A DNA stretch of 45,080 nt from a virus (taxonomy: Duplodnaviria; Heunggongvirae; Uroviricota; Caudoviricetes). Positions within the stretch are counted from its first letter, which is position 1, and every line of letters starts with the position of its first letter. The position numbers and the translations under genes were made by a program. The notes beneath the pieces were generated by a model. The model searched no databases and was not told the origin of the DNA. It worked only from the letters and a program-made list of their open reading frames with translations. Location of the stretch: IMG/VR virus record IMGVR_UViG_3300045988_006100, positions 1-45,080 of that record. One strand, 5' to 3'. Shown here in pieces: positions 1 through 45,080 of this stretch.

Positions 1-141
1 AACGCCTCCAGCTGAAACTCACCGTTAATCGACAGTTGCCCTCCTAACGTCTGTTTCTCCGACTCAAGCACCAGAATACGGCGCTCGAGAGATGCGATTG
101 TGATTTTAGGCATTGGTGTCACCTTTGTTCAGGTTGAAGCG
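1..141. repeat. terminal redundancy, left copy (identical to 44940..45080)
   Basis: 141 bp identical at both window ends; the repeat may extend beyond the window start. Confidence 0.9.
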
Positions 142-291
142 GTTAATCAGTTCACGGCGCGTCTCGTAAAGCGACTCGACCATTTGCTCGGCTACCGCGA
201 TTTTAGTATTCAGGACGCGCATCACGTGTCCGATGTCTACGCCGCTGTTAACGGCCTCAACCATCATCTTTTCATATTCGCGGTCAGTCAT
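106..291 (-). CDS. hypothetical protein (61 aa)
   Basis: ATG start with GGGGAGAG SD upstream; part of densely packed leftward operon. Confidence 0.4.
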   Translation of the reverse strand: MTDREYEKMMVEAVNSGVDIGHVMRVLNTKIAVAEQMVESLYETRRELINRFNLNKGDTNA

Positions 292-873
292 TCTTTACGC
301 TCTCCCCACATGCGATTGAGATACTTGTTCTTGTCCGGCCCCGGGAAACTGTTACGTTTCATCAGTTCTTCACGTGTCGGGAACGGGGTGTGACTGACTT
401 TACGGCCTACTCGTAACGGTTGGCTTACTTGACCTTGTTCACTCATTTCTTCTCTCCTGCATAAGCGGCTTTCAGTGTCTGCATCGCGGCGGCCCAGAAC
501 GCATCCGCCGGGATATTACCACTCAGGTTATTGACGGCGATGCGTGCCATCAGTTGTGCGTCTTCGAATGCATCGATATCTGTGATTTTCATTTCTCTCT
601 ACTCCGTTCTCGTTGTCGATGGAGTAAATATAATAGGGTCGGTGGTAATAGTCAACTAGTCATTATCGGAAATAGATAAAAAAATCCCGGCTGGGTCAGG
701 GCCGGGATAAAACTGGAGAGCAGAGGGATGGAACAGGAGGTGATTTAAGTATCGTCGGATTAGTCTTAGGTGTCAATTGGTAAAATAAAACCCGGATTCG
801 CGGTCCGGGTTTCGGGTGGTGCAAGCACAAGCAGCGTGGGAGTAAGTTTACTATACGTCCCAGTTTTCTTCCA

Positions 874-1359
874 TCATCTAACAGCCCTCCCAATTGCCTC
901 CGCCTCTTGCCACGGTTTACCGTCAAACAGCGCCAGACGACCTGCTGTACGGCGACGCAGGCCGAGTAGTGGTCTGCCGTTCTGGTTGATGAACAGTGTC
1001 AGCTTAGCCCGCAGCGTCTCGATGTCACCAGAACGCAGCGCCTTACCTGTGCCCGTGGTAGCGGCAATCACGCCAGCGCCTGCGTTGTAGACCAGGTCAC
1101 ACACAGCGTCGAACTGTGCCTGTGTCAGTGAATGGTGCGCTGCCGCATCAACCGCAGCTACGGCTTTAGCCATATCGCGATTAAGTAACAGGAGGCCTTG
1201 TCCTGGAGTGATGGTCTGCCCCGCCTTAACATGCGGGCCATAGCTTCCATACCCAATAGTCAGGTACTTCTCATTCGGTGTAGCGCGATACGCAGTTCCT
1301 CGGAATCCCTCGAACGCGGCGGTAAAATGCAATCCATTATCTGAAATATTTCGAGACAC
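874..1359 (-). CDS. endolysin, phage lysozyme (GH24-like)
   Basis: Motif EGFRGTAYRATPNEKYLTIGYGSYG typical of phage lysozymes; probable GTG start at 1359 with GGAGG 8 nt upstream (ORF open to 1410); follows two holin-like ORFs. Confidence 0.7.
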   Translation of the reverse strand: MSRNISDNGLHFTAAFEGFRGTAYRATPNEKYLTIGYGSYGPHVKAGQTITPGQGLLLLNRDMAKAVAAVDAAAHHSLTQAQFDAVCDLVYNAGAGVIAATTGTGKALRSGDIETLRAKLTLFINQNGRPLLGLRRRTAGRLALFDGKPWQEAEAIGRAVR

Positions 1360-1609
1360 GCTTATGTCCTCCGTATGACAGCCACACCTGGCGAATCTGA
1401 CGCAGCGCAACTAATGTGATTAACGTCTCAGGCAGCGTTGGTGACATGCTGCCCTGTAACAGGTGGATACATCCGGCAGCACAGACGATGGCAGTCAGGA
1501 TATAGAGCACCCGGCCAAATAATCCGTCATCCACGCTGGGGTGATATACATTAAACAGCGATGTGCCTCCGATTGCCAGCATACCGCCGGACCAGAATAA
1601 CTCATTCAT
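1337..1609 (-). CDS. holin/antiholin-like small membrane protein
   Basis: 90 aa with two hydrophobic helices; overlaps neighbours by a few nt; immediately upstream of lysozyme. Confidence 0.5.
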   Translation of the reverse strand: MNELFWSGGMLAIGGTSLFNVYHPSVDDGLFGRVLYILTAIVCAAGCIHLLQGSMSPTLPETLITLVALRQIRQVWLSYGGHKRVSKYFR

Positions 1610-1910
1610 CTGTGCCTCCTCGACGAGCGATGTATTCTCCAGAGACGATACCGGAGAGACGGGAATAGATGGGCATCCAGAGAATTGCGATGATGAATCC
1701 GAGGCCAGCTATCTCGCGCTCTCCGGTAATACCGAACCATTGAGCGGCAAGAGGCGCGCCGAATACAGCGCAAGTGAAGCCGGTTGCGATAAAGCAGAAT
1801 CCGTCGATGGGGCCAGAAATAACAGACTTATGTTGTCGTAGTCCGATTACCCCTCCGGCTAGCGCGGCAGCGAGAAGCCAGCCTGTCACTGTTTCAGTAA
1901 ATTTATCCAA
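1602..1910 (-). CDS. holin-like membrane protein
   Basis: 102 aa with multiple hydrophobic segments (GWLLAAALAGGVIGL, FIIAILWMPIY); first gene of holin-holin-lysozyme arrangement. Confidence 0.5.
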   Translation of the reverse strand: MDKFTETVTGWLLAAALAGGVIGLRQHKSVISGPIDGFCFIATGFTCAVFGAPLAAQWFGITGEREIAGLGFIIAILWMPIYSRLSGIVSGEYIARRGGTDE

Positions 1911-1985
1911 GATGAATCCTCCAGGTGCGTATTAAGTATGCAGTAACTGGAGGATAGCACGGTTAGGAATTATCTTAATAACGGT

Positions 1986-2279
1986 TTATTTATGACGCCA
2001 GATGTATTGTCGTCTCTGTGGTTTCGTCGGAATATCATCGTATCCCAGCGATTTCCAGTAATTAAATAACCGATTAGCGATTGCAGCGCGCTCCTGCGTT
2101 TTAAACTCACCGAGATTCACAGCCTTCCCGTTCTGGAATCCACAGGCGCGGATAGCTTTACGTCTGTCCTGAATCTCTGGGTACAGCACGTTACGGCGAC
2201 GCTTGTATATTCGTGTGTTCGCTCTCGGCGACAGCGGCGCAAGGCCGCTCCGTTTCAGGATGTCAGTTGCAAGGCTCAT
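1986..2279 (-). CDS. hypothetical basic protein, possible AP2-like DNA-binding domain
   Basis: 97 aa; segment RACGFQNGKAVNLGEFKTQERAAIAN resembles AP2-type DNA-binding fold (from memory); ATGA overlap with next gene. Confidence 0.4.
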   Translation of the reverse strand: MSLATDILKRSGLAPLSPRANTRIYKRRRNVLYPEIQDRRKAIRACGFQNGKAVNLGEFKTQERAAIANRLFNYWKSLGYDDIPTKPQRRQYIWRHK

Positions 2280-2455
2280 AGGTCCAGAATCTCGCGCGCT
2301 AATTCATCCGTCTTCCAGTCGCACGGACTGTTTACTACCTGCTTAGCAAGCTCGCGCAGTTTACGCGCCAGCTCCGCGTAGTCTTCGTATAGGACCCAGC
2401 GCCCTCCCGCGGCCTGAAACATATCGCCGTGGTCGTTTTCGTATCTATGCACCAT
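2276..2455 (-). CDS. hypothetical protein
   Basis: ORF 2276..2500; internal ATG at 2455 gives stop/start overlap with upstream gene. Confidence 0.35.
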   Translation of the reverse strand: MVHRYENDHGDMFQAAGGRWVLYEDYAELARKLRELAKQVVNSPCDWKTDELAREILDL

Positions 2456-2658
2456 CACTCCACCCCTCCCACATGTGTAACTGACCCACAGTTCGCGCAC
2501 TCGACGTAATCCGGGAACTGGTCCTTGTATTTCTGTAACTCGGCTTCAACTTCCAACAGCTTTAGGTCAAGATTCTGGTAGTCCTCAAACTTAACCCACT
2601 TCCCGTGGCGGTCAATGAAATGGTTGTCGGACCCATACTTAGAATATCTCTGTACCAT
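2455..2658 (-). CDS. hypothetical protein with C-terminal CxxC
   Basis: ATG at 2658 preceded by AGGAGA; TAATG-type junction with upstream gene; ORF open to 2730. Confidence 0.4.
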   Translation of the reverse strand: MVQRYSKYGSDNHFIDRHGKWVKFEDYQNLDLKLLEVEAELQKYKDQFPDYVECANCGSVTHVGGVE

Positions 2659-2659
2659 G

Positions 2660-2863
2660 TTATTTCTCCTGTTTACCAAGTCGCTTAGGTGAGCAGATAG
2701 CGCGTACCTCTGAATCGATGGGCTTGTCACCCTGAAACAGAAAGTGCGCGTTCTCAGCGGCGCGTGCCGCTGACTGGCACGCCTCCATCGAGTAAAACGT
2801 TTCTGATGCCGCTAGTTGCATCTGGCCCGCCGACAATACCCAGATAAATAAGATGCTGGTCAT
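2660..2863 (-). CDS. hypothetical small secreted/membrane protein
   Basis: 67 aa with N-terminal hydrophobic signal-like segment MTSILFIWVLSAGQ. Confidence 0.4.
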   Translation of the reverse strand: MTSILFIWVLSAGQMQLAASETFYSMEACQSAARAAENAHFLFQGDKPIDSEVRAICSPKRLGKQEK

Positions 2864-3294
2864 TTCAGTTTAGCCCCGCAATCAAGACACTTTTTAGTAA
2901 AACCCGGCGCAAAGCCTTTGCGCAAACCGACGGTATTAGCGTGTTGGCAATCGCTCAATTCCGATTCTTGCTTACCGCATTTAGCGCAAATGAAGTAGTC
3001 CCCTTTTTCATCTAGCACCCAATCATGCTCGCATTCCTGGGTATCCTCTTTACAGCAACCGGATTGCTCCTGTTTGCGGATAAGTTTGTACGCTTCCGCG
3101 TCACCCGTAGCCCGAACCAGCGCCAGATGCAAATCCTTAATCTGCGACGAAGCATCACGTAACTGGTTTTTAAGTGACTGCACCTCATGCGCCAGGTCTT
3201 CGCACTGCTGCTTGTGCGGGTGGCTATTTACGTGCTGCCGTAACTGGTCAATCAGGTACTCGAATACTTCGTTTTTGCTACTCACCATCCCCAT
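2860..3294 (-). CDS. hypothetical zinc-finger protein
   Basis: 144 aa; Cys clusters CEHDW...CAKCG...CLDCGAKLK; ATGA overlap with downstream gene. Confidence 0.5.
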   Translation of the reverse strand: MGMVSSKNEVFEYLIDQLRQHVNSHPHKQQCEDLAHEVQSLKNQLRDASSQIKDLHLALVRATGDAEAYKLIRKQEQSGCCKEDTQECEHDWVLDEKGDYFICAKCGKQESELSDCQHANTVGLRKGFAPGFTKKCLDCGAKLK

Positions 3295-3303
3295 CCCCTT
3301 CCT

Positions 3304-3363
3304 CGTCTATTAATTCAAATTTACCGTTTGAGTGTTGGATAGCTTCTTGCCCGCAATGGTCGC
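3304..3363. repeat. 60-bp perfect inverted repeat, copy 1 (partner 8381..8440)
   Basis: Exact reverse-complement identity to 8381..8440; here non-coding or a start-less gene fragment. Confidence 0.9.
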
Positions 3364-3388
3364 TTCGATTGTTGCGTTTGGTGAAATA

Positions 3389-3430
3389 GAACAAAAATGA
3401 GAAAAATGATACGCTGCTGTGTAGCAGCGT
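3389..3430 (-). terminator. putative rho-independent terminator
   Basis: Hairpin ACGCTGCT-GTGT-AGCAGCGT followed (on - strand) by a T-rich tract; downstream of gene 3465..3653. Confidence 0.5.
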
Positions 3431-3464
3431 AAGTCACAAAGCCAAATAGTAAACTATTGGCCTG

Positions 3465-3653
3465 TTACACCGGCGCCGGTGGCTCAGGTAAGGGCATCCA
3501 GTGGGAGATATCGCCGTGGTATAAACTCTTCGCTGGTCCCCAGTAGCCATCCGAATTAACACGCATAACCTCACAGCCAACAAAACAATCAGTTACAAGA
3601 ACGTATTCATAAGGCTCCGGCATCCGCTCACTACACTTAATCCACTCACCCAT
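3465..3653 (-). CDS. hypothetical protein
   Basis: 62-aa ORF in leftward block. Confidence 0.35.
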   Translation of the reverse strand: MGEWIKCSERMPEPYEYVLVTDCFVGCEVMRVNSDGYWGPAKSLYHGDISHWMPLPEPPAPV

Positions 3654-3796
3654 AAATCACCTCGTATTCATCACATACTGCACACCAGCTTTCCACGCCC
3701 GCCACGCAAGACGCGTCTTAACGTTCAGGTACTCTTTCTTTGAACCCTTGTTAACCGGCAGACCCTCGACGACGGCCCACCGTTCGAATGCTTCTC

Positions 3797-4003
3797 TCAT
3801 AGCTCTACTCCGTGGTGCTTTAGGAAACTATTTAACTTGTACTCCCGGTACTGCGCTACCGCCTTAGCGTGGGCCAAATTCCACGACTTCCATGGGGTGT
3901 ACTTCGCCTTTTCCCAACATTCAACGCCAAACTCGGCGGCGCGCAGCCCACCAACAAGACGGCGTAAGCGGAATTCATTATATGGACTCATATCAACCTC
4001 CAC
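3797..4003 (-). CDS. hypothetical protein
   Basis: 68-aa ORF in leftward block. Confidence 0.35.
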   Translation of the reverse strand: MEVDMSPYNEFRLRRLVGGLRAAEFGVECWEKAKYTPWKSWNLAHAKAVAQYREYKLNSFLKHHGVEL

Positions 4004-4073
4004 CCCACATAAACAGCGCTGACAATTAAAATATTATCCACGGCAACCTCCCTCAGAGTCGTCGGCACGAGCC

Positions 4074-4292
4074 TCATGATTCGATGCCGTTGTGAATGAT
4101 GCGGAAACAACATTGAAGAAAACTAACGGTTAAAGTCTCGCCCACAGTGTCCTCTAAATCCCATTCATCACCGTCTTCATCTAAAACGTATCGACGGCCG
4201 TCGTAATATACTCCTGACGAATATTTGTTACCTTTCACAAACCAATCCTGCACATCCTGGCGGGATTCAATACAAATTAATTCTTCCATCAC
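4074..4292 (-). CDS. hypothetical acidic protein
   Basis: 72-aa ORF, first gene of leftward block. Confidence 0.4.
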   Translation of the reverse strand: MMEELICIESRQDVQDWFVKGNKYSSGVYYDGRRYVLDEDGDEWDLEDTVGETLTVSFLQCCFRIIHNGIES

Positions 4293-4460
4293 TTCACCCC
4301 TTTGAATTTAAAATTGTTGCCGATGAGTTCTAAATTATCGCGTGAGGCGAACCCAGTTTTCTTTCTTACCAGACCCCATACGTCAACCAGATTATCCTCC
4401 GCGTTTAGTTTTAACCAACTGACCCTTCTTAAGCATAACCCTCACTCCTCTGTCTCGTTT

Positions 4461-4500
4461 CGATAAGTGAATAGTATCCTATTATGTTGGGGTGTGCAAG
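4461..4500. promoter_or_regulatory. conserved promoter/operator element (family member A), possibly bidirectional
   Basis: GTGAATAGT-N4-CTATTAT core followed by GGGGTGTGCAAG; reverse complement reads TTGCAC-N17-TACTAT; sits at the divergence point of the left and right arms. Confidence 0.45.
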
Positions 4501-4677
4501 AGAATAGTTACGTTGCCGTTGTGATTCTTTCGTTTCTTAAAAGAGTACGCAACGCAGTGGGTGGGCGTTAGCCCACCCCAGCGGAGTGAAGTACTCTCTA
4601 CCTTGCTCACGGCAACTATAGAAACTTTTAATTATCCGTGACTTGGATATTTAGGCGGGATTAACAATAGACTTTGA

Positions 4678-4808
4678 CCCTTCCGAAAGCGTCAGCGGAA
4701 CTACACTCAAGTGCCTAATGGCACGCGTTGCGTTCCCTGCCGCTCCGCGGTCGCTTGCGATATCTCACAAGCTCAGTGAAGCTTAGCATATTTTCAAGTA
4801 AAAGTCAA
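4678..4808 (+). repeat. conserved ~130-bp non-coding element, copy 1 (copy 2 at 37458..37587)
   Basis: About 80% identity to 37458..37587, with identical blocks CCCTTCCGAA, GCGTCAGCG, AACTACACTCA, CCGCGGTCGCTTG, TCACAAGCTCAG. Confidence 0.7.
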
Positions 4809-4913
4809 TACCAGTAGCATCTTTTGTATTTTAGTAACTTTGCGTGGTGTTTTGGTTGCTTTTACAAAGTTACCGCCTTATACTTCGATACATATTACAC
4901 AGGAGAGCGCGAG

Positions 4914-5084
4914 ATGACTATCAATGAAGTTGCAGAATTAATCGGCGTCACCCGCCAGACAATCAATAACTGGATTAAGAGTGGAAAGTTTCCTGATTGC
5001 AGCGTTAAAGTAATGGGGCGCCGTTTACCAGGAACATTTGACCGTAATAAAGTTGAAGCGTGGATTAAGGAGAACGTGAAATGA
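4914..5084 (+). CDS. AlpA/excisionase-like HTH DNA-binding protein
   Basis: ATG at 4914 with AGGAGA SD; segment INEVAELIGVTRQTINNWIKSGKFP is a typical HTH. Confidence 0.55.
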   Translation: MTINEVAELIGVTRQTINNWIKSGKFPDCSVKVMGRRLPGTFDRNKVEAWIKENVK

Positions 5085-5371
5085 AAGGTGTAATTTTCCA
5101 CGATAAAGAAAATGACAGTGCTTATATGGTCTATTTAGTGCAAGGTGAGTATGCGTTGTGTTTTAACGTTTCCTGTAAACTGGACTCATATTTGCCGTTT
5201 TGCGTTACAGAAGAATTGCAGTCGATTAGTCTAAGAAGACTCAGCACAATGTCGGCTTCCATCGATGTCTCCGACCACCTATCCTACGTTTATCAGTATT
5301 TCGGTGATGAGATTGTCGCAGATTATTATCGTAAGTACGCACATTTGATGGAATGTCTGGCTAAAAGATAA
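5081..5371 (+). CDS. hypothetical protein
   Basis: 96-aa ORF, ATGA overlap with upstream gene. Confidence 0.45.
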   Translation: MKGVIFHDKENDSAYMVYLVQGEYALCFNVSCKLDSYLPFCVTEELQSISLRRLSTMSASIDVSDHLSYVYQYFGDEIVADYYRKYAHLMECLAKR

Positions 5372-5429
5372 AAGAAAGCCCCGACGCGGTGAACGCCGAG
5401 GCCAAATTATTTGCTGAAGGAAATACAAC

Positions 5430-7697
5430 ATGTCCGATGTAATTTTATCCTACTCGTGGTCACGTCGCAACGCGCGGGCAGAGAAAAAGGATATAAACGT
5501 CAGAACCACACACACGGCAACACTGGATGACCTGAAAGAGTTAATCCAGCCGCTCGATGCTGTTCGTGACGGGATCAACCCGAAGACAGCGCCAGGCTAT
5601 ATTACTGCCGCGTGCGACTCTGCGCACAGCACTGTAAAAGACCCGGAAACCGGTGACTTTAAGCAAGCGCGTAAAGGCTTCTTCTATCGCTGTGACGCGT
5701 CTGTGAGCAAATCGTCGCTGGCGTATCTGGACTTCGACAGTGCAACACCGGAAGAGTACCAGGAAGCGGTGCGCCTGGTTAATCGCAGCCGCCGGGCGAT
5801 GTGTCTCTACACCACGGCATCACATACCGATGAGTCACCGCGCTTTCGCGTCGTCATGCCGCTGAGCCGCCCGGTTGAAGGCGGCGACATCATCCGTGTT
5901 CGTCATGGCTTGCTGGAGCACTTCTTCGAAGGCATGGGCGCTGACCGCAGCGGGTTCACTCTGTCGCAGCCGATGTACCTGCCGCCGGTCGGCGCTACCG
6001 TTATCTGGTCGCGCCGCAACGACCTGATCGACCCGAACGAGTTACTGGAAGGCATCCCAGCCGTTGACGTTAGCAGCGCATCGGATTACCAGATACCGGA
6101 AGAACTGCGCACCGCGTTTACAGACGCGTTTGAAGCACTGGCGTTTGAGTACGGCGGCGTCATGACGCCGCGCGGCCTTAAGATGCCAGCCACACCGGAA
6201 CATGCCGAAAACTACAGCGACCCGACACCGCGCCCGGACGACTTCCTGCTGTGCTTCCCGCGCGAGGGGTATGAAGCGCCAAACGTAACCATGATTCACG
6301 ACACAGACATTACGGCGACAGAAGGCCTGTCACCGAAAGAGGTGTGGAAGTACGCGTGCGATGCGACCGGGCTGCCGTTCAGTGAAGTCGCAGAGGCCAT
6401 CGGTTGGGGGGCGCGTGAATCTGTCTCATGCAGCCTCGACGACCTGGAAGACGACGAGGACTCAGAGGAGGACGAGTTACCGGAGCCGGTAAAGGCTGAT
6501 TTCGTCGTTGAGGGGTACATGCCGTCGGATTGTATCTGGGGTATCGTCGGAGAATCGGGCACGTACAAATCATTCTATACGCTGGGGATGATGTACCTGA
6601 GCGCCGCCGGATACCGGTTTGCAGGGGCTGACACCCAGCGTTGTCACCATTTCTATATCGACGGCGAGGGTGGGGCAGCCACACGTACACGTATTGATGC
6701 GCTCGCGGCTAAATACGGCGAGGAATGTAAAGATTATGTACATGTCATCGATATGGGCGAAGTCGGCAAACTTAAAAGCCTGATTAAGTTAATGCGCGAA
6801 ACTGCTGGCGACGAGCCAATTGGCATGGTTGCGTTCGACACCCTTAACCAGACCCTGGCACTGACGATTGATAAGTTCGACGAGAACAGTTCATCAACAG
6901 CAATCGGCATGGGTAAAGTTATCGCCATTCTGAAAGAAGTACGCGATGCAACTAAAGCCGCAGTAGGCGTTGTCCACCATACGCCGAAGGGTGGAAAGAA
7001 AGCACGCGGCAGTGGAGCGCTGTATGCGGGTGTTGACGTGGAACTGACAATCGAACGTGCAACCGACCGTCAGATAAACGTATATCACTCGAAATTCAAG
7101 CACGGGCCTCAGCAGAAGACGGTTGGCATGGTGCTGGAGTCGGTACAGTTCCGTGAAGCGCCGCCGCCTAAAGAATACCGAGCGGTTGAGTTCCTGGGTA
7201 GCACAGAGGAATACGGCACAATCGTAAACCTGGACCTGCCTGAACCACACAAGGCGCTTGTGTTGATGCCGTGGGGTTTCGAGCCGTTCAAAACTGACGA
7301 GGAGAAAGAGCGGGAAGAAGGGTTGACGAAAGAAGGTAAAGAAAATGTACGTAAAACCGTAGAGAACGCCGTCAACAGTTCGGAGGCCACGATACTCGCG
7401 GCGTTTGAACTGGCGGAAGGAACCTACAACGGCAACGAAGGCATCACAGTCGCCGCGGCGAATAAGCTCGCACAGTCAGACCCCAACGCAAAGGCGTTTA
7501 ACTCCAAAGAAGCCATAGAACGCGGGAAGATTAAGAAAATGGTTGAGGCCGGGTATCTTGTTCCGGGTACTGACGAAAACAATCAGATAATCCCAGGTCG
7601 TTACAGGCTGAACACCAGAATAACTGATAACAAGATTCCAAAGACAATATACGAACCGAATGAAATGTTGACAGTGACAGAGGAGGATTTGGAATGA
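5430..7697 (+). CDS. putative primase-helicase (AEP-like N-terminal domain plus RecA/DnaB-like ATPase)
   Basis: 755 aa; N-terminal YLDFDS...ASH...RFRVV pattern (primase-like); C-terminal Walker A GESGTYKS, Walker B VAFDTL, VVHHTPKGG. Confidence 0.6.
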   Translation: MSDVILSYSWSRRNARAEKKDINVRTTHTATLDDLKELIQPLDAVRDGINPKTAPGYITAACDSAHSTVKDPETGDFKQARKGFFYRCDASVSKSSLAYLDFDSATPEEYQEAVRLVNRSRRAMCLYTTASHTDESPRFRVVMPLSRPVEGGDIIRVRHGLLEHFFEGMGADRSGFTLSQPMYLPPVGATVIWSRRNDLIDPNELLEGIPAVDVSSASDYQIPEELRTAFTDAFEALAFEYGGVMTPRGLKMPATPEHAENYSDPTPRPDDFLLCFPREGYEAPNVTMIHDTDITATEGLSPKEVWKYACDATGLPFSEVAEAIGWGARESVSCSLDDLEDDEDSEEDELPEPVKADFVVEGYMPSDCIWGIVGESGTYKSFYTLGMMYLSAAGYRFAGADTQRCHHFYIDGEGGAATRTRIDALAAKYGEECKDYVHVIDMGEVGKLKSLIKLMRETAGDEPIGMVAFDTLNQTLALTIDKFDENSSSTAIGMGKVIAILKEVRDATKAAVGVVHHTPKGGKKARGSGALYAGVDVELTIERATDRQINVYHSKFKHGPQQKTVGMVLESVQFREAPPPKEYRAVEFLGSTEEYGTIVNLDLPEPHKALVLMPWGFEPFKTDEEKEREEGLTKEGKENVRKTVENAVNSSEATILAAFELAEGTYNGNEGITVAAANKLAQSDPNAKAFNSKEAIERGKIKKMVEAGYLVPGTDENNQIIPGRYRLNTRITDNKIPKTIYEPNEMLTVTEEDLE

Positions 7698-7891
7698 GCG
7701 GTAAATTTAAAGAAGTAAGCGACGAACTGAAAGGTAATAAATACACCAACCACAGAGGCGAAGTAGTAGAAGTTCTTAACGTAGTTCCTTATGGGCGCGG
7801 GTATCATGTTGTGTTCAGTTACACAGAGGCTTACAGCGTGTACTGCGGGTTAGGTAAGTTTCGCAAAAGATACCCGATAAAGGTGCAATAA
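7694..7891 (+). CDS. hypothetical protein
   Basis: 65 aa; ATGA overlap and GAGGAGG SD embedded in upstream gene end. Confidence 0.45.
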   Translation: MSGKFKEVSDELKGNKYTNHRGEVVEVLNVVPYGRGYHVVFSYTEAYSVYCGLGKFRKRYPIKVQ

Positions 7892-7916
7892 AAAGAAAGG
7901 GGCGTCAAGCCCCTTC
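7885..7916 (-). terminator. putative rho-independent terminator
   Basis: Hairpin GGGGC-GTCAA-GCCCC with T-rich tail on - strand; between convergent genes 7694..7891 and 7905..8120. Confidence 0.5.
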
Positions 7917-8120
7917 ACCGAACGCCAGCCACTTAGCGTCTACTTCCAGCACTTCCGCCAGTTTAAACAACGTTGCCGGGCGGACGTCCTGAGTTACACC
8001 GAGAGCCAGCTGGTTAATTGCGCCCTGGGAGACACCGGCCAGGACAGCCAGACGGCGCTGGGAGATGCCGAGTTCTTTACGGCGTTGCTCTACACGGATG
8101 CCTAGTTCGGATGGTTGCAT
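7905..8120 (-). CDS. XRE-family (Cro/CI-type) HTH transcriptional regulator
   Basis: 71 aa; ELGISQRRLAVLAGVSQGAINQL is a classic HTH_XRE segment; AAGGAG SD; sole leftward gene inside the rightward block. Confidence 0.7.
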   Translation of the reverse strand: MQPSELGIRVEQRRKELGISQRRLAVLAGVSQGAINQLALGVTQDVRPATLFKLAEVLEVDAKWLAFGEGA

Positions 8121-8140
8121 GTCAATTACTCCTTAGTCAG

Positions 8141-8170
8141 TTGATGTGTGAATAGTACCATATTAATTAT
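8141..8170. promoter_or_regulatory. operator/promoter-like element (family member G) upstream of XRE gene
   Basis: GTGAATAGTACCATATTA core; lies between XRE start and rightward promoter D. Confidence 0.4.
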
Positions 8171-8184
8171 TTTAGAAAAGCCCA

Positions 8185-8213
8185 TTGACAAGTGAATAGT
8201 TCGCTATTATAGT
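8185..8213 (+). promoter_or_regulatory. sigma70-like promoter (family member D)
   Basis: TTGACA-17 nt-TATAGT with internal GAATAG/CTATT inverted repeat; 29 nt upstream of gene 8242. Confidence 0.6.
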
Positions 8214-8241
8214 TAGCCCATACCAAACGAGAGGTGAAGAT

Positions 8242-8469
8242 ATGAACATAATCACTGGAGCTATAACTAAATGTTTCCGGGTAATTTTCGGTGAACCGCA
8301 AGAAGTATGCACTAACCATAAATTTGTACTTTCTTGCGTAGTCGGGGACGAGTTTGACGGATTCGATAAACTGGTGGTTTGCGACCATTGCGGGCAAGAA
8401 GCTATCCAACACTCAAACGGTAAATTTGAATTAATAGACGATAGCCTTACAGAAGGCGACGGCGAGTAA
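8242..8469 (+). CDS. hypothetical Cys-rich protein
   Basis: 75 aa; good SD GAGAGGTGA; its 3' end contains inverted-repeat copy 2. Confidence 0.5.
   Translation: MNIITGAITKCFRVIFGEPQEVCTNHKFVLSCVVGDEFDGFDKLVVCDHCGQEAIQHSNGKFELIDDSLTEGDGE
8381..8440. repeat. 60-bp perfect inverted repeat, copy 2 (partner 3304..3363)
   Basis: Exact reverse-complement identity to 3304..3363; here encodes the C-terminal ...DHCGQEAIQHSNGKFELID of gene 8242..8469. Confidence 0.9.
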
Positions 8470-8491
8470 CCTAAATAAACAGGAGAAACAA

Positions 8492-8992
8492 ATGTTAGAA
8501 CAATTCTTAAAATTACTGGAACGTTTCGTAGTTGCACATGAACTGATTGCTGCGAACAGTGCGAAACAGTCAGCACAAGTTGCAGCGCCGTTAGAAGTAG
8601 AGACGGTAGTGTATACCAAAGAAGCGGTAGCTGAGTGCGAAAAAGAAGCAACAAAAGAAATCCCTGTTGAAGGTGAAGACATCGTTGACGCTAAACCAGC
8701 AGAAGAAGAGAAGCCGAAACGCAAGCCGCGTAAAGCTAAAGTAGAGGAGCCGACTCCAGAACCAGAAGAAGAGAAAGAAGAGGTCGATTACCAGTCTCTT
8801 CGTGACCAGATTCAGGCTATCGACGATGCAATTAACGAAGGTCCTAGCGATGCTGCGTGCGACGATTCCGATGAACTGCTGGAGGAGTTCACCGGTAAGA
8901 AAATGAAGATTGCCGCGATTAAAGACGAAGACCTGGCTGAATACCTGAAACGCCTGACGGCGATTAAGAACAAGTATTTCGAAGAAGAATAA
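8492..8992 (+). CDS. hypothetical highly acidic protein
   Basis: 166 aa, strongly E/D-rich with a lysine-rich patch; AGGAGA SD. Confidence 0.5.
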   Translation: MLEQFLKLLERFVVAHELIAANSAKQSAQVAAPLEVETVVYTKEAVAECEKEATKEIPVEGEDIVDAKPAEEEKPKRKPRKAKVEEPTPEPEEEKEEVDYQSLRDQIQAIDDAINEGPSDAACDDSDELLEEFTGKKMKIAAIKDEDLAEYLKRLTAIKNKYFEEE

Positions 8993-9289
8993 TTTATCTG
9001 GCGGCCTCCGGGCCGCTTTAACAGAGGGTCGTAATATGATTTACCAACTCTACCGAGGTATTGACTGACGGGATAACACAGAGGCGTTGTGGCTGTTGCG
9101 TGCGCCGTCCGGCGCGCACCAGATGGAAGAGATGGCCTACCTCGGCAAAGTACCGAAGCCGAAAGATATAGGCCGTCACCTGTCGCAGATTAAGCGCACG
9201 ACATTCGTTAAAAGTGACTTTTATGTCTTCGAGTCGATGCATTGTGACCACAAGACACGACATTTAATTGACCAGTGGGAGAACAGGGT

Positions 9290-9637
9290 ATGACCGATAA
9301 ATGGTGGCTTAATCTGCGTAGTGGCGACAAGGTTTACACAGTCGGCGACCGCAGAAAGAGCAGCGGCGTAGCTACTGTGTTACAAAACGGCAAAAAGTAC
9401 ATTCACATTGTGCATGAAGCTCGTGCGCTCCGCGTGAATAAATCGTCTGGCAGGCTTGAGGATTACCCGAAAACATTAATATATAAAAGTGAAAAGCATC
9501 ACATGGACGCTGTTGACGTAAGACGTCAGTTCGCAGGAATGTTGCAACAGTTAAGCGACTTACATCGCGATGATTCTTTCATTCCTACAGAAGAACAGTT
9601 ACAGGCATTAAACTTGTATTTGGAGAGTTTACGATGA
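9290..9637 (+). CDS. hypothetical protein
   Basis: ATG at 9290 (ORF open from 9275); ATGA overlap with downstream nuclease gene. Confidence 0.4.
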   Translation: MTDKWWLNLRSGDKVYTVGDRRKSSGVATVLQNGKKYIHIVHEARALRVNKSSGRLEDYPKTLIYKSEKHHMDAVDVRRQFAGMLQQLSDLHRDDSFIPTEEQLQALNLYLESLR

Positions 9638-10875
9638 TTCTTAAAGAACGCGGCGGCAATAACGATGTACATGCCTTACTGTCGCCGTCAGGGGCTAAAA
9701 AGTGGCTAAGTTGCGCGGCATCACTGGCCTGTGAAAAAGATATCCCTAACACGTCAGGTAAAGCCGCTGTATTAGGCACGGCAATGCACACCATAGCTGA
9801 GGTCCATCTCAACGCTTATATTCGCGGAACTGCGCTGCCGTTAGAGCGTGAAGTCGGTGCTTACGTGCTGGATGAAGGCAAAGGCCAGATTAAGGCACTA
9901 ATCAGCCCGATGAAAGGCGCGGTACTGATTACGGCGGACATGATTGAGCAGGTGCGCAAGTACACCGACTACTGCAAAGCGATTATAGACGTAGCGACTT
10001 ACGCCAAGCTGGAAATGCGTGTTAATCTTACTGAGGTATTGCATCCGGGGTATGAAGGCGTTGAGACGTTCGGAACCGCTGACCTCGTTGCTGTCCAGGA
10101 ACTGGCAAACACCGACGAGCACATGCTCATTATCGGCGACCTGAAAACCGGGCGGCATCGCGTCGAAGCGAAAGAAAACAAGCAGCTTATGCTTTACGCT
10201 CTCGGTGTTTATCGTCGACTCAAGAGACGTTATAGCATAACAACCGTTCGTCTGGTCATCTTCCAGCCTTACGCTGGGGGTGCGACAGAGTGGGACATCT
10301 CGGTTGAAGGACTGGAACTGTTCGCTAAGTTCGCACAGAAACGCGCGCTGTTAGCGCTTGATGCTTATTTCCGCGGCAAGAAGGACCTGAAAGCGTCAGA
10401 CTTTAAGCCGTCGGTAGATGGTTGCCAGTGGTGCCGGTTCTCTGAACAATGCGCCGCGCGTACAAAAACCGTTAACTCTGTACTGGCTGAAGAACTGGAG
10501 GACGACTTTGCACTTGAGCTTACGCCAGAGCAACTCGTAGCTGAGTATGAGAAGTTGCCGTTGTTGCGCCAGCACATCGACAAGGTTGAGAAAGCTATGG
10601 CTGCTGCGTTACATTCCGGTAAGAAAGTGCCGGGGTATAAACTGGTTGAAGGACGCCCGGGTAATCGTGCGTGGAAAGATACCGATGCAGTATTCGAGAA
10701 GTACGGTACTATGCTGCAAAAGGTAGTTCTTATGACACCGACCGAAGCGGTTAAAATTGTACCGGAAGAAGAACTGAAAGACTTCATTACCCGTAAGCCC
10801 GGTGCGCCATGCGTCGCAACGGCGGATGACAAACGTCCTGAGTGGAATCAAGTTACAGAGGAGGATTTAGAATGA
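9634..10875 (+). CDS. PD-(D/E)XK nuclease, Cas4/RecB-like exonuclease
   Basis: 413 aa; DLV...IIGDLKTG nuclease core and C-terminal Cys cluster CQWCRFSEQC typical of Cas4-like phage exonucleases. Confidence 0.65.
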   Translation: MILKERGGNNDVHALLSPSGAKKWLSCAASLACEKDIPNTSGKAAVLGTAMHTIAEVHLNAYIRGTALPLEREVGAYVLDEGKGQIKALISPMKGAVLITADMIEQVRKYTDYCKAIIDVATYAKLEMRVNLTEVLHPGYEGVETFGTADLVAVQELANTDEHMLIIGDLKTGRHRVEAKENKQLMLYALGVYRRLKRRYSITTVRLVIFQPYAGGATEWDISVEGLELFAKFAQKRALLALDAYFRGKKDLKASDFKPSVDGCQWCRFSEQCAARTKTVNSVLAEELEDDFALELTPEQLVAEYEKLPLLRQHIDKVEKAMAAALHSGKKVPGYKLVEGRPGNRAWKDTDAVFEKYGTMLQKVVLMTPTEAVKIVPEEELKDFITRKPGAPCVATADDKRPEWNQVTEEDLE

Positions 10876-11075
10876 TTCAAGTAAATGAAATGCCGACTGA
10901 TAAAGATTTTTTGATGGTATGGCGCTGGGATGGGTATCTACACTCGGAATCGTTCACGTTCTTGAACGGTACCATGATGCGATACTACCCTGTAGAGGAT
11001 GAGTTCGAACCGGCCAATATGCTTAATTTCGAGAACATAATCCCTATTGCAAAATTTTATTTGACACATGAATAG
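10872..11075 (+). CDS. hypothetical protein
   Basis: ATG at 10872 with GAGGAGG SD inside upstream gene end (same 21-nt cassette as at 7677..7697). Confidence 0.45.
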   Translation: MIQVNEMPTDKDFLMVWRWDGYLHSESFTFLNGTMMRYYPVEDEFEPANMLNFENIIPIAKFYLTHE

Positions 11076-11088
11076 TTAGCTATTATAG
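11060..11088 (+). promoter_or_regulatory. sigma70-like promoter (family member E)
   Basis: TTGACA-17 nt-TATAGT, same core as D; 60 nt upstream of SSB-like gene. Confidence 0.55.
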
Positions 11089-11147
11089 TTCTAATCACTG
11101 GCCGGGCAGATCCCGGAGTAAACTGAAACTGAAAAGCGAGAAATCAA

Positions 11148-11777
11148 ATGGGACTGAAATTAAATCTGCGTAAAGTAAACACTGCCTGGGTTAACGTATT
11201 CGAACGCGAAAAAGACCGTGAAAACGACGATGGATCAATCACTAAAGGTCAGTACAGCGCAACGATTATCCTGCCGTCTGACCATGCTCAAATCCATGCA
11301 CTCTACGACACCGTTTACACTGTAGTTGAAGAAGCGTTAGGCGCAGCCGCTGCCGAGAAATGGATGAAGTCCAACTACGGTGAAGGTAAGCACATGGATA
11401 AATGCGCGATTAAAGACATTGCCGAGCGCGACAATCCGTTTGAAGACTTCCCGGAAGGCTTCTACTTCAAAGCGAAGGCACAGAAACAGCCGCTGATTGT
11501 AACCTCTAAAAAAGGTGAGACTCAGGTAGAGCAGGACTTCAACGTAGACGGCGAACAGATTGAAGGTGAACAGGTTTACAGCGGATGCTTAGCTAACGTA
11601 AGCGCTGAAATCTGGTTCAGCCAGAAATACAAAGTCCTCGGCGTTAACCTGCTGGCGATTAAATACGTTGGCGAAGGCAAAGCGTTCGGCGGTTCTAAAG
11701 TTGCGGCCAGCGTCAACGACCTGGAAGACGACGAAGAAGATGAAGCACCGCGCCGCGAACGTCGTCGCCGTGGTTAA
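11148..11777 (+). CDS. putative ssDNA-binding protein (DUF2815/T7 gp2.5-like)
   Basis: 209 aa with acidic C-terminal tail DLEDDEEDE; position between nuclease and polymerase; assignment from memory of family. Confidence 0.45.
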   Translation: MGLKLNLRKVNTAWVNVFEREKDRENDDGSITKGQYSATIILPSDHAQIHALYDTVYTVVEEALGAAAAEKWMKSNYGEGKHMDKCAIKDIAERDNPFEDFPEGFYFKAKAQKQPLIVTSKKGETQVEQDFNVDGEQIEGEQVYSGCLANVSAEIWFSQKYKVLGVNLLAIKYVGEGKAFGGSKVAASVNDLEDDEEDEAPRRERRRRG

Positions 11778-11797
11778 TATCTGAATCTGTTTAACTA

Positions 11798-11820
11798 AGG
11801 CCCTTCATTGGGCCTTTTTA
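11798..11820 (+). terminator. rho-independent terminator
   Basis: AGGCCC-TTCATT-GGGCCT hairpin followed by TTTTT. Confidence 0.7.
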
Positions 11821-11836
11821 CTAAGGGTCGAAAATA

Positions 11837-12115
11837 ATGGCAGCGGAACTTAAGAGATACAGACGCATCACATACTGCAAATTTTGTAAGGCAGAAGGTA
11901 AAAAAGTTAGAGCAATTTGGATGACTAAATACCCTCCAGCTTACGGTGTACGAGACTGGTATAAACACTATGCATGCGAGGAGCATAAACATTTAATAGA
12001 AGACACAGACCCAGACCGGACTTGGGCAGAAATCATAGAACGCGGTAAAAACAAGAAACAAGATCGCGACGACCATCTCACAGAAGCAGACTATCAGACG
12101 TGGTACAGACTATGA
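11837..12115 (+). CDS. hypothetical zinc-binding protein
   Basis: 92 aa; CKFCK...CEEH pattern. Confidence 0.45.
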   Translation: MAAELKRYRRITYCKFCKAEGKKVRAIWMTKYPPAYGVRDWYKHYACEEHKHLIEDTDPDRTWAEIIERGKNKKQDRDDHLTEADYQTWYRL

Positions 12116-14295
12116 ACACATTGCTTTACTTAGACTTTGAAACCTACAGCGACATCGATTTGAAGAAAGTAGGTTCCTACGCTTACGCTGAACACCCGTC
12201 AACCGAAGTGCTTATCTGTACCTATGCTTTTGACGAAGAGCCTGTGCAGGTATGGGATTGCACCGACGGCAGCGACATGCCGGGGGATTTGCACCGCGCA
12301 CTGCGCCGCCTTGTTAAGCCCAACAGCCGCATCAAGATTGTGTGGCACAACGGTGGACTTTTCGATCGCCTAATCATGAAACACTGCTGGGGCTTTGATA
12401 TTCCGGTAAGTAACACCATTGATACTATGATTTGGGCGTTCCGTCACGCGCTGCCGGGTTCTCTTGATGCGCTGTGCGAAGTGCTGGGCGTGTCTGCAGA
12501 CAACGCGAAAGATAAACGCGGCAAGGCTCTGATTAAGCGTTTCTCTAAACCGACGCCGAAGAACTACAAAATCCGCCGCTACACCGCAGAAACTCACCCT
12601 GACGAGTGGGCGATGTTCATCAGGTACGCCGTGAGCGACATCACTGCGATGCGGGAAGTGTTCCATAAGCTACCGCGTTGGGGTAACTCGGAGTTTGAGG
12701 ACCGTGTACTGGAACTGGACCAGTTAATCAACGACCGCGGGTTTAGGGTTGACGTTGCACTTGCGGAAGCTGCGATTGAGGCCGTAGAGAAGCACAAGGC
12801 CCAGCTACAGGAAGAAGCCCAACGCAAATACGGCGGCTCGCTTACTGGAAAGGATTTTCTACCAATTCTGCGTGAACTGGCACCTGCGCATCGAATCCAC
12901 AACGCGCAGAAGTCGACGCTGAATGACCTGTTGGCAGATGATGATTTACCGGACGACGCCCGGATGATTATCGAAATGCGCCTCGGGGCCGCGTCAACAG
13001 CGTCCACGAAATATAACCCGCTGCTGTTAGGCCGCTCGTCGGACGACCGACGCCGCGGTTGTATCCAGTACGGTGGGGCAAAGCGTACGTTACGGTTCGC
13101 GGGTAAAGGCTTCCAGCCACAGAACCTGGCACGTGGGTACTATCACGATGATGAACTGGATAAAGGCATTTCAGCGTTACTTAAGGGCCGGGCGCACCGC
13201 CGATTTGACGTAGCCAAGCTGACGGCATCTACCGTTCGTAGCTGCATTATACCGGAAGCTGGGCATAAGTTTGTCGTCGCCGATTACTCTAACGTTGAGG
13301 GTCGCGGGCTTGCGTGGCTGGCAGGCGAAGAAACCGCGCTAGATACGTTCCGCTCCGGACTGGATATTTACTGCGTAACAGCAGGTAAGATGTTTGGCAT
13401 GGAGCCGGATTACATTAAGAAAGAACGTAAAGACTTACGCCAGATTGGTAAAGCCTGCGAATTGGGCCTCGGATACGCGGGCGGTGTCGGTGCTTTCGTT
13501 CAGTTCGCTAAAAATCTCGGCCTTGACCTGGTTGATATGGCTAAAACAATGGACGGTACTTTCCCGGACCATATATGGGCCGCTACTGCACGCGGGTATG
13601 AATGGGCGCGTATTCAGGAAGCAAAGAGACCGCCGCGTCCCGGTGAAAAGGATGACCGACCATCATATATTCTTGGTAAGAAAGTGTGGCGTACCTGTGA
13701 CGCTATCAAGCGCATGTGGCGGGAGTCCCACCCGGAAACAGTAGCTTTCTGGCGTGATATTGAAGACGCAGCTATGGCAGCAATCCGTAATCCGGGGAAA
13801 GAGTTCACAGCTGGCCCTCGCGGGGTTAAGTTTTCTCGCAACGTAGAAACAGACAACAACGGCAACAAAGTCGCTGGTTGGTGGTTGCGCATGACGTTGC
13901 CGTCAGGTCGCGTTATGTCATACCCGGGCGTCGGGTTGAGCGTGTCAAAAGAGACAGACGAAGACGGAAAAGTTTCTACTAACGTGCGCATCAAGTATCA
14001 GGGTGAAAATCAGTTAACCAGGCAGTGGGGCTTCCAGTACACCTACTCCGGTAAACTGGTGGAAAACTGCACTCAGGCATTGTGCCGTGATTTGCTGGCT
14101 AATGCCCTGCTGAACGTAGAAGCAAACGGCTACCCGATTGTACTTCACGTACACGATGAGATTATCTGCGAGACACCAGATTCACCGGAATACAATGTAG
14201 CAGAGCTTGAGCGGTTGATGTGCGAATTGCCGGAATGGGCGGAGGGGTTCCCTCTTGTAGCTGAAGGTGCGGAGATGAAGCGATATGCCAAGTAA
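12112..14295 (+). CDS. DNA polymerase, family A, with 3'-5' exonuclease domain
   Basis: Exo motif LDFETYSD; Pol A motifs DYSNVEGR (A), RQIGKACELGLGYAGG (B), HVHDEII (C); ATG at 12112 overlaps upstream stop (ORF open from GTG 12100). Confidence 0.85.
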   Translation: MNTLLYLDFETYSDIDLKKVGSYAYAEHPSTEVLICTYAFDEEPVQVWDCTDGSDMPGDLHRALRRLVKPNSRIKIVWHNGGLFDRLIMKHCWGFDIPVSNTIDTMIWAFRHALPGSLDALCEVLGVSADNAKDKRGKALIKRFSKPTPKNYKIRRYTAETHPDEWAMFIRYAVSDITAMREVFHKLPRWGNSEFEDRVLELDQLINDRGFRVDVALAEAAIEAVEKHKAQLQEEAQRKYGGSLTGKDFLPILRELAPAHRIHNAQKSTLNDLLADDDLPDDARMIIEMRLGAASTASTKYNPLLLGRSSDDRRRGCIQYGGAKRTLRFAGKGFQPQNLARGYYHDDELDKGISALLKGRAHRRFDVAKLTASTVRSCIIPEAGHKFVVADYSNVEGRGLAWLAGEETALDTFRSGLDIYCVTAGKMFGMEPDYIKKERKDLRQIGKACELGLGYAGGVGAFVQFAKNLGLDLVDMAKTMDGTFPDHIWAATARGYEWARIQEAKRPPRPGEKDDRPSYILGKKVWRTCDAIKRMWRESHPETVAFWRDIEDAAMAAIRNPGKEFTAGPRGVKFSRNVETDNNGNKVAGWWLRMTLPSGRVMSYPGVGLSVSKETDEDGKVSTNVRIKYQGENQLTRQWGFQYTYSGKLVENCTQALCRDLLANALLNVEANGYPIVLHVHDEIICETPDSPEYNVAELERLMCELPEWAEGFPLVAEGAEMKRYAK

Positions 14296-14497
14296 ACTGA
14301 TTATTGCGGTACTGGCGGGATTCGCCGCCGGTGTCTACTGTCACGAGGGTCAATACGGCATGATGGTTGCCGTATTAGGTATGTTAGTAACAATTTATCT
14401 GTGGGTGCTGGAATGAAAATTTACTGGTTCTACGAAGAAGACCGCCGGATCTGTCCGCGCTGTGGTATTGCGCATACGAAACGTGAGGGGTGTGTGG

Positions 14498-14785
14498 ATG
14501 AGTACGCCTGAGGGCAAAATACAGAAATACGCAAAAGACCGATTCGAGGCCATTGGTGGCCTCGTTCGTAAACTTTCCTACGAAGGACGTTCCGGCGCCC
14601 CTGACCTGCTGGTAATTCTCCCCGGCGGCGTCATCTGGTTCGTCGAGATAAAGAAAGACGAAAGCACGAAGCCGGATCCACACCAGTTACGGGAGCACGA
14701 GCGGATGCGTAAGCGTGGTGCTAATGTTTTTGTCGTTGGTTCGTTTAAACAGGTTGACGCCCTAATAGCGAACTATTATAGTTAG
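14498..14785 (+). CDS. VRR-NUC domain nuclease
   Basis: GRSGAPDLLVIL...WFVEIK pattern typical of VRR-NUC; ATG at 14498 with GAGGGG SD. Confidence 0.65.
   Translation: MSTPEGKIQKYAKDRFEAIGGLVRKLSYEGRSGAPDLLVILPGGVIWFVEIKKDESTKPDPHQLREHERMRKRGANVFVVGSFKQVDALIANYYS
14754..14782 (+). promoter_or_regulatory. sigma70-like promoter (family member F)
   Basis: TTGACG-17 nt-TATAGT overlapping the VRR-NUC 3' end. Confidence 0.5.
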
Positions 14786-14815
14786 TCCTACACCAACAAT
14801 ATAAGGAATTGAGAA

Positions 14816-15007
14816 ATGAAACACGAATATGACCGCAAACCAGCACGTGACATCGTACCTGGCGACATGATTTTCAACGTTAAGACCCGTCGGCCTGTTG
14901 CCGTTGATACGGTGTACGTCGAGTCGAACGGTAAACTGGTTATCGAAGATGTAACCGGTAACGTTACGGCGTTCGGGCGTAAAGAGTTAGTTCTGGTGGC
15001 AAAATGA
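14816..15007 (+). CDS. hypothetical protein
   Basis: 63 aa; SD GGAATTGAG; ATGA overlap with methyltransferase gene. Confidence 0.45.
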   Translation: MKHEYDRKPARDIVPGDMIFNVKTRRPVAVDTVYVESNGKLVIEDVTGNVTAFGRKELVLVAK

Positions 15008-15933
15008 ACTATTACAACGAATGGGATAAAGGCGCAGCCGCGTGGCTGCGTGAATTAATAAAACAGGGTCACATACCTTTTGGAGTTGTAGATGAAAGAA
15101 GCATTACTGAAGTTAAGCCAGAAGACCTCGACGGATTCACCCAGTGTCATTTTTTCGCTGGTATCGGCGGCTGGCCTCTCGCGCTCAGACTTGCGGGAGT
15201 TCCGGAAGATACGCCTCTCTGGACGGGAAGCCCGCCTTGCCAACCGTTTAGCACGGCAGGAAAGCAACTCGGACAGTTCGACCCGAGACACCTCGCGCCC
15301 GTATTCCTTGACCTCATCAGCGAGTGCCACCCTCCAGTCCTCTTTGGGGAACAGGTTGCGCCAGCAATTGCAAAATCGTGGATGTGCGATTTACAAACTC
15401 ACCTGGAAGGAGAAGACTACGCCGTCGGGTTTGCCGTACTCCCAGCTTGTAGCGTCGGCGCTCCGCACAAAAGAGAACGACTTTTCTTCGGCGCGCATAG
15501 ATTGGCCCACGCCAGCAGTATCACTGATAACAAACGACGTGAACATGCGCAGCACAGACGGCAGGACGAAACCGAACAAACTGGGGTGGGCCGCCGCGAT
15601 GACGGCATGGGCGACGCCGACCGCGAACGATTACAGAGGGAGCGGAGAGACAGTGATTCGCAAGGACGGAAAGGACCGGACTTTCGACAGGCTGGACTAC
15701 TCAACGGAGCAGGGACTGAAAATATCGCGACCAATCCGCATCACGGCTTCTGGTCAGAGGCAGACTGGCTCGGATGCCGGGATGGAAAATTCAGGCCAGT
15801 TGAACCCGGCACATTCCCGCTGGCTGATGGGATACCCGCCAGAGTGGGACGATTGCGCGGTTACGGCAATGCCATCGTCCCGCAAGTAGCTGCTGAATTT
15901 ATAAAGGCATTCATGGGGGCGGTAAATGAGTAA
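15004..15933 (+). CDS. DNA (cytosine-5)-methyltransferase; central motifs lie in the +1 frame
   Basis: Frame A: FFAGIGG (I), SPPCQPFS (IV), LFGEQV (VI), GAPHKRERLFF (VIII), GYGNAIVPQVA (X). The +1 frame between ~15494 and ~15855 carries WPTP/WATPTANDYRGSGE and LNPAHSRWLMGYPPEW (IX-like). Confidence 0.7.
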   Translation: MNYYNEWDKGAAAWLRELIKQGHIPFGVVDERSITEVKPEDLDGFTQCHFFAGIGGWPLALRLAGVPEDTPLWTGSPPCQPFSTAGKQLGQFDPRHLAPVFLDLISECHPPVLFGEQVAPAIAKSWMCDLQTHLEGEDYAVGFAVLPACSVGAPHKRERLFFGAHRLAHASSITDNKRREHAQHRRQDETEQTGVGRRDDGMGDADRERLQRERRDSDSQGRKGPDFRQAGLLNGAGTENIATNPHHGFWSEADWLGCRDGKFRPVEPGTFPLADGIPARVGRLRGYGNAIVPQVAAEFIKAFMGAVNE

Positions 15934-17350
15934 GTTTCAAAGGCGTGAGTACCAAAAGCTCATGACTTCGTTCATGCTGCGGCACCATCGCTGCAACATA
16001 TGGGCAAGCATGGGCGCTGGGAAGACTGGCAGCGTACTGTGGGCATTAAACCGACTGTTCCGAAACGGCCAACTTAATGATGACGACCGCGTGTTAATCC
16101 TCGCCCCGCTGCGGGTTGCGTCTGGTACGTGGCCTGCAGAGCAAGAGAAATGGCAATTCCCATGTCTGCGTGTTGTAGATGCGACTGGTTCAGAGAAGCG
16201 CCGCATCGCGGCGCTGGAGTCAGATGCTAACGTGGTTTGCACGAACTATGAGGTTATCGAGTGGCTGATTGACTACTACGGCAAAGACGACTGGCCTTTT
16301 ACGGTTATCGTTGCAGATGAAAGCACGAAGCTTAAATCATTCCGCAGCCGTTCAGGTGGTAGCAAGCGTGCAAAGGCGCTTAGTAAAGTGGCTTTCGGAA
16401 GGGTTAAGCGTTTTATTAACCTGACTGGTACACCGTCACCAAACGGCCTCAAGGATTTGTGGGGCCAGAACTGGTTTATCGACGCTGGCGAGCGCCTAGG
16501 TTCGTCGTATACAGCATTCACCGACCGCTGGTTTAATTCGGTACAGAAAGGAAAATCTGCGATGGCACGTGAATATCACGCCCGCCCTGGTGCAGATAAC
16601 GAGATTCACCAGAAGATGAAGGACATCAGTCTGACGATTGACGCCGCCGAGTGGTTCGGTTGTGAAGCGCCTGTTATCGTGCCGGTTGAAATCGACCTGC
16701 CGAAGAAAGCACGTCAGGCGTACATCGATATGGAGGAGAAGCTATTCGCGGAACTGGAAAGCGGAGAAGTTGAAGCGGCTAACGCTGCGGCGAAGACGTC
16801 GAAGTGTCTGCAGATTGCCTCCGGTGCCGTGTATGTTTCGGGCCCTGACGGCGAAGCAACCAAAGACTGGGAGAAAGTGCACGACACGAAACTGGACGCA
16901 CTGGAGTCCATTGTGGAAGAGTTACAGGGCGCGCCGTTACTGGTGGCCTATCAGTTCAAGCACGAACTGGAGCGCATCCTTAAGCGGTTCCCGCAGGCCC
17001 AGGCATTTGCCAAAGGTGCGAAGGGTAATAAGCAGATGGAAGCGTGGAACCGTGGGGAAATCGAGATTTTATGCGTGCATCCTGCGTCAGCCGGGCATGG
17101 TTTGAATTTACAGGACGGGGGTCATCATCTGGCGTTCATCTCGCAAGGCTGGAACCTTGAGCACTATTTGCAGGTTGTTGAGCGTATAGGCCCGGTCCGC
17201 CAGAAACAAGCGGGGCACGAGCGACCGGTGTTCCTCTATCACATCGTCGCTAAAGACACGCTGGACGAGGTTGTTACCACACGTACTGACGAGAAGAAAT
17301 CGGTACAGGAAGAGTTGCTTAATTACATGAAGAGACGAGGTAAGAAATGA
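15926..17350 (+). CDS. SNF2-family helicase
   Basis: Walker A MGAGKTGS, DExx box IVADEST, LTGTP motif, helicase-C HGLNLQDGGH. Confidence 0.8.
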   Translation: MSKFQRREYQKLMTSFMLRHHRCNIWASMGAGKTGSVLWALNRLFRNGQLNDDDRVLILAPLRVASGTWPAEQEKWQFPCLRVVDATGSEKRRIAALESDANVVCTNYEVIEWLIDYYGKDDWPFTVIVADESTKLKSFRSRSGGSKRAKALSKVAFGRVKRFINLTGTPSPNGLKDLWGQNWFIDAGERLGSSYTAFTDRWFNSVQKGKSAMAREYHARPGADNEIHQKMKDISLTIDAAEWFGCEAPVIVPVEIDLPKKARQAYIDMEEKLFAELESGEVEAANAAAKTSKCLQIASGAVYVSGPDGEATKDWEKVHDTKLDALESIVEELQGAPLLVAYQFKHELERILKRFPQAQAFAKGAKGNKQMEAWNRGEIEILCVHPASAGHGLNLQDGGHHLAFISQGWNLEHYLQVVERIGPVRQKQAGHERPVFLYHIVAKDTLDEVVTTRTDEKKSVQEELLNYMKRRGKK

Positions 17351-17862
17351 TGGATGGCGAGGAGTTACTACTTAAGGCGCATCTGCTGTCACGAGGTTTT
17401 GACGCGGACCGTTTACGTGTAGTCTTAGGCCCTGGAGTAGCTACGTTTTACCTGTGGGGCTTTGACGGTAAGCTACGCGGGTACCAGCATTACAAGCCGC
17501 ATGCTGAAAAGAACTGTAAAAACCCTAAAGACGCGCGGTACTTTACCCGAACAACAAGGCCGTGTTTATGGGGACTTGAGTATTTGCCAAGTAGCGGGGT
17601 GGTATTTGTTACCGAAAGCATATTTAAAGCTGCTGCTTTGATGAATTGCGGGTTTAATGCAGTTAGCGCATTGGGGTCGAACATACCAGCTGACTTACGG
17701 CAGCAAATGTCACTTTTGCCGTATGAATGGGTGTGCGCCGGTGACAGTGATAAAGCTGGATTAAAGTTCAGCAAAACATTCACCAGAGGATTTGTATCTA
17801 ACGACCTTGATGAACTTTGTGAAGAAGAAATAACGTATCTTGCGAGGAAATTTACCAGATGA
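17347..17862 (+). CDS. Toprim-domain protein (primase-like)
   Basis: VFVTESIFKAAAL...CAGDSDKAG resembles a Toprim fold. Confidence 0.5.
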   Translation: MMDGEELLLKAHLLSRGFDADRLRVVLGPGVATFYLWGFDGKLRGYQHYKPHAEKNCKNPKDARYFTRTTRPCLWGLEYLPSSGVVFVTESIFKAAALMNCGFNAVSALGSNIPADLRQQMSLLPYEWVCAGDSDKAGLKFSKTFTRGFVSNDLDELCEEEITYLARKFTR

Positions 17863-17996
17863 ACATCATAGCCCCAATTCCGGCATTGCAAAAACGTATC
17901 AAGGAACTCGAAGAAGAGGTTCTGCGGCTACGTCAGCAAAGAGACGCCGCTAATGCGCAACTGGCGTTTGTACTGGAGAAGTTATCAGAAGAGTAG
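17859..17996 (+). CDS. hypothetical small coiled-coil protein (45 aa)
   Basis: ATG overlapping upstream stop; below ORF-track length cutoff; followed by strong terminator. Confidence 0.3.
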   Translation: MNIIAPIPALQKRIKELEEEVLRLRQQRDAANAQLAFVLEKLSEE

Positions 17997-17999
17997 AGA

Positions 18000-18025
18000 A
18001 AAGGCCCCGTTTGGGGCCTTAGTTT
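18000..18025. terminator. bidirectional rho-independent terminator
   Basis: GGCCCC-GTTT-GGGGCC hairpin flanked by A-rich and T-rich tracts; separates convergent early and tail blocks. Confidence 0.75.
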
Positions 18026-20010
18026 TAAGCCAACGACATTCGGGAGTTAGCGAAAGCTAAAGCCTGAGCCTGCGTCGTAAACTCAGCGATGAAGAAGTCA
18101 CTAAATCTGATAACAGCACCTGAACCTCCCCCAGTAGAGACGTACAGACCTACAGTACCGTTAGCGGAAGCTTTACCCACCCCAAATGTGCTAATCCACT
18201 CACCAGACTTAGTATAAACGCTACCCATAGTAATACCTGACGTTATACTCACATCTGCTGTTCCTGATTGGAGGCGAGAGTTGACGCCCCACACGTACCA
18301 TCTACCGGATGTAAGTGTCGTTCTTGACGCTACCATTTCATATAAACCGGACCCAGGGAATGAAAATTCGGTACATGTAGCGGCGTGAAGTCCGTCAGAT
18401 ACAGTCGAACCGTTAACGGTACCGCTACCAGAAAAATTATGGCTACCTGAGTCAAATGTGATAGCTTTTAACTTATTCCCCGTCGGCGTATTAAACACTC
18501 GTCCCCTTGTTAAATTTCCTCGTAGAGACAAGTTTGTAGTGGCTACCGTTGCGGATTGCGACGCGACAGACTCTACAATAACGTCCTTTCCAGAACTGCC
18601 GTTTAAATACACATCGTGGGCTACAATGGTGCTTTGTGCATCCACTACAATATCCTGATTACCATCAGCGTTGTCAAAACGGCAACCATAAGTTACTAAG
18701 TTGGAGTTGGATAGCTCGATGTTGTTGAGATAAGAATACTCAGCAAAGAATATCGCGGTGTCTACCAACTTGAGAACTCGCGGTTTTTGCGCCACGCCAT
18801 CTACCTGAACAGCCGATGATGTTGCAATAGCTTCCATCCATACATTGGATACCCCGCATGGAGATGTAGGACAGTCACCCGATTTGCTTTTTAAGTATAT
18901 CCCGCCGCCTCCGGAAGCCTCAATAATGGAGTCTTTAAGCCACCATCCGCCTATCCCACCGTTATCGACAGTACCGTTTAGGTAGACGGCATAGGTGGAG
19001 ATGCCGTCGAAGTGGATATTGTAGAGGGTATCGGCCCCGCAATGCATCTCTGAGCCACTAATCGCGTAATACCCCCAATCACACGTAGATACCCCAATAT
19101 TTCTCCATGTATTACCGATGTTCCCGGAAGGCTTCTGAATTGCCTTGTTGATGTTGTGTATGTATAAATCACTAAAATTATGACGTCCGGAATATTGGTC
19201 TGACGGGTCAAAACTAATACCTACGGCCCCGGTTGTACCAGAACCATCTATAGCAAAACCGCCACTATGGCGGAATTGCCAATGAGGCGTCGATAAATTA
19301 ACCTGAACAGTGTTTGTAAAGTCTGCTGGTGTTTTTAGTACTACAGCCCCACCAACGCCTTTTAACTGTGCGCTACCAATAGTAACTTTTTCAGTATATT
19401 CACCAGGGGAAATAAGTAAGTCATTTTTCGGTAACGATGCATCTACTGCAGCTTGCAGGGTAGAGAAGTCTCCTGAATGCTTAATATCATTGTTACGTGC
19501 AAGCAAACTCCTTTCGCCGCTGCCTATGTTCTTGGCACCGTCCGCGTCAGATAATGTTTCAACGGTGTTACCGTTGGAAAAAGACACCAGTGAAGCCCCC
19601 AAACCGGCGGTACTTGACGCCAAATCATTACGCAAATTTGGGTCTGTCTGCGGCTTCCAGTTAGCGTTACCGACTGGATTAAACGATGCAGGGACAACAA
19701 CTGGTAACGTACCTGCGTACGAGTACCATGTTTTGCTAACAGGGTCATACACCACCTTGTCCCGGTCGTTAACGGTTAACGTGCCGCCTGTGGAGAAATC
19801 CCATGACACCGGAGAAAAACCCGCGTCGCGCAACACGGCAGGAAGCGTCTTCTGCGTCTGCCCGGTAACCTGATTTGTCGCGTAATCAATATCAGCGCCA
19901 CCAGCGACACCACCTTGTTTCCCGGTAATTACCTCAGCTTCGAAAATCTGGTGTTTCTTAGCGGTTTGTAAATCCGCCAGGCTTAAAACGTCACCACATC
20001 CGCTTGACAT
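18025..20010 (-). CDS. tail fiber/tailspike protein with beta-helix-like body
   Basis: 661 aa, Gly/Ser/Thr/Asn-rich repetitive body; last gene of tail block next to J-like protein. Confidence 0.65.
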   Translation of the reverse strand: MSSGCGDVLSLADLQTAKKHQIFEAEVITGKQGGVAGGADIDYATNQVTGQTQKTLPAVLRDAGFSPVSWDFSTGGTLTVNDRDKVVYDPVSKTWYSYAGTLPVVVPASFNPVGNANWKPQTDPNLRNDLASSTAGLGASLVSFSNGNTVETLSDADGAKNIGSGERSLLARNNDIKHSGDFSTLQAAVDASLPKNDLLISPGEYTEKVTIGSAQLKGVGGAVVLKTPADFTNTVQVNLSTPHWQFRHSGGFAIDGSGTTGAVGISFDPSDQYSGRHNFSDLYIHNINKAIQKPSGNIGNTWRNIGVSTCDWGYYAISGSEMHCGADTLYNIHFDGISTYAVYLNGTVDNGGIGGWWLKDSIIEASGGGGIYLKSKSGDCPTSPCGVSNVWMEAIATSSAVQVDGVAQKPRVLKLVDTAIFFAEYSYLNNIELSNSNLVTYGCRFDNADGNQDIVVDAQSTIVAHDVYLNGSSGKDVIVESVASQSATVATTNLSLRGNLTRGRVFNTPTGNKLKAITFDSGSHNFSGSGTVNGSTVSDGLHAATCTEFSFPGSGLYEMVASRTTLTSGRWYVWGVNSRLQSGTADVSITSGITMGSVYTKSGEWISTFGVGKASANGTVGLYVSTGGGSGAVIRFSDFFIAEFTTQAQALAFANSRMSLA

Positions 20011-20022
20011 ATAGAGTCCTCT

Positions 20023-22590
20023 TTAACTAAAACCATTGCTGAATCCGTCGGAGAAACCGCTGCCGTATGGCGCGACACCGTCATATTTATAGAATCCGTC
20101 GTCATAGTTGTAGCCCGTAATCTTGACCGTGCGGTCGTCGCCAGGGTCGATTGAAGAAACAACTATCTTCTGAGCATTATGCCTTGCTTCGTTGCCGAAT
20201 GAAAACTCAGTTTTTAGTGCGCTATTCCCCGTGTAGATTGCCTCCTCCGGCGCGGAGAGCATAATCACCTCGCGGTCGTGGCTTCCTTTGATAACAGAAA
20301 TACTCTGCACGGAGCCATCGCGCTTCTTGAGGATGATGGAGTGGTCATCGCCGGGGGTAAACGTAACAGGTTGCGACAGTGTCAGCGTAAGCCCATTAAC
20401 GGCAACAACATAACCATCCTGAGGCGCGATACGTGAACCTTTAACCACGCTGATTACACCACCCGGTGTAGTGAGTGCACCCTCTTCGGTAGCTTCGAAC
20501 TCTACGACAACTTTACTTAACGCGTTGCGCTGGTAGCGACGCCACGCCAGCCAATATGCCTGCTGATAGTTACGTACGCCCTTCGATTCATATTCCTCGG
20601 TGTTTGCTCCGAGTTCTTCCGGGATATAAATCGTTTCCCGTACGTTAGTATCCGGGTCGATGTATGAGAACGACAGGCTATCATAGGTTGTCGAATCGTT
20701 GAACGTGCGCGTCCATTTCTCTGTACCAGTAGTTTTGCTGCGGTGGGTGAACACCATTTCGGGCCCCGCAACCGGACGATCAAATCGCAGCATAATATCC
20801 GCACCTTTACGGTACGCAGTACAGAAAACGGCTTCCGCGATGGTCTGAACGATGTCCTGCATCGTGGTGTCGTAGTCGTCGAACGTGTAGCAGAACTGCC
20901 CCGCTAATTCACTTCCAAAATAGGATTCAATTTCTTCCTGCACAGCGAGTAACTTGTCCATGTTTGCCGTTGTCAGTTCCAGATTACCTACCGCCGGGTC
21001 GCGAGCAAGTCTGATTAGTGATTGCACTGCCTGCGTATTTGGGGACATTACCGTATCGAATATGCCGTTACCTAAGTATTTGTAACACATCTCGGTTGCT
21101 ATCATGCGTAGTTCCGGTTCTGACACCTCCGCGGCACGTGGCGTTTGTTTACGAGCGCAGTGTACGGTAGTGCGGTTGCCGTAGTGCGGTGTTGTGTCCA
21201 GTGACTGCCCGTACAGATTAGTGAAAGTAACCTCATCACTAACAGTACCTTCAAAATCTTTATCGGTGTCGGAAACACGACGCATACGGGCGCGGAATCT
21301 GGAAGCAGTTGGTAAACTTCCGTAAAGAGTAATCCCTGTGTAATCCGTGTTCCGGCCTGTTACGGTTCCTCGTACGGTAAATATGTCACCTACAGGCTGT
21401 TTCAATTCATCTACCATCTGGTATTGCAGTTCGACTGTCACTGAAGCGCGGTTATAGTCGCCGTTGTATTTGTACATGCCGTTGCTGGCAGCCACATTGG
21501 CTACAACACGGTCGACGGTTCCGCGGGTGATGTACGCCCATTCAGAGAGGGAAGCCGCGTAAGTATCCGCCGGGCCTATAAGATGGTTGCCCTCTTCACC
21601 TATAAACCACACAGACGTCCCTAGCTGGTTCCATACTGATTGATTAGGGCTGATATCTACCGTTAGCGTGGTTTCACTAACCGAAAGGACAGTGTACCCC
21701 CCGTCCAGGTTAACCTCATTACCTAAAGACCCTGGGGTTGTGTCTGCATATACGTTATCGAAATATGCCATGTCTCCGACCGCCAAAAACTCATCGAAAC
21801 CAGCGTCATCGCCTACTACAACGCCGGTTGTTCCCTGCCGTTGGACGGTGTAGCCCTGCACGTCTATAGCAATGTCATTAGGTGCGGGAAGAACAGCGCC
21901 ATCGACATCGGCATTCTTAAATGTAACGTACAACTTCTGGTCTATCGGGTCGCCAATATGCAATTGTGGGGCGTTGGTGTTATTCGGCGAAGTGTAAGGG
22001 GAATACACCGTCACCGACGAGCCAGTTATCTCGCTGATTCGGGTATCCGCCTCCGTTACACCGTCTTCCTCAATATGTAGATACCCACGACCGGCGTCGT
22101 AGTACGCGTATTCAATAAGCGCCCCCGCGGCATTAAACACCTTATATGTCTGCATCAGGTCATTGGGGATGGTCTGCACTGTCCCGCAGATATCATAGGA
22201 ACGCTCATAAGGTCGTGGCTTGTTTGAGCGGTCGGCGAGACTGTTGTTAGGCGACGTAGCCTGATTGTTGGTAGCGGAATAATTAGCGTTAGCCGCTGTG
22301 TTTAGCCCGAACAATTTGGCAATTGGCTTAAGGATGAAACTGAATACACTACCGATAGCGTCGCCGATGCCGCCGCCAGCACCCTCTATAATATGATACA
22401 CGGCGTCTTCGTCTTTAAGCGCTTCGAAGTCGTCTGTAACATCAGTATCATCACCAATCTCGCCAAGATAGACGCGTACCGGAACGCCGTCCGGGATACG
22501 GTTAACTACAAACTCCATCGGCATCCCGACGTGTTTTGTACGGTTGAAAGCGCCATCAGCGTTTCGCGTGTAGTGCAGGATTATCGCCAA
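20023..22590 (-). CDS. tail tip / host specificity protein (lambda J-like)
   Basis: 855 aa; position downstream of K/L-like genes in lambda-type order. Confidence 0.65.
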   Translation of the reverse strand: MAIILHYTRNADGAFNRTKHVGMPMEFVVNRIPDGVPVRVYLGEIGDDTDVTDDFEALKDEDAVYHIIEGAGGGIGDAIGSVFSFILKPIAKLFGLNTAANANYSATNNQATSPNNSLADRSNKPRPYERSYDICGTVQTIPNDLMQTYKVFNAAGALIEYAYYDAGRGYLHIEEDGVTEADTRISEITGSSVTVYSPYTSPNNTNAPQLHIGDPIDQKLYVTFKNADVDGAVLPAPNDIAIDVQGYTVQRQGTTGVVVGDDAGFDEFLAVGDMAYFDNVYADTTPGSLGNEVNLDGGYTVLSVSETTLTVDISPNQSVWNQLGTSVWFIGEEGNHLIGPADTYAASLSEWAYITRGTVDRVVANVAASNGMYKYNGDYNRASVTVELQYQMVDELKQPVGDIFTVRGTVTGRNTDYTGITLYGSLPTASRFRARMRRVSDTDKDFEGTVSDEVTFTNLYGQSLDTTPHYGNRTTVHCARKQTPRAAEVSEPELRMIATEMCYKYLGNGIFDTVMSPNTQAVQSLIRLARDPAVGNLELTTANMDKLLAVQEEIESYFGSELAGQFCYTFDDYDTTMQDIVQTIAEAVFCTAYRKGADIMLRFDRPVAGPEMVFTHRSKTTGTEKWTRTFNDSTTYDSLSFSYIDPDTNVRETIYIPEELGANTEEYESKGVRNYQQAYWLAWRRYQRNALSKVVVEFEATEEGALTTPGGVISVVKGSRIAPQDGYVVAVNGLTLTLSQPVTFTPGDDHSIILKKRDGSVQSISVIKGSHDREVIMLSAPEEAIYTGNSALKTEFSFGNEARHNAQKIVVSSIDPGDDRTVKITGYNYDDGFYKYDGVAPYGSGFSDGFSNGFS

Positions 22591-22946
22591 AATTCAATCT
22601 CCGTGTACGTGTCTCTGAGATCCGCCAGCCTGTCAAGCCGTACCTGACGGGAAGCAAGCTCGCAATGGCTCACCATCCCGTCGAAGTAAACTCCTGCGTG
22701 CCACACGATACGACCGCCGCGGCGATACCCCATAAGCACCGCACAGAAGTTTTCAGGCTTATCAATTTTTGTAAGTCCCTTCGTGTTGCGATGTCCTTCG
22801 TCGAACGCTTCGTTAATCGCCGTTGGGCTTGCAACGTCGAACGCTGGGGTTTCTAACCCGGCATCCGCGCGGACAATGCGCACGTGATGCCAGCAATTAC
22901 GTTTGCGAAAGTCGTAAGGTATTCCCGTGTAGTCGTTAATATTCAT
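22581..22946 (-). CDS. tail assembly protein, NlpC/P60-like (lambda K-like)
   Basis: 121 aa; Cys/His pattern NCWHHV...H; ATGA overlap; lambda-like position. Confidence 0.6.
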   Translation of the reverse strand: MNINDYTGIPYDFRKRNCWHHVRIVRADAGLETPAFDVASPTAINEAFDEGHRNTKGLTKIDKPENFCAVLMGYRRGGRIVWHAGVYFDGMVSHCELASRQVRLDRLADLRDTYTEIEFWR

Positions 22947-23458
22947 GTAGTCAACAGGCCGCGTAATAACGGTATCTCTTTAGGTGTCATCAGTATACCA
23001 GTGCTTCGTTGGTTCAGCATAGGTGTACCGACATCCGCAGAGAACTCGCCCTTCTCCTGGTTGATGGCCTGTAACTCGTACACGACAGGGCCATCCGCCG
23101 GGTAAGACAGGTCGGTGCTGACGTAACGGCGGAAGACGAACTTCGGCAACTCGGTATTGCTCATCGGGATTTTATCCATCTCATCGTCAAGTTGATTGAG
23201 AATATCCGGTAAAGTAAATGTCGTCGTCTGGTCCATATCACTGTTGTTAGCCGCACCCGACGCTTCCATAGGAGTAGGTTCGAACGTGATTGTTTCTCCC
23301 GTCTCCAGCGTTGCCGTAAGTTCCTGTAGCCCGCGCACAAGATAGTACGTCTTTGACAGCAACTGGTGGCTGATTTGCAACGTGATGTAGTCCATCTCGC
23401 CGTCCGGGTTAGACGCCAGCTTACGGCGATAGGCTGCTTCTACTGATTCCTGACTCAT
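22943..23458 (-). CDS. minor tail protein (lambda L-like)
   Basis: 171 aa; position between M-like and K-like genes. Confidence 0.5.
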   Translation of the reverse strand: MSQESVEAAYRRKLASNPDGEMDYITLQISHQLLSKTYYLVRGLQELTATLETGETITFEPTPMEASGAANNSDMDQTTTFTLPDILNQLDDEMDKIPMSNTELPKFVFRRYVSTDLSYPADGPVVYELQAINQEKGEFSADVGTPMLNQRSTGILMTPKEIPLLRGLLTT

Positions 23459-23460
23459 AA

Positions 23461-24879
23461 TTAACCGCCCACATTAAAATCAATACGAGTTATGTATTTA
23501 CTACCCCACGCCGAATCCGCTTGTGGTATGGCGGCGTAACCGTCAACAGACGGAACGTTTACCACAGTGCCGTCGGAATAGGTAATGTCGATGCTTGTTG
23601 CGCCGTTCATTGCTACTTTTGCCGATGCTGATGGGCGTGTAGCTGGCGATGCATCAGTTACTATCGGCGACGTGGCAAATGGTTTTTTTTCAACCTGAGC
23701 GGAAGCAACTGAAAAAGAAGATGCTCCATCCGATGCGTAAGACGGGAGTCTGGTAGACGTCATAGACGGTATGCTTGCCACCGCGAGGGAGGATAGTGCA
23801 GAACCGTCTCCTGTCGCGGTTGTGGTAGTTGAGCATAGAACCCACCCATCAGATATTTCAGTTACGAAAGCCGATGTCGCCGTGCCTGATATAGCTTTAT
23901 TAATAAGGTCGAAGTTAGAGTAGCGCGATGAAATCCCTGTGCTACCTGCGTTCCAATAAACCTGAATAAACTGGACACCATTCGCCTTAAGAATTACCGT
24001 AGCAGTATATGTTTCCCCAACATCTATTACTGAATCCCCCAGCGATTCGGCAAACAAGAAATGGCTGTTATTTTCTGCTGTTGGGGTGACTGTGCCCGCC
24101 AGGTTGCCTTGATATACACTGTCCTCTGTTGATGTTAGTGATATACGGTTGAAAGTACGTACCCACCCAATACCTAACCCGCCTATCTGGTAGTTAATAG
24201 AACCGCCTTCTGGCGGCACACGCCCAACGGCAACACCATCAATAAATGTTAGAGGCCATTCATTAGTGGCTGATTGCACAAGATTGCCGTTGCGGTTGAT
24301 GTAGTAAACCTGCGGCCCATCGTAAACAATGCGGCCATCTAGAGTCGACGCCAGAAGGTTAATCGGCGGGTATCCTGCAGGCCCCTCATTGCTCCAGATG
24401 CGCGGGAACGTTGTCGCATAGTTAGCATATATTTTCAGGAAACTACCAAGGCAGTCTCCATAGCAGCCGTACAAATCCGGCAGATTATTGACAAGGCACT
24501 GGTTCTCGAGGTCCTGGAACGGCGATTTCTCAGCGGTTGCCGTGAAAGTAATTGTCCAGTTAATCCCGTCTTCGGTGGACTCGGCGATGGTGGACGTGAT
24601 GGTTACCTGATAATCCTCGATACCCATACCGAAGTCGTGGGCCATCCAGAAACTGGACGCGCCGCCGTCTACTTTCTCAAGGAACGACAGGAACGCCTGT
24701 CGCCCCATTGCCGAGGTGATAAGCGTAACACTGACAGGGAACACGTCATAATAGGTGTCGCGCCCCTGACGAACGCCACCACCGGCTAAATCCACACTCC
24801 AGACGTTGTTACGTCTGGTCATAGAGTAGCCTTTTGACACAATAGGCTTAAGGCTACGTGGAAAATATAAGTCGCTCAT
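23461..24879 (-). CDS. minor tail protein (lambda M-like N-terminus with C-terminal extension)
   Basis: 472 aa; immediately downstream of tape measure gene. Confidence 0.5.
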   Translation of the reverse strand: MSDLYFPRSLKPIVSKGYSMTRRNNVWSVDLAGGGVRQGRDTYYDVFPVSVTLITSAMGRQAFLSFLEKVDGGASSFWMAHDFGMGIEDYQVTITSTIAESTEDGINWTITFTATAEKSPFQDLENQCLVNNLPDLYGCYGDCLGSFLKIYANYATTFPRIWSNEGPAGYPPINLLASTLDGRIVYDGPQVYYINRNGNLVQSATNEWPLTFIDGVAVGRVPPEGGSINYQIGGLGIGWVRTFNRISLTSTEDSVYQGNLAGTVTPTAENNSHFLFAESLGDSVIDVGETYTATVILKANGVQFIQVYWNAGSTGISSRYSNFDLINKAISGTATSAFVTEISDGWVLCSTTTTATGDGSALSSLAVASIPSMTSTRLPSYASDGASSFSVASAQVEKKPFATSPIVTDASPATRPSASAKVAMNGATSIDITYSDGTVVNVPSVDGYAAIPQADSAWGSKYITRIDFNVGG

Positions 24880-27218
24880 TATTTGAACCCCGGCGCATTT
24901 CTTGTGGCCTTGCGGGCCTTGCTAATCTTACTGTTACTGTTCTGCAAAGAGGCAGCCACTTGCTCCTCGATGATGATACGCAAACGGCCTTCATCATCTT
25001 GCTCAGTGGATACGTTGCCTATTTGAGAACTCGTGTTATTTACGATAGTAACATTAGATGGGCCGGAAGAAGACCCGTTTTGACCCATAATTTCTTTCAT
25101 CTGCTGCGCGGTGCGCACACGTGATGCACCAGCCGGCATGATAACTTCTGGTTTACCGCGCTCGGCGATGGTGGAAGCCTGTCCCGCAGATAACTGACCG
25201 CCCTGTTCACGCGCGGACCTGATAGCGGAAACCTGAGCCATACCTGCACCAACGGCAGCGGCAGCGGCTACAGGGGCCAGGAACGGACCAACTACAGGGA
25301 TAGCCGCCGTGGACTTGTAAGCCTCGATAGCTGCGGTGTACGTGGCTATGGTGGCCTGTACGATAGCGAATGCCTTATACGCACCAGAAGCCTCGCCCAA
25401 CGCAGACCCGATGTTTGACGCCATGTTACCGAAGGCGGTTGCCGTTGCGTCGGCTCGCTTGGTTGCGTACTGCTCGTTGATGGCGTTAAGCGCGGCCTGA
25501 TACTGCTTCTCGCTAATAAGACCCTGTTCACGGTACTTATCGGCTACTGCCAGTTTCTGCTGTTCCTGAATATCCAGAAGCTCAAGCTCGGTGGCGTTCT
25601 GACCCATAATCTGAGCCATGAAATCCTCGCCTTTCTGCTGATTCTCCTGGGCCTCCTTCCTTTTCTTATCCAGTTCTTCCTGGCGGGCCTGTTCCGCGGA
25701 TAACATAATCTGCGTCTTGGCGTTTTCGTACTGTTGGTCGCTAAGAAGCTTATTGCTATAGAAGTCCTGCAACTTAGACAGTTGCTCTTCCTGGTTAGCT
25801 TCTATTTTCTGAAATACGTCATCATTAAGATGGATTGACTGATAGTAGAAGTCTTCCGCCGCTTTTTTCTGGCGCTCGAACGCGTCCGCCGCTTTCTTAG
25901 CGGCTTTTGCGGCTGACCCGTCATCGTCAGAACCGCCGCCAGTTCCGGTTACCTTAAATTTGTTTAACCCCTCAGCTTTTGCGGACTCCTTATCGATGTC
26001 ATACGCCGCGCGTTTTAACGCTACAATATCCTGTTGAGCTTCTACCTGTTCGCGGAAACTTTTACGCGTAACGTCGGTGACATCGCGCTGGGTATCCAAA
26101 GCCAGGCCAAGCTGGAAGTTGATATTTTTAGCTACGTCTACTGATTCCCCGGGGGTAAAAGCGGCTCGTACAAGACGGCCCGCGTCCTGCGCGCCTTTAA
26201 CCATATCTTCAAAGAATCTCTCCATCGCGGTGAACTCTTCCGCGATGAAGTCAAGCGCATCGGCGGCGGATTCAGCGATGGTAGTAGCCGTTTGTTCTCC
26301 GCTATCCGTAATACTCTTGCTGCTGAAATCCCACAGTTCATTAAGCCCGTTGATGGCATCGCCAACAAAGCCAAACGCAGCGTCGAATGACATCTCGATA
26401 GCGCTTCCTACTTCCGACGCGATGTTCCCCCACATCTGCATTTCAGCGGCTAATTCACCGGAAGCAACAGACGCGTTTAATTCCTGAATCAAGTCATCGA
26501 TATACCTGATAGGTTCAGCAAGTGCGCCAACATCAAGACTGGTGGCAAGCGTCATTTTTAGCTGCGACCATGAGTCACTGGCGCTCGCGATAGCGCCATT
26601 AAGGGTGTTGGCCTGGTCCGCCATGGCACCGGCAAAATTTACGTTACCAATATTAAGTAAATACTGCTCAATATCGGCAGCGCTTTTCTTAACTACGGTT
26701 GTTGTCCCCTGGAATGTAAACTCTACGTCGTTTTTGTTCTGCTTGGCTTTGATGCCGAATTCTTTTAGGCGTTCGAACTCAAACGTACTGGCGTCGGCTA
26801 CCGCCTCAATCATCTGATTAAGGTCCTTGCCCATAGCCGATGCGGTATTGCCGTAGGACCGCAACGCCTCCTCGGATGGGGTAAGGCCAAGGGCCACCAG
26901 CTTACGGAAGCCTTCCACCGCCTGCTCCAGTCCGTATGGGGTATCGCGGGCAAAATCTTGCAGGATACTTAGCGCCTGTTTAGCACCTTGGGTACTTCCT
27001 GTTAAGGTCTTCAAACTGGCGGACATCTTGTCCAGTTGCCGCTGTGAGTCAACCAGTTCTTGGGCAGCTTTATACGCGGTAGCCGCTACGATAGAAGCAA
27101 GGCCTGCTACGGCGGCCCCCGCTACTTTTGCGGACTTTGAAAGGTTGTCAAGACGGTCTGATGTGGCTTTCGCGCCTTGCTCTGTTACTTTTACTACTAA
27201 ACTAGCTACATCAGCCAT
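24879..27218 (-). CDS. tail tape measure protein
   Basis: 779 aa, alpha-helical Ala/Gln/Glu-rich with Gly-rich segments; follows chaperone pair. Confidence 0.8.
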   Translation of the reverse strand: MADVASLVVKVTEQGAKATSDRLDNLSKSAKVAGAAVAGLASIVAATAYKAAQELVDSQRQLDKMSASLKTLTGSTQGAKQALSILQDFARDTPYGLEQAVEGFRKLVALGLTPSEEALRSYGNTASAMGKDLNQMIEAVADASTFEFERLKEFGIKAKQNKNDVEFTFQGTTTVVKKSAADIEQYLLNIGNVNFAGAMADQANTLNGAIASASDSWSQLKMTLATSLDVGALAEPIRYIDDLIQELNASVASGELAAEMQMWGNIASEVGSAIEMSFDAAFGFVGDAINGLNELWDFSSKSITDSGEQTATTIAESAADALDFIAEEFTAMERFFEDMVKGAQDAGRLVRAAFTPGESVDVAKNINFQLGLALDTQRDVTDVTRKSFREQVEAQQDIVALKRAAYDIDKESAKAEGLNKFKVTGTGGGSDDDGSAAKAAKKAADAFERQKKAAEDFYYQSIHLNDDVFQKIEANQEEQLSKLQDFYSNKLLSDQQYENAKTQIMLSAEQARQEELDKKRKEAQENQQKGEDFMAQIMGQNATELELLDIQEQQKLAVADKYREQGLISEKQYQAALNAINEQYATKRADATATAFGNMASNIGSALGEASGAYKAFAIVQATIATYTAAIEAYKSTAAIPVVGPFLAPVAAAAAVGAGMAQVSAIRSAREQGGQLSAGQASTIAERGKPEVIMPAGASRVRTAQQMKEIMGQNGSSSGPSNVTIVNNTSSQIGNVSTEQDDEGRLRIIIEEQVAASLQNSNSKISKARKATRNAPGFK

Positions 27219-27570
27219 CGTTTCTACCCTCGAAAATAGCGTCTAAGCTCATGATGATGTCGGATTCGAACATCCCTATATTCTGGCCTGAAACGGTGCT
27301 GTACGCCACTAAATCTGACCATCGTAATTGCTCGCGCGGGTACATCTTGATGCCGTCGTCGTCCACTCGGCGGGTGAATTTAATTTCCCTGTACTTCTCA
27401 AATGTGGTTAGTAGTTCAGGGGGGCATTCCGGCCCAGTGGCCTGCGTTGCGTCCGGCGCGTCTTGCATAACCCCCATAGCAATTAGCGCGGCTTTATGCC
27501 CATCGGCGATACTGTCAAATTCCCGCCGTTTGTGGCGGGTTATGAAGTTCCAACGGGCGAACTGGAGCAA
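27211..27570 (-). CDS. tail assembly chaperone, frameshift-extension ORF (T-like)
   Basis: No ATG start (TTG in track); -1 frame relative to upstream chaperone ORF; overlaps tape measure start. Confidence 0.45.
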   Translation of the reverse strand: MLQFARWNFITRHKRREFDSIADGHKAALIAMGVMQDAPDATQATGPECPPELLTTFEKYREIKFTRRVDDDGIKMYPREQLRWSDLVAYSTVSGQNIGMFESDIIMSLDAIFEGRNDG

Positions 27571-27575
27571 CGCGT

Positions 27576-27992
27576 CTACTTTTCCTGTAGCTGGTGCAGT
27601 TGTTCGTTATGAAACACAACAACAAGTTCCGCGAGTCGTTTATATTGCGTCAGGAGTGTGTTCAGATTCTCTTTATTGAATTCGTCGTCAAGGCTCCACC
27701 CGTTAACCAATTCAACCGCTAACTGACGGTTAAGGTCCGTCGCCGCGTCTTCCATCTTCAGGTTGTATTCAGAGAAATCTTTCATCTCTTCGCACTTATC
27801 ACGAAGCGGTTTTAATTTCCCTAACACTGCCCGGTATGCGAGGGTGAACGCGCGCATAGCCTTAACGGCAACGTCTGCCTCAGGAGAAACAACATTAAGC
27901 CATTCCCCGGAATCGGTACCGTCTTTTAATGGTATCGGCATACGTGCACCCTTTTCAGCTTCAGCTTCGTAATAAAAATCAGAAAGTTTCAT
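27576..27992 (-). CDS. tail assembly chaperone (G-like)
   Basis: 138 aa acidic protein directly upstream of tape measure; ends with GAAAAG-TAG slippery context. Confidence 0.55.
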   Translation of the reverse strand: MKLSDFYYEAEAEKGARMPIPLKDGTDSGEWLNVVSPEADVAVKAMRAFTLAYRAVLGKLKPLRDKCEEMKDFSEYNLKMEDAATDLNRQLAVELVNGWSLDDEFNKENLNTLLTQYKRLAELVVVFHNEQLHQLQEK

Positions 27993-28098
27993 TCTTTAAT
28001 CCTTTGGTTAAGAGGTTACTGGTTAAAGGAAATGCGCCAGACGGGAACCACCCGCTTTTCGTGTGCGACACTAGGCGCAAAATTATTCTAACATACTA

Positions 28099-28139
28099 CT
28101 TGCACACCCTGATATAATAGCGTACTATTCACTTACACC
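28099..28139. promoter_or_regulatory. conserved promoter/operator element (family member B), bidirectional
   Basis: TTGCAC-17 nt-TACTAT on + strand with internal TATAAT; reverse complement carries GTGAATAGT-N4-CTATTAT core; between divergent genes 27992 (-) and 28171 (+). Confidence 0.55.
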
Positions 28140-28170
28140 AACGATGTTATCTCAAATCAGGAGTTATGTT

Positions 28171-28362
28171 ATGACCGGTATCGCTATGTTCTTTTTAATT
28201 ATTGTTGTAGGCGTTTATTTTATCCCGTTTTTTGTGGCCCATATGCGAAACCATAAAGCAAAGCTAGCGATATTCATGGCTAACTTATTTCTCGGGTGGG
28301 TTCTGTTGCCGTGGGTATTCATTTTAATCTGGGCTTGTAACTCGAACGTGAAAGAGAAGTAG
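28171..28362 (+). CDS. superinfection immunity-like two-TM membrane protein
   Basis: 63 aa; YFIPFFVAHMRNHKAKLAIFMANLFLGWVLLPWVFILIWA resembles the Imm_superinfect family pattern; AGGAG SD. Confidence 0.55.
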   Translation: MTGIAMFFLIIVVGVYFIPFFVAHMRNHKAKLAIFMANLFLGWVLLPWVFILIWACNSNVKEK

Positions 28363-28400
28363 GCTACTATAAGACAAATCCTAAACACGAGGAAGTAAGC

Positions 28401-29531
28401 ATGGCCCGGAAGAAAATAACCGACGAACAGTTACAGGAAGAATTGAACGCCGGAATGAAGAATGTAGACATCGCCCGTAAATACGGCATCTCAGACCGCG
28501 TAATTCGTATCCGTAAAGCGAAGCTGGCTAAGAAAGGTGTAGGTCACGGACGTGATGTTAGCCACCTTGTCCCGGACGGCTATAAGATTAAAGGAACGTC
28601 GTCACTGGTGGATGAGTTCGGCAACACTAAGTTGCAATGGGTTAAGACCGACACTGACGCCGAACGTCAGGTTGAATTGATGAAAGCCGTGATCGAAGGC
28701 ATGAAATCGGAGATTACGCCCGTTGCACCTGTTAAAGCCGTTCGTGCCAAACGGGACGATAAGCTGCTCAATCTTTACACTGTATCCGATTTCCATCTCG
28801 GTATGCTGGCCTGGGCCGACGAGAGCGGCGACGACTGGGACATGAAGATTGCGGAAGACCTGTTCTCTCGTTGGTTCGATGCAGCATTCCAGAAAGCACC
28901 GGATGCCGGTACTGGGGTTATCAATCTTCTTGGCGACTTAGCGCACTTCGATAGTCTTGATGCCGTTACGCCCGCAAGCGGTCATGTCCTTGACGCTGAC
29001 ACGCGCTATCAGAAACTGGTCCGTTACATGATTCGTATGGTCCGCCGTGTCGTTGATATGGCGTTGGTTAAGCATAAAAATGTTCGCTTGCTTATCGTGC
29101 AAGGGAATCACGACGAATCGGGTATGATTTGGTTGGCTGAGATGTTCAGTACGCTGTACGACAATGAGCCGCGCGTGTTCGTCGATACGTCGCCGGATGT
29201 TTACAAGATGGTGCAACACGGCAAAACGACGCTGTTCTTCCATCACGGGCATAAAGCACGATTCGACGCTATCGAACCGGTTATGATTGCCAAGTTCCGT
29301 AAAGCGTTCGGCGAGAGTGTTTACAGCTACGCCCACGTAGGCCATCTGCACCACCAGAAGATTGTAGAAAGCCGTAACATGATTGTTGAGCAACACCGCA
29401 CCTTAGCGGCTAAAGACGCCTACGCCTCTCGCGGCGGATGGATGTCGGGCCGCAGTGCAAATGTAATTACTTATAGCGCCGAATATGGCGAGGTCGCACG
29501 TTTAACTATTTCACCGGAGATGCTGGGATGA
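28401..29531 (+). CDS. metallophosphoesterase with N-terminal HTH-like segment
   Basis: Calcineurin-like motifs DFHLG, GDLAHFD, QGNHDE, FFHHGH, GHLHH; N-terminal DIARKYGISDRVIRI. Confidence 0.7.
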   Translation: MARKKITDEQLQEELNAGMKNVDIARKYGISDRVIRIRKAKLAKKGVGHGRDVSHLVPDGYKIKGTSSLVDEFGNTKLQWVKTDTDAERQVELMKAVIEGMKSEITPVAPVKAVRAKRDDKLLNLYTVSDFHLGMLAWADESGDDWDMKIAEDLFSRWFDAAFQKAPDAGTGVINLLGDLAHFDSLDAVTPASGHVLDADTRYQKLVRYMIRMVRRVVDMALVKHKNVRLLIVQGNHDESGMIWLAEMFSTLYDNEPRVFVDTSPDVYKMVQHGKTTLFFHHGHKARFDAIEPVMIAKFRKAFGESVYSYAHVGHLHHQKIVESRNMIVEQHRTLAAKDAYASRGGWMSGRSANVITYSAEYGEVARLTISPEMLG

Positions 29532-30016
29532 AAGATATTGTAATTTTCGATTTAGACGGGACATTGGCCGACGGTACCCATCGCTTACACCTGTTACCAA
29601 AAGATAACTACGGAGAAACGTGGGCGTGGAAGCCATTTAACATAGCCTGCAAAGATGACGCTCCGATATACGACAATATCCATTTGTGTAGCGTACTGTG
29701 GCATTCCGGACTTACTATAATTATCCTTACCGGGCGAAGTGATGACGCTGAGGAGGAGACTCGCGAATGGTTACGAGAGAATAACGTTAGGTTTGACACG
29801 CTAATCATGCGCAGCAAACACGACAACAGAAAAGACATCGTAATTAAAGAAGAGGTGTTGCGTGCTTTCGGACTGGAAAGAATCTTGTGTGCGTTCGACG
29901 ACTCTCCAGCGGTAATAAAGCATTTCCGTGACCTCGGCATAACCGCACACGCAGTTGCCGAATACGACTGTAACGGGAACTCTACACACTTAAAACCACA
30001 CGGGAGCGATAAATAA
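29528..30016 (+). CDS. HAD-superfamily phosphatase
   Basis: Motif I FDLDGTL, motif II ILTGR, motif IV FDDSP. Confidence 0.6.
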   Translation: MKDIVIFDLDGTLADGTHRLHLLPKDNYGETWAWKPFNIACKDDAPIYDNIHLCSVLWHSGLTIIILTGRSDDAEEETREWLRENNVRFDTLIMRSKHDNRKDIVIKEEVLRAFGLERILCAFDDSPAVIKHFRDLGITAHAVAEYDCNGNSTHLKPHGSDK

Positions 30017-30570
30017 TGGCTAAGGTAATTATTCTTAATGGCCCTGCGGGTTGCGGGAAAGACACGCTTGCTATGGCGCTGGTAGAAATGGGCTTTGCGA
30101 AAGGAACTACCAGTTTCAAGAATCCAATGTTCAATATTGCTTTGGCAGCGTTAGGCCAGGATGCTTACCACGAATTTCTCGACGGCTACGACGACCGGGC
30201 GCGGAAAGAAAAACCCGAGGGTTTTCTTAATGGGTTGTCCCGCCGCCAGTTAATGATTGCCATTTCTGAGCAATTCATTAAACCGGTATTCGGCGATGAT
30301 TATTTCGGTAAGTATCTTGCTGAAAACTTGCCTGACGGCGACGAAGTTTTTGTAGTGTCCGATGGTGGATTCGCCAGTGAAGTTGCCCCTATCGTCGCCG
30401 CGGGGCATGACGTGCGAATCGTCCGCCTCCATCGTGACGGCTATACGTTCATCTGCGATAGCCGTGGCTATCTGTACGATGTTAGTGGTGTAAAAGATTA
30501 CGACACCTACATCATACCGGGTGACGTTAAATCGAACGTTATAGACATTGCTTTAAAATTAGGTTTGTAA
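30016..30570 (+). CDS. P-loop kinase, deoxynucleoside monophosphate kinase-like
   Basis: P-loop ILNGPAGCGKDT plus RRQLMIAISEQF segment resembling T4 gp1-type dNMP kinase. Confidence 0.55.
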   Translation: MAKVIILNGPAGCGKDTLAMALVEMGFAKGTTSFKNPMFNIALAALGQDAYHEFLDGYDDRARKEKPEGFLNGLSRRQLMIAISEQFIKPVFGDDYFGKYLAENLPDGDEVFVVSDGGFASEVAPIVAAGHDVRIVRLHRDGYTFICDSRGYLYDVSGVKDYDTYIIPGDVKSNVIDIALKLGL

Positions 30571-30600
30571 GAAAAAGGCCCCGAAAGGGGCCTTAGTTTT
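30571..30600. terminator. bidirectional rho-independent terminator
   Basis: AGGCCCC-GAAA-GGGGCCT hairpin flanked by A-tract and T-tract; between convergent genes. Confidence 0.75.
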
Positions 30601-31771
30601 ATGCGTAGGTGATACGTTGAATTACGATAGACGACTGGTACTGGTTGCCGGTGGACTGTCCTTCTATACTCTGGGTAATAGATTCAGGGCCGCCAATCTC
30701 TGGCGTAACTGCGGTCAACTCGGCGCGTTTCAAACTGAAAGACATAGCCCCGTTTACCCCCGCCAGAATAGAGTTAATCTCTACCTGCTGTTCGTTGATG
30801 AACTTCTGAATCATAGCCATGTCATACAGCTTACCGGAGATGGAGAAGGTGTTAGCCGCGCGGCTACGTTCCACAAACGCAACGTTAGAGTTGCCGAGTT
30901 CGAACTGCGCGGACGCGCTGTTGTCGTTGGTGATGGTAAGGCTATCACAACGCAACGGCGTAGAGCCATCGAACACGGAAACGTCAACCGAAGAGAACGG
31001 CTCATCACCAAAAGTAACAGATGAGAAGTTGGAACCGGTCGGCGGCGTAGTGAGAATCTCCTGACTGCGACCGATGAATGGGAAGCTGCCAGTTACCATC
31101 GCGTTAACAGCCTGTTCGATGGTAAAACCAGAAACTTCCACGCCTTTGGTTAACGTGTACGCGTCAGTACCGCCGCACTGGCCTTTGTACCAGGTAAGGA
31201 TAGAGAACGTCTTACACGTGTTACCGGTTTCCAACGTGTCGCCAGTTTTAGCCTTACTAGTTTTTGTCTCGGTGGTCAGGGTGTGTTGGATGCCCGCACC
31301 AGTAACAACCGTAGCCGTTACTGCAGTAACAATAAATGGTTTTGCGTTATCGCCTGTTAAATCGGTAAACGCAATCAGGTCGCCTACCCCAACTCCGTCA
31401 GTGATAAAACTGCCGGTAGCGCGTGTGAACGTCTTGCCCGCGGGTGCGACGGTAATCGATAGTCCTGACAGGGAAACGCCGGATTGCCACGTAGAGCCTA
31501 AAGCCCCGGCTAACCAGTCGTCCTGACTTTTAGAGCTAAGCTCAATAGCGTATTCTCCGCTAACCTGCTTGTTACCGGTGCGGATGGATGTGGTTTCTCG
31601 GCTGCCGTCAAGTTCGTTGGAGGTCAGCGTGTCGCGGGTAATGGCAGGAACGCCGCCCGTGTTGCGCAACGGCGACCATACCGGGTTAGCCGGTGTTACG
31701 CCCGGGGTCACTTCCGCCACATAGAATTGCGCGGTATTCGCGCCCTTAAAAGGAGTTGTAGCCATATTCAC
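30599..31771 (-). CDS. major tail protein (tube)
   Basis: 390 aa; follows a run of small head-tail joining ORFs. Confidence 0.5.
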   Translation of the reverse strand: MNMATTPFKGANTAQFYVAEVTPGVTPANPVWSPLRNTGGVPAITRDTLTSNELDGSRETTSIRTGNKQVSGEYAIELSSKSQDDWLAGALGSTWQSGVSLSGLSITVAPAGKTFTRATGSFITDGVGVGDLIAFTDLTGDNAKPFIVTAVTATVVTGAGIQHTLTTETKTSKAKTGDTLETGNTCKTFSILTWYKGQCGGTDAYTLTKGVEVSGFTIEQAVNAMVTGSFPFIGRSQEILTTPPTGSNFSSVTFGDEPFSSVDVSVFDGSTPLRCDSLTITNDNSASAQFELGNSNVAFVERSRAANTFSISGKLYDMAMIQKFINEQQVEINSILAGVNGAMSFSLKRAELTAVTPEIGGPESITQSIEGQSTGNQYQSSIVIQRITYA

Positions 31772-32184
31772 AGCCTCTTGGTGAATGCAATAAAGTTAAT
31801 TGACAATGGTCTTTTGGCCCATCCGTTTTCTACAATCAGCGGCCCCAGGCTTACCGATTGAACCTCGGCGCAGATGTCGTTACGTGAAAATGACTTACCT
31901 GCTTTAAACGCCGTGTTAAGTAAGTCTGCCATTTTATTGATTGGCGCGCTACCTTTCACCGATGCGTAGTTAATGTCTATCTGATAGACACCGGCGCGTT
32001 GTTCCGTGAAGAATAAGTCAGCCTGCTCGGTATCCGCCAGCAACATGTAACTTGCCAGATACGGCGTATCTGTTGACGTCGGCGCGTCGATGTTTTCAAG
32101 CGCTACCTTGATGCCGTTGGTGGTTCCGAAGGCTACCAGCGGCACATCAAACGCTTTTGTTAAGTCCTCAAAGTAGCCCATCAT
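31768..32184 (-). CDS. tail/neck protein (hypothetical)
   Basis: 138 aa; ATGA-overlapped gene chain in morphogenesis module. Confidence 0.45.
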   Translation of the reverse strand: MMGYFEDLTKAFDVPLVAFGTTNGIKVALENIDAPTSTDTPYLASYMLLADTEQADLFFTEQRAGVYQIDINYASVKGSAPINKMADLLNTAFKAGKSFSRNDICAEVQSVSLGPLIVENGWAKRPLSINFIAFTKRL

Positions 32185-32576
32185 CTCACCTTGCTAGCTT
32201 CTTCGTTAATGAGTTGCTGGAAGCGGGACACGTTAGTCCTGACGAATCCTTGCGGGGCCTGTTGCGACCAGCCATACTCCAGCCGTTGTGCATACGGCAG
32301 GTTATTTGTCAGCGTGAACTCATGCCAGTCGGTGGCTTTCAGCACGAAACTTGTAGCGTTTCCGGTTGCTGTGTTTCCTGATTTATCCGTAGCATCCGTA
32401 ATCCCGGAAGCAGGAGTACCGCCAGATGCCATCCAGTTCATGCGAAACCGACCAGTATCTACCGGACTCGCCTTTATAATAGCGGAAAACAGCTTGATAG
32501 ACACCTGACGCATCACCTTCTCAGGGTTCTTCTTCGCCTTTTCCACGAACTTAGAGACGTCCAGCGCGAAACTCAT
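32181..32576 (-). CDS. head-tail joining protein (hypothetical)
   Basis: 131 aa; overlapped gene chain. Confidence 0.45.
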   Translation of the reverse strand: MSFALDVSKFVEKAKKNPEKVMRQVSIKLFSAIIKASPVDTGRFRMNWMASGGTPASGITDATDKSGNTATGNATSFVLKATDWHEFTLTNNLPYAQRLEYGWSQQAPQGFVRTNVSRFQQLINEEASKVR

Positions 32577-32932
32577 TTTCTCACCTGAATAAAGTAGGAC
32601 ACAACATCATCGTTAACCACCTTCTTCTCAATGGCTACGACGGACCATTGCTCGCCGCCGAATTGCACTTTGTCTTCCATCTTAGGAACGACGCTGTAAT
32701 CGGCTTTAACAATCATGTCACCAGCCTGAATCGTCGTACCGTTCACCAGACCCGCATTAACAGGAACCGGAACGGCCTTCAACGGCAACACTTCATCCGC
32801 AGACCAGACGTACTCACCGAGAACTTCATCCCACACTTTCGAGCCAGCGCGAATCAGAGATACCGTGCTACCGAATTTGGTTAACAGGCGTGTACCTACG
32901 CCTTGCATACGTTTACTGAAAGCTGTGCTCAT
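32573..32932 (-). CDS. head-tail joining protein (hypothetical)
   Basis: ATG at 32932 overlapping upstream stop (TGATG); ORF open to 32986. Confidence 0.45.
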   Translation of the reverse strand: MSTAFSKRMQGVGTRLLTKFGSTVSLIRAGSKVWDEVLGEYVWSADEVLPLKAVPVPVNAGLVNGTTIQAGDMIVKADYSVVPKMEDKVQFGGEQWSVVAIEKKVVNDDVVSYFIQVRK

Positions 32933-33546
32933 CAGGCGGCCTCCAGTCTCGAGATAACCAGTAGCGCGGATGGTGCTGTACCCCATGCGGTTACGGTAGC
33001 CGCTTGCGGGTATACGCCGCCGAAGTTGCTTCCGGCGCTATCCCGCATAATCTGAACGGCAAAAGTCTGGCCTGCTGTTGGGTTAATAACAACGCGAGAT
33101 TCAATCGGGATTGTGGTGTCCGCGCTTACCAGTTTCGTGGCGGCTGGTGAGCCGTACTGAGCGCCGTTTACTAAAATACGTGATAGCAGGATTGACGTTC
33201 CGCTGGCACCTGTGCGGCCTGCCTGTAACTTGATGCGAACGGCGTAGTTACCGGCGGTGTTGAATGTAACCAGCCCCGCAGCATTAATCATTACCGGGTC
33301 GGATGCACTACCCTGAGCTGCACCGAAAGTTAACTGCAATGCCGTATCTACCGCGGTAGGCGCTTGGGTTACCGTAGACGCGGCACGGAGAACTTCAACC
33401 TCTTTAACACCTGGAGTGGCGTAAATAGGTGAGTCAGCCATCTGTGTCATTACCTCGCGCAACGCTGCTGGGGTAATAAGCCCGGTAGTGTTATCGGGGA
33501 GGTTTGCGCCGATAAGAGTAAACATCTCTGATTTAGTCTTCGCCAT
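32932..33546 (-). CDS. structural protein (hypothetical)
   Basis: 204 aa, Ala/Thr/Gly-rich. Confidence 0.45.
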   Translation of the reverse strand: MAKTKSEMFTLIGANLPDNTTGLITPAALREVMTQMADSPIYATPGVKEVEVLRAASTVTQAPTAVDTALQLTFGAAQGSASDPVMINAAGLVTFNTAGNYAVRIKLQAGRTGASGTSILLSRILVNGAQYGSPAATKLVSADTTIPIESRVVINPTAGQTFAVQIMRDSAGSNFGGVYPQAATVTAWGTAPSALLVISRLEAA

Positions 33547-33548
33547 TT

Positions 33549-34061
33549 TTAACCCCGGTACACATTAAATGAGAAGCCGTTGTTAAGACCACCACACAGT
33601 AACGGGCGTAAGGCGTCGTCAGCGGCGGTAATCGCGGTTGTGGCCCCGCTGTTGCCGTTGTTGAAGTAGGTAACTGTTACCGCACCCTCTACACGCTCGG
33701 TCTGCACGGAACGTCCATCGGAGTTAGCCCGAACATCAGTGCCCGCTCCATACGTAACAGCGGCGATTACCTGCGCCCGGATTAACTGCGGTGGGATAAC
33801 ATTATCAGCTACGGTGAAGCCGTTTAGTGTTGTTCCCGTACGTGGGTACGCCAGGGACTGCTCGGCGGACACACGGCGGCCGCACATCTGCGGTTCTGCA
33901 AGCCCGACATAAGTAGCGCCGTTGCGCAAGGCTACTTCGGTGGCAGTATCGTCTTCCGGTAGCTCCAGGCCATAATTAGCCGCTAACGCGCGGGCGTCAG
34001 CCAGACTAACGTAACTGTCAGCGTTAGGTACTATCGACCCATCTTCCACGATTAGCGGCAT
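33549..34061 (-). CDS. structural protein (hypothetical)
   Basis: 170 aa. Confidence 0.45.
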   Translation of the reverse strand: MPLIVEDGSIVPNADSYVSLADARALAANYGLELPEDDTATEVALRNGATYVGLAEPQMCGRRVSAEQSLAYPRTGTTLNGFTVADNVIPPQLIRAQVIAAVTYGAGTDVRANSDGRSVQTERVEGAVTVTYFNNGNSGATTAITAADDALRPLLCGGLNNGFSFNVYRG

Positions 34062-34064
34062 AAA

Positions 34065-34244
34065 TTATTCCTCTGACTTACGGCGACGTCGCTTAGTACC
34101 ACCACCGTTGTTGTGCGCTTCTTCGTTGTCCGGTTGTGTTGCAACCAGTTCTTCCGCTTCTACCGCACCGCGAACAGGCATCACCTGACCGTCAACAACA
34201 TCAACGTGGGTGTACTTTTCGCGGATTACATAATTATCTGCCAT
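34065..34244 (-). CDS. hypothetical small protein (59 aa)
   Basis: ATG with AAGGAAAGG SD; below ORF-track cutoff; basic C-terminus KRRRRK. Confidence 0.3.
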   Translation of the reverse strand: MADNYVIREKYTHVDVVDGQVMPVRGAVEAEELVATQPDNEEAHNNGGGTKRRRRKSEE

Positions 34245-34280
34245 GACCTTTCCTTATTACGGCCCCGAAGGGCCGTTGTA

Positions 34281-34631
34281 TTAAGACACAGTTGCTACAG
34301 TGCTGCTGGAGATAATATTACCATACACATCGTGAACAACCACTTTATACGTACCGGAATCGGTAGTAGCGAGCGAAGTTTTCTCGTAGGTGGCGGCGGT
34401 AGCGCCTGGGATAGCGTTGTTATCTTTGTACCACTGGTATGTGTACGGGGCCAGACCGCCAGTTACGGCTACGGTAAGAGTCATCGTCTGCCCCGTAGAC
34501 TTGGTAGTGGTAGCGGCAAGTGCGGTAGAAAAAGATGCGGGCGAGATATTCGCCATATCGATTTCAACCTGACCATCGGCAGGAGAATCATCAGAAACAC
34601 CAGTAATACGACGTTTGATTACATCAACCAT
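34281..34631 (-). CDS. Ig-like domain protein (possible capsid decoration)
   Basis: YTYQWYKDNNAIPGATAATYEK...SGTYKVVVHDVYGN matches Ig-like strand pattern. Confidence 0.5.
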   Translation of the reverse strand: MVDVIKRRITGVSDDSPADGQVEIDMANISPASFSTALAATTTKSTGQTMTLTVAVTGGLAPYTYQWYKDNNAIPGATAATYEKTSLATTDSGTYKVVVHDVYGNIISSSTVATVS

Positions 34632-34643
34632 TTTTAAGCTCCT

Positions 34644-34943
34644 TTAGCTTACAGTTCCTGCATTTTTAAGCGCAGTCAACAGATTTGCTACGGTAGTGCG
34701 CAGCGCGGTTACATCAGTTCGAAGTTTGTTGTACTCGGCTACAAGGGCATCGAACTCGGTCTTAGTCGGGGCCGCAGCGGACTGCGACCCGGCGGCAGCG
34801 GTAATGGCCGCGGGGGCGGCTACAGTAGCTGACTTTTTAACCCCACCAACTACGCTGGTAGTAGCCTGCGTTACTGGGATGTCAAAGTCGCCGAAGTCGA
34901 CATTCTGAAGGCTGCGAGGCAAGCCTTTTCCGGTCTTAGCCAT
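34644..34943 (-). CDS. hypothetical head-associated protein
   Basis: 99 aa; immediately downstream of capsid gene and its terminator. Confidence 0.45.
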   Translation of the reverse strand: MAKTGKGLPRSLQNVDFGDFDIPVTQATTSVVGGVKKSATVAAPAAITAAAGSQSAAAPTKTEFDALVAEYNKLRTDVTALRTTVANLLTALKNAGTVS

Positions 34944-34954
34944 AATTTACCTCT

Positions 34955-34985
34955 TAGTAAATGAAAAGAGGGACCGAAGTCCCTC
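34955..34985 (-). terminator. rho-independent terminator after major capsid gene
   Basis: GAGGGAC-CGAA-GTCCCTC hairpin with TTTTCATTT tail on - strand. Confidence 0.65.
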
Positions 34986-35002
34986 TCGATTATATCTTAA
35001 CC

Positions 35003-36052
35003 TTAAGCCCCGACACCAGTTACCAGGAAGGCAATCGGTACATGCTTACGGTCAACCACACGGTTCCAGTTGGAAGCGTTCGCCAGGTCCTGCCAGGAAG
35101 CAGAGCGGGCGATAGTCTCGGTGCCGTTGCCGGTGATTACAGTGCTGGTGAAACTGTAACCAAACGGATGCAGCAACCAGGTCTTACGGGTCCACAGGGT
35201 TTCGACACCACCACCGTTACCGCGAGACGCTTCGCGCTCGTATTCCAGCGGGTTTGACGGAGAACCTTCGCCGTAACCGATAGCACCGTTGCCGAAGATG
35301 ATGGAGATGAACTTACGGCTGTTGCCAGTTCCGACTACGGTCATGCTGTCGTCAACAATCACACGATAGCCCTGGTAGGTGGCGAACATGGTGTTGTTGT
35401 CAGCGTCGCGAATGAAGTCGATAAGCTGCTGCTTACGCGCCTGCGCATAAACGAAGCTGTGCATCGCGATAGCGCCAAGCACTTCACCACCGTTACCCAT
35501 CAGCGCATCGCCCATAGTCTGGGTAGCATCGATGAACGCGCCGGAGTCGAAGCCCAGAGTAGCGGACACGTCAATAACCATGTCGTTCTGCTCGTGGTAC
35601 GCATCGGTAGCCGCTACGTTATCATTGTACAGACCGAGCGCGGTAGCAATAAGACGGCGTTGTGCCTGACGCTGCCAGAAGTTATCCAGACGGGAAGCCA
35701 CGGATTGCAGCGGATTCTGGCTGGTCAGTTCTACCGTCAGGTCAGCCTGACCAAAACCTTCGTTCAGGTAAGCTACGCGAACATCCATCTCACCGGTTTG
35801 CACGTTACGCGGGGTGGCGACGTCCTGATATACGTCGTTCGAGTAGTTCGGCTCGATAGAGGTATCAATAGCTTTCCAGTACGGCAGGACCGCTTTGTTG
35901 GACGGGCCGTTTGCGATAGCGGCGGCATACGGAGTCGAGGTAAGGATACCGGACTGGAAGAACGCGGTTTTCTCTACCGGGTCCTCTGTCATGTAGGACA
36001 GGATTACCGATTCTTTACCAGTTACGATGTCGCCGATAGTAGTAATTGCCAT
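35003..36052 (-). CDS. major capsid protein
   Basis: 349 aa; preceded by scaffold-like gene and followed by strong terminator. Confidence 0.65.
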   Translation of the reverse strand: MAITTIGDIVTGKESVILSYMTEDPVEKTAFFQSGILTSTPYAAAIANGPSNKAVLPYWKAIDTSIEPNYSNDVYQDVATPRNVQTGEMDVRVAYLNEGFGQADLTVELTSQNPLQSVASRLDNFWQRQAQRRLIATALGLYNDNVAATDAYHEQNDMVIDVSATLGFDSGAFIDATQTMGDALMGNGGEVLGAIAMHSFVYAQARKQQLIDFIRDADNNTMFATYQGYRVIVDDSMTVVGTGNSRKFISIIFGNGAIGYGEGSPSNPLEYEREASRGNGGGVETLWTRKTWLLHPFGYSFTSTVITGNGTETIARSASWQDLANASNWNRVVDRKHVPIAFLVTGVGA

Positions 36053-36756
36053 TATTTTTTCCTCAGGGCTTTAAGTTGCCGTTCAAATTCGGCAGGGTTC
36101 GATTCGTACAGAGCGATACGCTCCGCTTCACTCATGTCTTTAAACGCTGGTGCGGCCCCGCCGCCTTTGCTACCGGAAGCCCCGCCGCCGGAAGCTGCAT
36201 TTGCTTTAATCAAATGTGAAAACGCTTTGTGTTCTCGCAAGTATTTGCGGAACTGTTCCGGGTCAGTCGTGATTACGTTGCCGTCTGCGCCAACAAACTT
36301 AGTAACCACATCATCGCCTTCGAACTCAGTCTTAACGAACGGCGCAAGAATGTCCACTGCTTCTGGGGTAATAAAGTCACCCGCGAAAGAGCCTAGCACC
36401 GCTTTACGTTCGCTGCCGAGGATACGCTCTGCCATTCTGGAGATGCGACCGTCTTTCTCGGCTAACACCGGGTCATACTGGCTACGAATCGTCTTTTCAA
36501 ACTCGTCCATCTTACCGGCAGCCTTTAACGCCTCCTGGTGCGCACGCTGCCGTTCTTCTTCGGCCTCTTTTGCTTTACGGGCGGCTTCTTTCTTCTCCGC
36601 CAGCAATGCTTCCTGATTGGCCTTAAGCCCGGCAACTTCTTTCTCAATCAGCGCCTGAACTTCTTCAGCGGTGAACATTTTAGGAGCGTCACCGCCACCA
36701 GCTTTATCTTCTGCTCCAGCTTCTTTCTGGAACGGATAACGTAAAAAACGATTCAT
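36052..36756 (-). CDS. scaffolding protein
   Basis: Helical, charged, coiled-coil-like; ATG at 36756 (ORF open to 36810); ATGA overlap with capsid gene. Confidence 0.5.
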   Translation of the reverse strand: MNRFLRYPFQKEAGAEDKAGGGDAPKMFTAEEVQALIEKEVAGLKANQEALLAEKKEAARKAKEAEEERQRAHQEALKAAGKMDEFEKTIRSQYDPVLAEKDGRISRMAERILGSERKAVLGSFAGDFITPEAVDILAPFVKTEFEGDDVVTKFVGADGNVITTDPEQFRKYLREHKAFSHLIKANAASGGGASGSKGGGAAPAFKDMSEAERIALYESNPAEFERQLKALRKK

Positions 36757-36838
36757 AGTCAGTATGTCCCCTGGACGTTGGAATCCGGGCCACCCGGATT
36801 TACATGTCAAGAATAAATTATTCCAACATGCAAGGCAA

Positions 36839-37102
36839 CTATTCCAGAATATTCCTCACGTAATCCTGCAACATGAACACTTTCAGCCGCAGCTGCCGTA
36901 CGCATTCAGCGTTCTGAACGTCGATAGCTAAATCCTCGTCAGCGTCGCTACTCGGCGGTGCCAGCTTGCACGGCGGCTGCATCATCGTCGTATCCGGGGA
37001 TGGAATTGGCGTTTGCGACGGCGCGGGACTTGAGCTGCACGCGCTCAGGGTCGAAAGTGCACACGCTGCGACCAGGAGTTTTAATGTACTTAACGACTTC
37101 AC
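36839..37102 (-). CDS. o-spanin (Rz1-like outer-membrane lipoprotein)
   Basis: GTG start with GAGGTGA SD; lipobox LSAC; Pro-rich mature region; +1 frame, overlapping Rz-like gene. Confidence 0.55.
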   Translation of the reverse strand: MKSLSTLKLLVAACALSTLSACSSSPAPSQTPIPSPDTTMMQPPCKLAPPSSDADEDLAIDVQNAECVRQLRLKVFMLQDYVRNILE

Positions 37103-37334
37103 GGGTGATCACCTCTGATTTCGTCTTGCCTTCGTTGTCAGCGGCGGCGGCCTTTGATTCATCTTGCTGCTGCCGTTGTGTTTTCTTCGCTAACTCGGCC
37201 TGTGCTTTCTGCTGTTGCTGCGAAACGAGATTAGCGCGGCCTTCGTGCCAGCCGCTGCGGTACTGATAAATGCCGTGTGTGTAAGCCAGGATGATGAAAC
37301 ATGCTCCTGCTACGACGGTTGCTTTAAGATTCAT
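36948..37334 (-). CDS. i-spanin (Rz-like)
   Basis: N-terminal TM anchor LKATVVAGACFIILAY followed by Gln/Ala/Lys-rich coiled coil. Confidence 0.55.
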   Translation of the reverse strand: MNLKATVVAGACFIILAYTHGIYQYRSGWHEGRANLVSQQQQKAQAELAKKTQRQQQDESKAAAADNEGKTKSEVITREVVKYIKTPGRSVCTFDPERVQLKSRAVANANSIPGYDDDAAAVQAGTAE

Positions 37335-37457
37335 GTTTCCCCTTTCTCGATAAGTAAAGCCCTGCCTTAAAGCAGGGCGCTAGTCCTTATCATTTAAACA
37401 TAGAAACGGCGTAATCTAAGTAAACCTGTTACTTTTTACACAAGCAATAGAGTATGG

Positions 37458-37587
37458 CCCTTCCGAACGCGTCAGCGTAACTACACTCAGGACTTACGTC
37501 CCGCTCCGTTACCTGCCCGCGCCGCGGTCGCTTGTTCATACTTCACAAGCTCAGGTGGAGCTTATCATATTTTTAGTGAAAAGTCAA
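37458..37587 (+). repeat. conserved ~130-bp non-coding element, copy 2
   Basis: About 80% identical to 4678..4808; hairpin GGAC-TTAC-GTCC replaces GTGCC-TAAT-GGCAC of copy 1. Confidence 0.7.
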
Positions 37588-37652
37588 CTATTCGAATAGT
37601 TTATTCCAACATTTACAATTGAGCGGAATAACTGGAATAAGTAAATAAATAG

Positions 37653-37691
37653 TTTGCACACCCCAATATAATAGGGTACTATTCAGTTAAC
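37653..37691. promoter_or_regulatory. conserved promoter/operator element (family member C), bidirectional
   Basis: TTGCAC-17 nt-TACTAT with internal TATAAT on + strand; reverse complement carries GAATAGT-N4-CTATTAT core; upstream of gene 37710. Confidence 0.55.
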
Positions 37692-37709
37692 TTAAGCAGG
37701 AGGTGAAAA

Positions 37710-37913
37710 ATGTATGCAATTTGCGAAGTAGTTCAAGAGTTCGATGAAGAGTTCGACGGTGACTTGTGCCGTGTTAAAAAGGTTCTGCAGGTTTTCCCTG
37801 ACGCAATGTCTGCTTACAAGGCATTAGATGTATTTGAACCTGGAAGATACGGGGATTATGACACTGTTCTGAGGGTCGTCCACGAGCAGGATTTAAACAC
37901 AAGATTCCGTTGA
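37710..37913 (+). CDS. hypothetical acidic protein
   Basis: 67 aa; strong SD AGGAGGTGA; isolated + gene followed by strong terminator. Confidence 0.5.
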   Translation: MYAICEVVQEFDEEFDGDLCRVKKVLQVFPDAMSAYKALDVFEPGRYGDYDTVLRVVHEQDLNTRFR

Positions 37914-37918
37914 AAACT

Positions 37919-37944
37919 AAGGCCCCTTAATGGGGCCTTTTATC
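37919..37944. terminator. bidirectional rho-independent terminator
   Basis: AAGGCCCC-TTAA-TGGGGCCTT hairpin with TTTTAT tail. Confidence 0.75.
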
Positions 37945-38404
37945 ATTCGGGCTTAGTGACCTTCGCAGCTTTACTGACAGCCTCTACACCATCAGCATCG
38001 GTAACTTTAACGAAGTATTCACCCACTGCGTTAACCGTCAAGGAAAGTGCCTCTTCCGGGGCGTTGACAACTTCCTTACCGTCTTTGTACCAGGTCAGTG
38101 CATACGGCGCTTCACCTGCTTTAACTTCGACAGTGATAGTCGCGCTGCCGTCGGCCAGTTCAGCGTCTTTTGGTTGCACAGAGAAATACACATCGCCTGC
38201 GTCCGCCAGATACGGAATCTCATAGAGCATACCGGCCGCAGGCAGCGCAATGCCGGTTTTATCCGCAAACGGCATGTCGTCTACCGGTGTACCCAGTACA
38301 CTTTCATCCTCAATAAACACCACGTTCTCACCAGAGCCAGACACCCGAGCGTACTGGACTACGCGACGTGACGGCACATCAGTTACTTTGAAAAAGCCCA
38401 TCAT
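37943..38404 (-). CDS. Ig-like domain protein
   Basis: C-terminal LTWYKDGKEV...GEYFVKVTDADG Ig-like pattern; ATGA overlap with MuF-like gene. Confidence 0.5.
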   Translation of the reverse strand: MMGFFKVTDVPSRRVVQYARVSGSGENVVFIEDESVLGTPVDDMPFADKTGIALPAAGMLYEIPYLADAGDVYFSVQPKDAELADGSATITVEVKAGEAPYALTWYKDGKEVVNAPEEALSLTVNAVGEYFVKVTDADGVEAVSKAAKVTKPE

Positions 38405-40374
38405 TAATCCCCTTTCAGATAATCAGCAACACGTTTATCGAGTTCCGCCATCTGCTTAAGCGTGAGCGGATTCCCGAAACCATCTACAGATATTACGCGA
38501 AACTCTTCCGGTGATATACCGCTGTTGCGGAAAATCTTACCGCGAACAGGGCCGAGGGCCTGGTCCTGAAACCACGCCGGTTGTTGTTTGAGGAACTCAT
38601 AATACGTGGTGTCTGCGTTTACCTGAGTCCCACCTTCTGCACCCTTAGCCGCTCGTTTCGCGCCTTTATCGAGGAAGTCGAACTCTGAACTGATTACCGG
38701 TGCCGTGCACGATCGACAGTTCGGATGGGCGGGGGGCATTGGACCTTTACCAATTTCCCACGTCATTCCGTCTCTGGCCCTGCAATTCTTGACTATCGCA
38801 CTACCTGCTGTATAATATCCTTGACTACTAGAGAGGGTATAAACATGGCACGTTCTAAACTCGACGCTTATGCGGATGATATTTGTTCTTTGTACCGAGA
38901 TGGCACTCCCGCCAGCATCATAGCCAAGAATTACGGCGTCACTACCACCACGGTAACAACATTTCTCAAGAAGCTCGGACTCATGCATGATCGACCCCGT
39001 GGTTGGGTTTCTAACGACACCATTTTGAATCAAAAAAGGGCTATAGAATTGTTCGAGTCCGGCGTCCCGCCTATTGAGTGCATAAGAAGGACCCAAGTAA
39101 GCAAAACAGTTTTCTATTCTATGGTCAAAACACTTGGCCTCGCTAAGCGCGGGCACACTCACAGGACATTCACCCCGGAGGAGAAAATCGCCAGAGCTAT
39201 CGTCCGACAGCAAAGCGGCGCTATGAATAAGACTGAAACCCTCGCTTTTGAATTGTTTAATTCCGCTGGCGTGGACGTAGTTCCGCAGTTTGCAATCGGC
39301 CCGTACAATGTCGATTTTGCCATTGAGTCCCACTCCATCGCCATAGAAATCTGTTGCCGCGGGACTCGTGCTTACCATTTTCCTGATGGGGAAATCAGCG
39401 AGCGTATTAAAAATATAATCCGCTCTGGCTGGCATGTTTATGTTCTTCACTGTTTCGAGCACAGTCACTTTGTCAACAGTGGTATACAAGACATGCTTAG
39501 TTGGATCGAGTTCATCAAGCGGAGTCCATCCGTATTGCGTGAGTACAGGGTGTTTCGGGGTGCCACTGAACTTCTCGCCGTTGGAAAGTTCGATGGTAAA
39601 GATTTTTCCTGAATAGAGTCCGCGCATTACCGCGTCCATCCCCGCGATGGGCGCTAATTCTGTTTCAGCCGTGAAACACGTTGTACTGGTACGGCTGTCC
39701 AGCGTCGACACCCATTCGTATTTCTCAATGATGTCGTCGTTCTGGCGGTACGTCTCGTTACGGGCTTCGTTGGATACGTGAGACAGTGCAGTACGGATTA
39801 CGGTGGCCGCGTTACGCTCAGAGATGTCCGCCAGTCCGCCAGCGCCTACGACGTTCTTAACAATCTGCCGTGTGGTTTGGCCTTGTACAAAGCCCATCTT
39901 AACGCCGGTTACCAGGCGCGCGACTTCTGTTTCACCCCAACCTGACATCAGCTTGGTGAAATCAACTGGCTTGTCACTTAATGATAAGGGCTGAAACTCG
40001 GCGGCGGCCCACACCTGCTCGGCGGTGGGTGTAACAAATTCCGCATTAACGTTGGTGGTGAGTGCCTTTACGTTCCACTCAGCCTCATACGCCGCCAGTT
40101 CCTTAAGGTCTTCTGTCAGCTTTGTTTGCCAGTCACCCGTAAGCCCCGTCAGAGCTTCTTCAAGGTCACGTAACAATTTATTCAGTCGCGCAGTGCTACG
40201 ACCGTCGTCACCGAATAACAGCACCTGCCGTTTAATTTCGTCACGCATTTCCTGAATGAATGGTGCGAGGTCTTTTACTTCACCGGATGCGGCGCGTTGC
40301 AGCCAAATCTGGTGGCTGATTAGTGATGTCAGTAAGCTCATAGATAAACCCTGTGGCGCTAAAGTTAATAGCAT
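38404..40374 (-). CDS. head morphogenesis protein (Mu F / SPP1 gp7-like) containing an intein
   Basis: 656 aa; after removing residues 233-530 the exteins read DSRTSTT-C-RARDG...PPAHPNCRSC, the MuF signature; located between portal and capsid genes. Confidence 0.7.
   Translation of the reverse strand: MLLTLAPQGLSMSLLTSLISHQIWLQRAASGEVKDLAPFIQEMRDEIKRQVLLFGDDGRSTARLNKLLRDLEEALTGLTGDWQTKLTEDLKELAAYEAEWNVKALTTNVNAEFVTPTAEQVWAAAEFQPLSLSDKPVDFTKLMSGWGETEVARLVTGVKMGFVQGQTTRQIVKNVVGAGGLADISERNAATVIRTALSHVSNEARNETYRQNDDIIEKYEWVSTLDSRTSTTCFTAETELAPIAGMDAVMRGLYSGKIFTIELSNGEKFSGTPKHPVLTQYGWTPLDELDPTKHVLYTTVDKVTVLETVKNINMPARADYIFNTLADFPIRKMVSTSPAATDFYGDGVGLNGKIDIVRADCKLRNYVHASGIKQFKSEGFSLIHSAALLSDDSSGDFLLRGECPVSVPALSEAKCFDHRIENCFAYLGPSYALNRRDAGLEQFYSPFLIQNGVVRNPTTGSIMHESELLEKCCYRGGSDAVILGYDAGGSAISVQRTNIIRISVEFRTCHVYTLSSSQGYYTAGSAIVKNCRARDGMTWEIGKGPMPPAHPNCRSCTAPVISSEFDFLDKGAKRAAKGAEGGTQVNADTTYYEFLKQQPAWFQDQALGPVRGKIFRNSGISPEEFRVISVDGFGNPLTLKQMAELDKRVADYLKGD
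38789..38816 (+). promoter_or_regulatory. near-consensus sigma70 promoter inside intein, antisense to it
   Basis: TTGACT-16 nt-TATAAT, 28 nt upstream of ATG 38845; GAGAGGG RBS at 38831..38837. Confidence 0.55.
38845..39612 (+). CDS. HTH plus Vsr/DUF559-like endonuclease (putative homing endonuclease), antisense within intein
   Basis: 255 aa from ATG 38845; two HTH-like segments (IIAKNYGVTTTTVTTFLKKLGL, IECIRRTQVSKTVFYSMVKTLGL); C-terminal PQFAIGPYNVDFAIE...IAIEI...GWHVYVL matches DUF559/Vsr core pattern. Confidence 0.55.
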   Translation: MARSKLDAYADDICSLYRDGTPASIIAKNYGVTTTTVTTFLKKLGLMHDRPRGWVSNDTILNQKRAIELFESGVPPIECIRRTQVSKTVFYSMVKTLGLAKRGHTHRTFTPEEKIARAIVRQQSGAMNKTETLAFELFNSAGVDVVPQFAIGPYNVDFAIESHSIAIEICCRGTRAYHFPDGEISERIKNIIRSGWHVYVLHCFEHSHFVNSGIQDMLSWIEFIKRSPSVLREYRVFRGATELLAVGKFDGKDFS

Positions 40375-40410
40375 ACTATAAGAAAGCCCCTTTCGGGGCT
40401 ATAGGTGAAC

Positions 40411-41892
40411 TTACTGCTGAGTGGTGTCCTGTTGCTGCGCCGACTGCGGAATCTCTCCCGCTACCTGAGCAACAGAACCCAACGGCAGAGGTGCGTCTTC
40501 AATAGCGTTCTGAATATCCTCATCCGTCCAGTCAGTTACACCCGCCTTGCGCAACGCAGCATAGTAAGCGGTAGCCGGTAACAGTCCCGCGTTAATGTCT
40601 GCCATCCACTGCGCGCGGTCCTGTGCGGTCATCGGTTGCAGGAAGAACTCCATATTCAGCTTGAATTCAATCTCTGTGTCTCCACGTAGTCCTAGCATAG
40701 CCGCCACCCAGCGCAGCGCATCGGTGTAGGCCATGCTTACATTACGTGCAATCGTCGCCATAACGGACGTATCCGCGCCGCGTTGCAGGCGGGCGGATTC
40801 CGCGGTGATTTGCTGAGTCGGGGTGATAAGCTGCGCGCCAATCTGGATTGCCTGGTTCTCTTTATCCAGCATGTTTTGTTTGGCGAGGTTGTTCTCTCCC
40901 GCCTGAACCAGAAACGCATTGCCGCCGTAGCCAATGTTATGGCCTGAGCGCGACCCCATACGCACTCCGTGCGGGTTGGCTTCTTTCCATTGTTCCATGC
41001 TCATGTTCTCACCGGGGGCGATGAACAGAGTAGGCTGGCCTACGACGAAGCTGGACTCCTCATTGTCTGCACTGTTGCGGAAATGCCCAATATTTAGCTC
41101 AGCTAACGGCAGTAAAGGCGCATCGTCTATAGTGGCGTCGTTGTTGCTTGCGCCAATGAACGTGAACGGGATTTTACCGCGCAACTGTTCGCCGAGTTCC
41201 GGGAAGATTTCGATTACTTCATCCTGTGCGCCACCTTCGGCATCGAAGCGGTAGATGCGCTGGCGGTAGCGACCGTCAATCAGGTCAAGGACGCGGTATT
41301 GCTCGCCGAATTTTGTTTCAAACTCAGCGCCTGGTTCCGAGTATTCCCATGCCTCACGCAATACAACCATCGTCACGCGGTTCACTGAACCGATGCGGGT
41401 GAGTCTCCAGTTGATAATGTTCTCCGCGGTATAGAATGCGATTACCGGGTTTAATAATCCCGCGTTCTGCTCTGCCGCCGTTGCTGCGGCTGTTTCCGGG
41501 GCATCCACCAGCAACCCACCGCGTCCTATCGAGTCAATCTCCATTAACGTATCCTGCGCGTGCTGCCACAGCCCTACACCCGAACCGTCAGCGTTGTGCA
41601 ACAGGTACTCAAGTTCAGGCGGGATAATCTGCTCAGGGTCTTTGCGCATCACTGACCCCGTCATCCCCGCCAGGGTACGTTTAGTGAAGTTGTAACAGAT
41701 AGCACCGTTCTCGTATTCTTCCTGGCGCTGGGCTGCGTAGGTCGGGTCAGGTTCGTTCTTCCCGACGTTGCGCAGATAGCGAATAAGGTCGCCTTCCAGC
41801 GCGTGGCGTACCTTCTGCCATTTATCGAAGTGATGCAGCCATTCCCGGTGTTTTGTCTTAACACCCTGATTCTGACCGTTCATAGTTAACAT
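40411..41892 (-). CDS. portal protein
   Basis: 493 aa; between TerL and MuF-like genes. Confidence 0.65.
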   Translation of the reverse strand: MLTMNGQNQGVKTKHREWLHHFDKWQKVRHALEGDLIRYLRNVGKNEPDPTYAAQRQEEYENGAICYNFTKRTLAGMTGSVMRKDPEQIIPPELEYLLHNADGSGVGLWQHAQDTLMEIDSIGRGGLLVDAPETAAATAAEQNAGLLNPVIAFYTAENIINWRLTRIGSVNRVTMVVLREAWEYSEPGAEFETKFGEQYRVLDLIDGRYRQRIYRFDAEGGAQDEVIEIFPELGEQLRGKIPFTFIGASNNDATIDDAPLLPLAELNIGHFRNSADNEESSFVVGQPTLFIAPGENMSMEQWKEANPHGVRMGSRSGHNIGYGGNAFLVQAGENNLAKQNMLDKENQAIQIGAQLITPTQQITAESARLQRGADTSVMATIARNVSMAYTDALRWVAAMLGLRGDTEIEFKLNMEFFLQPMTAQDRAQWMADINAGLLPATAYYAALRKAGVTDWTDEDIQNAIEDAPLPLGSVAQVAGEIPQSAQQQDTTQQ

Positions 41893-41904
41893 TTAATAAT
41901 CCTC

Positions 41905-43155
41905 TTAAAGTGCGAAAGTCACCGGGATGTTGATTACTGGTTTAACCACCGGCATCTCATAAACTACAGGATAGCCGAGAGCATCAGCCATATGGTCAAT
42001 GACGCCGTCTTTAGCCGGCTCTCCGTTATCGTCGTATGCCTGCTGTTCCAGCGTCTTGGCTATCTCAGGACATAAGTGGTCATTAACCCACAGCTTACCT
42101 TTTTCCAGCGCGGTGTTCACGGCTAAAACGCGGTCTTTAACCGGGGGGTTGGCTGATTTAGCGCGAACATCGAAACCCGCCTGCTGGAGTAATGCAATAT
42201 CAGAGATTGACGCCGAGTTTGTCTTACGGTTCTTGCCGCTAGCGTCGGGGTAAACGACGATGCGGTGGCCTTGTGACTTCCACTTCTCGGTAATTACGCG
42301 CACGGTGTCCGGCGTATCGAACAGGCCCTTCAGTTCTGCAACCGCGTGCCATCCATCTTTACGCTGCACATACACGGCGCTGGCGTTCTTCGTAACGTTG
42401 AAGTCCTGCCCGATGTACAGCGTGTCGCCCGGTTGAATTGTCTCTTTGCTGCGGTGCTTGCGTCGGTCGTATGCGTAATACACGCTTCCGGATGTCAGGT
42501 TGACAAACTCACCGTTCAGATACGCGTTAATCAGTTGCGCCGGGTAAGTCTCAGTCAGCGAGCTAATGTAATCCGGCGGCAGGAATCTGGCGTTCTCGTG
42601 AGTGGACGCCTGCACCATTGAGTAACTCGGCGTCGGGTTCTCCTTGAACTTGGCGTAAACGAACTTGAACCCTTCCGGAGTCGTGGTGACGGAGATGTGG
42701 TTAATTACCCCCGGGATAACCAGACGCATGCGGGCTACGATTTTGTTCCACGCCAGCTCGGCTTTCTCACGGCTCAATACGTCCAGCTCATCCACGACCG
42801 CAGCCGCGATTTTGAAGCCGACTATCGAGCCGGGGTTATCCATCGAGCGGCAGATAACAGTTCCGAGCACCGTCTTACCGCGAGTGACCACGACTTCTTT
42901 GTCGCCAGATTTAACCAGCACATCGAGGCCGAGGAGGTTAGCCGCTTCCTCGAATGTCGGGTAGAAGATGTCGCGGATAGCCGGGTAGGTGGGGCCGAAG
43001 TAGCCCAGGCGGGTACCCGGGTTCCGGAGCATGAACGTAAGCAGGTCGAGACAGCCGACAAATGTCTTGCCGCTACCGAAGCCTCCGACATAGGCCTTGT
43101 ATTTGTTATCGCAATTCAGGAACAGTGCCTGTGGTGCGGATAGCTGAATACTCAT
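41905..43155 (-). CDS. terminase large subunit
   Basis: Walker A GGFGSGKTF near N-terminus; 416 aa; ATGA overlap with terS-like gene. Confidence 0.8.
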   Translation of the reverse strand: MSIQLSAPQALFLNCDNKYKAYVGGFGSGKTFVGCLDLLTFMLRNPGTRLGYFGPTYPAIRDIFYPTFEEAANLLGLDVLVKSGDKEVVVTRGKTVLGTVICRSMDNPGSIVGFKIAAAVVDELDVLSREKAELAWNKIVARMRLVIPGVINHISVTTTPEGFKFVYAKFKENPTPSYSMVQASTHENARFLPPDYISSLTETYPAQLINAYLNGEFVNLTSGSVYYAYDRRKHRSKETIQPGDTLYIGQDFNVTKNASAVYVQRKDGWHAVAELKGLFDTPDTVRVITEKWKSQGHRIVVYPDASGKNRKTNSASISDIALLQQAGFDVRAKSANPPVKDRVLAVNTALEKGKLWVNDHLCPEIAKTLEQQAYDDNGEPAKDGVIDHMADALGYPVVYEMPVVKPVINIPVTFAL

Positions 43156-43697
43156 TCCTCTACCTCACCCATGTTCGTTGTTACGATTTTACCTACAGGC
43201 TCCGCAACACTGAAAACAATCTCAGTCGGTGCTGGTTCTTCGGTGGATGCAACCGGTTTCTCTTTGCTGAGGCCCAGTTTCGCGGCAGCAAACGTAGCAG
43301 AGATGCCCGCGGCCCCCGTTTCAGTGAAGTATGCCTCTTCCAGCGCCTGTGCTGTCTCCCAGGCTTCTGCAAATGCGGGAATCTCACGCAGCCAAAGCTT
43401 AATAATAGGGATAGTGACGCCGATGTGTAAGGCGAAGCGGGCCAGTGATGGCGGTTTATCCTGAATCAGCGGGCGTTCGTCACCTTTGGACGTGGGCACA
43501 AGCTCCCACGACGTGCGGTCAAAGAAACGAATCAATTCGTCGCAATAGTCCGGGTCCCACAGCGCAGCGGAATTACGGGATGATTGATAAAGGCTCTGTT
43601 TACCGCGCGGTTGTTTACGGCGACGGTTTGCGCTAACAGCTTCTTCATGTGCAGCTTGCACCACCTCTGGCGATGGCTGCTTAAGTTTCAGCTTCAT
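43152..43697 (-). CDS. terminase small subunit (putative)
   Basis: ATG at 43697 with AAGGGGA SD (ORF open to 43736); HTH-like IGVTIPIIKLWLREIPAFAEA; directly upstream of TerL. Confidence 0.55.
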   Translation of the reverse strand: MKLKLKQPSPEVVQAAHEEAVSANRRRKQPRGKQSLYQSSRNSAALWDPDYCDELIRFFDRTSWELVPTSKGDERPLIQDKPPSLARFALHIGVTIPIIKLWLREIPAFAEAWETAQALEEAYFTETGAAGISATFAAAKLGLSKEKPVASTEEPAPTEIVFSVAEPVGKIVTTNMGEVEE

Positions 43698-43789
43698 AGA
43701 ATCCCCTTGCATATGCGTCTGACCATCAGAGCGCACCAGACGCGCCCTACGCGTCTAAATAGATTATATAAGGGGATTGGGCGGGATGT

Positions 43790-43816
43790 ACAGAAAAGCC
43801 CTCCGTAGAGGGCTTG
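43790..43816 (-). terminator. putative rho-independent terminator
   Basis: AGCCCTC-CGTAG-AGGGCT hairpin with TTTTCT tail on - strand. Confidence 0.5.
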
Positions 43817-43916
43817 TATCAGTTGTATAGGCCGTGTCGTTGCGCTCTTTTACCGTCGCCGCCGTAATGGTCGTTGGCTACGGGAATGGCCCAGGCGTTA
43901 GGGATGATTAGTAGTC

Positions 43917-44099
43917 TCATTTGAAAAACCACAAAAGGATGCCTGCCACGCCTGATACACCCATGCCTAAAAACATAGGCCACCACAGGTAACGAGGGAG
44001 ACTGTTAAACAGAGTCGGTTGTTTTATCAGCACACCGAGAAAGGCCAGCCAAAACACCAGGTCACCAGCAACATTCGTAGCCCTCAAAATCTCAATCAT
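43917..44099 (-). CDS. hypothetical two-TM membrane protein
   Basis: 60 aa, two hydrophobic helices. Confidence 0.4.
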   Translation of the reverse strand: MIEILRATNVAGDLVFWLAFLGVLIKQPTLFNSLPRYLWWPMFLGMGVSGVAGILLWFFK

Positions 44100-44356
44100 T
44101 CTCCACTCTCCTCTTTAGCAATGCGTTGCTCAGTTTTAGTGATACCTCGGCGCGTGAATAACACCGGGCTTGTCTTAACATGTGTCATCAGACGATTGTT
44201 ATAAATTACGTGGCGCTCGCAATCAACGTCTTTGCTGTACTTCGCAATCGTCATTTCGTTGATGCCGGTTTGCCGGCATGTCTCGGCCATCGTGCCGAAT
44301 TCTTTAATCAGGTTCGGAATGCTGGTAATCATCCTAAAAAATTCCTCGTTGTCCAC
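44096..44356 (-). CDS. hypothetical protein, possible HTH
   Basis: 86 aa; ETCRQTGINEMTIAKYSK HTH-like segment. Confidence 0.4.
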   Translation of the reverse strand: MDNEEFFRMITSIPNLIKEFGTMAETCRQTGINEMTIAKYSKDVDCERHVIYNNRLMTHVKTSPVLFTRRGITKTEQRIAKEESGE

Positions 44357-44586
44357 ATCGCATTCGGATATTTGTTATCGCGGTCCTGCACTACGGCAAT
44401 CATGTTACCGCGTTGCACCAGGCAGAAATGCCGTTGTTGCTCGCCGTTGTAGCGACGCCAGATTGCTTCTTCGATTGCCGCGTTAATGTCACTGAACATT
44501 AGTATTTACCCCACAGAAACCCAACCAACAGCCCAATGAAGTAACTAAGACCCACCAGACCGATAACCACCTCGAGACTCATACTC

Positions 44587-44772
44587 TCACCCCGCTATCT
44601 CATCACCAAGCCACGCCGTTTCTCGAATATCGTCAACCACACAAGCGGCGTGCTCACGGCTAATTGCAAAAATGTAGAAGCTAAACTTCTTCCCGTCGGC
44701 GTCGATGTGGTAAACCGAGTATGGCTTCCACAGGACGCCATCGATAACTACTGGTTCAGGCGCTTTAGTCAT
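44587..44772 (-). CDS. hypothetical protein
   Basis: 61 aa; overlapped chain of small leftward genes. Confidence 0.4.
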   Translation of the reverse strand: MTKAPEPVVIDGVLWKPYSVYHIDADGKKFSFYIFAISREHAACVVDDIRETAWLGDEIAG

Positions 44773-45052
44773 AGTCGTACACCATCCAGTTATCGAACAG
44801 CGGGATAGATACCGCGGGGCCGTCGAACGCTAATTCTTCTTCGGTAGCGTAGTAACTTAGTGTCTGCGAACCTTCCTCGTCAAGGAACACTCCTGCGTAT
44901 GCGCTGGGTTCCTGCTTCATAACGCCGAGGAGTATACGGAACGCCTCCAGCTGAAACTCACCGTTAATCGACAGTTGCCCTCCTAACGTCTGTTTCTCCG
45001 ACTCAAGCACCAGAATACGGCGCTCGAGAGATGCGATTGTGATTTTAGGCAT
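44765..45052 (-). CDS. hypothetical protein
   Basis: ATG at 45052 with AAAGGTGA SD (ORF open to GTG 45061); start lies inside the terminal repeat. Confidence 0.45.
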   Translation of the reverse strand: MPKITIASLERRILVLESEKQTLGGQLSINGEFQLEAFRILLGVMKQEPSAYAGVFLDEEGSQTLSYYATEEELAFDGPAVSIPLFDNWMVYDYD

Positions 45053-45080
45053 TGGTGTCACCTTTGTTCAGGTTGAAGCG
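44940..45080. repeat. terminal redundancy, right copy (identical to 1..141)
   Basis: 141 bp identical to window start. Confidence 0.9.

Follow-up and report, generated by a model that had tools for sequence, protein, structure and literature searches.

How does a phage genome come to carry, 5 kb apart and in opposite orientation, two perfectly matching stretches of coding sequence, of which only one lies in an intact gene? The question is raised by the 45,080-nt stretch of DNA analyzed here (the window), which is a complete, circularly assembled Kagunavirus genome (ENA ERZ27289368, contig k141_75067). Kagunaviruses belong to the Guernseyvirinae and are virulent siphoviruses of E. coli. The nearest records are BEU35 and BEU33, with 97.7% identity over the alignable parts of positions 2500-9500, followed by phiEc4 and K-02. 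An initial annotation of the window had described a perfect inverted repeat of 60 bp. The repeat is real, but it is 61 nt long: by a repeat search and by direct string comparison, positions 3303-3363 and 8381-8441 are 100% complementary, with 5017 nt between them, and identity breaks off sharply beyond either end of the 61 nt. When the genome was shuffled 20 times at the mononucleotide level, exact inverted repeats reached at most 14-20 nt, compared with 61 nt in the real genome, which excludes a chance origin of the repeat.

The two arms differ in their genetic context. The right arm (8381..8441, + strand) is located within an intact early gene (8242-8469), where, as had been proposed, it encodes the C-terminal part, ...DHCGQEAIQHSNGKFELID, of a 75-aa ORF. 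The left arm (3303..3363, - strand) contains the same codons (...DHCGQEAIQHSNGKFELID) and has the sequence type of the right copy. The frame around it, said to be open on the - strand without an ATG, corresponds to ORF 3278-3394, which ends in ...ELIDEEGDGDGE and whose sole start codon is a TTG at 3394, within the T-tract of a terminator. This ORF covers the ATG at 3294 and thus does overlap the start of the gene at 2860..3294. The sequences flanking the arms had been described as similar but diverged. This holds on the outer side only, where the tails EEGDGDGE and DSLTEGDGE have the common ending GDGE; on the inner side there is zero similarity because the boundary there is a deletion junction. 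The YSPSPS codons listed as shared between the flanks are simply the opposite-strand reading of these two tails.

The comparison with related phages that the initial annotation had suggested revealed a full-length paralogue at the left-arm site in BEU35, in K1ind1 and in a metagenomic Kagunavirus (ERZ27241771 k141_151227). In BEU35, the left paralogue encodes 70 aa (MNVVARCFHAIFGAPQEVCTNHKFVLSCVVGDEFDGFDKLIVCDHCGQEAIQHSNGKFELINEEGDGDGE), is inverted, and occupies exactly the site of the left arm in the window, flanked by the same terminator, spacer and 144-aa gene. Upstream of it are the sequence GAGAGGAGAGACAGAAGATG, a ribosome-binding site and a predicted promoter-like element, TTGCAC-17-TACTAT, that matches 7 of 12 consensus positions and contains a GAATAG-N4-CTATTC palindrome. 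The full-length copy of K1ind1 at the left site is its only copy, and among the 57 phage records that have the family, only BEU33 and BEU35 carry it in two places. The left site of phiEc4, Shashou and GCA_053661095 holds unrelated small ORFs, and we therefore regard it as a variable cassette site of kagunaviruses. The left cassette of Shashou (MK931440.1) is bordered by near-identical ribosome-binding-site sequences, CGAGAGGAGAGGCAGAATATG upstream and CGAGAGGAGAGACAGAAGATG downstream, and it is possible that this repeated sequence serves as a homology handle for cassette exchange.

Alignment with BEU35 located the inner boundary of the left arm precisely. BEU35 contains two direct repeats 234 bp apart, one in the spacer (GCGACTATTGCGGG) and one within the gene at the CDHCG codons (GTGACCATTGCGGG), and removal of the 234 bp between them yields the window sequence, save five substitutions inside the arm. 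A single hybrid copy of the repeat is left in the window, GCGACCATTGCGGG. The junction itself, GCGAC-C-ATTGCGGG (3350..3363, - strand), is the spacer repeat GCGACTATTGCGGG fused to the in-gene repeat G(T/C)GACCATTGCGGG. It follows that a few bases at the inner end of the 61-nt identity stem from the spacer repeat, and these match the right copy (TTTGCGACC...) by microhomology only. The deleted 234 bp spans codons 1-46 of the left copy along with the ribosome-binding site and promoter-like element in front of them, and the only start remaining for the remnant frame is the TTG in the terminator T-tract. Microhomology of 13/14 positions was equalled in 16 of 2000 spacer shuffles and is modestly unusual. 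We also considered whether the spacer repeat might be an older footprint of the small gene, and rejected this idea since the similarity is significant for the spacer of the BEU lineage only and not for those of other kagunaviruses. The phage encodes a gp2.5-like ssDNA-binding/annealing protein and a PD-(D/E)XK exonuclease. In T7, an annealing protein and exonuclease of this kind drive deletions between short direct repeats. We infer that the 61-nt arm persists only because the deletion ended at the CDHCG microhomology.

A junction of this kind in a metagenome contig could in principle be a chimera made by the assembler, the more so as the repeat breaks SPAdes and Logan contigs. However, the 61-nt repeat is shorter than the MEGAHIT k of 141, and the same left-arm junction recurs in three assemblies, namely the MEGAHIT contig that constitutes the window, scaffold_293 of ERZ28624694, which came from another pipeline, and the k = 31 Logan contig SRR2938205_6776. 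The last of these is 100% identical to window positions 3334-8410 and ends after 30 nt of each arm, which is where a k = 31 contig should stop. In addition, NODE_45 and NODE_189 of the SPAdes assembly ERZ1031911 are 100% identical to the window on either side of the junction. The contigs break where k = 55 and k = 31 predict, and we give an artefact next to no credence. All of these assemblies, including the scaffold and the SPAdes and Logan contigs, probably derive from one sample. An exact-pattern search for the deletion junction gave 0 matches in IMG/VR or the metagenome collection; it was protein look-ups that led to the contigs with the junction. The SPAdes break at window 3357/3359 was examined as a sign of population heterogeneity, but graph structure at k = 55 together with overlap trimming explains it better. 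As a separate observation, the ends of the window, 1-141 and 44940-45080, are identical over 141 nt. They are not terminal repeats of the phage, as SPAdes NODE_45 (ERZ1031911) crosses the ends with a single 141-nt copy; they are the k-mer overlap (k = 141) of a circular MEGAHIT contig.

The deletion explains where the left arm stops, and the five substitutions point to a second process. The cores of the two paralogues share about 88% identity, whereas their 5′ ends and tails are non-homologous. Compared with the window's left arm, the left copy of BEU35 shows six differences, one of them in the junction, and at all six the window has the right-copy base. The left remnant is accordingly right-type at the five marker sites (8406, 8427, 8431, 8436 and 8437 in right-copy coordinates), and no base of the left arm departs from the right copy of the window or from those of BEU35 and BEU33. 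The situation is reversed in the 27 nt past the arm (the 25-nt tail plus two bases), which are identical to the left copy of BEU35. The remnant is a chimera of a right-type core and a left-type tail, and the switch between the two lies no more than 4 nt from the point where paralogue homology stops. Exchange has also left a trace in the other direction. The right copy carries a left-type patch at 8310..8316 (+ strand), with C, T and C at 8310, 8313 and 8316; at these positions the right copies of BEU35, BEU33 and SRR29904518 have T, A and A, and C, T and C are the left-copy states of the clade. Over 8381-8441, the right copy of the window remains right-type, as do the right copies of its relatives, so the donor was unchanged. 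Because the patches are non-reciprocal wherever this can be judged, we regard the exchange as gene conversion rather than crossover. Mosaic alleles occur elsewhere as well: the allele of fEg-Eco06 is left-type in its 5′ part and right-type in its tail, and that of Golestan includes a patch of left type.

The relative order of the two events can be approached through the Logan contig SRR29904518_2368, the closest relative with a full-length left copy, whose flanks are 99.1-99.9% identical to those of the window. It carries the right-type base at the one informative site that is visible before the contig breaks in the repeat. As a full-length left copy was already right-type there, it is very likely, on the strength of this single informative site, that conversion preceded the deletion.

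Two other origins of the exact identity were weighed against this evidence. In the first, the lineage never had a full-length left copy, and 61 nt copied from the right paralogue were newly inserted ahead of the 144-aa gene. The identity of the arm to the right copy and its abrupt inner boundary would both fit such a partial duplication. However, the tail is left-type and equals that of the full-length left copy of BEU35, the inner boundary falls on a direct repeat, exactly where a deletion in a BEU35-like ancestor would leave it, and all three of the closest relatives have left-copy sequence at the site; we hold this origin to be highly improbable. The second accepts the deletion unchanged and differs only in the donor, with a right-type allele from a co-infecting Kagunavirus or Kayfunavirus replacing the left core by inter-phage recombination. 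Mosaic alleles do occur across phages, the small gene shares >90% protein identity with its counterpart in the T7-like Kayfunavirus, and the same 61 nt are also found in the right copies of BEU35, BEU33 and Golestan, so that the donor is not uniquely identifiable. Even so, an exact donor resides 5 kb away in the right copy, and the reverse patch at 8310-8316 is exactly the left allele of the window's own clade, which favors exchange within the genome. An outside donor is therefore unlikely, although less so than a new duplication.

Overall, we favor, with a probability of about 85%, the reading that the left arm is a pseudogene remnant of a second, inverted paralogue that underwent conversion and then the 234-bp deletion. 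The initial annotation had offered recent gene conversion or a recombination junction as alternatives, and both hold, the former in the right-type arm joined to a left-type tail and the latter in the 234-bp deletion at a 14-nt imperfect repeat. In the putative history, a BEU35-like ancestor would have carried two paralogues, one heading each of two diverging gene blocks and each behind its own promoter-like element. Conversion would then have made the left 3′ core equal to the right copy up to the end of homology, and in the other direction the right copy would have gained a short left-type patch. In a second step, the deletion would have occurred between 14-nt imperfect direct repeats, GCGACTATTGCGGG in the post-terminator spacer and GyGACCATTGCGGG in the CDHCG codons, by replication slippage or single-strand annealing. 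The left copy would thereby have lost its promoter-like element, its ribosome-binding site and its first 46 codons, and only the 3′ core (the 61-nt arm) and the 25-nt tail would have survived. What the left arm records is ordinary gene decay. The locus offers a reconstructed example of how small accessory genes may turn over in virulent phages, through duplication into a cassette site, conversion and decay of the redundant copy.

Decay of the left copy appears to have taken several routes. Within the two-copy clade, the left copy is intact in BEU35, carries the 234-bp deletion in the window, lacks a 170-bp interior segment in BEU33 and is frameshifted in SRR29904518, where the lesion is a -1 frameshift in a G-run. 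Three different lesions across four sister genomes suggest that the copy was inactivated independently in the window, BEU33 and SRR29904518, and repeated loss fits redundancy of, or counter-selection against, a second copy. In BEU33 (OM632667.1), the 170-bp interior missing from the left paralogue is found at 34181-34351, inside the 3′ end of the helicase-primase gene and in the same orientation. The insertion is at the equivalent of window 7620/7621 and gives the helicase-primase a premature stop about 25 codons early. Neither of the rearrangement junctions of BEU33 is present in IMG/VR, and this relocation, in a record flagged UNVERIFIED, may be a misassembly or a genuine cut-and-paste event.

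The initial annotation had also suggested that the pair of arms could invert the 5-kb segment between them, an early and replication block. The leftward small genes of the segment include one with DUF551 (3465-3653), and besides a divergent control region near 4455-4830 the segment encodes an HTH_17 protein, the helicase-primase (5430-7697) and, on the - strand, an XRE-type HTH protein (7905-8120). The 75-aa gene contributes its promoters and its 5′ two-thirds, which lie on the inner side of the right arm and would also be carried along. Recombination between the 61-bp arms would flip 3364-8380 and give two isomers, that is, a switch that reallocates early promoters between the diverging gene blocks with no need of a dedicated recombinase. 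After a flip, the left site would receive the strong promoters of the right copy along with its 5′ two-thirds, forming a full-length hybrid gene in front of the 144-aa gene, and a truncated copy would be left on the right. If this occurred, inversion would restore the promoter that the deletion removed before the 144-aa gene.

Several features are compatible with such a flip. Either orientation retains one intact gene, the markers document exchange between the copies, and among the gene products of the phage are an annealing protein, an exonuclease, a Holliday-junction resolvase and endonuclease VII. A perfect repeat of 61 bp is long enough for RecA-dependent or phage-mediated recombination. 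However, we found the segment in one orientation only. A synthetic inversion-junction query was covered to at least 80% in 0 of 215 matching phage records, and the reciprocal junction had no match in IMG/VR. The MEGAHIT contig and SPAdes NODE_189, which runs through the right arm, are both in the window's orientation. All relatives are colinear with the window, including BEU35, in which the repeat is longer though imperfect, and the non-reciprocal patches argue for conversion rather than crossover. No invertase gene was found either: the annotation of Bas73 lists no invertase or integrase, and in tblastx comparisons Bas73 and BEU35 account for all of the window apart from 4681-4912 and 5104-5366. 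Likewise, no integrase was reported for fBC-Eco01 (PMC9825357). A rare homologous inversion is possible, but we consider a homology-driven invertible segment very unlikely as an account of this locus. Since the search for a recombinase and for alternative isomers came up empty, the feature does not belong to the site-specific invertible-segment family. It resembles the G segment of Mu with Gin, the C segment of P1 with Cin, the Hin system of Salmonella and the R64 shufflon in that its inverted repeats lie within coding sequence and an inversion would swap gene 3′ ends. Unlike these systems, it has no site-specific recombinase, recombination sites, enhancer or observed isomer, and one of its two "genes" is a promoterless fragment.

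The remnant model has closer parallels. For the early region of T7, Studier and colleagues in 1979 and Pierce and Masker reportedly described deletions with short direct repeats at their ends. There, too, recombination or slippage between direct repeats of about 5-20 nt removes non-essential early genes, and the phage has a gp2.5-type annealing protein and an exonuclease. The present case differs in being a natural variant of a siphovirus (Kagunavirus), in having an imperfect repeat (13/14) of which one copy is intergenic, and in that its mechanism is a proposed one. The exchange between the copies resembles gene conversion between paralogues (concerted evolution), with short non-reciprocal patches in both directions and perfect identity within diverged sequence. 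However, the tracts here are very short (≥7 nt and ≥32 nt), one of the partners subsequently became truncated, and intragenomic and inter-phage donors look alike. Finally, as with morons and mosaic cassettes at terminator-promoter boundaries, the left site follows a conserved terminator and a promoter-like motif, and the small ORFs in it vary. In contrast to such cassettes, that of the window has a paralogue at a second locus of its own genome, and it shows decay instead of exchange.

Part of the left paralogue appears to have been kept for another reason. The left-type acidic tail (3278..3302, - strand) encodes EEGDGDGE and the stop codon, equals the tail of the BEU35 left copy and contains a purine-rich, Shine-Dalgarno-like stretch, GAGGAAGGGG. 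The tail sequence, GAGGAAGGGGATGGGGATGGTGAGTAG, includes not only this stretch but also the start region (ATG/ATG/GTG) of the 144-aa gene downstream (2860..3294, - strand; phrog_6094, annotated as function unknown), the start of which is overlapped by the remnant. In relatives, the homologous gene starts at the counterpart of 3288 or 3285, and in K1ind1 the annotated start of the 144-aa homologue likewise overlaps the end of the left paralogue. BEU33 has lost most of the paralogue, yet GAGGGAAGGGGATGGGGATGG is kept. The 25-nt tail was thus probably retained for translation of the 144-aa gene, as its ribosome-binding site and start. For annotation, this means that ORF 3278-3394 should not be called a gene and that its conserved part is the start region of the 144-aa gene.

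The deletion also altered the predicted transcriptional signals upstream of the 144-aa gene. On the - strand, the order is the stop codon of the DUF551 gene (3465..3653, - strand; Pfam PF04448, E = 8.7e-15), which closes the leftward unit that precedes the remnant, followed by a terminator hairpin, the spacer, the arm, the 25-nt tail and the 144-aa gene. The hairpin is an intrinsic terminator (3410..3431, - strand) with a 9-pair stem and a T-tract, and the annotation of Shashou also lists it as a terminator. The deletion has brought it next to the remnant on the upstream side; the interval between the two contains no promoter-like element, and the phage of the window lacks one of the promoter-like motifs found genus-wide. 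No sigma-70-like sites were found on the - strand from 3400 to 800. Given the terminator in front and the lack of such a site, we infer that read-through or unrecognized promoters must serve the 144-aa gene and probably also the leftward genes that follow it. A second hairpin (3438-3462, GGCCAATAGTTTACTATTTGGC on the - strand) is located between the DUF551 stop codon and the terminator; it contains a perfect AATAG-N4-CTATT, and no gene starts there.

This palindrome is frequent in the genome. AATAG-N4-CTATT occurs 13 times with at most one mismatch, compared with 1.0 expected, and it is found at window positions 4470, 8151, 8195, 11071, 14764, 28116 and 37670, and also at 3445. Most copies lie between the -35 and -10 of promoter-like elements that head gene blocks. 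Two such elements, with the genus-wide motif, are located at 8141..8214 (+ strand), directly 5′ of the right copy, where TTGACA-17-TATAGT gives 11/12 promoter matches. The palindrome also matches the motif tgAATAGTa-ccTATTat-T, which was found by PHIRE in fBC-Eco01 and attributed by the authors to a phage RNA polymerase (PMC9825357). These phages do not encode an RNA polymerase, and the motif looks more like an operator for an XRE or Cro-like regulator.

The intact right paralogue (8242..8469, + strand; 75 aa) belongs to phrog_32657, whose profile it matches over residues 1-75 with E = 1.5e-53; the left copy of BEU35 matches with E = 6.6e-41. The protein has conserved CxxH...CxxC residues and an acidic tail, and C23, H26, C47, C50 and the GDxE end are invariant in six sequences. 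No Pfam family matched the 75-aa protein, and the PHROG is annotated as function unknown. The AlphaFold2 model was poor (pLDDT 59), and a Foldseek search of this low-confidence model against the PDB gave nothing below E = 0.5. One source names a member LysW, which would make it a zinc-ribbon protein, with a fold that has four metal ligands; this name is unsupported.

The right copy shares 90-93% protein identity with an early-region gene of Kayfunavirus (T7-like) phages, in which the homologue is placed between an Ocr-family gene and the RNA polymerase gene. This level of identity between siphoviruses and T7-like podoviruses indicates recent horizontal transfer of the small gene between Kagunavirus and Kayfunavirus. 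Because identity exceeds 90% between the two groups and ocr adjoins the gene in the T7-like phages, we propose the small cysteine-rich acidic proteins of phrog_32657 as candidates for a host-takeover or anti-defence function. LM33_P1 (LT594300.1; 1121-1624 and 1837-2064) has, in front of the small gene, a gene with the annotation "protein kinase", the homologue of which has an ocr domain. In a Kayfunavirus-like contig (GCA_022432785.1, DAGTXW010000087.1; 938-1327), an Ocr-family gene (PF08684) is fused to the last 23 residues of the small gene. Compared with LM33_P1, this fusion corresponds to a 547-bp deletion with a 7-nt overlap at the junction, a second microhomology deletion whose endpoint lies within about 20 nt of that in the window.

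Follow-up and report, generated by a model that had tools for sequence, protein, structure and literature searches.

Introduction

The put RNAs of phage HK022 are nascent transcripts that bind the β′ zinc-binding domain of RNA polymerase and suppress pausing and termination without a phage protein. The two copies, putL and putR, are located at the heads of two operons, and a −10-like element has been proposed to aid putL folding (PMC9378689). The nutL and nutR sites of phage lambda are similarly two copies behind two promoters, act as RNA, and carry a hairpin recognized by a factor. Regulation by Q at lambda PR′-tR′ (6S RNA) and by AlpA at Pseudomonas PalpB-tB is organized around a strong, constitutive-looking promoter and a short leader to a terminator, which renders expression of the following lysis and structural genes conditional; these systems employ a DNA-binding protein and a sigma-dependent pause and require no structured leader. 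In phage T7, several related copies of a processing hairpin per genome are found at operon heads.

The present analysis concerns two related copies, A and B, of an element in a 45,080-base stretch of phage DNA (hereafter, the window). Each copy is very probably a non-coding RNA read leftward by the host polymerase from its own near-consensus sigma70 promoter with an extended −10, comprising two hairpins, followed by a later GC-rich hairpin, and placed at the head of an operon. As predicted from sequence, copy B runs directly into the genes for Rz, scaffold, and major capsid protein, and copy A heads an operon of small genes, lysis, terminase, and portal genes. The element is a structured phage leader or regulatory RNA that, by analogy, would work most like put, although no homology to put is detectable in sequence or structure; furthermore, it differs from nut sites in having no boxA and from Q/AlpA promoters in that no Q- or AlpA-like protein was found. 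It appears to be an undescribed RNA family. The phage-genome papers PMC7203180 and PMC9825357 give just predicted promoters and terminators at the locus, one study of a Kagunavirus transcriptome is at gene level only (PMC12645636), and in the genome records inspected the element is either unannotated or mis-annotated as a small ORF.

The Phage and Its Genome Organization

The window is a complete, circularly permuted genome in which bases 1-141 recur at 44940-45080; this exact terminal duplication of 141 bp fits a circularly permuted assembly and not a biological repeat. The phage is a virulent Kagunavirus-type siphophage of E. coli, subfamily Guernseyvirinae, and Escherichia phage vB_EcoS-phiEc4 is 99.7% identical to the window over the queried region. 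On the basis of ORF lists and the annotation of phages K1G and Golestan, the replication genes are rightward (4914-17862) and three blocks are leftward: small genes, lysis, terminase, and portal genes from 4436 through the origin to 37943; Rz, scaffold, capsid, neck, and major tail genes at 37334-30599; and tail genes at 27992-18025. Intrinsic terminators lie within both leftward operons headed by the element (3410-3431, 787-813, 43796-43815, 40385-40400, and 34966-34987). An early protein of 120 aa (9275-9634, plus strand) has a Phage_ProQ_C_like Pfam match below threshold (23.9 bits; cut-off 27) and is a possible RNA-binding protein as judged from its sequence.

In Rfam 15, neither copy matched a family, whether at the gathering score or at E values up to 10. 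The sole Rfam match of the window is int-alpA RNA (RF02996; 28017-28081, minus strand; 36.6 bits against a gathering score of 35.8), which is also found in Golestan (14168-14232, plus strand). It sits between a promoter of the family described below (~28100-28135) and the ATG of the tail operon at 27992, and thus the third leftward operon also starts with a structured leader with a U-rich tail. This spot between promoter and first gene is equivalent to that of the element; in sequence and fold the two RNAs are unrelated, and RF02996 is not matched by the element.

Extent of the Repeat and Its Promoters

The original prediction, made from the window alone, described direct repeats of about 130 bp, about 80% identical, at 4678-4808 and 37458-37587. 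Copy A and B-type copies are indeed 79-80% identical over 147 nt (E ~1e-27), the long identical blocks were recovered in two 301-nt stretches aligning at 78% column identity, and a repeat search within the window found 4665-4709 and 37445-37489 repeated at 89%. The core of the predicted interval was correct, whereas its left edge fell short, since the block reaches ~13 nt further, to 4665 and 37445; the right-hand ~30 nt (4780-4808 and 37559-37587) are conserved as proposed but represent promoter, not RNA. The two sites were also correctly placed in the two largest intergenic regions, both being the largest gaps in a crude ORF map, and each adjoins a member of a promoter family (4460-4500 and 37655-37690). 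The proposed boundary between divergent transcription units is valid for copy A, but the rightward unit at copy B is merely an inserted gene of 67 aa. This gene (37710-37913, plus strand) sits between the head-decoration gene and copy B, on the opposite strand, has a family promoter of its own as well as a bidirectional terminator (37919-37939), is without a Pfam or PHROG match, and is missing from K1G. The features of the two loci are as follows.

4780-4808, minus strand: promoter of copy A, TTGACT-N17-(TGC)TAAGCT with an extended −10 (exact pattern match)
4665-4777, minus strand: copy A RNA (covariance-model match of 94 bits; folds; pair counts)
4753-4772 and 4683-4750, minus strand: hairpins SL1 and SL2 of copy A, joined by a 2-nt linker, with the conserved tail AAGGGUC..GUCUAUUG
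4541-4599, minus strand: long hairpin after copy A (fold), with the GC-rich tip GGGGUGGGC-UAAC-GCCCACCC, then UCUUUUAAG
4465-4500, minus strand: family promoter TTGCAC-N17-TACTAT (sequence; conserved in relatives)
37559-37587, minus strand: promoter of copy B, TTGACT-N17-(TGA)TAAGCT (pattern match; conservation in relatives)
37445-37555, minus strand: copy B RNA (covariance-model match of 135 bits; folds; 96-99% identity across genera)
37530-37550 and 37463-37527, minus strand: SL1 and SL2 of copy B, joined by the linker GA, with the tail AAGGGCC..CUCUAUUG
37379-37444, minus strand: AU-rich spacer of 66 nt after copy B, 95-97% conserved
37359-37378, minus strand: terminator-like hairpin after copy B, GCCCUGCU-UUAA-GGCAGGGC, then UUUACUUAU
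36948-37334, minus strand: Rz, first gene of the Rz-scaffold-capsid operon behind copy B (ORFs; annotation of the K1G and Golestan homologues)
36839-37102, minus strand: Rz1, embedded in Rz (ORFs)

The motif TTGACT-N17-TAAGCT, noted originally on the reverse strand of both copies, occurs at just these two sites in the window. Across ~50 promoter variants the hexamers and the TGn are invariant and the spacer varies, and the copy B promoter was annotated independently as a host promoter by the authors of fBC-Eco01. In both lineages carrying the element, Kagunavirus and Jerseyvirus, the −10 hexamer recurs 3-5 nt downstream as the 5′ arm of SL1 (TAAGCT/TGAGCT and TACGCT/TACGCT, respectively), and an inverted repeat, AAGCTC-N5-GAGCTT, with conserved arms and a variable centre, spans the −10 and the start site. 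The same strand of the Rz-capsid-major tail operon contains no other near-consensus sigma70 promoter, and in K1G the preceding operon closes with a strong terminator ~65 nt ahead of the copy B promoter. The location of the element behind these promoters at operon heads is consistent with the original suggestion that the copies could be 5′ leaders of the leftward operons.

The family promoter at 4465-4500 is, by its sequence, the putative promoter of the leftward operon downstream of copy A, and the unit recurs at 37655-37690 (plus strand) and 28100-28135. Sites of this family at 4460-4500, 8141-8214, 11061-11090, 14754-14783, 28100-28135, and 37655-37690 comprise a partly palindromic, bidirectional unit of ~40 bp with the core GAATAGT..ACTATTC, reading TTGACA-N17-TATAGT one way and TTGCAC-N17-TACTAT the other way. 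The unit has been treated as a promoter of a phage RNA polymerase in a published genome paper (PMC9825357). Since neither the scanned proteins nor the annotation of close relatives include an RNA polymerase, the family promoter may double as an operator.

Structure of the RNA and Covariation

On the minus strand, both copies fold into two hairpins within the first ~95 nt of the RNA: SL1, which is short and starts a few nt at most from the predicted 5′ end, and, after a 2-nt linker, the long and irregular SL2. SL2 is closed by CCG/CGG and comprises a bulged lower stem of ~17 bp, a conserved asymmetric internal loop of 5/7 nt (5′ RAGC / 3′ AGYGUA), and an upper stem of 5-6 bp, the tip of which covaries freely. 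A K-turn reading of the internal loop was discarded on inspection, as the canonical strand order is not matched. The stem-loop recognized originally in the variable segment on the plus strand (GTGCC-TAAT-GGCAC versus GGAC-TTAC-GTCC) is retained as described, and it is the tip of a far longer hairpin with more compensatory changes between copies A and B, including A-U/C-G, G-C/U-A, and the entire tip, with some G·U pairs possible on the minus strand only.

Homologues were gathered from a phage collection, IMG/VR, and metagenomes, and comprise at least eight sequence types, the tips of which are wholly different and always paired (GGGAC/GUCCU, GUGCC/GGCAC, GGUGC/GCACU, GGGGC/GCCCU, CGGAC/GUCCG, CACGU/ACGUG, and CACG/CGUG). 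A covariance model, R1, was built from 14 genuine sequences and recovered 45 copies; its alignment replaced one by MAFFT/RNAalifold over all types, in which the A5 and A6 types were misaligned and the structure was only partly recovered. In the Kagunavirus-only alignment, 97.1% of cells are paired, as compared with 30-38% with slid partners, 10 pairs vary on both sides, and in 500 shuffles the observed values were never attained; a control alignment by MAFFT, based on sequence only, gives 97.0% paired. With both lineages combined (44 distinct sequences, model-based alignment), 95.7% of cells are paired versus 29-38% with slid partners, and 17 of the 28 pairs, four of them in SL1, vary on both sides, with 124 both-side-change cells against 29 ± 5.6 in shuffles. 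Single-sequence folds, performed independently for Kagunavirus and Jerseyvirus types, yield the same architecture. The covariation analysis and folding proposed with the original prediction therefore reveal pairing changes that go well past the single hairpin.

Pairing depends on the strand: read as minus-strand RNA, 97.1% of cells are paired and there are 106 G·U cells against five A·C cells, whereas reading the plus strand lowers the paired share to 86.8%. Owing to this excess of G·U pairs on the minus strand, the selected structure is the leftward-read RNA, in agreement with the promoter; the strong covariation and the strand asymmetry together bear out a structured RNA beyond a mere repeat. 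A structured DNA, replication, or packaging site, also considered originally, is disfavored by the strand-specific pairing, the promoter directly upstream, and the distance of copy B from the terminase genes. Copy A lies between divergent early operons beside the replication genes, as an origin might, but the conserved promoter reads into the element and copy B is within the structural gene block. Several database records annotate an ORF of 36-38 aa across copy B (window 37429-37539, minus strand; fBC-Eco01 gene 09; UTI89UKE1_018); however, it has no ribosome-binding site, its start codon is missing in copy A and in the Jerseyvirus type, and near-identical B variants carry 1-nt indels inside it, so that the "hypothetical protein" across the RNA is probably spurious. 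A DNA-level site (origin, packaging, or cruciform) or a small protein-coding gene is consequently a highly improbable explanation.

The shape of SL2 bears on another reading, in which SL2 would be an RNase III-type site and/or SL1 would shield the 5′ end from decay. The succession of lower stem, asymmetric internal loop, and upper stem in an irregular hairpin fits the T7 R1.1 type, related copies at the heads of transcription units resemble the T7 pattern, and SL1 begins close enough to the predicted 5′ end for a stabilizing role. The element differs from the T7 hairpins in its position directly at a promoter and not between genes. A simple stabilizer needs neither conserved loop and tail sequences nor 96-99% identity over 200 nt, and processing or stability would leave the downstream hairpin and the optional copy A unexplained; such an mRNA processing or stability element is unlikely.

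Distribution and Conservation

Copy B is found upstream of Rz in 181 phage records, 178 of which are at least 95% identical over 261 nt, and a second, A-type copy occurs in ~43 records; Rz homologues were found in 507 records. The B leader is 96-99% identical across genera, as compared with 77-95% for Rz, scaffold, and capsid. A diverged form occupies the same place in 269 Salmonella Jerseyvirus records (33-36 bits, E ~1e-7 to 1e-6), in all of them as a single copy. Conservation in related phages, the comparison originally called for, thus extends to a total of ~450 sequenced Kagunavirus and Jerseyvirus phages that carry the element. The Jerseyvirus promoter is the homologous TAGACT-N17-TGC-TACGCT, and SL1 is a different hairpin, UACGCU-UUC-AGCGUA. 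The Jerseyvirus RNA retains the outer stem of SL2, the loop motif, and the CGGAAGGGCC..CUAUUGCUU tail, but its SL2 has another middle stem and carries GGGCGC/GCGCCC or GGGCGU/ACGCCC at the tip.

Copy A is an optional duplicate. At the A locus of K1G (36680-36900) and SETP13 (35990-36300), unrelated promoter-plus-hairpin modules are found between retained flanks, and the A slot is, as far as sequence comparison indicates, a recombination hot spot for promoter-plus-hairpin cassettes. The B-locus copy of one relative (2184-2330 of its record) has B-type flanks and an A2-type core, which suggests recombination or gene conversion between copies.

No copy of the element was found in 5,426 complete E. 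coli genomes. CP088689.1 (44,086 bp), filed as an E. coli plasmid from blood, contains both copies and is a phage genome. Eleven viral contigs from an 18-mer scan showed no homology and were dismissed as chance matches, as were four further matching sequences (chance or pattern matches). In more distant relatives (11 sequences; ~330 nt upstream of Rz), other leader types that do not align with the element occupy the locus. In the GRNsp27-like leader, the promoter TGGACT-N17-TGA-TAACCT precedes a hairpin at the 5′ end, the hairpin CGCC-GCAA-GGCG, a further, long hairpin, and the tail CGGAAGGG. The GUAA-capped leader combines a consensus promoter with the hairpin AAGAUGC..GCAUCUU and a long hairpin that has a GGCC-GUAA-GGCC cap and a covarying stem. 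Model R1 gives no match to either leader; both may share one wider class with the element.

Downstream Hairpins and Spacers

Each locus has, 60-110 nt past the RNA, a GC-rich hairpin whose tail contains U residues. After copy A, the hairpin at 4541-4599 is a modeled candidate for a terminator or 3′-end hairpin, and across phages the A locus has three unrelated GC-rich hairpins at one position, followed by the family promoter and the first gene. Between an A-type element and its hairpin, a (CTCA)n run of ~6 versus 3 units occurs in Golestan (~37800-37835) and two others. The copy B hairpin ends 24 nt before the Rz start codon (37334), and its stem covaries (GCCCUGC/GCAGGGC versus GCCCCGC/GCGGGGC) with variable loops. 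An ARNold terminator prediction exists for this hairpin in fBC-Eco01. Kagunavirus has a modest U tract here (UUUACUUAU) and Jerseyvirus a poor one (UUAGCGUAU), and the hairpin may be an inefficient terminator. Within the B spacer, a weak promoter, TTTACT-N16-TATGTT, was predicted by the software of other authors.

These hairpins are central to the main alternative reading, scarcely less probable than the one preferred below, in which the element would be a stand-alone small RNA gene. Its product, made from the promoter of the element, would be a discrete RNA of ~195 nt (B) or 210-230 nt (A) in which a single-stranded, AU-rich stretch joins the structured domain of ~110 nt to the hairpin and its U tail. 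Such an RNA would work in trans, through base-pairing or through a host or phage protein that it binds or sequesters, with the operons expressed from their own promoters or by leaky read-through. Both loci share the logic of such a cassette, having their own promoter, the RNA, and the hairpin 60-110 nt on. At A, a separate promoter follows, K1G and SETP13 swap the cassette while the flanks stay, and the three unrelated hairpins at one position suggest selection for a 3′ end. At B, the conserved spacer with its predicted weak promoter would fit as well, but merely 24 nt separate the hairpin from the Rz ATG, and that sole candidate promoter between the RNA and Rz is weak (4/6 + 4/6), with a −35 not conserved in Jerseyvirus, so that the capsid operon would be left without a strong promoter. 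Neither a terminator nor an Hfq-type 3′ end would be well served by these U tails, least of all by those of Jerseyvirus. Moreover, a scan of the phage genome detected neither long complementarity to other phage transcripts nor any conserved across copy types; the only non-trivial match of at least 12 nt to an mRNA strand is 13 nt long, specific to copy A, and in a Hoc-like gene.

Comparison With Known Systems

The likeness to put lies in the presence of two related copies per genome at the heads of long operons, with a promoter upstream and terminators downstream, and in two adjacent irregular stem-loops with a very short linker (here 0-2 nt) that are supported by covariation. Furthermore, compensatory changes distinguish the copies, a −10-like hexamer is tied to the promoter-proximal copy, and no dedicated antiterminator protein is recognizable. 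By contrast, when the HK022 immunity region was searched with model R1 with filters off, there was no match at putL (~4205-4300, minus strand) or putR (~5445-5530, plus strand), the best match elsewhere in the region having 14.6 bits. The element is also longer (~88-95 nt versus ~70-74 nt for put), SL2 is far longer than put stem II, the phage is virulent and non-lambdoid, and one copy is optional; an action on RNA polymerase is a prediction by analogy.

A related reading is that the element is a loading site for a phage antiterminator or regulator of the nut/N, Q, or AlpA type, in which the RNA or AAGCTC-N5-GAGCTT would attract a phage protein able to modify the polymerase or to repress the promoter. 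The conserved loop sequences suggest recognition by a specific factor, and the inverted repeat that spans the −10 and the start site, its arms conserved around a variable centre, could be bound similarly. Many small early proteins are without assigned function, and a gene for an HTH_17 protein adjoins copy A. This protein, however, has 56 aa as compared with >140 residues for AlpA and shows no similarity to AlpA structures, and no N-, Q-, or AlpA-like protein was found by Pfam and PHROGs among 30 small proteins, many without assigned function. In contrast to lambda nut, the element has neither boxA nor a sequence-conserved boxB-like hairpin: boxA (CGCUCUUA / GCUCUUUAACAA) has no exact match in the window, and matches with two mismatches are at chance level, with none near the copies. 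Regarding the pause element of Q and AlpA promoters (TAnnnT; AlpA needs the consensus A), the Jerseyvirus repeat TACGCT has A2 and T6 but follows the −10 by only 3 nt, whereas the Kagunavirus repeat TGAGCT lacks the essential A and departs from this consensus. A sigma-dependent pause element was therefore set aside for the Kagunavirus type, in which the feature is treated as a −10/SL1 repeat. As Q and AlpA systems, moreover, need no structured nascent RNA, a loading site of this kind is quite improbable.

A Proposed Cis-Acting Leader for Antitermination

The reading tentatively preferred here is that the element is a cis leader that, by analogy with put, would let RNA polymerase read through downstream terminators. 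The folded nascent RNA would act in cis on the polymerase that made it, and the modified polymerase would resist the hairpin terminator just downstream and the internal intrinsic terminators of the long operons. This mode would be RNA-mediated processive antitermination like that of HK022 putL/putR, without membership of that family, and transcription from this promoter alone would reach the capsid and packaging genes efficiently.

Antitermination is favored because two copies head two operons and their adjacent hairpins start at the 5′ end, like those of putL; because terminators must be passed, namely the B hairpin before the Rz ATG and the internal ones; because the preceding operon is terminated and the capsid operon has no other near-consensus promoter; because no antiterminator protein is recognizable; and because in both lineages the 5′ arm of SL1 repeats the −10 hexamer, which is reminiscent of the −10-like element of putL. 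The copy of the capsid operon is universal and near-invariant, whereas the copy backed by a second promoter is variable and optional, as would be predicted for a cis-acting element. Several observations argue against it. Since model R1 has no match at HK022 put, the likeness is one of analogy only. The U tracts are weak, and a weak promoter is predicted in the B spacer, all 66 nt of which are as conserved as the hairpins, whereas a put-like function alone needs no such conservation. The promoter after the hairpin at the A locus and the module swaps in K1G and SETP13 look like an independent cassette, and internal terminators are common in phage operons lacking any antitermination system.

Perspectives

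The finding is real, reaches well past the window, and is biologically meaningful. In ~450 phages, many of which are under development for therapy or food safety, no stretch around the capsid operon is more conserved than the element, and its covariation appears unusually clear. If it is a cis antiterminator, RNA-only control of processivity would extend from a few lambdoid prophage relatives to a large virulent group, and the element would provide a compact, portable read-through module. A bolder and rather doubtful proposal, also drawn by analogy, is that it represents a second, evolutionarily independent class of protein-free RNA antiterminators in virulent Guernseyvirinae and a master switch for capsid and packaging genes, in which a two-hairpin nascent RNA would reprogram the RNA polymerase of E. 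coli or Salmonella. Should the element instead be a stand-alone RNA, it would represent a phage non-coding RNA that is both abundant and under high constraint. Either reading would explain the wiring of the structural operon in these phages.

Follow-up and report, generated by a model that had tools for sequence, protein, structure and literature searches.

AATAG-N4-CTATT as a putative operator built into host-type promoters of a Kagunavirus, and its probable recognition by a 434 Cro-like XRE protein

The 121-nt spacer to the right of a gene for a small XRE-type protein in a viral sequence of 45,080 nt (IMG/VR record IMGVR_UViG_3300045988_006100; this whole stretch is called the window below) contains two copies, termed G and D, of an inverted repeat that recurs at five further places, A, B, C, E and F. 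This arrangement raises the question of whether the repeat is a promoter, an operator or both, and of which protein recognizes it. A first-pass annotation of the sequence had misplaced the XRE gene between G and D, and had suggested that XRE is a single regulator acting at a dispersed operator. The evidence presented here makes it probable that the elements are host sigma-70 promoters with a built-in 14-bp operator, AATAG-N4-CTATT, for which the 434-Cro-like XRE protein is the most likely ligand. The type of circuit is that of an ordinary repressor and operator, and what is unusual is its wide dispersal over a virulent genome.

Bases 5000-12000 of the window match 473 phage records, the best of which are Escherichia phage vB_EcoS-phiEc3 and its relatives (~94% identity), and by this similarity the window is a Kagunavirus (Guernseyvirinae), that is, a virulent, lytic E. 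coli phage, in an orientation that is approximately the reverse complement of the 45.3-kb phiEc3 genome. Its genes form alternating blocks: small genes and lysis genes up to ~4436 (- strand), HTH_17 and helicase-primase at 4914-7891 (+), the XRE gene at 7905-8120 (-, 71 aa), replication genes at 8242-17862 (+), tail genes at 27992-18025 (-), immunity and phosphoesterase genes from 28144 or 28171 to 30570 (+), capsid and tail genes at 37334-30599 (-), a lone ORF at 37710-37913 (+), and head and terminase genes (-). The first gene of the rightward replication operon (8242-8469) has no Pfam match. A lambdoid immunity region was not recognized, the 71-aa XRE protein being HTH only and neither an integrase nor a cI with a cleavable C-terminal domain occurring among the 80 annotated genes of phiEc3. 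Hairpins of the form GGCCC...GGGCC are shared at 11797, 18001 and 30575, at or just past the ends of gene blocks; those at 18001 and 30575 are at convergent junctions, the element recurs in Jerseyvirus and Cornellvirus, and the hairpins are likely to be two-way terminators.

The core of the repeat had been described as GAATAGT-N4-CTATTAT. This literal pattern has no match in the window even with two mismatches and was re-defined with a spacing of N3, whereupon five exact copies appear, at 4469 (+), 8194 (+), 11070 (+), 28114 (-) and 37668 (-), together with copies that carry two mismatches each at G (8150) and F (14763). The family is thus present at all seven places where it had been noticed, far above chance, and the spacing had been wrong: with up to three mismatches the N3 core has 18 matches in the window against 2.96 expected. 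The symmetric part of the core is the 14-bp dyad AATAG-N4-CTATT, which has seven exact copies and, with at most one mismatch, 13 copies in the window, compared with 1.01 expected and five in the most productive shuffle. When all word pairs of the type 5-Nx-5 were scanned, this dyad was among the top repeated patterns both in the window and in Jerseyvirus Ent1, and the motif search that had been proposed across the genome and related phages gave an excess over chance here and the family in Kagunavirus and Jerseyvirus. Members that had been overlooked include a further exact copy of the dyad (3445-3458) and two copies with one mismatch (647-660 and 37579-37592). The central N4 differs from copy to copy and between orthologues, and the half-sites are conserved.

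Three of the elements, D, E and F, are, as had been noted, promoters in front of + strand replication blocks, and their sequence is close to the sigma-70 consensus (10-11/12, N17 spacer). TTGAC(A/G)-N17-TATAGT occurs exactly three times, at these sites, against 0.00 expected, and a match of 10/12 or better to the sigma-70 consensus is reached at eight sites of the window, of which four coincide with the dyad, D, E and F among them. In each of the three the dyad fills the spacer between -35 and -10, with its center at about -18.5. The dyad of D (AATAGTTCGCTATT, 8195-8208, +) lies in the spacer of TTGACA (8185-8190)-N17-TATAGT (8208-8213), a promoter predicted from its sequence to drive the replication block that starts at 8242, and is conserved in ~29 distinct Kagunavirus contexts in which the central 4 nt vary. 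That of E (AATAGTTAGCTATT, 11071-11084, +) lies in the spacer of TTGACA (11061)-N17-TATAGT (11084-11089), ahead of the ssDNA-binding gene at 11148, and that of F (AATAGCGAACTATT, 14764-14777, +) in the spacer of TTGACG (14754)-N17-TATAGT (14777-14782), ahead of 14816 and the methyltransferase/SNF2 block; the ORF upstream of F extends into this element at its 3' end. A stem-loop (CCGGGCAG.TCCCGG, ~11100-11118) in the leader that connects promoter E to the ssDNA-binding gene is kept, with a varying loop, in Kagunavirus and Jerseyvirus.

The promoter character of these sites has been recognized before, and the polymerase to which they were assigned was a different one. In Kagunavirus fBC-Eco01 the same seven-copy motif, tgAATAGTa-ccTATTat-T, was obtained as seven PHIRE hits and ascribed to a phage RNA polymerase (PMC9825357), and seven PHIRE promoters were also reported for Kagunavirus Golestan (PMC7203180); both papers treat the motif as promoters, with no operator or regulator reading, and literature searches found no operator or repressor reading of it elsewhere. 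The assignment to a phage-encoded polymerase is contradicted by the lack of a polymerase gene, since none is among the 80 annotated genes of phiEc3 and the long ORFs of the window are all explained by other functions, and the sigma-70 match of D, E and F likewise speaks against it, so that this interpretation is extremely improbable.

The remaining elements place the same dyad differently. Sites A, B and C share ~40 nt, and the 'GGGTGTGCAAG extension' by which they had been set apart is the -35 of a promoter-like sequence of the opposite strand, TTGCAC-N17-TACTAT, which occurs exactly three times, at these sites, against 0.01 expected. These candidate promoters match the consensus at 7/12 and were missed by the consensus scan; they are exact in three copies, are conserved in relatives, and are followed within 20-35 nt by a ribosome-binding site and start codon (4436 on the - strand, 28171 and 37710 on the + strand) of divergent genes. 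The dyad of A (AATAGTATCCTATT, 4470-4483, -) belongs to TTGCAC (4499-4494)-N17-TACTAT (4476-4471), which faces a small - strand ORF (start 4436) and the leftward small-gene block and is present in 27 distinct Kagunavirus contexts; that of B (AATAGCGTACTATT, 28116-28129, +) to TTGCAC (28100)-N17-TACTAT (28123-28128), upstream of the gene for superinfection immunity, which starts at 28144 or 28171; and that of C (AATAGGGTACTATT, 37670-37683, +) to TTGCAC (37654)-N17-TACTAT (37677-37682), upstream of the ORF at 37710-37913. At G the imperfect dyad (AATAGTACCATATT, 8151-8164, -), one half-site of which is ATATT, overlaps the extended -10 TGgTACTAT (TACTAT at 8157-8152), precedes the XRE start (8120) by ~25 nt and is invariant in 25 distinct Kagunavirus contexts; judged from this layout, XRE is probably transcribed from, and autoregulated at, G. 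In all four cases the dyad overlaps the -10 of the candidate opposite-strand promoter, with its center at about -12.5.

A, B and C had been taken for bidirectional promoters at points of divergent transcription. The promoter-like sequences of the other strand hold, and the layout can be explained without bidirectionality: TATTAT is present on the forward sides, but their -35 is only TTnnnn, and the consensus scan is blank there. Each forward operon has a separate promoter candidate: the helicase operon has TTGCTT-N17-TATACT (4857-4885), the capsid genes have TTGACT-N17-TAAGCT, and the tail genes have TGtTAGAAT (28093-28085, -), immediately ahead of an int-alpA leader. In many relatives an additional A-type member lies within a one-directional leftward operon and has a degraded forward -10 (TATTCT), and Jerseyvirus Ent1, which has no annotated divergent gene at this place, has a degenerate equivalent of C. 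On these grounds, A, B, C and G are read as promoters of the other strand, although the B site of Jerseyvirus looks symmetric. The int-alpA leader is an Rfam match (RF02996, 28017-28081, -; 36.6 bits compared with a gathering score of 35.8), an Rfam search of the A and C spacers gave no match, and the stretch TAGAATAATTTTGCGsCTAG of the tail-operon leader is also conserved in Cornellvirus VSiA and SE1. The module TTGACT-N17-TAAGCT, with TG upstream, has two copies, at 4780-4808 (-) and 37559-37587 (-), which face the leftward early/lysis block and the capsid block, respectively. Downstream of each copy, where the transcript is predicted to begin, is a conserved hairpin, AAGCTyCAC(C)TGAGCTT.

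The members that had been missed extend the family beyond these two arrangements. The eighth exact dyad (AATAGTAAACTATT, 3445-3458, no strand assigned) is inside the leftward operon, has no obvious promoter, adjoins a terminator-like hairpin and is conserved, with a varying center, in 13 distinct relatives. One of the two one-mismatch dyads (AATAGTCAACTAGT on the + strand; 647-660, -) covers the -35 of TTGACT-N17-TATATT (655-627, -), a promoter-like site (10/12) upstream of the terminase block, and is conserved in Kagunavirus and Jerseyvirus. The other (37579-37592, -), a weak candidate for membership, covers the -35 of TTGACT (37587-37582)-N17-TAAGCT (37564-37559, with TG) and precedes the capsid/tail block. 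Directly abutting the TTGACT of this capsid-side promoter is a perfect 16-bp palindrome (AACTATTCGAATAGTT, 37586-37601) whose half-sites are in the reverse order relative to the operator. As located on the sequence, the predicted operators thus overlap the promoter core at the -35, in the spacer or at the -10, and in occupying three registers the dyad behaves as a module separate from the promoter. Among orthologues, moreover, the register of the dyad relative to the promoter shifts by 1-3 bp with the half-sites intact and N4 variable.

In a rival explanation there is no regulator, the promoters are merely duplicated, and the dyad is symmetric only because bidirectional promoters have -10-like hexamers on each strand. 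At A, B, C and G, and at the Jerseyvirus B site, the half-sites do coincide with such hexamers (TACTAT, TATTAT) on the two strands, and an earlier description of the motif simply as 'promoters' (PMC9825357) agrees with it. At D, E and F, on the other hand, the dyad is in the spacer and there is no opposite-strand gene. Sigma-70 reads no sequence between the -35 and the -10. AATAG and CTATT nevertheless persist in these three paralogues and across two genera, with N4 variable: centers of D in orthologues are TTCG, TTAG, TTCA, TTTG, CTCG and CTAG, those of F are CGAA, CGAG, CGGA, CTAG, CAGA and CACA, and TTGACA and AATAG are 4 or 5 nt apart. Kagunavirus spacers are more than 90% conserved overall, so that the footprint within this genus is supportive and only weakly discriminating. 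Positions G5 and C10 of the dyad fall outside any -10 hexamer, the exact dyad at 3445 has no promoter, and unrelated prophages, described below, have the same dyad as sites in their cI/cro spacers. An origin of the symmetry without a regulator is therefore quite unlikely.

If the dyad is an operator, XRE is the best candidate to bind it. The protein belongs to Pfam HTH_3 (PF01381, Cro/C1-type; E 2.3e-12, residues 11-65), and among proteins of solved structure phage 434 Cro is the closest to it (phmmer, E 5.4e-7). The AlphaFold2 model of XRE (five helices, pLDDT 80) is matched by Foldseek to 434 Cro (TM 0.73-0.79), the 434 repressor N-domain, SinR-N, C.AhdI and P22 c2, and structural alignments with 434 Cro chains show 38-41% identity. 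The XRE gene also adjoins the putative operators G and D, the first of which lies over TGgTACTAT. Operators of phage 434 are 14 bp long, with conserved outer half-sites of 4-5 bp, and by analogy AATAG-N4-CTATT has 434 operator geometry. The resemblance to the 434 Cro/repressor system (OR1-3, OL1-3) includes the single-domain HTH_3 protein of 71 aa, the length of 434 Cro, the 14-bp dyad with a free center, the overlap of the sites with promoter cores, and a regulator gene next to two sites, one of them over its own promoter. Unlike 434, the Kagunavirus has no lysogeny module, its half-site is AATAG rather than ACAAG, and its sites extend beyond an OR/OL pair across at least eight promoters of a 45-kb virulent genome.

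To compare conservation within Guernseyvirinae, 78 IMG/VR loci around XRE homologues were retrieved. XRE is at least 96% identical among Kagunavirus-like loci (L005-L037) and down to ~78% identical in wider relatives, and the dyad family is confined, among the 78 loci, to Kagunavirus-like and Jerseyvirus-like ones. AATAG-N4-CTATT is the top repeated dyad in both genera; Cornellvirus SE1 and VSiA are without this family and carry a related type of site, ATTAG-N4-sTAAT / ATATTA-N6-TAATAT, at ~3 per genome. The form ATATTA-N6-TAATAT is found at equivalent divergent spacers, at 7553, 14748 and 37322 in VSiA (L004) and at 3782 and 25392 in SE1 (L003). The recognition helices are SQGAINQ in Kagunavirus, SQSLITH in Jerseyvirus and TQSAISH in Cornellvirus, and a simple co-variation of helix and site was rejected for the subfamily, in that the Jerseyvirus helix resembles that of Cornellvirus and its motif that of Kagunavirus. 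A search of 5.8 billion proteins for XRE homologues returned only contigs of Guernseyvirinae type with the same helix and set of motifs, and the loci of distant homologues (L052, L056, L069-71) were uninformative on the motif. Cornellvirus has, in addition, direct repeats (GTGAATAGTTAT) in a G-rich repeat region adjoining the helicase-primase, which may be its replication origin.

The mismatch between helix and motif in Jerseyvirus leaves room for another ligand, which could be the HTH_17 protein (Xis/AlpA-like; 4914-5084, +), another phage protein or an E. coli/Salmonella host factor. XRE had been called the only repressor-like gene, which overlooks HTH_17, and the distribution of the latter fits the motif: its identity is 79% between Kagunavirus and Jerseyvirus, which have the motif in common despite different XRE helices, neither of the two Cornellvirus-type genomes checked (SE1 and VSiA), both of which lack the dyad family, contains it, and tblastn against all phage records finds it only in Kaguna/Jersey-type phages. 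A Kagunavirus transcriptome places one HTH gene among only four early genes, ambiguously as to XRE or HTH_17 (PMC12645636). Nevertheless, a Kagunavirus-like contig without HTH_17 (L030) still has six exact dyads, and among solved structures HTH_17 comes closest to that of a monomeric excisionase (4j2n, E 0.08), a poor fit to a two-fold dyad. In the independent prophage lineage considered next, the dyad is tied to HTH_3/Cro proteins of the QG.I.Q type, with no HTH_17 match. HTH_17 was ruled down as the first-choice binder on these three points. We know of no host-factor consensus that matches the dyad, and recognition by a protein other than XRE is considered unlikely. The HTH_17 gene, which precedes the helicase-primase, is 64-100% identical within Kagunavirus; in L030 (~12000-13600) it is replaced by a small Cys-rich ORF and an ORF of ~150 aa.

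Support for XRE comes from outside the Guernseyvirinae. IMG/VR and a bacterial genome collection were scanned for two exact dyads 15-45 bp apart. Most matches were AT-rich or a fixed 18-mer; the AT-rich pairs are probably due to chance, and the contigs L087/089/091/096 and L106/111/119 contain the 18-mer repeat ACTAATAGATAACTATT, with no similar HTH nearby, and were set aside as a different element. This 18-mer, which contains the dyad, occurs in 2-7 copies in unrelated viral contigs (48% GC), and no HTH of the QG.I.Q type is near it. Exact dyad pairs were also found in GC-rich (64-67%) prophage contigs, where 0.0 were expected: L090, L105/L109, L123, L138 (Sphingomonas montanisoli), L204 (Rhizorhabdus histidinilytica) and L240. 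In these Sphingomonad prophages the pair occupies the spacer that separates a cI-like gene (HTH_3 and Peptidase_S24) from a cro-like gene (Pfam YdaS/Cro) in divergent orientation. A second pair, at a distance of 1.1-1.6 kb, occurs in L090, L105/L109 and L138, and in L090 and L105 it surrounds a TTGACG -35. Their recognition helices are TQGAISQ/TQGAIQQ in cI and TQGNIWQ in cro, compared with SQGAINQ in XRE, and the N-domain of the prophage cI is 47% identical to XRE. In ORF translations of all 120 bacterial loci found by the scan the pattern QG.I.Q has five matches, all five within ~130 bp of dyads.

The prophage regions share with the Kagunavirus the identical dyad with a variable center, a near-identical helix (TQGAISQ and SQGAINQ) and a putative operator that forms the spacer/-10 of a TTGACG promoter, as at D, E and F. 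They differ from it in having a repressor with Peptidase_S24 and a cro-like partner, in having only one or two local pairs of putative operators, and in a host and genome unrelated to Kagunavirus. The earlier suggestion of one XRE regulator at a dispersed operator thereby gains independent comparative support, the same dyad and a similar recognition helix being found in unrelated cI/cro spacers, and it is accepted here mainly because the Q-G-x-I-x-Q helix is linked to AATAG-N4-CTATT outside Guernseyvirinae.

We infer XRE binding, dimerization, repression and timing along the following lines. XRE would be made from the promoter at G, and an XRE dimer would bind the perfect operators of members A to F, where it would block RNA polymerase either in the spacer or at the -10 and so damp the early and middle transcription units. 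On its own imperfect site, G, XRE would be weaker, giving negative autoregulation. A simple model of early shut-off leaves unexplained the one-mismatch dyads over two promoters of late structural genes. A more far-reaching proposal, which we regard as doubtful, is that Guernseyvirinae retained no more of a lambdoid cI/Cro switch than its DNA-binding half and multiplied the operator into nearly all early and middle promoters, so that one 71-aa protein governs the whole transcription program, with weaker operator copies at its own and at some late promoters. If this were true, XRE might shut down superinfecting relatives, the operator being identical in Kagunavirus and Jerseyvirus, and might also allow a reversible repressed carrier state.

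A precedent for dispersed control by one phage regulator is the C1 protein of phage P1, whose many operators are scattered at the promoters of separate transcription units. P1 is temperate, and C1 is a large, unrelated protein with asymmetric 17-bp sites, whereas the regulator proposed here is a 71-aa protein of a virulent phage with a symmetric 14-bp site. If confirmed, the present interpretation would provide a transcription logic for Kagunavirus and Jerseyvirus, genera with hundreds of sequenced isolates that are much used in phage therapy and biocontrol, and would correct the published misassignment of the sites to a phage RNA polymerase. It would also offer synthetic biology a portable repressor/operator pair consisting of a 71-aa protein, a 14-bp site and strong sigma-70 promoters. 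Safety assessments regularly flag 'repressor' genes in virulent phages; XRE looks like a regulator of the lytic cycle and not like a lysogeny gene.

The most frequent exact 10-mer of the window is another sequence, GTTGCCGTTG/CAACGGCAAC, with nine copies (4512, 7427, 10554, 13857, 14897, 24225, 25438, 32780 and 33651) that are mostly intragenic; TTGCCGTTGT, which is related to this decamer, is also repeated in Jerseyvirus Ent1.

What the first reader, a model, noticed from the sequence alone, without database searches (positions are those of the whole stretch)
28099..30600. Promoter-to-terminator cassette of immunity and nucleotide-metabolism genes inserted between tail tube and tail-assembly genes
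Four + strand genes interrupt the otherwise - strand morphogenesis region: a superinfection-immunity-like two-TM protein, an HTH-fused metallophosphoesterase, a HAD-family phosphatase and a dNMP-kinase-like P-loop kinase. The cassette is bracketed by a bidirectional conserved promoter (28099..28139) and a strong bidirectional terminator (30571..30600). It separates the major tail protein gene from the chaperone/tape-measure genes, which is unusual for lambda-type tail modules. The phosphatase-kinase pair resembles a split polynucleotide kinase/phosphatase (nucleic-acid end healing) as much as dNMP salvage.
Basis: partly seen in the sequence, partly recalled or inferred. Interest (0 to 1): 0.45.

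Follow-up and report, generated by a model that had tools for sequence, protein, structure and literature searches.

The report
Accessory enzyme operon inside phage tail genes
A real four-gene unit with its own promoter and terminator sits between the tail-tube and tail-chaperone genes of this E. coli Kagunavirus, but the slot is shared by its whole phage subfamily, already annotated in public genomes, and looks more like immunity plus nucleotide supply than a split DNA/RNA-repair kinase.

Summary
Four + strand genes (28171-30570) interrupt the - strand morphogenesis block: a T4 Imm-type membrane protein, an HTH-fused metallophosphoesterase (MPE), a Pnkp-type HAD phosphatase and a P-loop kinase. 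A conserved promoter (28100-28128, three copies in the window) and a hairpin terminator (30575-30594, three copies) bracket them.

The window is a Kagunavirus (Guernseyvirinae), 95-99.6% identical to GenBank phages that carry the same annotated genes. The slot is ancestral to the subfamily, not a recent insertion:
- Jerseyviruses carry Sii and MPE plus other genes.
- Serratia phage Tsm2 carries a single gene there.
- An outgroup Vibrio phage has tube, chaperones and tape measure contiguous.

MPE is core (98% amino-acid identity). Kinase hits at 80% identity or more number about half the MPE hits at 90% or more, so HAD and kinase look accessory.

The most likely role is early-expressed superinfection immunity plus DNA-breakdown and dNMP salvage. 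No function was tested. An int-alpA RNA match forms the 5' leader of the chaperone/tape-measure transcript. Interest is modest.

The parts
28017..28081 (-). int-alpA-type structured RNA, the probable 5' leader of the TAC/tape-measure transcript
   Evidence: Rfam RF02996 scores 36.6 bits against a gathering score of 35.8. 97% of cells are paired and 3 pairs show compensatory changes between Kagunavirus and Jerseyvirus, with 0 of 500 shuffles reaching this. The MFE fold reproduces the structure, but its z-score is only -1.2.
28085..28093 (-). Extended -10 promoter TGnTAGAAT for the chaperone/tape-measure genes
   Evidence: TG and TAGAAT are invariant while n is T, C, A or G in the 15 distinct Kagunavirus sequences. 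Jerseyviruses have TGTTATTCT. Function is inferred.
28100..28135 (+). Conserved promoter element of the cassette: -35 TTGCAC at 28100-28105, 17-nt spacer, -10 TACTAT at 28123-28128
   Evidence: A 19-nt core of the element matches three times in the window (28100+, 37654+, 4481-) against 0 expected. The hexamers and spacing are conserved in SETP13 and Tsm2.
28171..28362 (+). Superinfection-immunity (T4 Imm-type) membrane protein of 63 aa. An upstream ATG at 28144 lacks an RBS.
   Evidence: PF14373 1.6e-13 and phrog_1039 1.3e-23. The RBS AGGAG lies 7 nt before 28171. Relatives annotate a 192-nt CDS.
28401..29531 (+). HTH-fused metallophosphoesterase of 376 aa, the 'DNA repair exonuclease' family phrog_704
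29528..30016 (+). Stand-alone HAD phosphatase of the Pnkp phosphatase-domain clade, 162 aa
   Evidence: PF25109 2.4e-20 and phrog_415 6.4e-63. PDB hits above noise are all Pnkp enzymes: 4xrp 4.9e-6, 5uj0 7.7e-5, 1ltq 1e-3. The DxDGT, TGR, RKD and DD motifs are visible in the alignment.
30016..30570 (+). T4 gp1-like P-loop (d)NMP kinase of 184 aa, Walker A GPAGCGKD
30575..30594 (.). Bidirectional intrinsic terminator shared with the convergent tube gene
   Evidence: The same stem occurs at 18001-18020 and 37919-37939.
30599..31771 (-). Tail tube protein (flank)
   Evidence: PF18906 1.2e-36.
27211..27992 (-). Tail assembly chaperone pair, G/GT-type: two ORFs that map onto one PHROG profile (flank)
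   Evidence: PF08748, PF23812 and phrog_15027; the two ORFs match profile positions 1-138 and 143-259.
24879..27218 (-). Tape measure protein (flank)
   Evidence: phrog_1538 3.2e-205.
37654..37939 (+). Sibling cassette: the same promoter, a 67-aa ORF (37710-37913), and the same terminator stem
   Evidence: The ORF has no PHROG match.

Best explanation
This is an ancestral, self-contained accessory operon of the Guernseyvirinae. It is transcribed against the late genes from its own sigma-70-type promoter and stops at a terminator shared with the tube gene.

It encodes a T4 Imm-type superinfection-immunity membrane protein followed by a three-enzyme module:
- an HTH-tethered metallophosphoesterase whose fold is nearest to nuclease-type enzymes (Mre11, SbcD, PolD-DP1);
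- a Pnkp-type HAD 3'-phosphatase;
- a T4 gp1-type (d)NMP kinase.

Proposed mechanism (inferred, not shown). The MPE cuts or trims DNA, either host chromosome or damaged and intermediate DNA. The HAD enzyme removes blocking 3'-phosphates from ends or from 3'-nucleotides. The kinase converts the released dNMPs to dNDPs, which host Ndk turns into dNTPs for the phage's own T7-like replisome. The module would therefore serve nucleotide supply and DNA turnover, not act as a two-piece polynucleotide kinase-phosphatase.

Shown: the gene content, its homologies, the conserved control elements, the age of the slot, and the recurrence of the triad. Inferred: expression timing, all substrates, and the shared pathway.
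For: Architecture.

Age of the slot:
- Kagunavirus relatives 95-99.6% identical carry the same genes.
- Jerseyviruses carry Sii and MPE plus other genes.
- Tsm2 carries one gene between the same kind of promoter and terminator.
- The Vibrio outgroup has no slot.

Kinase: 1DEK is the top hit in two independent structure searches. The next hits are phosphomevalonate and adenylate kinases, all of which phosphorylate a phosphate rather than a hydroxyl. The family match is phrog_139, 2.1e-44. In 15 of 30 kinase clusters at 70% identity the kinase stands alone within +/-5 kb, as a dNMP kinase can.

Triad: MPE, HAD and kinase abut in the same order in Klebsiella phage Jem_ER55 (41/55/41% identity) and in Erwinia phage S2 (49/49/50%). 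In S2 the triad lies between exonuclease/endonuclease VII genes and a DNA ligase gene. The same holds in 7 of the 30 kinase clusters. In Aeromonas phage AHPMCC11 an annotated but BLAST-undetectable phosphoesterase precedes HAD and kinase.

Replisome: the phage encodes helicase-primase, a gp2.5-like SSB, PolA and an exonuclease. From my own knowledge, T7 feeds such a replisome from degraded host DNA and encodes a dNMP kinase, gp1.7.

Literature: a 2026 study of Drexlerviridae independently noted exonuclease, PNK and dNMP kinase together and proposed nucleotide supply (PMC13164509).
Against: - Nothing here shows any substrate.
- No Rad50/SbcC partner was found among the genes flanking the MPE or among the ORFs scanned.
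- A Pnkp-type 3'-phosphatase is not a standard part of dNMP salvage.
- HAD and kinase are translationally coupled, and HAD lies upstream of the kinase within about 2 kb in 15 of 30 kinase clusters. That also fits an end-healing pair.
- In Erwinia phage S2 the triad abuts a DNA ligase.
- Early timing is only inferred from the shared promoter.
Confidence: 0.5

Rival explanations
1. Split end-healing system. The HAD enzyme removes 3'-phosphates (or 2',3'-cyclic phosphates) and the kinase phosphorylates 5'-OH ends of broken DNA or RNA. A ligase can then seal them: host LigA or RtcB here, the phage ligase in Erwinia phage S2. The MPE would create or trim such ends. This would be repair, or counter-defence against end-damaging nucleases.
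For: - The HAD protein is a specific homologue of the Pnkp phosphatase domain, with catalytic motifs intact.
- The HAD and kinase genes overlap (TAATG) and are linked in many lineages.
- In S2 the order is MPE, HAD, kinase, DNA ligase.
- A bacterial MPE nuclease is known to yield mixed 3'-PO4 and 3'-OH ends inside a ligase operon (PMC7826289).
Against: - The family has an invariant Lys (K35) at the end of beta-2. From memory, hydroxyl kinases carry a general-base Asp at that position.
- No ligase-sized ORF in the window is left unassigned.
- HAD-only genomes (phiEc3, SBP) and kinase-only genomes exist.
Confidence: 0.2
2. There is no shared pathway. The slot is a permissive site where unrelated accessory genes accumulate, and each gene acts on its own: Sii in exclusion, the MPE in an essential replication or recombination role, HAD and kinase as dispensable extras.
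For: - Slot content varies. The 3' part holds small ORFs, HNH endonucleases, a Rha/KilAC protein, HAD alone, or HAD plus kinase.
- Conservation differs sharply: MPE 98%, HAD 87%, Sii 78% and undetected in 5 of 15 loci.
- XY1 shows an allelic-replacement scar.
- Kinase hits at 80% identity or more number 53 records. MPE hits at 90% or more number 112.
- GC content is uneven: Sii and the intergenic region 42%, HAD 46%, MPE 52%.
Against: The same three genes recur in the same order, abutting, with similar divergence, in unrelated genome contexts. Chance accumulation does not predict this.
Confidence: 0.2
3. The cassette is a recent horizontal insertion into this particular phage.
For: Its orientation is opposite to the flanking genes, and it has its own promoter and terminator.
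Against: The slot is occupied in every Guernseyvirinae genome inspected, and the intergenic control region is conserved. MPE composition matches the flanks.
Confidence: 0.03

Closest known systems
The same cassette in published Kagunaviruses (e.g. BEU33, vB_EcoS-phiEc4, vB_Eco_K-02, Golestan, K1G)
   Same: Nucleotide identity is 87-99.6% with the same four genes in the same slot. They are annotated as superinfection immunity, DNA repair exonuclease/phosphoesterase, polynucleotide kinase/acid phosphatase, and dNMP kinase.
   Different: Nothing material. Some relatives lack the kinase (phiEc3) or both HAD and kinase (Ivi).
Exonuclease, PNK and dNMP-kinase cluster of Drexlerviridae and a Klebsiella siphophage (PMC13164509; Klebsiella phage Jem_ER55)
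   Same: The homologous MPE, HAD and kinase occur in the same order and abut, at 41/55/41% identity.
   Different: There the cluster sits beside the lysis genes, co-oriented with its neighbours. It has no Sii gene and does not lie inside the tail module.
T4 polynucleotide kinase-phosphatase (PseT) and bacterial Pnkp1
   Same: The HAD phosphatase domain is homologous, with the catalytic DxDGT, (S/T)GR, K and DD motifs.
   Different: The kinase is a separate polypeptide from a different P-loop clade (gp1/NMP-kinase-like). No cognate ligase is present in this phage.
T4 gp1 deoxynucleoside monophosphate kinase (PDB 1DEK)
   Different: The protein is shorter (184 against 241 aa). Sequence similarity is undetectable by HMMER against PDB. 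The substrate is unknown.
Phage morons (self-contained promoter-gene-terminator units within late operons)
   Same: It has its own promoter and terminator, lies between late genes, starts with a superinfection-exclusion type gene, and varies in content among relatives.
   Different: It is transcribed against the late genes. It holds a strongly conserved enzyme gene (MPE) that behaves as core rather than accessory. This is a virulent phage.
Mre11/SbcD nucleases and PolD DP1
   Different: It has an N-terminal HTH and no recognisable capping domain. No Rad50/SbcC partner was found among the flanking genes or the ORFs scanned. The margin over non-nuclease MPEs is small.

Membership tests
Bifunctional polynucleotide kinase-phosphatase (T4 Pnkp type), as a split version | HAD phosphatase domain of the Pnkp clade with catalytic DxDxT, (S/T)GR, Lys and DD motifs | tested here: met
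   PF25109 2.4e-20 covers positions 2-140 of 143. PDB hits are 4xrp, 5uj0 and 1ltq. The motifs IFDLDGT, LTGR, RKD and FDDS are visible.
Bifunctional polynucleotide kinase-phosphatase (T4 Pnkp type), as a split version | 5'-OH polynucleotide kinase domain related to Pnkp/Clp1-type kinases | tested here: not met
Bifunctional polynucleotide kinase-phosphatase (T4 Pnkp type), as a split version | Kinase and phosphatase on one polypeptide | tested here: not met
   They are separate ORFs overlapping by 1 nt. The listed kinase homologues are 156-257 aa, apart from one partial hit at 17% query coverage, so none is long enough to be a HAD fusion.
Bifunctional polynucleotide kinase-phosphatase (T4 Pnkp type), as a split version | Cognate ligase encoded by the same genome | tested here: not met
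   No ligase was found among the scanned replication ORFs, and no unassigned ORF is of ligase size. A DNA ligase does follow the triad in Erwinia phage S2.
Bifunctional polynucleotide kinase-phosphatase (T4 Pnkp type), as a split version | Activity on 3'-phosphate and 5'-OH nucleic-acid ends | not testable with these tools
   Needs enzyme assays.
T4 gp1-type dNMP kinase | NMP-kinase fold closest to 1DEK | tested here: met
T4 gp1-type dNMP kinase | Family-level sequence match | tested here: met
   phrog_139 (deoxynucleoside monophosphate kinase) 2.1e-44. HMMER against PDB finds only the P-loop.
T4 gp1-type dNMP kinase | Phosphorylates dNMPs | not testable with these tools
   Needs enzyme assays.
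Mre11/SbcD nuclease | Binuclear MPE motifs (DxH, GD, GNHD, H, GHxH) and MPE fold | tested here: met
Mre11/SbcD nuclease | Capping domain and a Rad50/SbcC ATPase partner | tested here: not met
P. putida MPE ssDNA endonuclease clade | Sequence or structure closest to 6NVO | tested here: not met
T4 Imm superinfection-immunity family | PF14373 match above the gathering score; small two-TM protein | tested here: met
   50.8 bits against a cutoff of 27.9. Two hydrophobic segments are visible in the sequence.
Moron-type autonomous transcription unit | Own promoter and own terminator within a late-gene block | tested here: inconclusive
   The sequence evidence is strong: elements repeated three times with 0 expected, conserved across genera, and a stable hairpin. 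No transcript data exist.
Moron-type autonomous transcription unit | Present or absent among otherwise syntenic relatives | tested here: met
   Absent in the Vibrio outgroup, one gene in Tsm2, and variable content in Jerseyvirus and Kagunavirus.
int-alpA RNA (RF02996) | Covariance-model score at or above the gathering score, with pairing maintained | tested here: met
   36.6 against 35.8 bits, which is borderline. Relatives that differ in sequence fall below the threshold. 97% of cells are paired, with 3 compensatory pairs.

The most novel reading that the evidence does not exclude
MPE, HAD and kinase form a dedicated three-enzyme pathway for DNA-end or nucleotide-signal processing that phages exchange as a unit. 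In this reading a gp1-like kinase has been recruited either as a non-homologous polynucleotide 5'-kinase (a new two-polypeptide Pnkp) or to clear alarm nucleotides such as the m6-dAMP that triggers PUA-Cal-HAD defence (PMC12871103). The module would then be counter-defence rather than housekeeping salvage.
Probability: 0.12. Interest if true: 0.65.

Novelty: already known. Interest (0 to 1): 0.3.

Why it matters
The cassette itself is ordinary for this phage subfamily and is already annotated in public genomes. Three points have some value.
1. The HTH-metallophosphoesterase is one of the most widespread uncharacterised enzymes of virulent siphophages. It occurs in 2043 phage records and about 4600 clusters at 50% identity, and here it is more conserved than the tail tube.
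2. It recurs with a Pnkp-type phosphatase and a gp1-type kinase as a portable triad. This gives a concrete biochemical hypothesis that can be tested in small, engineerable Kagunaviruses.
3. Routine 'polynucleotide kinase' annotations of the HAD gene are misleading. That gene carries only the phosphatase half, and the neighbouring kinase is not Pnk-like.

Tried and rejected
- HMMER searches of PDB found only P-loop or HTH similarity. This held for the single kinase sequence, the kinase profile A1, the single MPE sequence and the MPE profile A4. Structure prediction was needed.
- NCBIfam added nothing.
- The generic sigma-70 scan did not flag the cassette promoter. It was found through its three repeats instead.
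- I first read TGATATAAT (28110-28118) as the -10. I rejected this because it is not conserved in SETP13 or Tsm2, whereas TTGCAC-N17-TAYTAT is.
- The first MPE homologue search returned only sequences 97% or more identical. I replaced it with a profile search.
- Rfam at gathering threshold on relatives detected int-alpA only in copies identical to the window. I therefore counted covariation by hand.
- The phosphoesterase of Aeromonas phage AHPMCC11 upstream of HAD and kinase is not detectably homologous by BLASTP, so that triad counts only for HAD and kinase.
- The first parsing script read only 7 of the 80 loci. I reran it correctly.
Full report
**What the window is.** The 5-kb region around the finding is 95-97% identical to E. 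coli siphophages vB_EcoS-phiEc4, vB_Eco_K-02, Golestan and others. The cassette alone is 99.6% identical to phage BEU33. These are Kagunaviruses (Guernseyvirinae). The rest of the window encodes a T7-like replication set on the + strand: helicase-primase, exonuclease, gp2.5-like SSB, PolA, methyltransferase, helicase and primase. A long - strand morphogenesis block follows.

**The observation.** Between the - strand chaperone gene (27576-27992) and the - strand tube gene (30599-31771) lie four + strand ORFs. The first most likely starts at 28171, where an AGGAG lies 7 nt upstream. Relatives annotate a 192-nt CDS. MPE and HAD overlap by ATGA, and HAD and kinase by TAATG, so this is one operon.

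**Domain evidence.**
- Sii: PF14373, 1.6e-13.
- MPE: phrog_704, 3.5e-167. Pfam Metallophos hits are sub-threshold, but the metal-ligand motifs are invariant across diverse homologues.
- HAD: PF25109 (Pnkp phosphatase domain), 2.4e-20. PDB hits above noise are only Pnkp enzymes, and the DxDGT, TGR, RKD and DD motifs are aligned.
- Kinase: phrog_139, 2.1e-44.

**Control elements.**
- A conserved element starts at 28100, and a 19-nt core of it matches three times in the window (28100+, 37654+, 4481-) against 0 expected. Each copy lies 25-45 nt upstream of an RBS and ATG.
- What is conserved into Jerseyvirus SETP13 and Serratia phage Tsm2 is TTGCAY-N17-(T/C)AYTAT, a sigma-70-type promoter. The internal TATAAT is not conserved.
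- The hairpin AAGGCCCC-GAAA-GGGGCCTT (30575-30594) folds at -21.3 and -15.4 kcal/mol on the two strands, with U-rich tails.
- The same stem occurs at the other two convergent junctions, 18001 and 37919.
- The 37654 promoter, a 67-aa ORF and the 37919 hairpin form a second, smaller + strand cassette inside the head genes.
- The divergent - strand promoter is separate. It is TGnTAGAAT at 28093-28085. The n varies while the TG and the hexamer do not in the 15 distinct Kagunavirus sequences.

**Is it an insertion?** Only in the deep sense.
- Every Guernseyvirinae genome I opened has an opposite-strand unit in this slot.
- Kagunaviruses carry Sii, MPE, HAD and kinase. Variants lack the kinase (phiEc3) or both HAD and kinase (Ivi). 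XY1 carries a divergent MPE allele plus a C-terminal remnant of the usual one.
- Jerseyviruses carry Sii and MPE followed by small ORFs, HNH endonucleases or a Rha/KilAC protein.
- Tsm2 carries a single 108-aa ORF with a signal-peptide-like N-terminus, between a similar promoter and terminator.
- An outgroup Vibrio phage with a homologous tube (33% identity) has tube, two small ORFs and tape measure contiguous on one strand.
- Across 15 Kagunavirus metagenomic loci, mean amino-acid identity is MPE 98.1%, tube 94.6%, kinase 91.4%, HAD 87.4% and Sii 77.8%. Sii is undetected in 5 of the 15. The chaperone has three alleles.
- Kinase hits at 80% identity or more occur in 53 phage records. MPE hits at 90% or more occur in 112.

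MPE therefore behaves as core, and Sii and the 3' genes as accessory.

**The kinase.**
- With 33 homologues the AlphaFold model is confident (pLDDT 94).
- Foldseek also ranks 1DEK first, followed by phosphomevalonate and adenylate kinases.
- All the top hits transfer phosphate to a phosphate, not to a hydroxyl.
- The family has an invariant GKD Walker A and an invariant Lys at the end of beta-2. From memory, GKD is shared with gp1 and phosphomevalonate kinase, and hydroxyl kinases carry a general-base Asp at the beta-2 position.

**The MPE.**
- The family is very large: 2043 phage records, and 4624 clusters at 50% identity.
- The model has pLDDT 80. It shows an N-terminal three-helix bundle, a beta-hairpin linker and an MPE core.
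- Nuclease is therefore the best guess, not a demonstration.
- P. putida MPE, which makes mixed 3'-PO4 and 3'-OH ends (PMC7826289), was an attractive lead but is not a close relative.

**The triad.**
- I examined 80 IMG/VR loci carrying a kinase homologue. They fall into 30 clusters at 70% identity.
- Seven clusters have MPE, HAD and kinase abutting in that order. In eight more, HAD lies upstream on the same strand, abutting in one cluster and 600-2100 nt away in the other seven. Fifteen have the kinase alone.
- Annotated examples are Klebsiella phage Jem_ER55 (beside the lysis genes) and Erwinia phage S2 (Autographiviridae). The S2 order is exonuclease, endonuclease VII, MPE, HAD, kinase, DNA ligase.
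- All three proteins diverge to a similar degree: 41/55/41% in Jem_ER55 and 49/49/50% in S2.
- Aeromonas phage AHPMCC11 has a phosphoesterase, HAD and kinase, but its phosphoesterase is not detectably homologous.
- A 2026 paper on Drexlerviridae reports the 'DNA repair exonuclease' as persistent in 508 of 522 genomes. It is often followed by 'PNK' and 'dNMP kinase', and the authors suggest nucleotide supply (PMC13164509).

**Interpretation.**
- The architecture and its evolutionary history are well supported.
- For function, I favour an immunity gene plus a module for DNA turnover and dNMP salvage. This rests on the kinase's affinities, the nuclease-like MPE, the T7-like replisome and the DNA-metabolism neighbourhoods of the triad.
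- The end-healing reading stays alive. The HAD enzyme is truly Pnkp-type, it is translationally coupled to the kinase, and a ligase follows the triad in S2.
- A third possibility is that the genes merely share a permissive slot.
- None of these was tested functionally.

**Side finding.** Rfam int-alpA (RF02996) matches 28017-28081 on the - strand, just above its gathering score. The match starts a few bases downstream of the extended -10 and ends 25 nt before the chaperone start codon. Pairing is kept in 97% of cells. Three pairs show compensatory changes between the two genera, although these amount to roughly one evolutionary event.

Noticed in passing
window 28017-28081 (- strand): An Rfam int-alpA RNA match (36.6 against 35.8 bits) lies between the cassette promoter and the chaperone gene. 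It sits immediately downstream of a conserved extended -10, so it is probably the 5' leader of the chaperone/tape-measure mRNA. Compensatory changes between Kagunavirus and Jerseyvirus support the three helices.
   Followed up: partly
window 37654-37939 (+ strand): A second promoter-to-terminator mini-cassette lies inside the - strand head genes. It has the same promoter element, a 67-aa acidic ORF (37710-37913) with no PHROG match, and the same AAGGCCCC/GGGGCCTT terminator stem.
   Followed up: partly
window 4481-4499 (- strand) and 18001-20: A third copy of the conserved promoter drives leftward small ORFs. A third copy of the terminator hairpin sits at the convergent junction between the replication genes and the tail-fibre genes.
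   Followed up: no
L004 (phage XY1) 2900-4633: A complete divergent MPE allele (60% identity) is followed by a 187-aa ORF whose residues 30-187 match MPE residues 219-376 at 86% identity. This looks like a scar of allelic replacement by recombination.
   Followed up: yes
L097 (Serratia phage Tsm2) 6156-6645: A minimal version of the slot: a single 108-aa ORF with a signal-peptide-like N-terminus, between TTGCAC-N17-CATTAT and a GGGGCC hairpin terminator. It has no Pfam match and may be an exclusion protein.
   Followed up: partly
window 27211-27992 (- strand); L009-L023: The chaperone pair maps onto one PHROG profile (positions 1-138 and 143-259), as expected for a G/GT programmed frameshift. 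The first chaperone has three alleles (about 100, 55 and 47% identity) among Kagunaviruses. In the five loci carrying the 47% allele, no Sii was detected.
   Followed up: no
window 12100-14295 (+ strand): The DNA polymerase ORF has an internal match to an endonuclease family (phrog_93, residues 450-543). This may be an inserted homing-endonuclease or intein-like segment.
   Followed up: no
L094 and L095 (Jerseyviruses S100, Kenya-K6): HNH homing endonuclease genes sit immediately downstream of the MPE in the same slot, and a Rha/KilAC-domain protein ends the cassette.
   Followed up: partly

Follow-up and report, generated by a model that had tools for sequence, protein, structure and literature searches.

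Can an open reading frame (ORF) that lies inside an intein, on the opposite strand, be a gene in its own right, and can it be the gene that moves the intein? This question is raised by a locus in the window, by which we mean the whole stretch of 45,080 nt of viral DNA analysed here. The minus strand carries a MuF-like ORF with a long in-frame insertion, and a plus-strand ORF falls wholly within that insertion. Both ORFs (656 and 255 aa) were found where the original prediction had placed them (Table 1). They read the same triplets, each being congruent to 1 mod 3, and a stop in the sense (minus) frame would therefore appear as TTA, CTA or TCA in the antisense frame. The sense ORF is one unbroken frame of 656 codons and is likewise open in all 80 IMG/VR loci examined; a minus frame broken in homologues, which had been named as a possible objection, was found in none of them.

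Table 1. Features of the MuF-like locus and of the antisense gene nested in its intein (window coordinates).
Feature	Position	Strand	Details and basis
MuF-like head morphogenesis gene	38404..40374	-	656-aa precursor, 72.1 kDa; from ORF list
N-extein	39679..40374	-	aa 1-232, end ...LDSRTSTT; alignment to intein-free Bas72 MuF
C-extein	38404..38784	-	aa 531-656 and stop, start CRARDGMTWEIGKGPMPPAHPNCRSC
Class-1 intein	38785..39678	-	298 aa, 32.6 kDa, Cys1...Asn298
Block A	39655..39678	-	CFTAETEL with catalytic Cys1 (= Cys233, 39676..39678); aligned with six family inteins
Block B	39538..39564	-	GTPKHPVLT, TxxH motif; same bases on the plus strand encode EYRVFRG of the endonuclease
Block F	38827..38850	-	CHVYTLSS; the CAT of His510 reads as the start ATG on the plus strand
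Block G	38785..38820	-	GYYTAGSAIVKN with terminal Asn; both promoter hexamers on the other strand
Antisense gene, putative HTH-HTH-Vsr-like homing endonuclease	38845..39612	+	255 aa, 28.8 kDa, pI 9.1
First three-helix HTH domain	38857..38973	+	aa 5-43
Second HTH domain	39013..39132	+	aa 57-96; AlphaFold helices 57-71, 76-83, 87-96
Vsr-like PD-(D/E)xK nuclease core	39229..39522	+	aa 129-226
Sigma-70-type promoter-like site	38789..38816	+	TTGACT-16 nt-TATAAT; consensus match, 11/12 positions
Shine-Dalgarno-like site	38831..38837	+	GAGAGGG, 7 nt before ATG; family consensus here GGAGGTT
Terminator-like hairpin (tentative)	39632..39654	+	20 nt past the plus-strand stop; pattern scan

We found that the minus-strand ORF matches the head morphogenesis family phrog_241 (E = 2e-147) and also Pfam Phage_Mu_F. 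An alternative start (MSLL) lies at 40341, and homologues are annotated in GenBank as 'minor head protein with inserted intein'. The insert is missing from about 200 related phages, for which the alignment covers 59% and falls into two pieces. Alignment to intein-free homologues places the insertion point, since Bas72 reads LDSRTSTI-CRVRDG over this site; the insertion breaks a conserved MuF motif, at a conserved Cys. Removal of the insert had been expected to rejoin the MuF signature, and it does: Phage_Mu_F matches the insert-bearing protein with 35.2 bits over profile positions 8-84, and the protein spliced in silico with 50.0 bits over positions 7-109 of 112, nearly the full profile.

The splicing motifs proposed for the insert were all present at the expected positions, from the CFTAETEL start through block B to the AIVKN end (38785..38787) and the Cys (+1) that follows it. 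The pattern C-[FLV]-x-x-x-[TS] begins all six other family inteins aligned, and C1, T40, H43 and N298 are invariant in 46 related inteins; T40 and H43 belong to the motif that had been described as block B-like. The penultimate residue of the window intein is Lys, where His is usual; in the MuF-intein family, Ser, Arg or Lys is frequent at this position. A profile search gave a divided result, as Intein_splicing (PF14890) matches 46 of the 46 related inserts scanned (E <= 1e-3, best E = 3.8e-13) and the window copy scores 21.8 bits (E = 1.8e-4), below the gathering score of 35.8. No other Pfam family was found in the 46 sense-frame inserts, and so no endonuclease domain, which bears out the claim that the centre has no endonuclease motif on its own strand. 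We conclude that a Kagunavirus-like coliphage carries a class-1 intein in its MuF head-morphogenesis gene.

An AlphaFold model of the sense-frame intein, based on an alignment of three sequences only, is poor throughout (mean pLDDT 31), with strands in the ends (34-51) and coil over residues 61-215 (about 21). A low-scoring centre fits a passenger peptide; a three-sequence model is not comparable with the deep-alignment model of the plus-strand product.

The 255-codon plus-strand ORF is a real gene. Differences between the window and a related locus (L008) at sense codon positions 1, 2 and 3 number 74, 50 and 138 in the N-extein and 24, 17 and 84 in the C-extein; in the region overlapped by the plus-strand ORF, the counts are 106, 42 and 64. 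Over 48 pairs, position-3 differences outnumber position-1 differences by a factor of 1.35-2.62 in the exteins and at the splicing ends, and in the core the ratio is 0.66. When the same DNA is scored in both frames over 3603 divergent pairs, the plus frame comes out ahead of the minus frame in 3526. It had been suspected that the central part of the insert is an antisense translation, and the substitution pattern by codon position indeed flips there: the intein centre is selected on the plus frame, and the splicing ends and exteins are selected on the minus frame. Read in the sense frame, the centres of 46 sequences share no consensus and give no Pfam match.

The openness of the plus frame points the same way. 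Across the long ORFs of the window phage, one codon in 38 is a stop in the aligned antisense frame. The 358 extein codons contain 15 such stops and the intein contains two; of these two, one (sense codon 240) lies outside the plus-strand ORF and the other (codon 255) is that ORF's own stop. The chance that a 255-codon antisense frame would open accidentally is about 1e-3, and AT-rich phages too keep the open plus frame, its start codon and its Shine-Dalgarno (SD) sequence. The coding statistics on which the original prediction had made the gene depend are thus in its favour, both in the substitutions and in the open frame. A start at 38725 (295 aa) was rejected because the alignment of homologues begins with the ATG at 38845, and this ATG has an SD and mirrors the block F His codon.

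Both proposed expression signals were located, the ribosome-binding site 7 nt from the ATG and the promoter as a predicted site with 11 of 12 consensus positions. The proposed overlaps also hold, the promoter lying inside block G and the 3' end of the plus-strand ORF lying over block B. Sites matching the promoter consensus at least this well number three in the 45-kb window against 0.49 expected, and about 5e-4 would be expected in any one stretch of 100 nt; the site is identical in L008, where its conservation is inseparable from that of block G. The SD of the window is the reverse complement of the block F T-L-S codons. Of 63 non-redundant family members, 49 have a start codon at a distance of exactly 60 nt inward from the C-terminal junction; in 47 of them it is opposite the block F His, and the other two have TTG opposite Gln. 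Further mirrors at the family level pair the SD with Asn-Leu codons, the -10 box with the block G Tyr-Tyr codons, and the C-terminal QYRVIRG with the TPNHPVLT of block B; in the window, EYRVFRG mirrors block B because the codon register is shared. The tentative terminator-like hairpin has a predicted dG of -21 kcal/mol (z = -2.67), a stem conserved in L008 and a weak T-tract.

AlphaFold predicts with high confidence (pLDDT 91.4, pTM 0.73) that the product has two HTH domains followed by a Vsr-like nuclease, and fold comparison assigns a Vsr-type alpha/beta nuclease fold to the model. Residues Y154, N155, D157, E168, R187 and G195 of the nuclease core are invariant in the family, as are Y234 and V236 of the C-terminal motif; the acidic D157 and E168, on core strands, are invariant in 123 sequences. 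The window protein has CCRGTRAYH in place of the GGxWH..H loop usual in its relatives and keeps D157, E168 and R187; the loop is also missing in several other subfamilies, with ORFs intact. The assignment to HTH and Vsr/DUF559-like domains, made in the original prediction, is upheld by the predicted fold and by family-level matches, though the Pfam scores of the window protein fall below gathering (HTH_7, 22.2 vs 23.8; MTES_1575, 20.1 vs 38.2). Among 50 family members, HTH_7 matches 29, MTES_1575 28 (best E = 1.3e-9) and DUF559 two, and some relatives are named 'very-short-patch-repair endonuclease' by JGI. A PDB profile search with the 123-sequence family alignment returned HTH proteins only (resolvases and the tandem-HTH protein 2lvs, E = 1.7e-8), with neither Vsr nor I-Bth0305I among them; the nuclease assignment therefore draws on fold comparison and on weak Pfam matches.

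The nested, codon-aligned antisense ORF was present in the MuF-family intein in 80 of 80 loci, these being the best 80 of at least 228 in IMG/VR, and the same layout occurs in the window and in seven other loci, taken from phage genome records and metagenome assemblies. The element is found in at least 228 IMG/VR contigs, from phages of Actinobacteria, Enterobacteria, Pasteurellaceae, Vibrio and Idiomarinaceae. Among the loci examined there was no free-standing relative; of two family proteins called on long contigs, L089 is nested in a MuF intein and L088 is cut by a contig end. A search of 5,426 complete E. coli genomes did not find the element; it is not a prophage or host element.

Comparison with four other Kagunaviruses revealed 0-3 differences in the 894 bp of the intein, with exteins that are 88-93% identical (P <= 1e-20 by Fisher's test). 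In five phages, identity drops sharply at the very borders of the intein, from 100% to about 90%; differences resume in the flanks 18 and 28 nt from the junctions, and no long co-conversion tract is visible at the intein flanks of the five Kagunaviruses. The window exteins are nearer to those of intein-free BUCT789 (92.3%) than to those of intein-bearing KMB36 (about 89%). The intein is sporadic among Kagunaviruses, and its carriers are propagating lytic phage isolates. As far as aligned sequences can indicate, a near-identical intein in flanks diverged by 7-12% is a signature of homing, and it is most likely the antisense-encoded enzyme that spreads the intein.

We hold with good confidence that the locus is a composite mobile element, consisting of a MuF class-1 intein and a separate antisense homing endonuclease of 255 aa in the same codon register. 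The sigma-70-like promoter within block G would let host RNA polymerase transcribe the endonuclease gene, whose translation would begin at the ATG opposite the block F His codon. During mixed infections the enzyme would cleave a MuF allele that lacks the intein, at or close to the site coding for TSTT/CRARDG, and repair of the cut allele from the intein-bearing genome would copy the whole element. Late transcription of the minus strand would yield the 72-kDa precursor, in which the N- and C-terminal HINT halves may fold around a passenger peptide of about 190 residues, a mere mirror translation of the endonuclease gene; splicing would then release a functional MuF of 39.6 kDa.

Other readings of the locus need to be weighed against this one. 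Long spurious ORFs come most often from codon-aligned antisense frames, and some plus-strand motifs simply mirror splicing blocks (QYRVIRG and TPNHPVLT; the ATG and the His codon). The plus-strand ORF could on such grounds be taken as a non-coding shadow of the sense frame, with the intein centre as a novel in-frame domain. However, the central substitutions follow the plus frame, which scores higher in 98% of pairs; the sense centre lacks a consensus or Pfam match in the 46 sequences, the plus-strand product reaches a pLDDT of 91 with a Vsr fold, and the open frame, start and SD are conserved even in AT-rich phages. We consider this reading extremely improbable and effectively refuted. It is also very unlikely that the insert is not an active intein, in which case the precursor would remain unspliced and MuF would tolerate a 298-aa insertion or be processed in some other way. 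Such a reading could appeal to the sub-gathering Intein_splicing score of the window copy, to the Lys in place of His at the penultimate position and to the lack of a confident HINT fold from AlphaFold (with its three-sequence alignment), but the insert has Cys1, TxxH, blocks F and G, a terminal Asn and a +1 Cys, all of which are conserved in 46 relatives, and penultimate Ser, Arg and Lys are common in the family. Moreover, the insertion interrupts a conserved MuF motif in carriers that propagate as lytic isolates.

A further reading accepts the plus-strand ORF as a selected gene that is not, or is no longer, a homing endonuclease, the inteins being spread by ordinary recombination. The protein might then be a DNA-binding regulator, a nuclease used against rival phages or the DNA of the host, or an enzyme with a decayed catalytic loop. 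Against this stand the retention of the invariant D157, E168 and R187, the intact ORFs of other loop-less subfamilies, the identity step at the intein borders in five phages, which is what homing predicts, and an ORF that is always nested in an intein and never free-standing among the loci examined. The reading draws on the absence from the window protein of the GGxWH..H loop of most relatives, the weak MTES_1575 match, the lack of a long co-conversion tract and the fact that HTH domains make up two of the three domains; on balance we judge it unlikely.

A broader proposal, which we make tentatively and rate at slightly short of even chances, is that these loci form one ancient and very widespread class of 'two-stranded' element, in which intein and endonuclease co-evolved as an inseparable dual-coded unit and not through recent accidental invasions. 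Within such a class, early antisense transcription might time or damp the expression of MuF. Splicing blocks that are dual-coded with a start codon, an SD and promoter elements exemplify compact overlapping antisense genes under two-sided selection, and dual coding throughout the family informs how endonucleases and inteins first joined. The endonuclease gene has been missed in hundreds of phage genomes because current annotations call only the MuF gene; for vKMB36, a 900-bp intein was noted and the antisense gene was not (Arch Virol 2024). Both allele types are in culture, in the intein-bearing fEg-Eco06 and vKMB36 and in intein-free relatives such as the BASEL phages Bas70-76, and homing, splicing and antisense expression are therefore genetically testable. 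Because the two genes share codons, mutations that leave the intein protein unchanged could disable the endonuclease, and this would be a clean test of whether the intein owes its mobility to a separately encoded enzyme.

Canonical bifunctional inteins such as PI-SceI share with the window element a conserved insertion site and mobilisation by a site-specific endonuclease. Their endonuclease is an in-frame domain, however, whereas the window intein has a domainless sense centre and a separate antisense gene. I-Bth0305I (PDB 3R3P), a Vsr-like/EDxHD homing endonuclease from a group I intron of Bacillus phage 0305phi8-36, matches the plus-strand product in fold with only 13% identity. It belongs to an intron and is encoded on the sense strand, while the window enzyme belongs to an intein and is antisense; the EDxHD motif was not identified in the window protein sequence.

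Antisense intein endonucleases of the LAGLIDADG type have been reported before (Gorbalenya 1998 and Gogarten 2002, as cited in bioRxiv 10.1101/2025.01.02.630785). As summarised there, the Synechocystis DnaX and Chloroflexus SpoVR-like inteins have the endonuclease opposite a contiguous intein, as in the window, but their enzymes are LAGLIDADG proteins, in contrast to the Vsr-like PD-(D/E)xK product with HTH domains, and exteins and hosts differ too. In 'fractured genes' a free-standing Vsr-like gene lies between the halves of a split intein (Dassa et al. 2009, as cited in the same preprint). On that account, they resemble the window in having a Vsr-related gene with its own expression signals (predicted in the window) tied to an intein in a phage gene, but host gene and intein are split and splicing is in trans, whereas the window intein is contiguous and its sense frame open throughout.

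The original prediction had remarked that no intein was known to have a separately transcribed antisense endonuclease gene; this was wrong, as antisense-encoded intein endonucleases are already described in bioRxiv 10.1101/2025.01.02.630785. In that work, Gosselin, Arsenault and Gogarten report inteins with an 'anti-sense VSR-like HEN' in MuF proteins of actinophages, list the Gordonia phages Vivi2, Fosterous, Affeca and Angelicage as 'minor capsid, MuF-like ... VSR -1 ORF' (their Supplementary Table 1), and propose that such elements arose when free-standing endonuclease genes recently and accidentally invaded inteins. The plus-strand ORF of the window directly matches the antisense ORFs of Fosterous gp12, Vivi2 gp14 and Affeca gp15, and with its MuF extein, contiguous class-1 intein and homologous antisense Vsr-like ORF, the window element fits the 'VSR -1 ORF' MuF intein. 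The layout is real and widespread, and elements of the same kind were thus already described in actinobacteriophages in 2025. The two differ in host (E. coli as against Actinobacteria) and in insertion site, DSRTSTT/C in the window lying about 30 codons upstream of the H-x-x-N/CRC site, where the actinophage copies and most others are inserted. The window element also has a promoter-like site, promoters being undiscussed in the preprint, and relative to that description its ORF runs from within block F to past block B. A rare and only recently described intein architecture is now found in an E. coli phage.

The window represents a Kagunavirus-like E. coli siphophage (Guernseyvirinae), and the phages BEU35, fEg-Eco06, vB-Eco-KMB36 and Ec1-ASingh are 93.6-95.6% identical to it over 2.2 kb around the intein locus. 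Its MuF (head-morphogenesis) gene is flanked by a portal gene on one side and a Hoc-like decoration gene on the other; a GC-rich hairpin between the portal and MuF genes, with a T-rich run after it, resembles an intrinsic terminator or attenuator within the late operon. The original prediction placed an in-frame intein in the MuF gene, and this is borne out: the splicing motifs are present, alignments of about 200 related Kagunavirus and Jersey-like phages cover just 59% of the region and break into two pieces, and once the insert is taken out the Pfam Phage_Mu_F score climbs from 35.2 bits over profile positions 8-84 to 50.0 bits over a near full-length 7-109 of 112. Alignment to the intein-free Bas72 allele, LDSRTSTI-CRVRDG, maps the insertion point, the window reading LDSRTSTT/CFTAETEL...SAIVKN/CRARDG at the same site (slashes mark junctions). 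Hint-domain support holds at the level of the family, with Intein_splicing matched by 46 of 46 related inserts scanned (best E 3.8e-13), but the window copy is a weak match below the cut-off (21.8 vs 35.8 bits). Intein_splicing was the only sense-frame Pfam family among these 46 inserts, in agreement with the claim that the insertion carries no endonuclease motif on its own strand. The gene is annotated as 'minor head protein with inserted intein' in the GenBank records of fEg-Eco06 and KMB36, and a 900-bp intein is mentioned in Arch Virol 2024; the antisense gene is mentioned in neither the annotations nor that article.

Coordinates of the features discussed (window positions unless a locus is named)
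Feature	Position	Strand	Details
MuF/head-morphogenesis gene	38404..40374	-	656 aa; phrog_241 E 2e-147; Pfam Phage_Mu_F
Intein	38785..39678	-	298 codons; Cys1, block B GTPKHPVLT, block F CHVYTL, block G GYYTAGSAIVKN, +1 Cys
Antisense ORF	38845..39612	+	255 aa; wholly within MuF ORF
Hairpin past antisense ORF	39632-39654	+	20 nt past endonuclease stop, within intein N-terminal coding region; dG -21 kcal/mol, z -2.67
Hairpin between portal and MuF genes	40385-40400	-	AGCCCCGAAAGGGGCT
Other sigma-70 sites	8185-8213; 11061-11089	+	TTGACA-17-TATAGT (both)
Jerseyvirus element	L007 (Salmonella phage vB_StyS-sam) 2396-3211		AHPN/C...HN/CRS, 30 codons downstream of DSRTSTT/C
Third element at DSKTSTT/C	L009 (IMG/VR contig 3300033153_004484) 561-1751		intein of 397 aa

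Substitution patterns mark the antisense ORF as a genuine gene. The two ORFs share nucleotide triplets (a codon-aligned register), and thus a stop in either frame corresponds to a TTA, CTA or TCA codon in the other. In long ORFs of the window phage, aligned-frame antisense stops have a frequency of one per 38 codons; the 358 extein codons contain 15, and the 255-codon ORF is not interrupted by any (chance of about 1e-3). The metagenomic relative L008 has its intein at the same site and an endonuclease 73% identical to that of the window. Counted by sense codon position (1/2/3), the two sequences show 74/50/138 differences in the N-extein and 24/17/84 in the C-extein, a normal wobble pattern, and 106/42/64 in the overlap, where the wobble is that of the + frame. 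Across 48 moderately diverged pairs, the ratio of position-3 to position-1 differences is 1.35 in the N-extein, 1.71 in the first 50 intein codons, 0.66 in the intein core, 2.62 in the last 20 intein codons and 1.36 in the C-extein. The antisense-like character ascribed to the centre of the sense frame is therefore upheld by the overlap counts and the core ratio. When the same DNA is translated both ways, the + frame scores above the - frame in 3526 of 3603 divergent pairs (mean 118 vs 74 bits), and the sense-frame consensus dissolves completely across the segment mirroring the HTH region.

The signals of the two genes are interlocked. Read from the opposite strand, the block F His codon supplies the ATG of the + ORF (38845..38847) and the block F Thr-Leu-Ser codons supply the SD GAGAGGG; the -10 TATAAT and -35 TTGACT mirror, respectively, the block G Tyr-Tyr codons and the Val-Lys codons adjoining the terminal Asn. 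At the other end, block B TPNHPVLT read in mirror gives the conserved endonuclease motif QYRVIRG (EYRVFRG in the window), and the ORF ends 66 nt short of Cys1; the overlaps of the promoter with the C-terminal splicing blocks and of the ORF's 3' end with block B had been predicted. The predicted promoter, earlier described as near-consensus, matches 11 of 12 consensus positions, is one of three sites that good in the 45-kb window (0.49 expected), and is identical in L008. The other two sites are probably genuine early promoters. Among the copies compared, -10-like elements are also found in those of Aaphi23, Vibrio and Idiomarinaceae, with none in the GC-rich Gordonia copy. At 49 of 63 non-redundant loci an ATG, GTG or TTG in the endonuclease frame lies 60 nt inside the C-terminal junction, and the usual upstream sequence at the 63 loci is GGAGGTT, mirroring the Asn-Leu codons of HVYNL. 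The endonuclease ORF of L009, a metagenomic relative with a longer intein, does not start at this offset; its block F His is replaced by Tyr, with ATA as the mirrored codon. The hairpin beyond the endonuclease stop, in which the stem is conserved in L008, the loop varies and the T-tract is weak, may terminate the antisense transcript.

The claim that the product resembles HTH and Vsr/DUF559-like proteins stands for the fold and the family, and less so for the window copy, in which the Pfam matches to HTH_7 (aa 9-37) and REase MTES_1575 (aa 137-200) are both sub-threshold. These families are matched by 29 and 28 of 50 relatives, respectively, as are several other HTH families and DUF559 in some. 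An AlphaFold model (123-sequence alignment; pLDDT 91.4, pTM 0.73) has three-helix bundles at aa 5-43 and 57-96 and an alpha/beta core at aa 129-226. The 50-sequence alignment shows no variation at Y154, N155, D157, E168, R187 and G195, and D157 and E168 stay invariant across 123 sequences; a GGxWH..H loop is present in many relatives and absent from the window copy and several other subfamilies.

Searches of cultured phages (tblastn, ~25% identity) matched Gordonia phages Fosterous, Vivi2 and Affeca, Haemophilus phage Aaphi23, Idiomarinaceae phage 1N2-2, Vibrio phage PvVp04 and Salmonella Jerseyviruses, always under a MuF/head-morphogenesis gene or hypothetical CDS; all five phage representatives examined have an intact ORF antisense to that gene. 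An IMG/VR scan yielded 228 relatives, and in each of the best 80 the ORF is antisense, codon-aligned and within a longer ORF, which in these loci has class-1 intein ends. Exteins of nine of 10 representatives match Phage_Mu_F, Phage_min_cap2 or VG15, and one has no match. Of the two family proteins on long contigs that we checked, L089 has the same nested layout and L088 is cut by the contig end. A protein-database profile search gave 169 relatives, most on 1-kb contigs with a truncated MuF gene and some named 'very-short-patch-repair endonuclease' by JGI. A complete antisense endonuclease gene is annotated in none of the seven annotated records examined (PQ141284, OR525703, MH976510, AJ560763, KJ847052, OM837731 and LC507823), LC507823 having only a 134-aa fragment (ORF43). 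Phage annotation systematically misses this family.

The 894-bp intein shows 0, 1, 2 and 3 differences from those of fEg-Eco06, BEU35, KMB36 and Ec1-ASingh, respectively, against 88-93% identity in the adjoining extein DNA (Fisher p 1e-20 to 3e-29); outside the junctions, the sequences begin to differ again after 18 nt and 28 nt. In its exteins the window is more similar to BUCT789, which lacks the intein (92.3%), than to KMB36, which carries it (about 89%), an indication that the intein has recently spread horizontally as one unit. Jerseyviruses, of the same subfamily, carry a related element (endonuclease ~26% identical) at a different site in the same MuF gene; thus two conserved Cys codons of one gene are targeted within one subfamily. 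Most relatives use AHPN/C, and DSRTSTT/C is used only by the window with its four near-identical phages, L008 and L009. A search of 5,426 complete E. coli genomes did not find the intein DNA. One NCBI protein (P0123, 238 aa, 1.5-kb contig) contains the last 104 intein residues at 100% identity plus CRARDG; as unrelated sequence flanks this part on both sides, it is a chimeric ORF or assembly artefact.

Computation shows the architecture, the two-sided selection, the fold and the homing-like distribution. We propose that the endonuclease gene would be transcribed sigma-70-dependently early in infection and that its product would cleave the intein-less MuF allele of a co-infecting phage, recombinational repair then copying the element. 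A 72-kDa MuF precursor would be made late, and its HINT halves would fold around the ~190-residue mirror peptide and splice to yield 39.6-kDa MuF; an AlphaFold run on the sense-frame insert had three sequences only, too few for a fair view of HINT folding.

The observation as a whole is confirmed and its biological reading supported by computational evidence, except that an antisense intein endonuclease is not, as had been claimed, undescribed: this recently described kind is already reported for actinophage MuF inteins by Gosselin, Arsenault and Gogarten (bioRxiv 10.1101/2025.01.02.630785). They propose that such elements arose from rare intein invasions by free-standing endonuclease genes. 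Because the 60-nt offset is fixed and free-standing copies are absent among the loci examined, our comparison suggests instead that a single old union of intein and endonuclease may lie behind them. The value of the present locus lies mainly in an experimentally tractable E. coli model and in the family-wide dual-coding pattern. Relative to the preprint, the elements here extend to phages of Gram-negative hosts and hundreds of metagenomic contigs, with antisense codon-aligned nesting at every locus examined; added to this are a start codon, SD and promoter-like site encoded by the same bases as blocks F and G, a C-terminus that is likewise dual-coded with block B, a second insertion site, and a very clean homing signature in coliphages.
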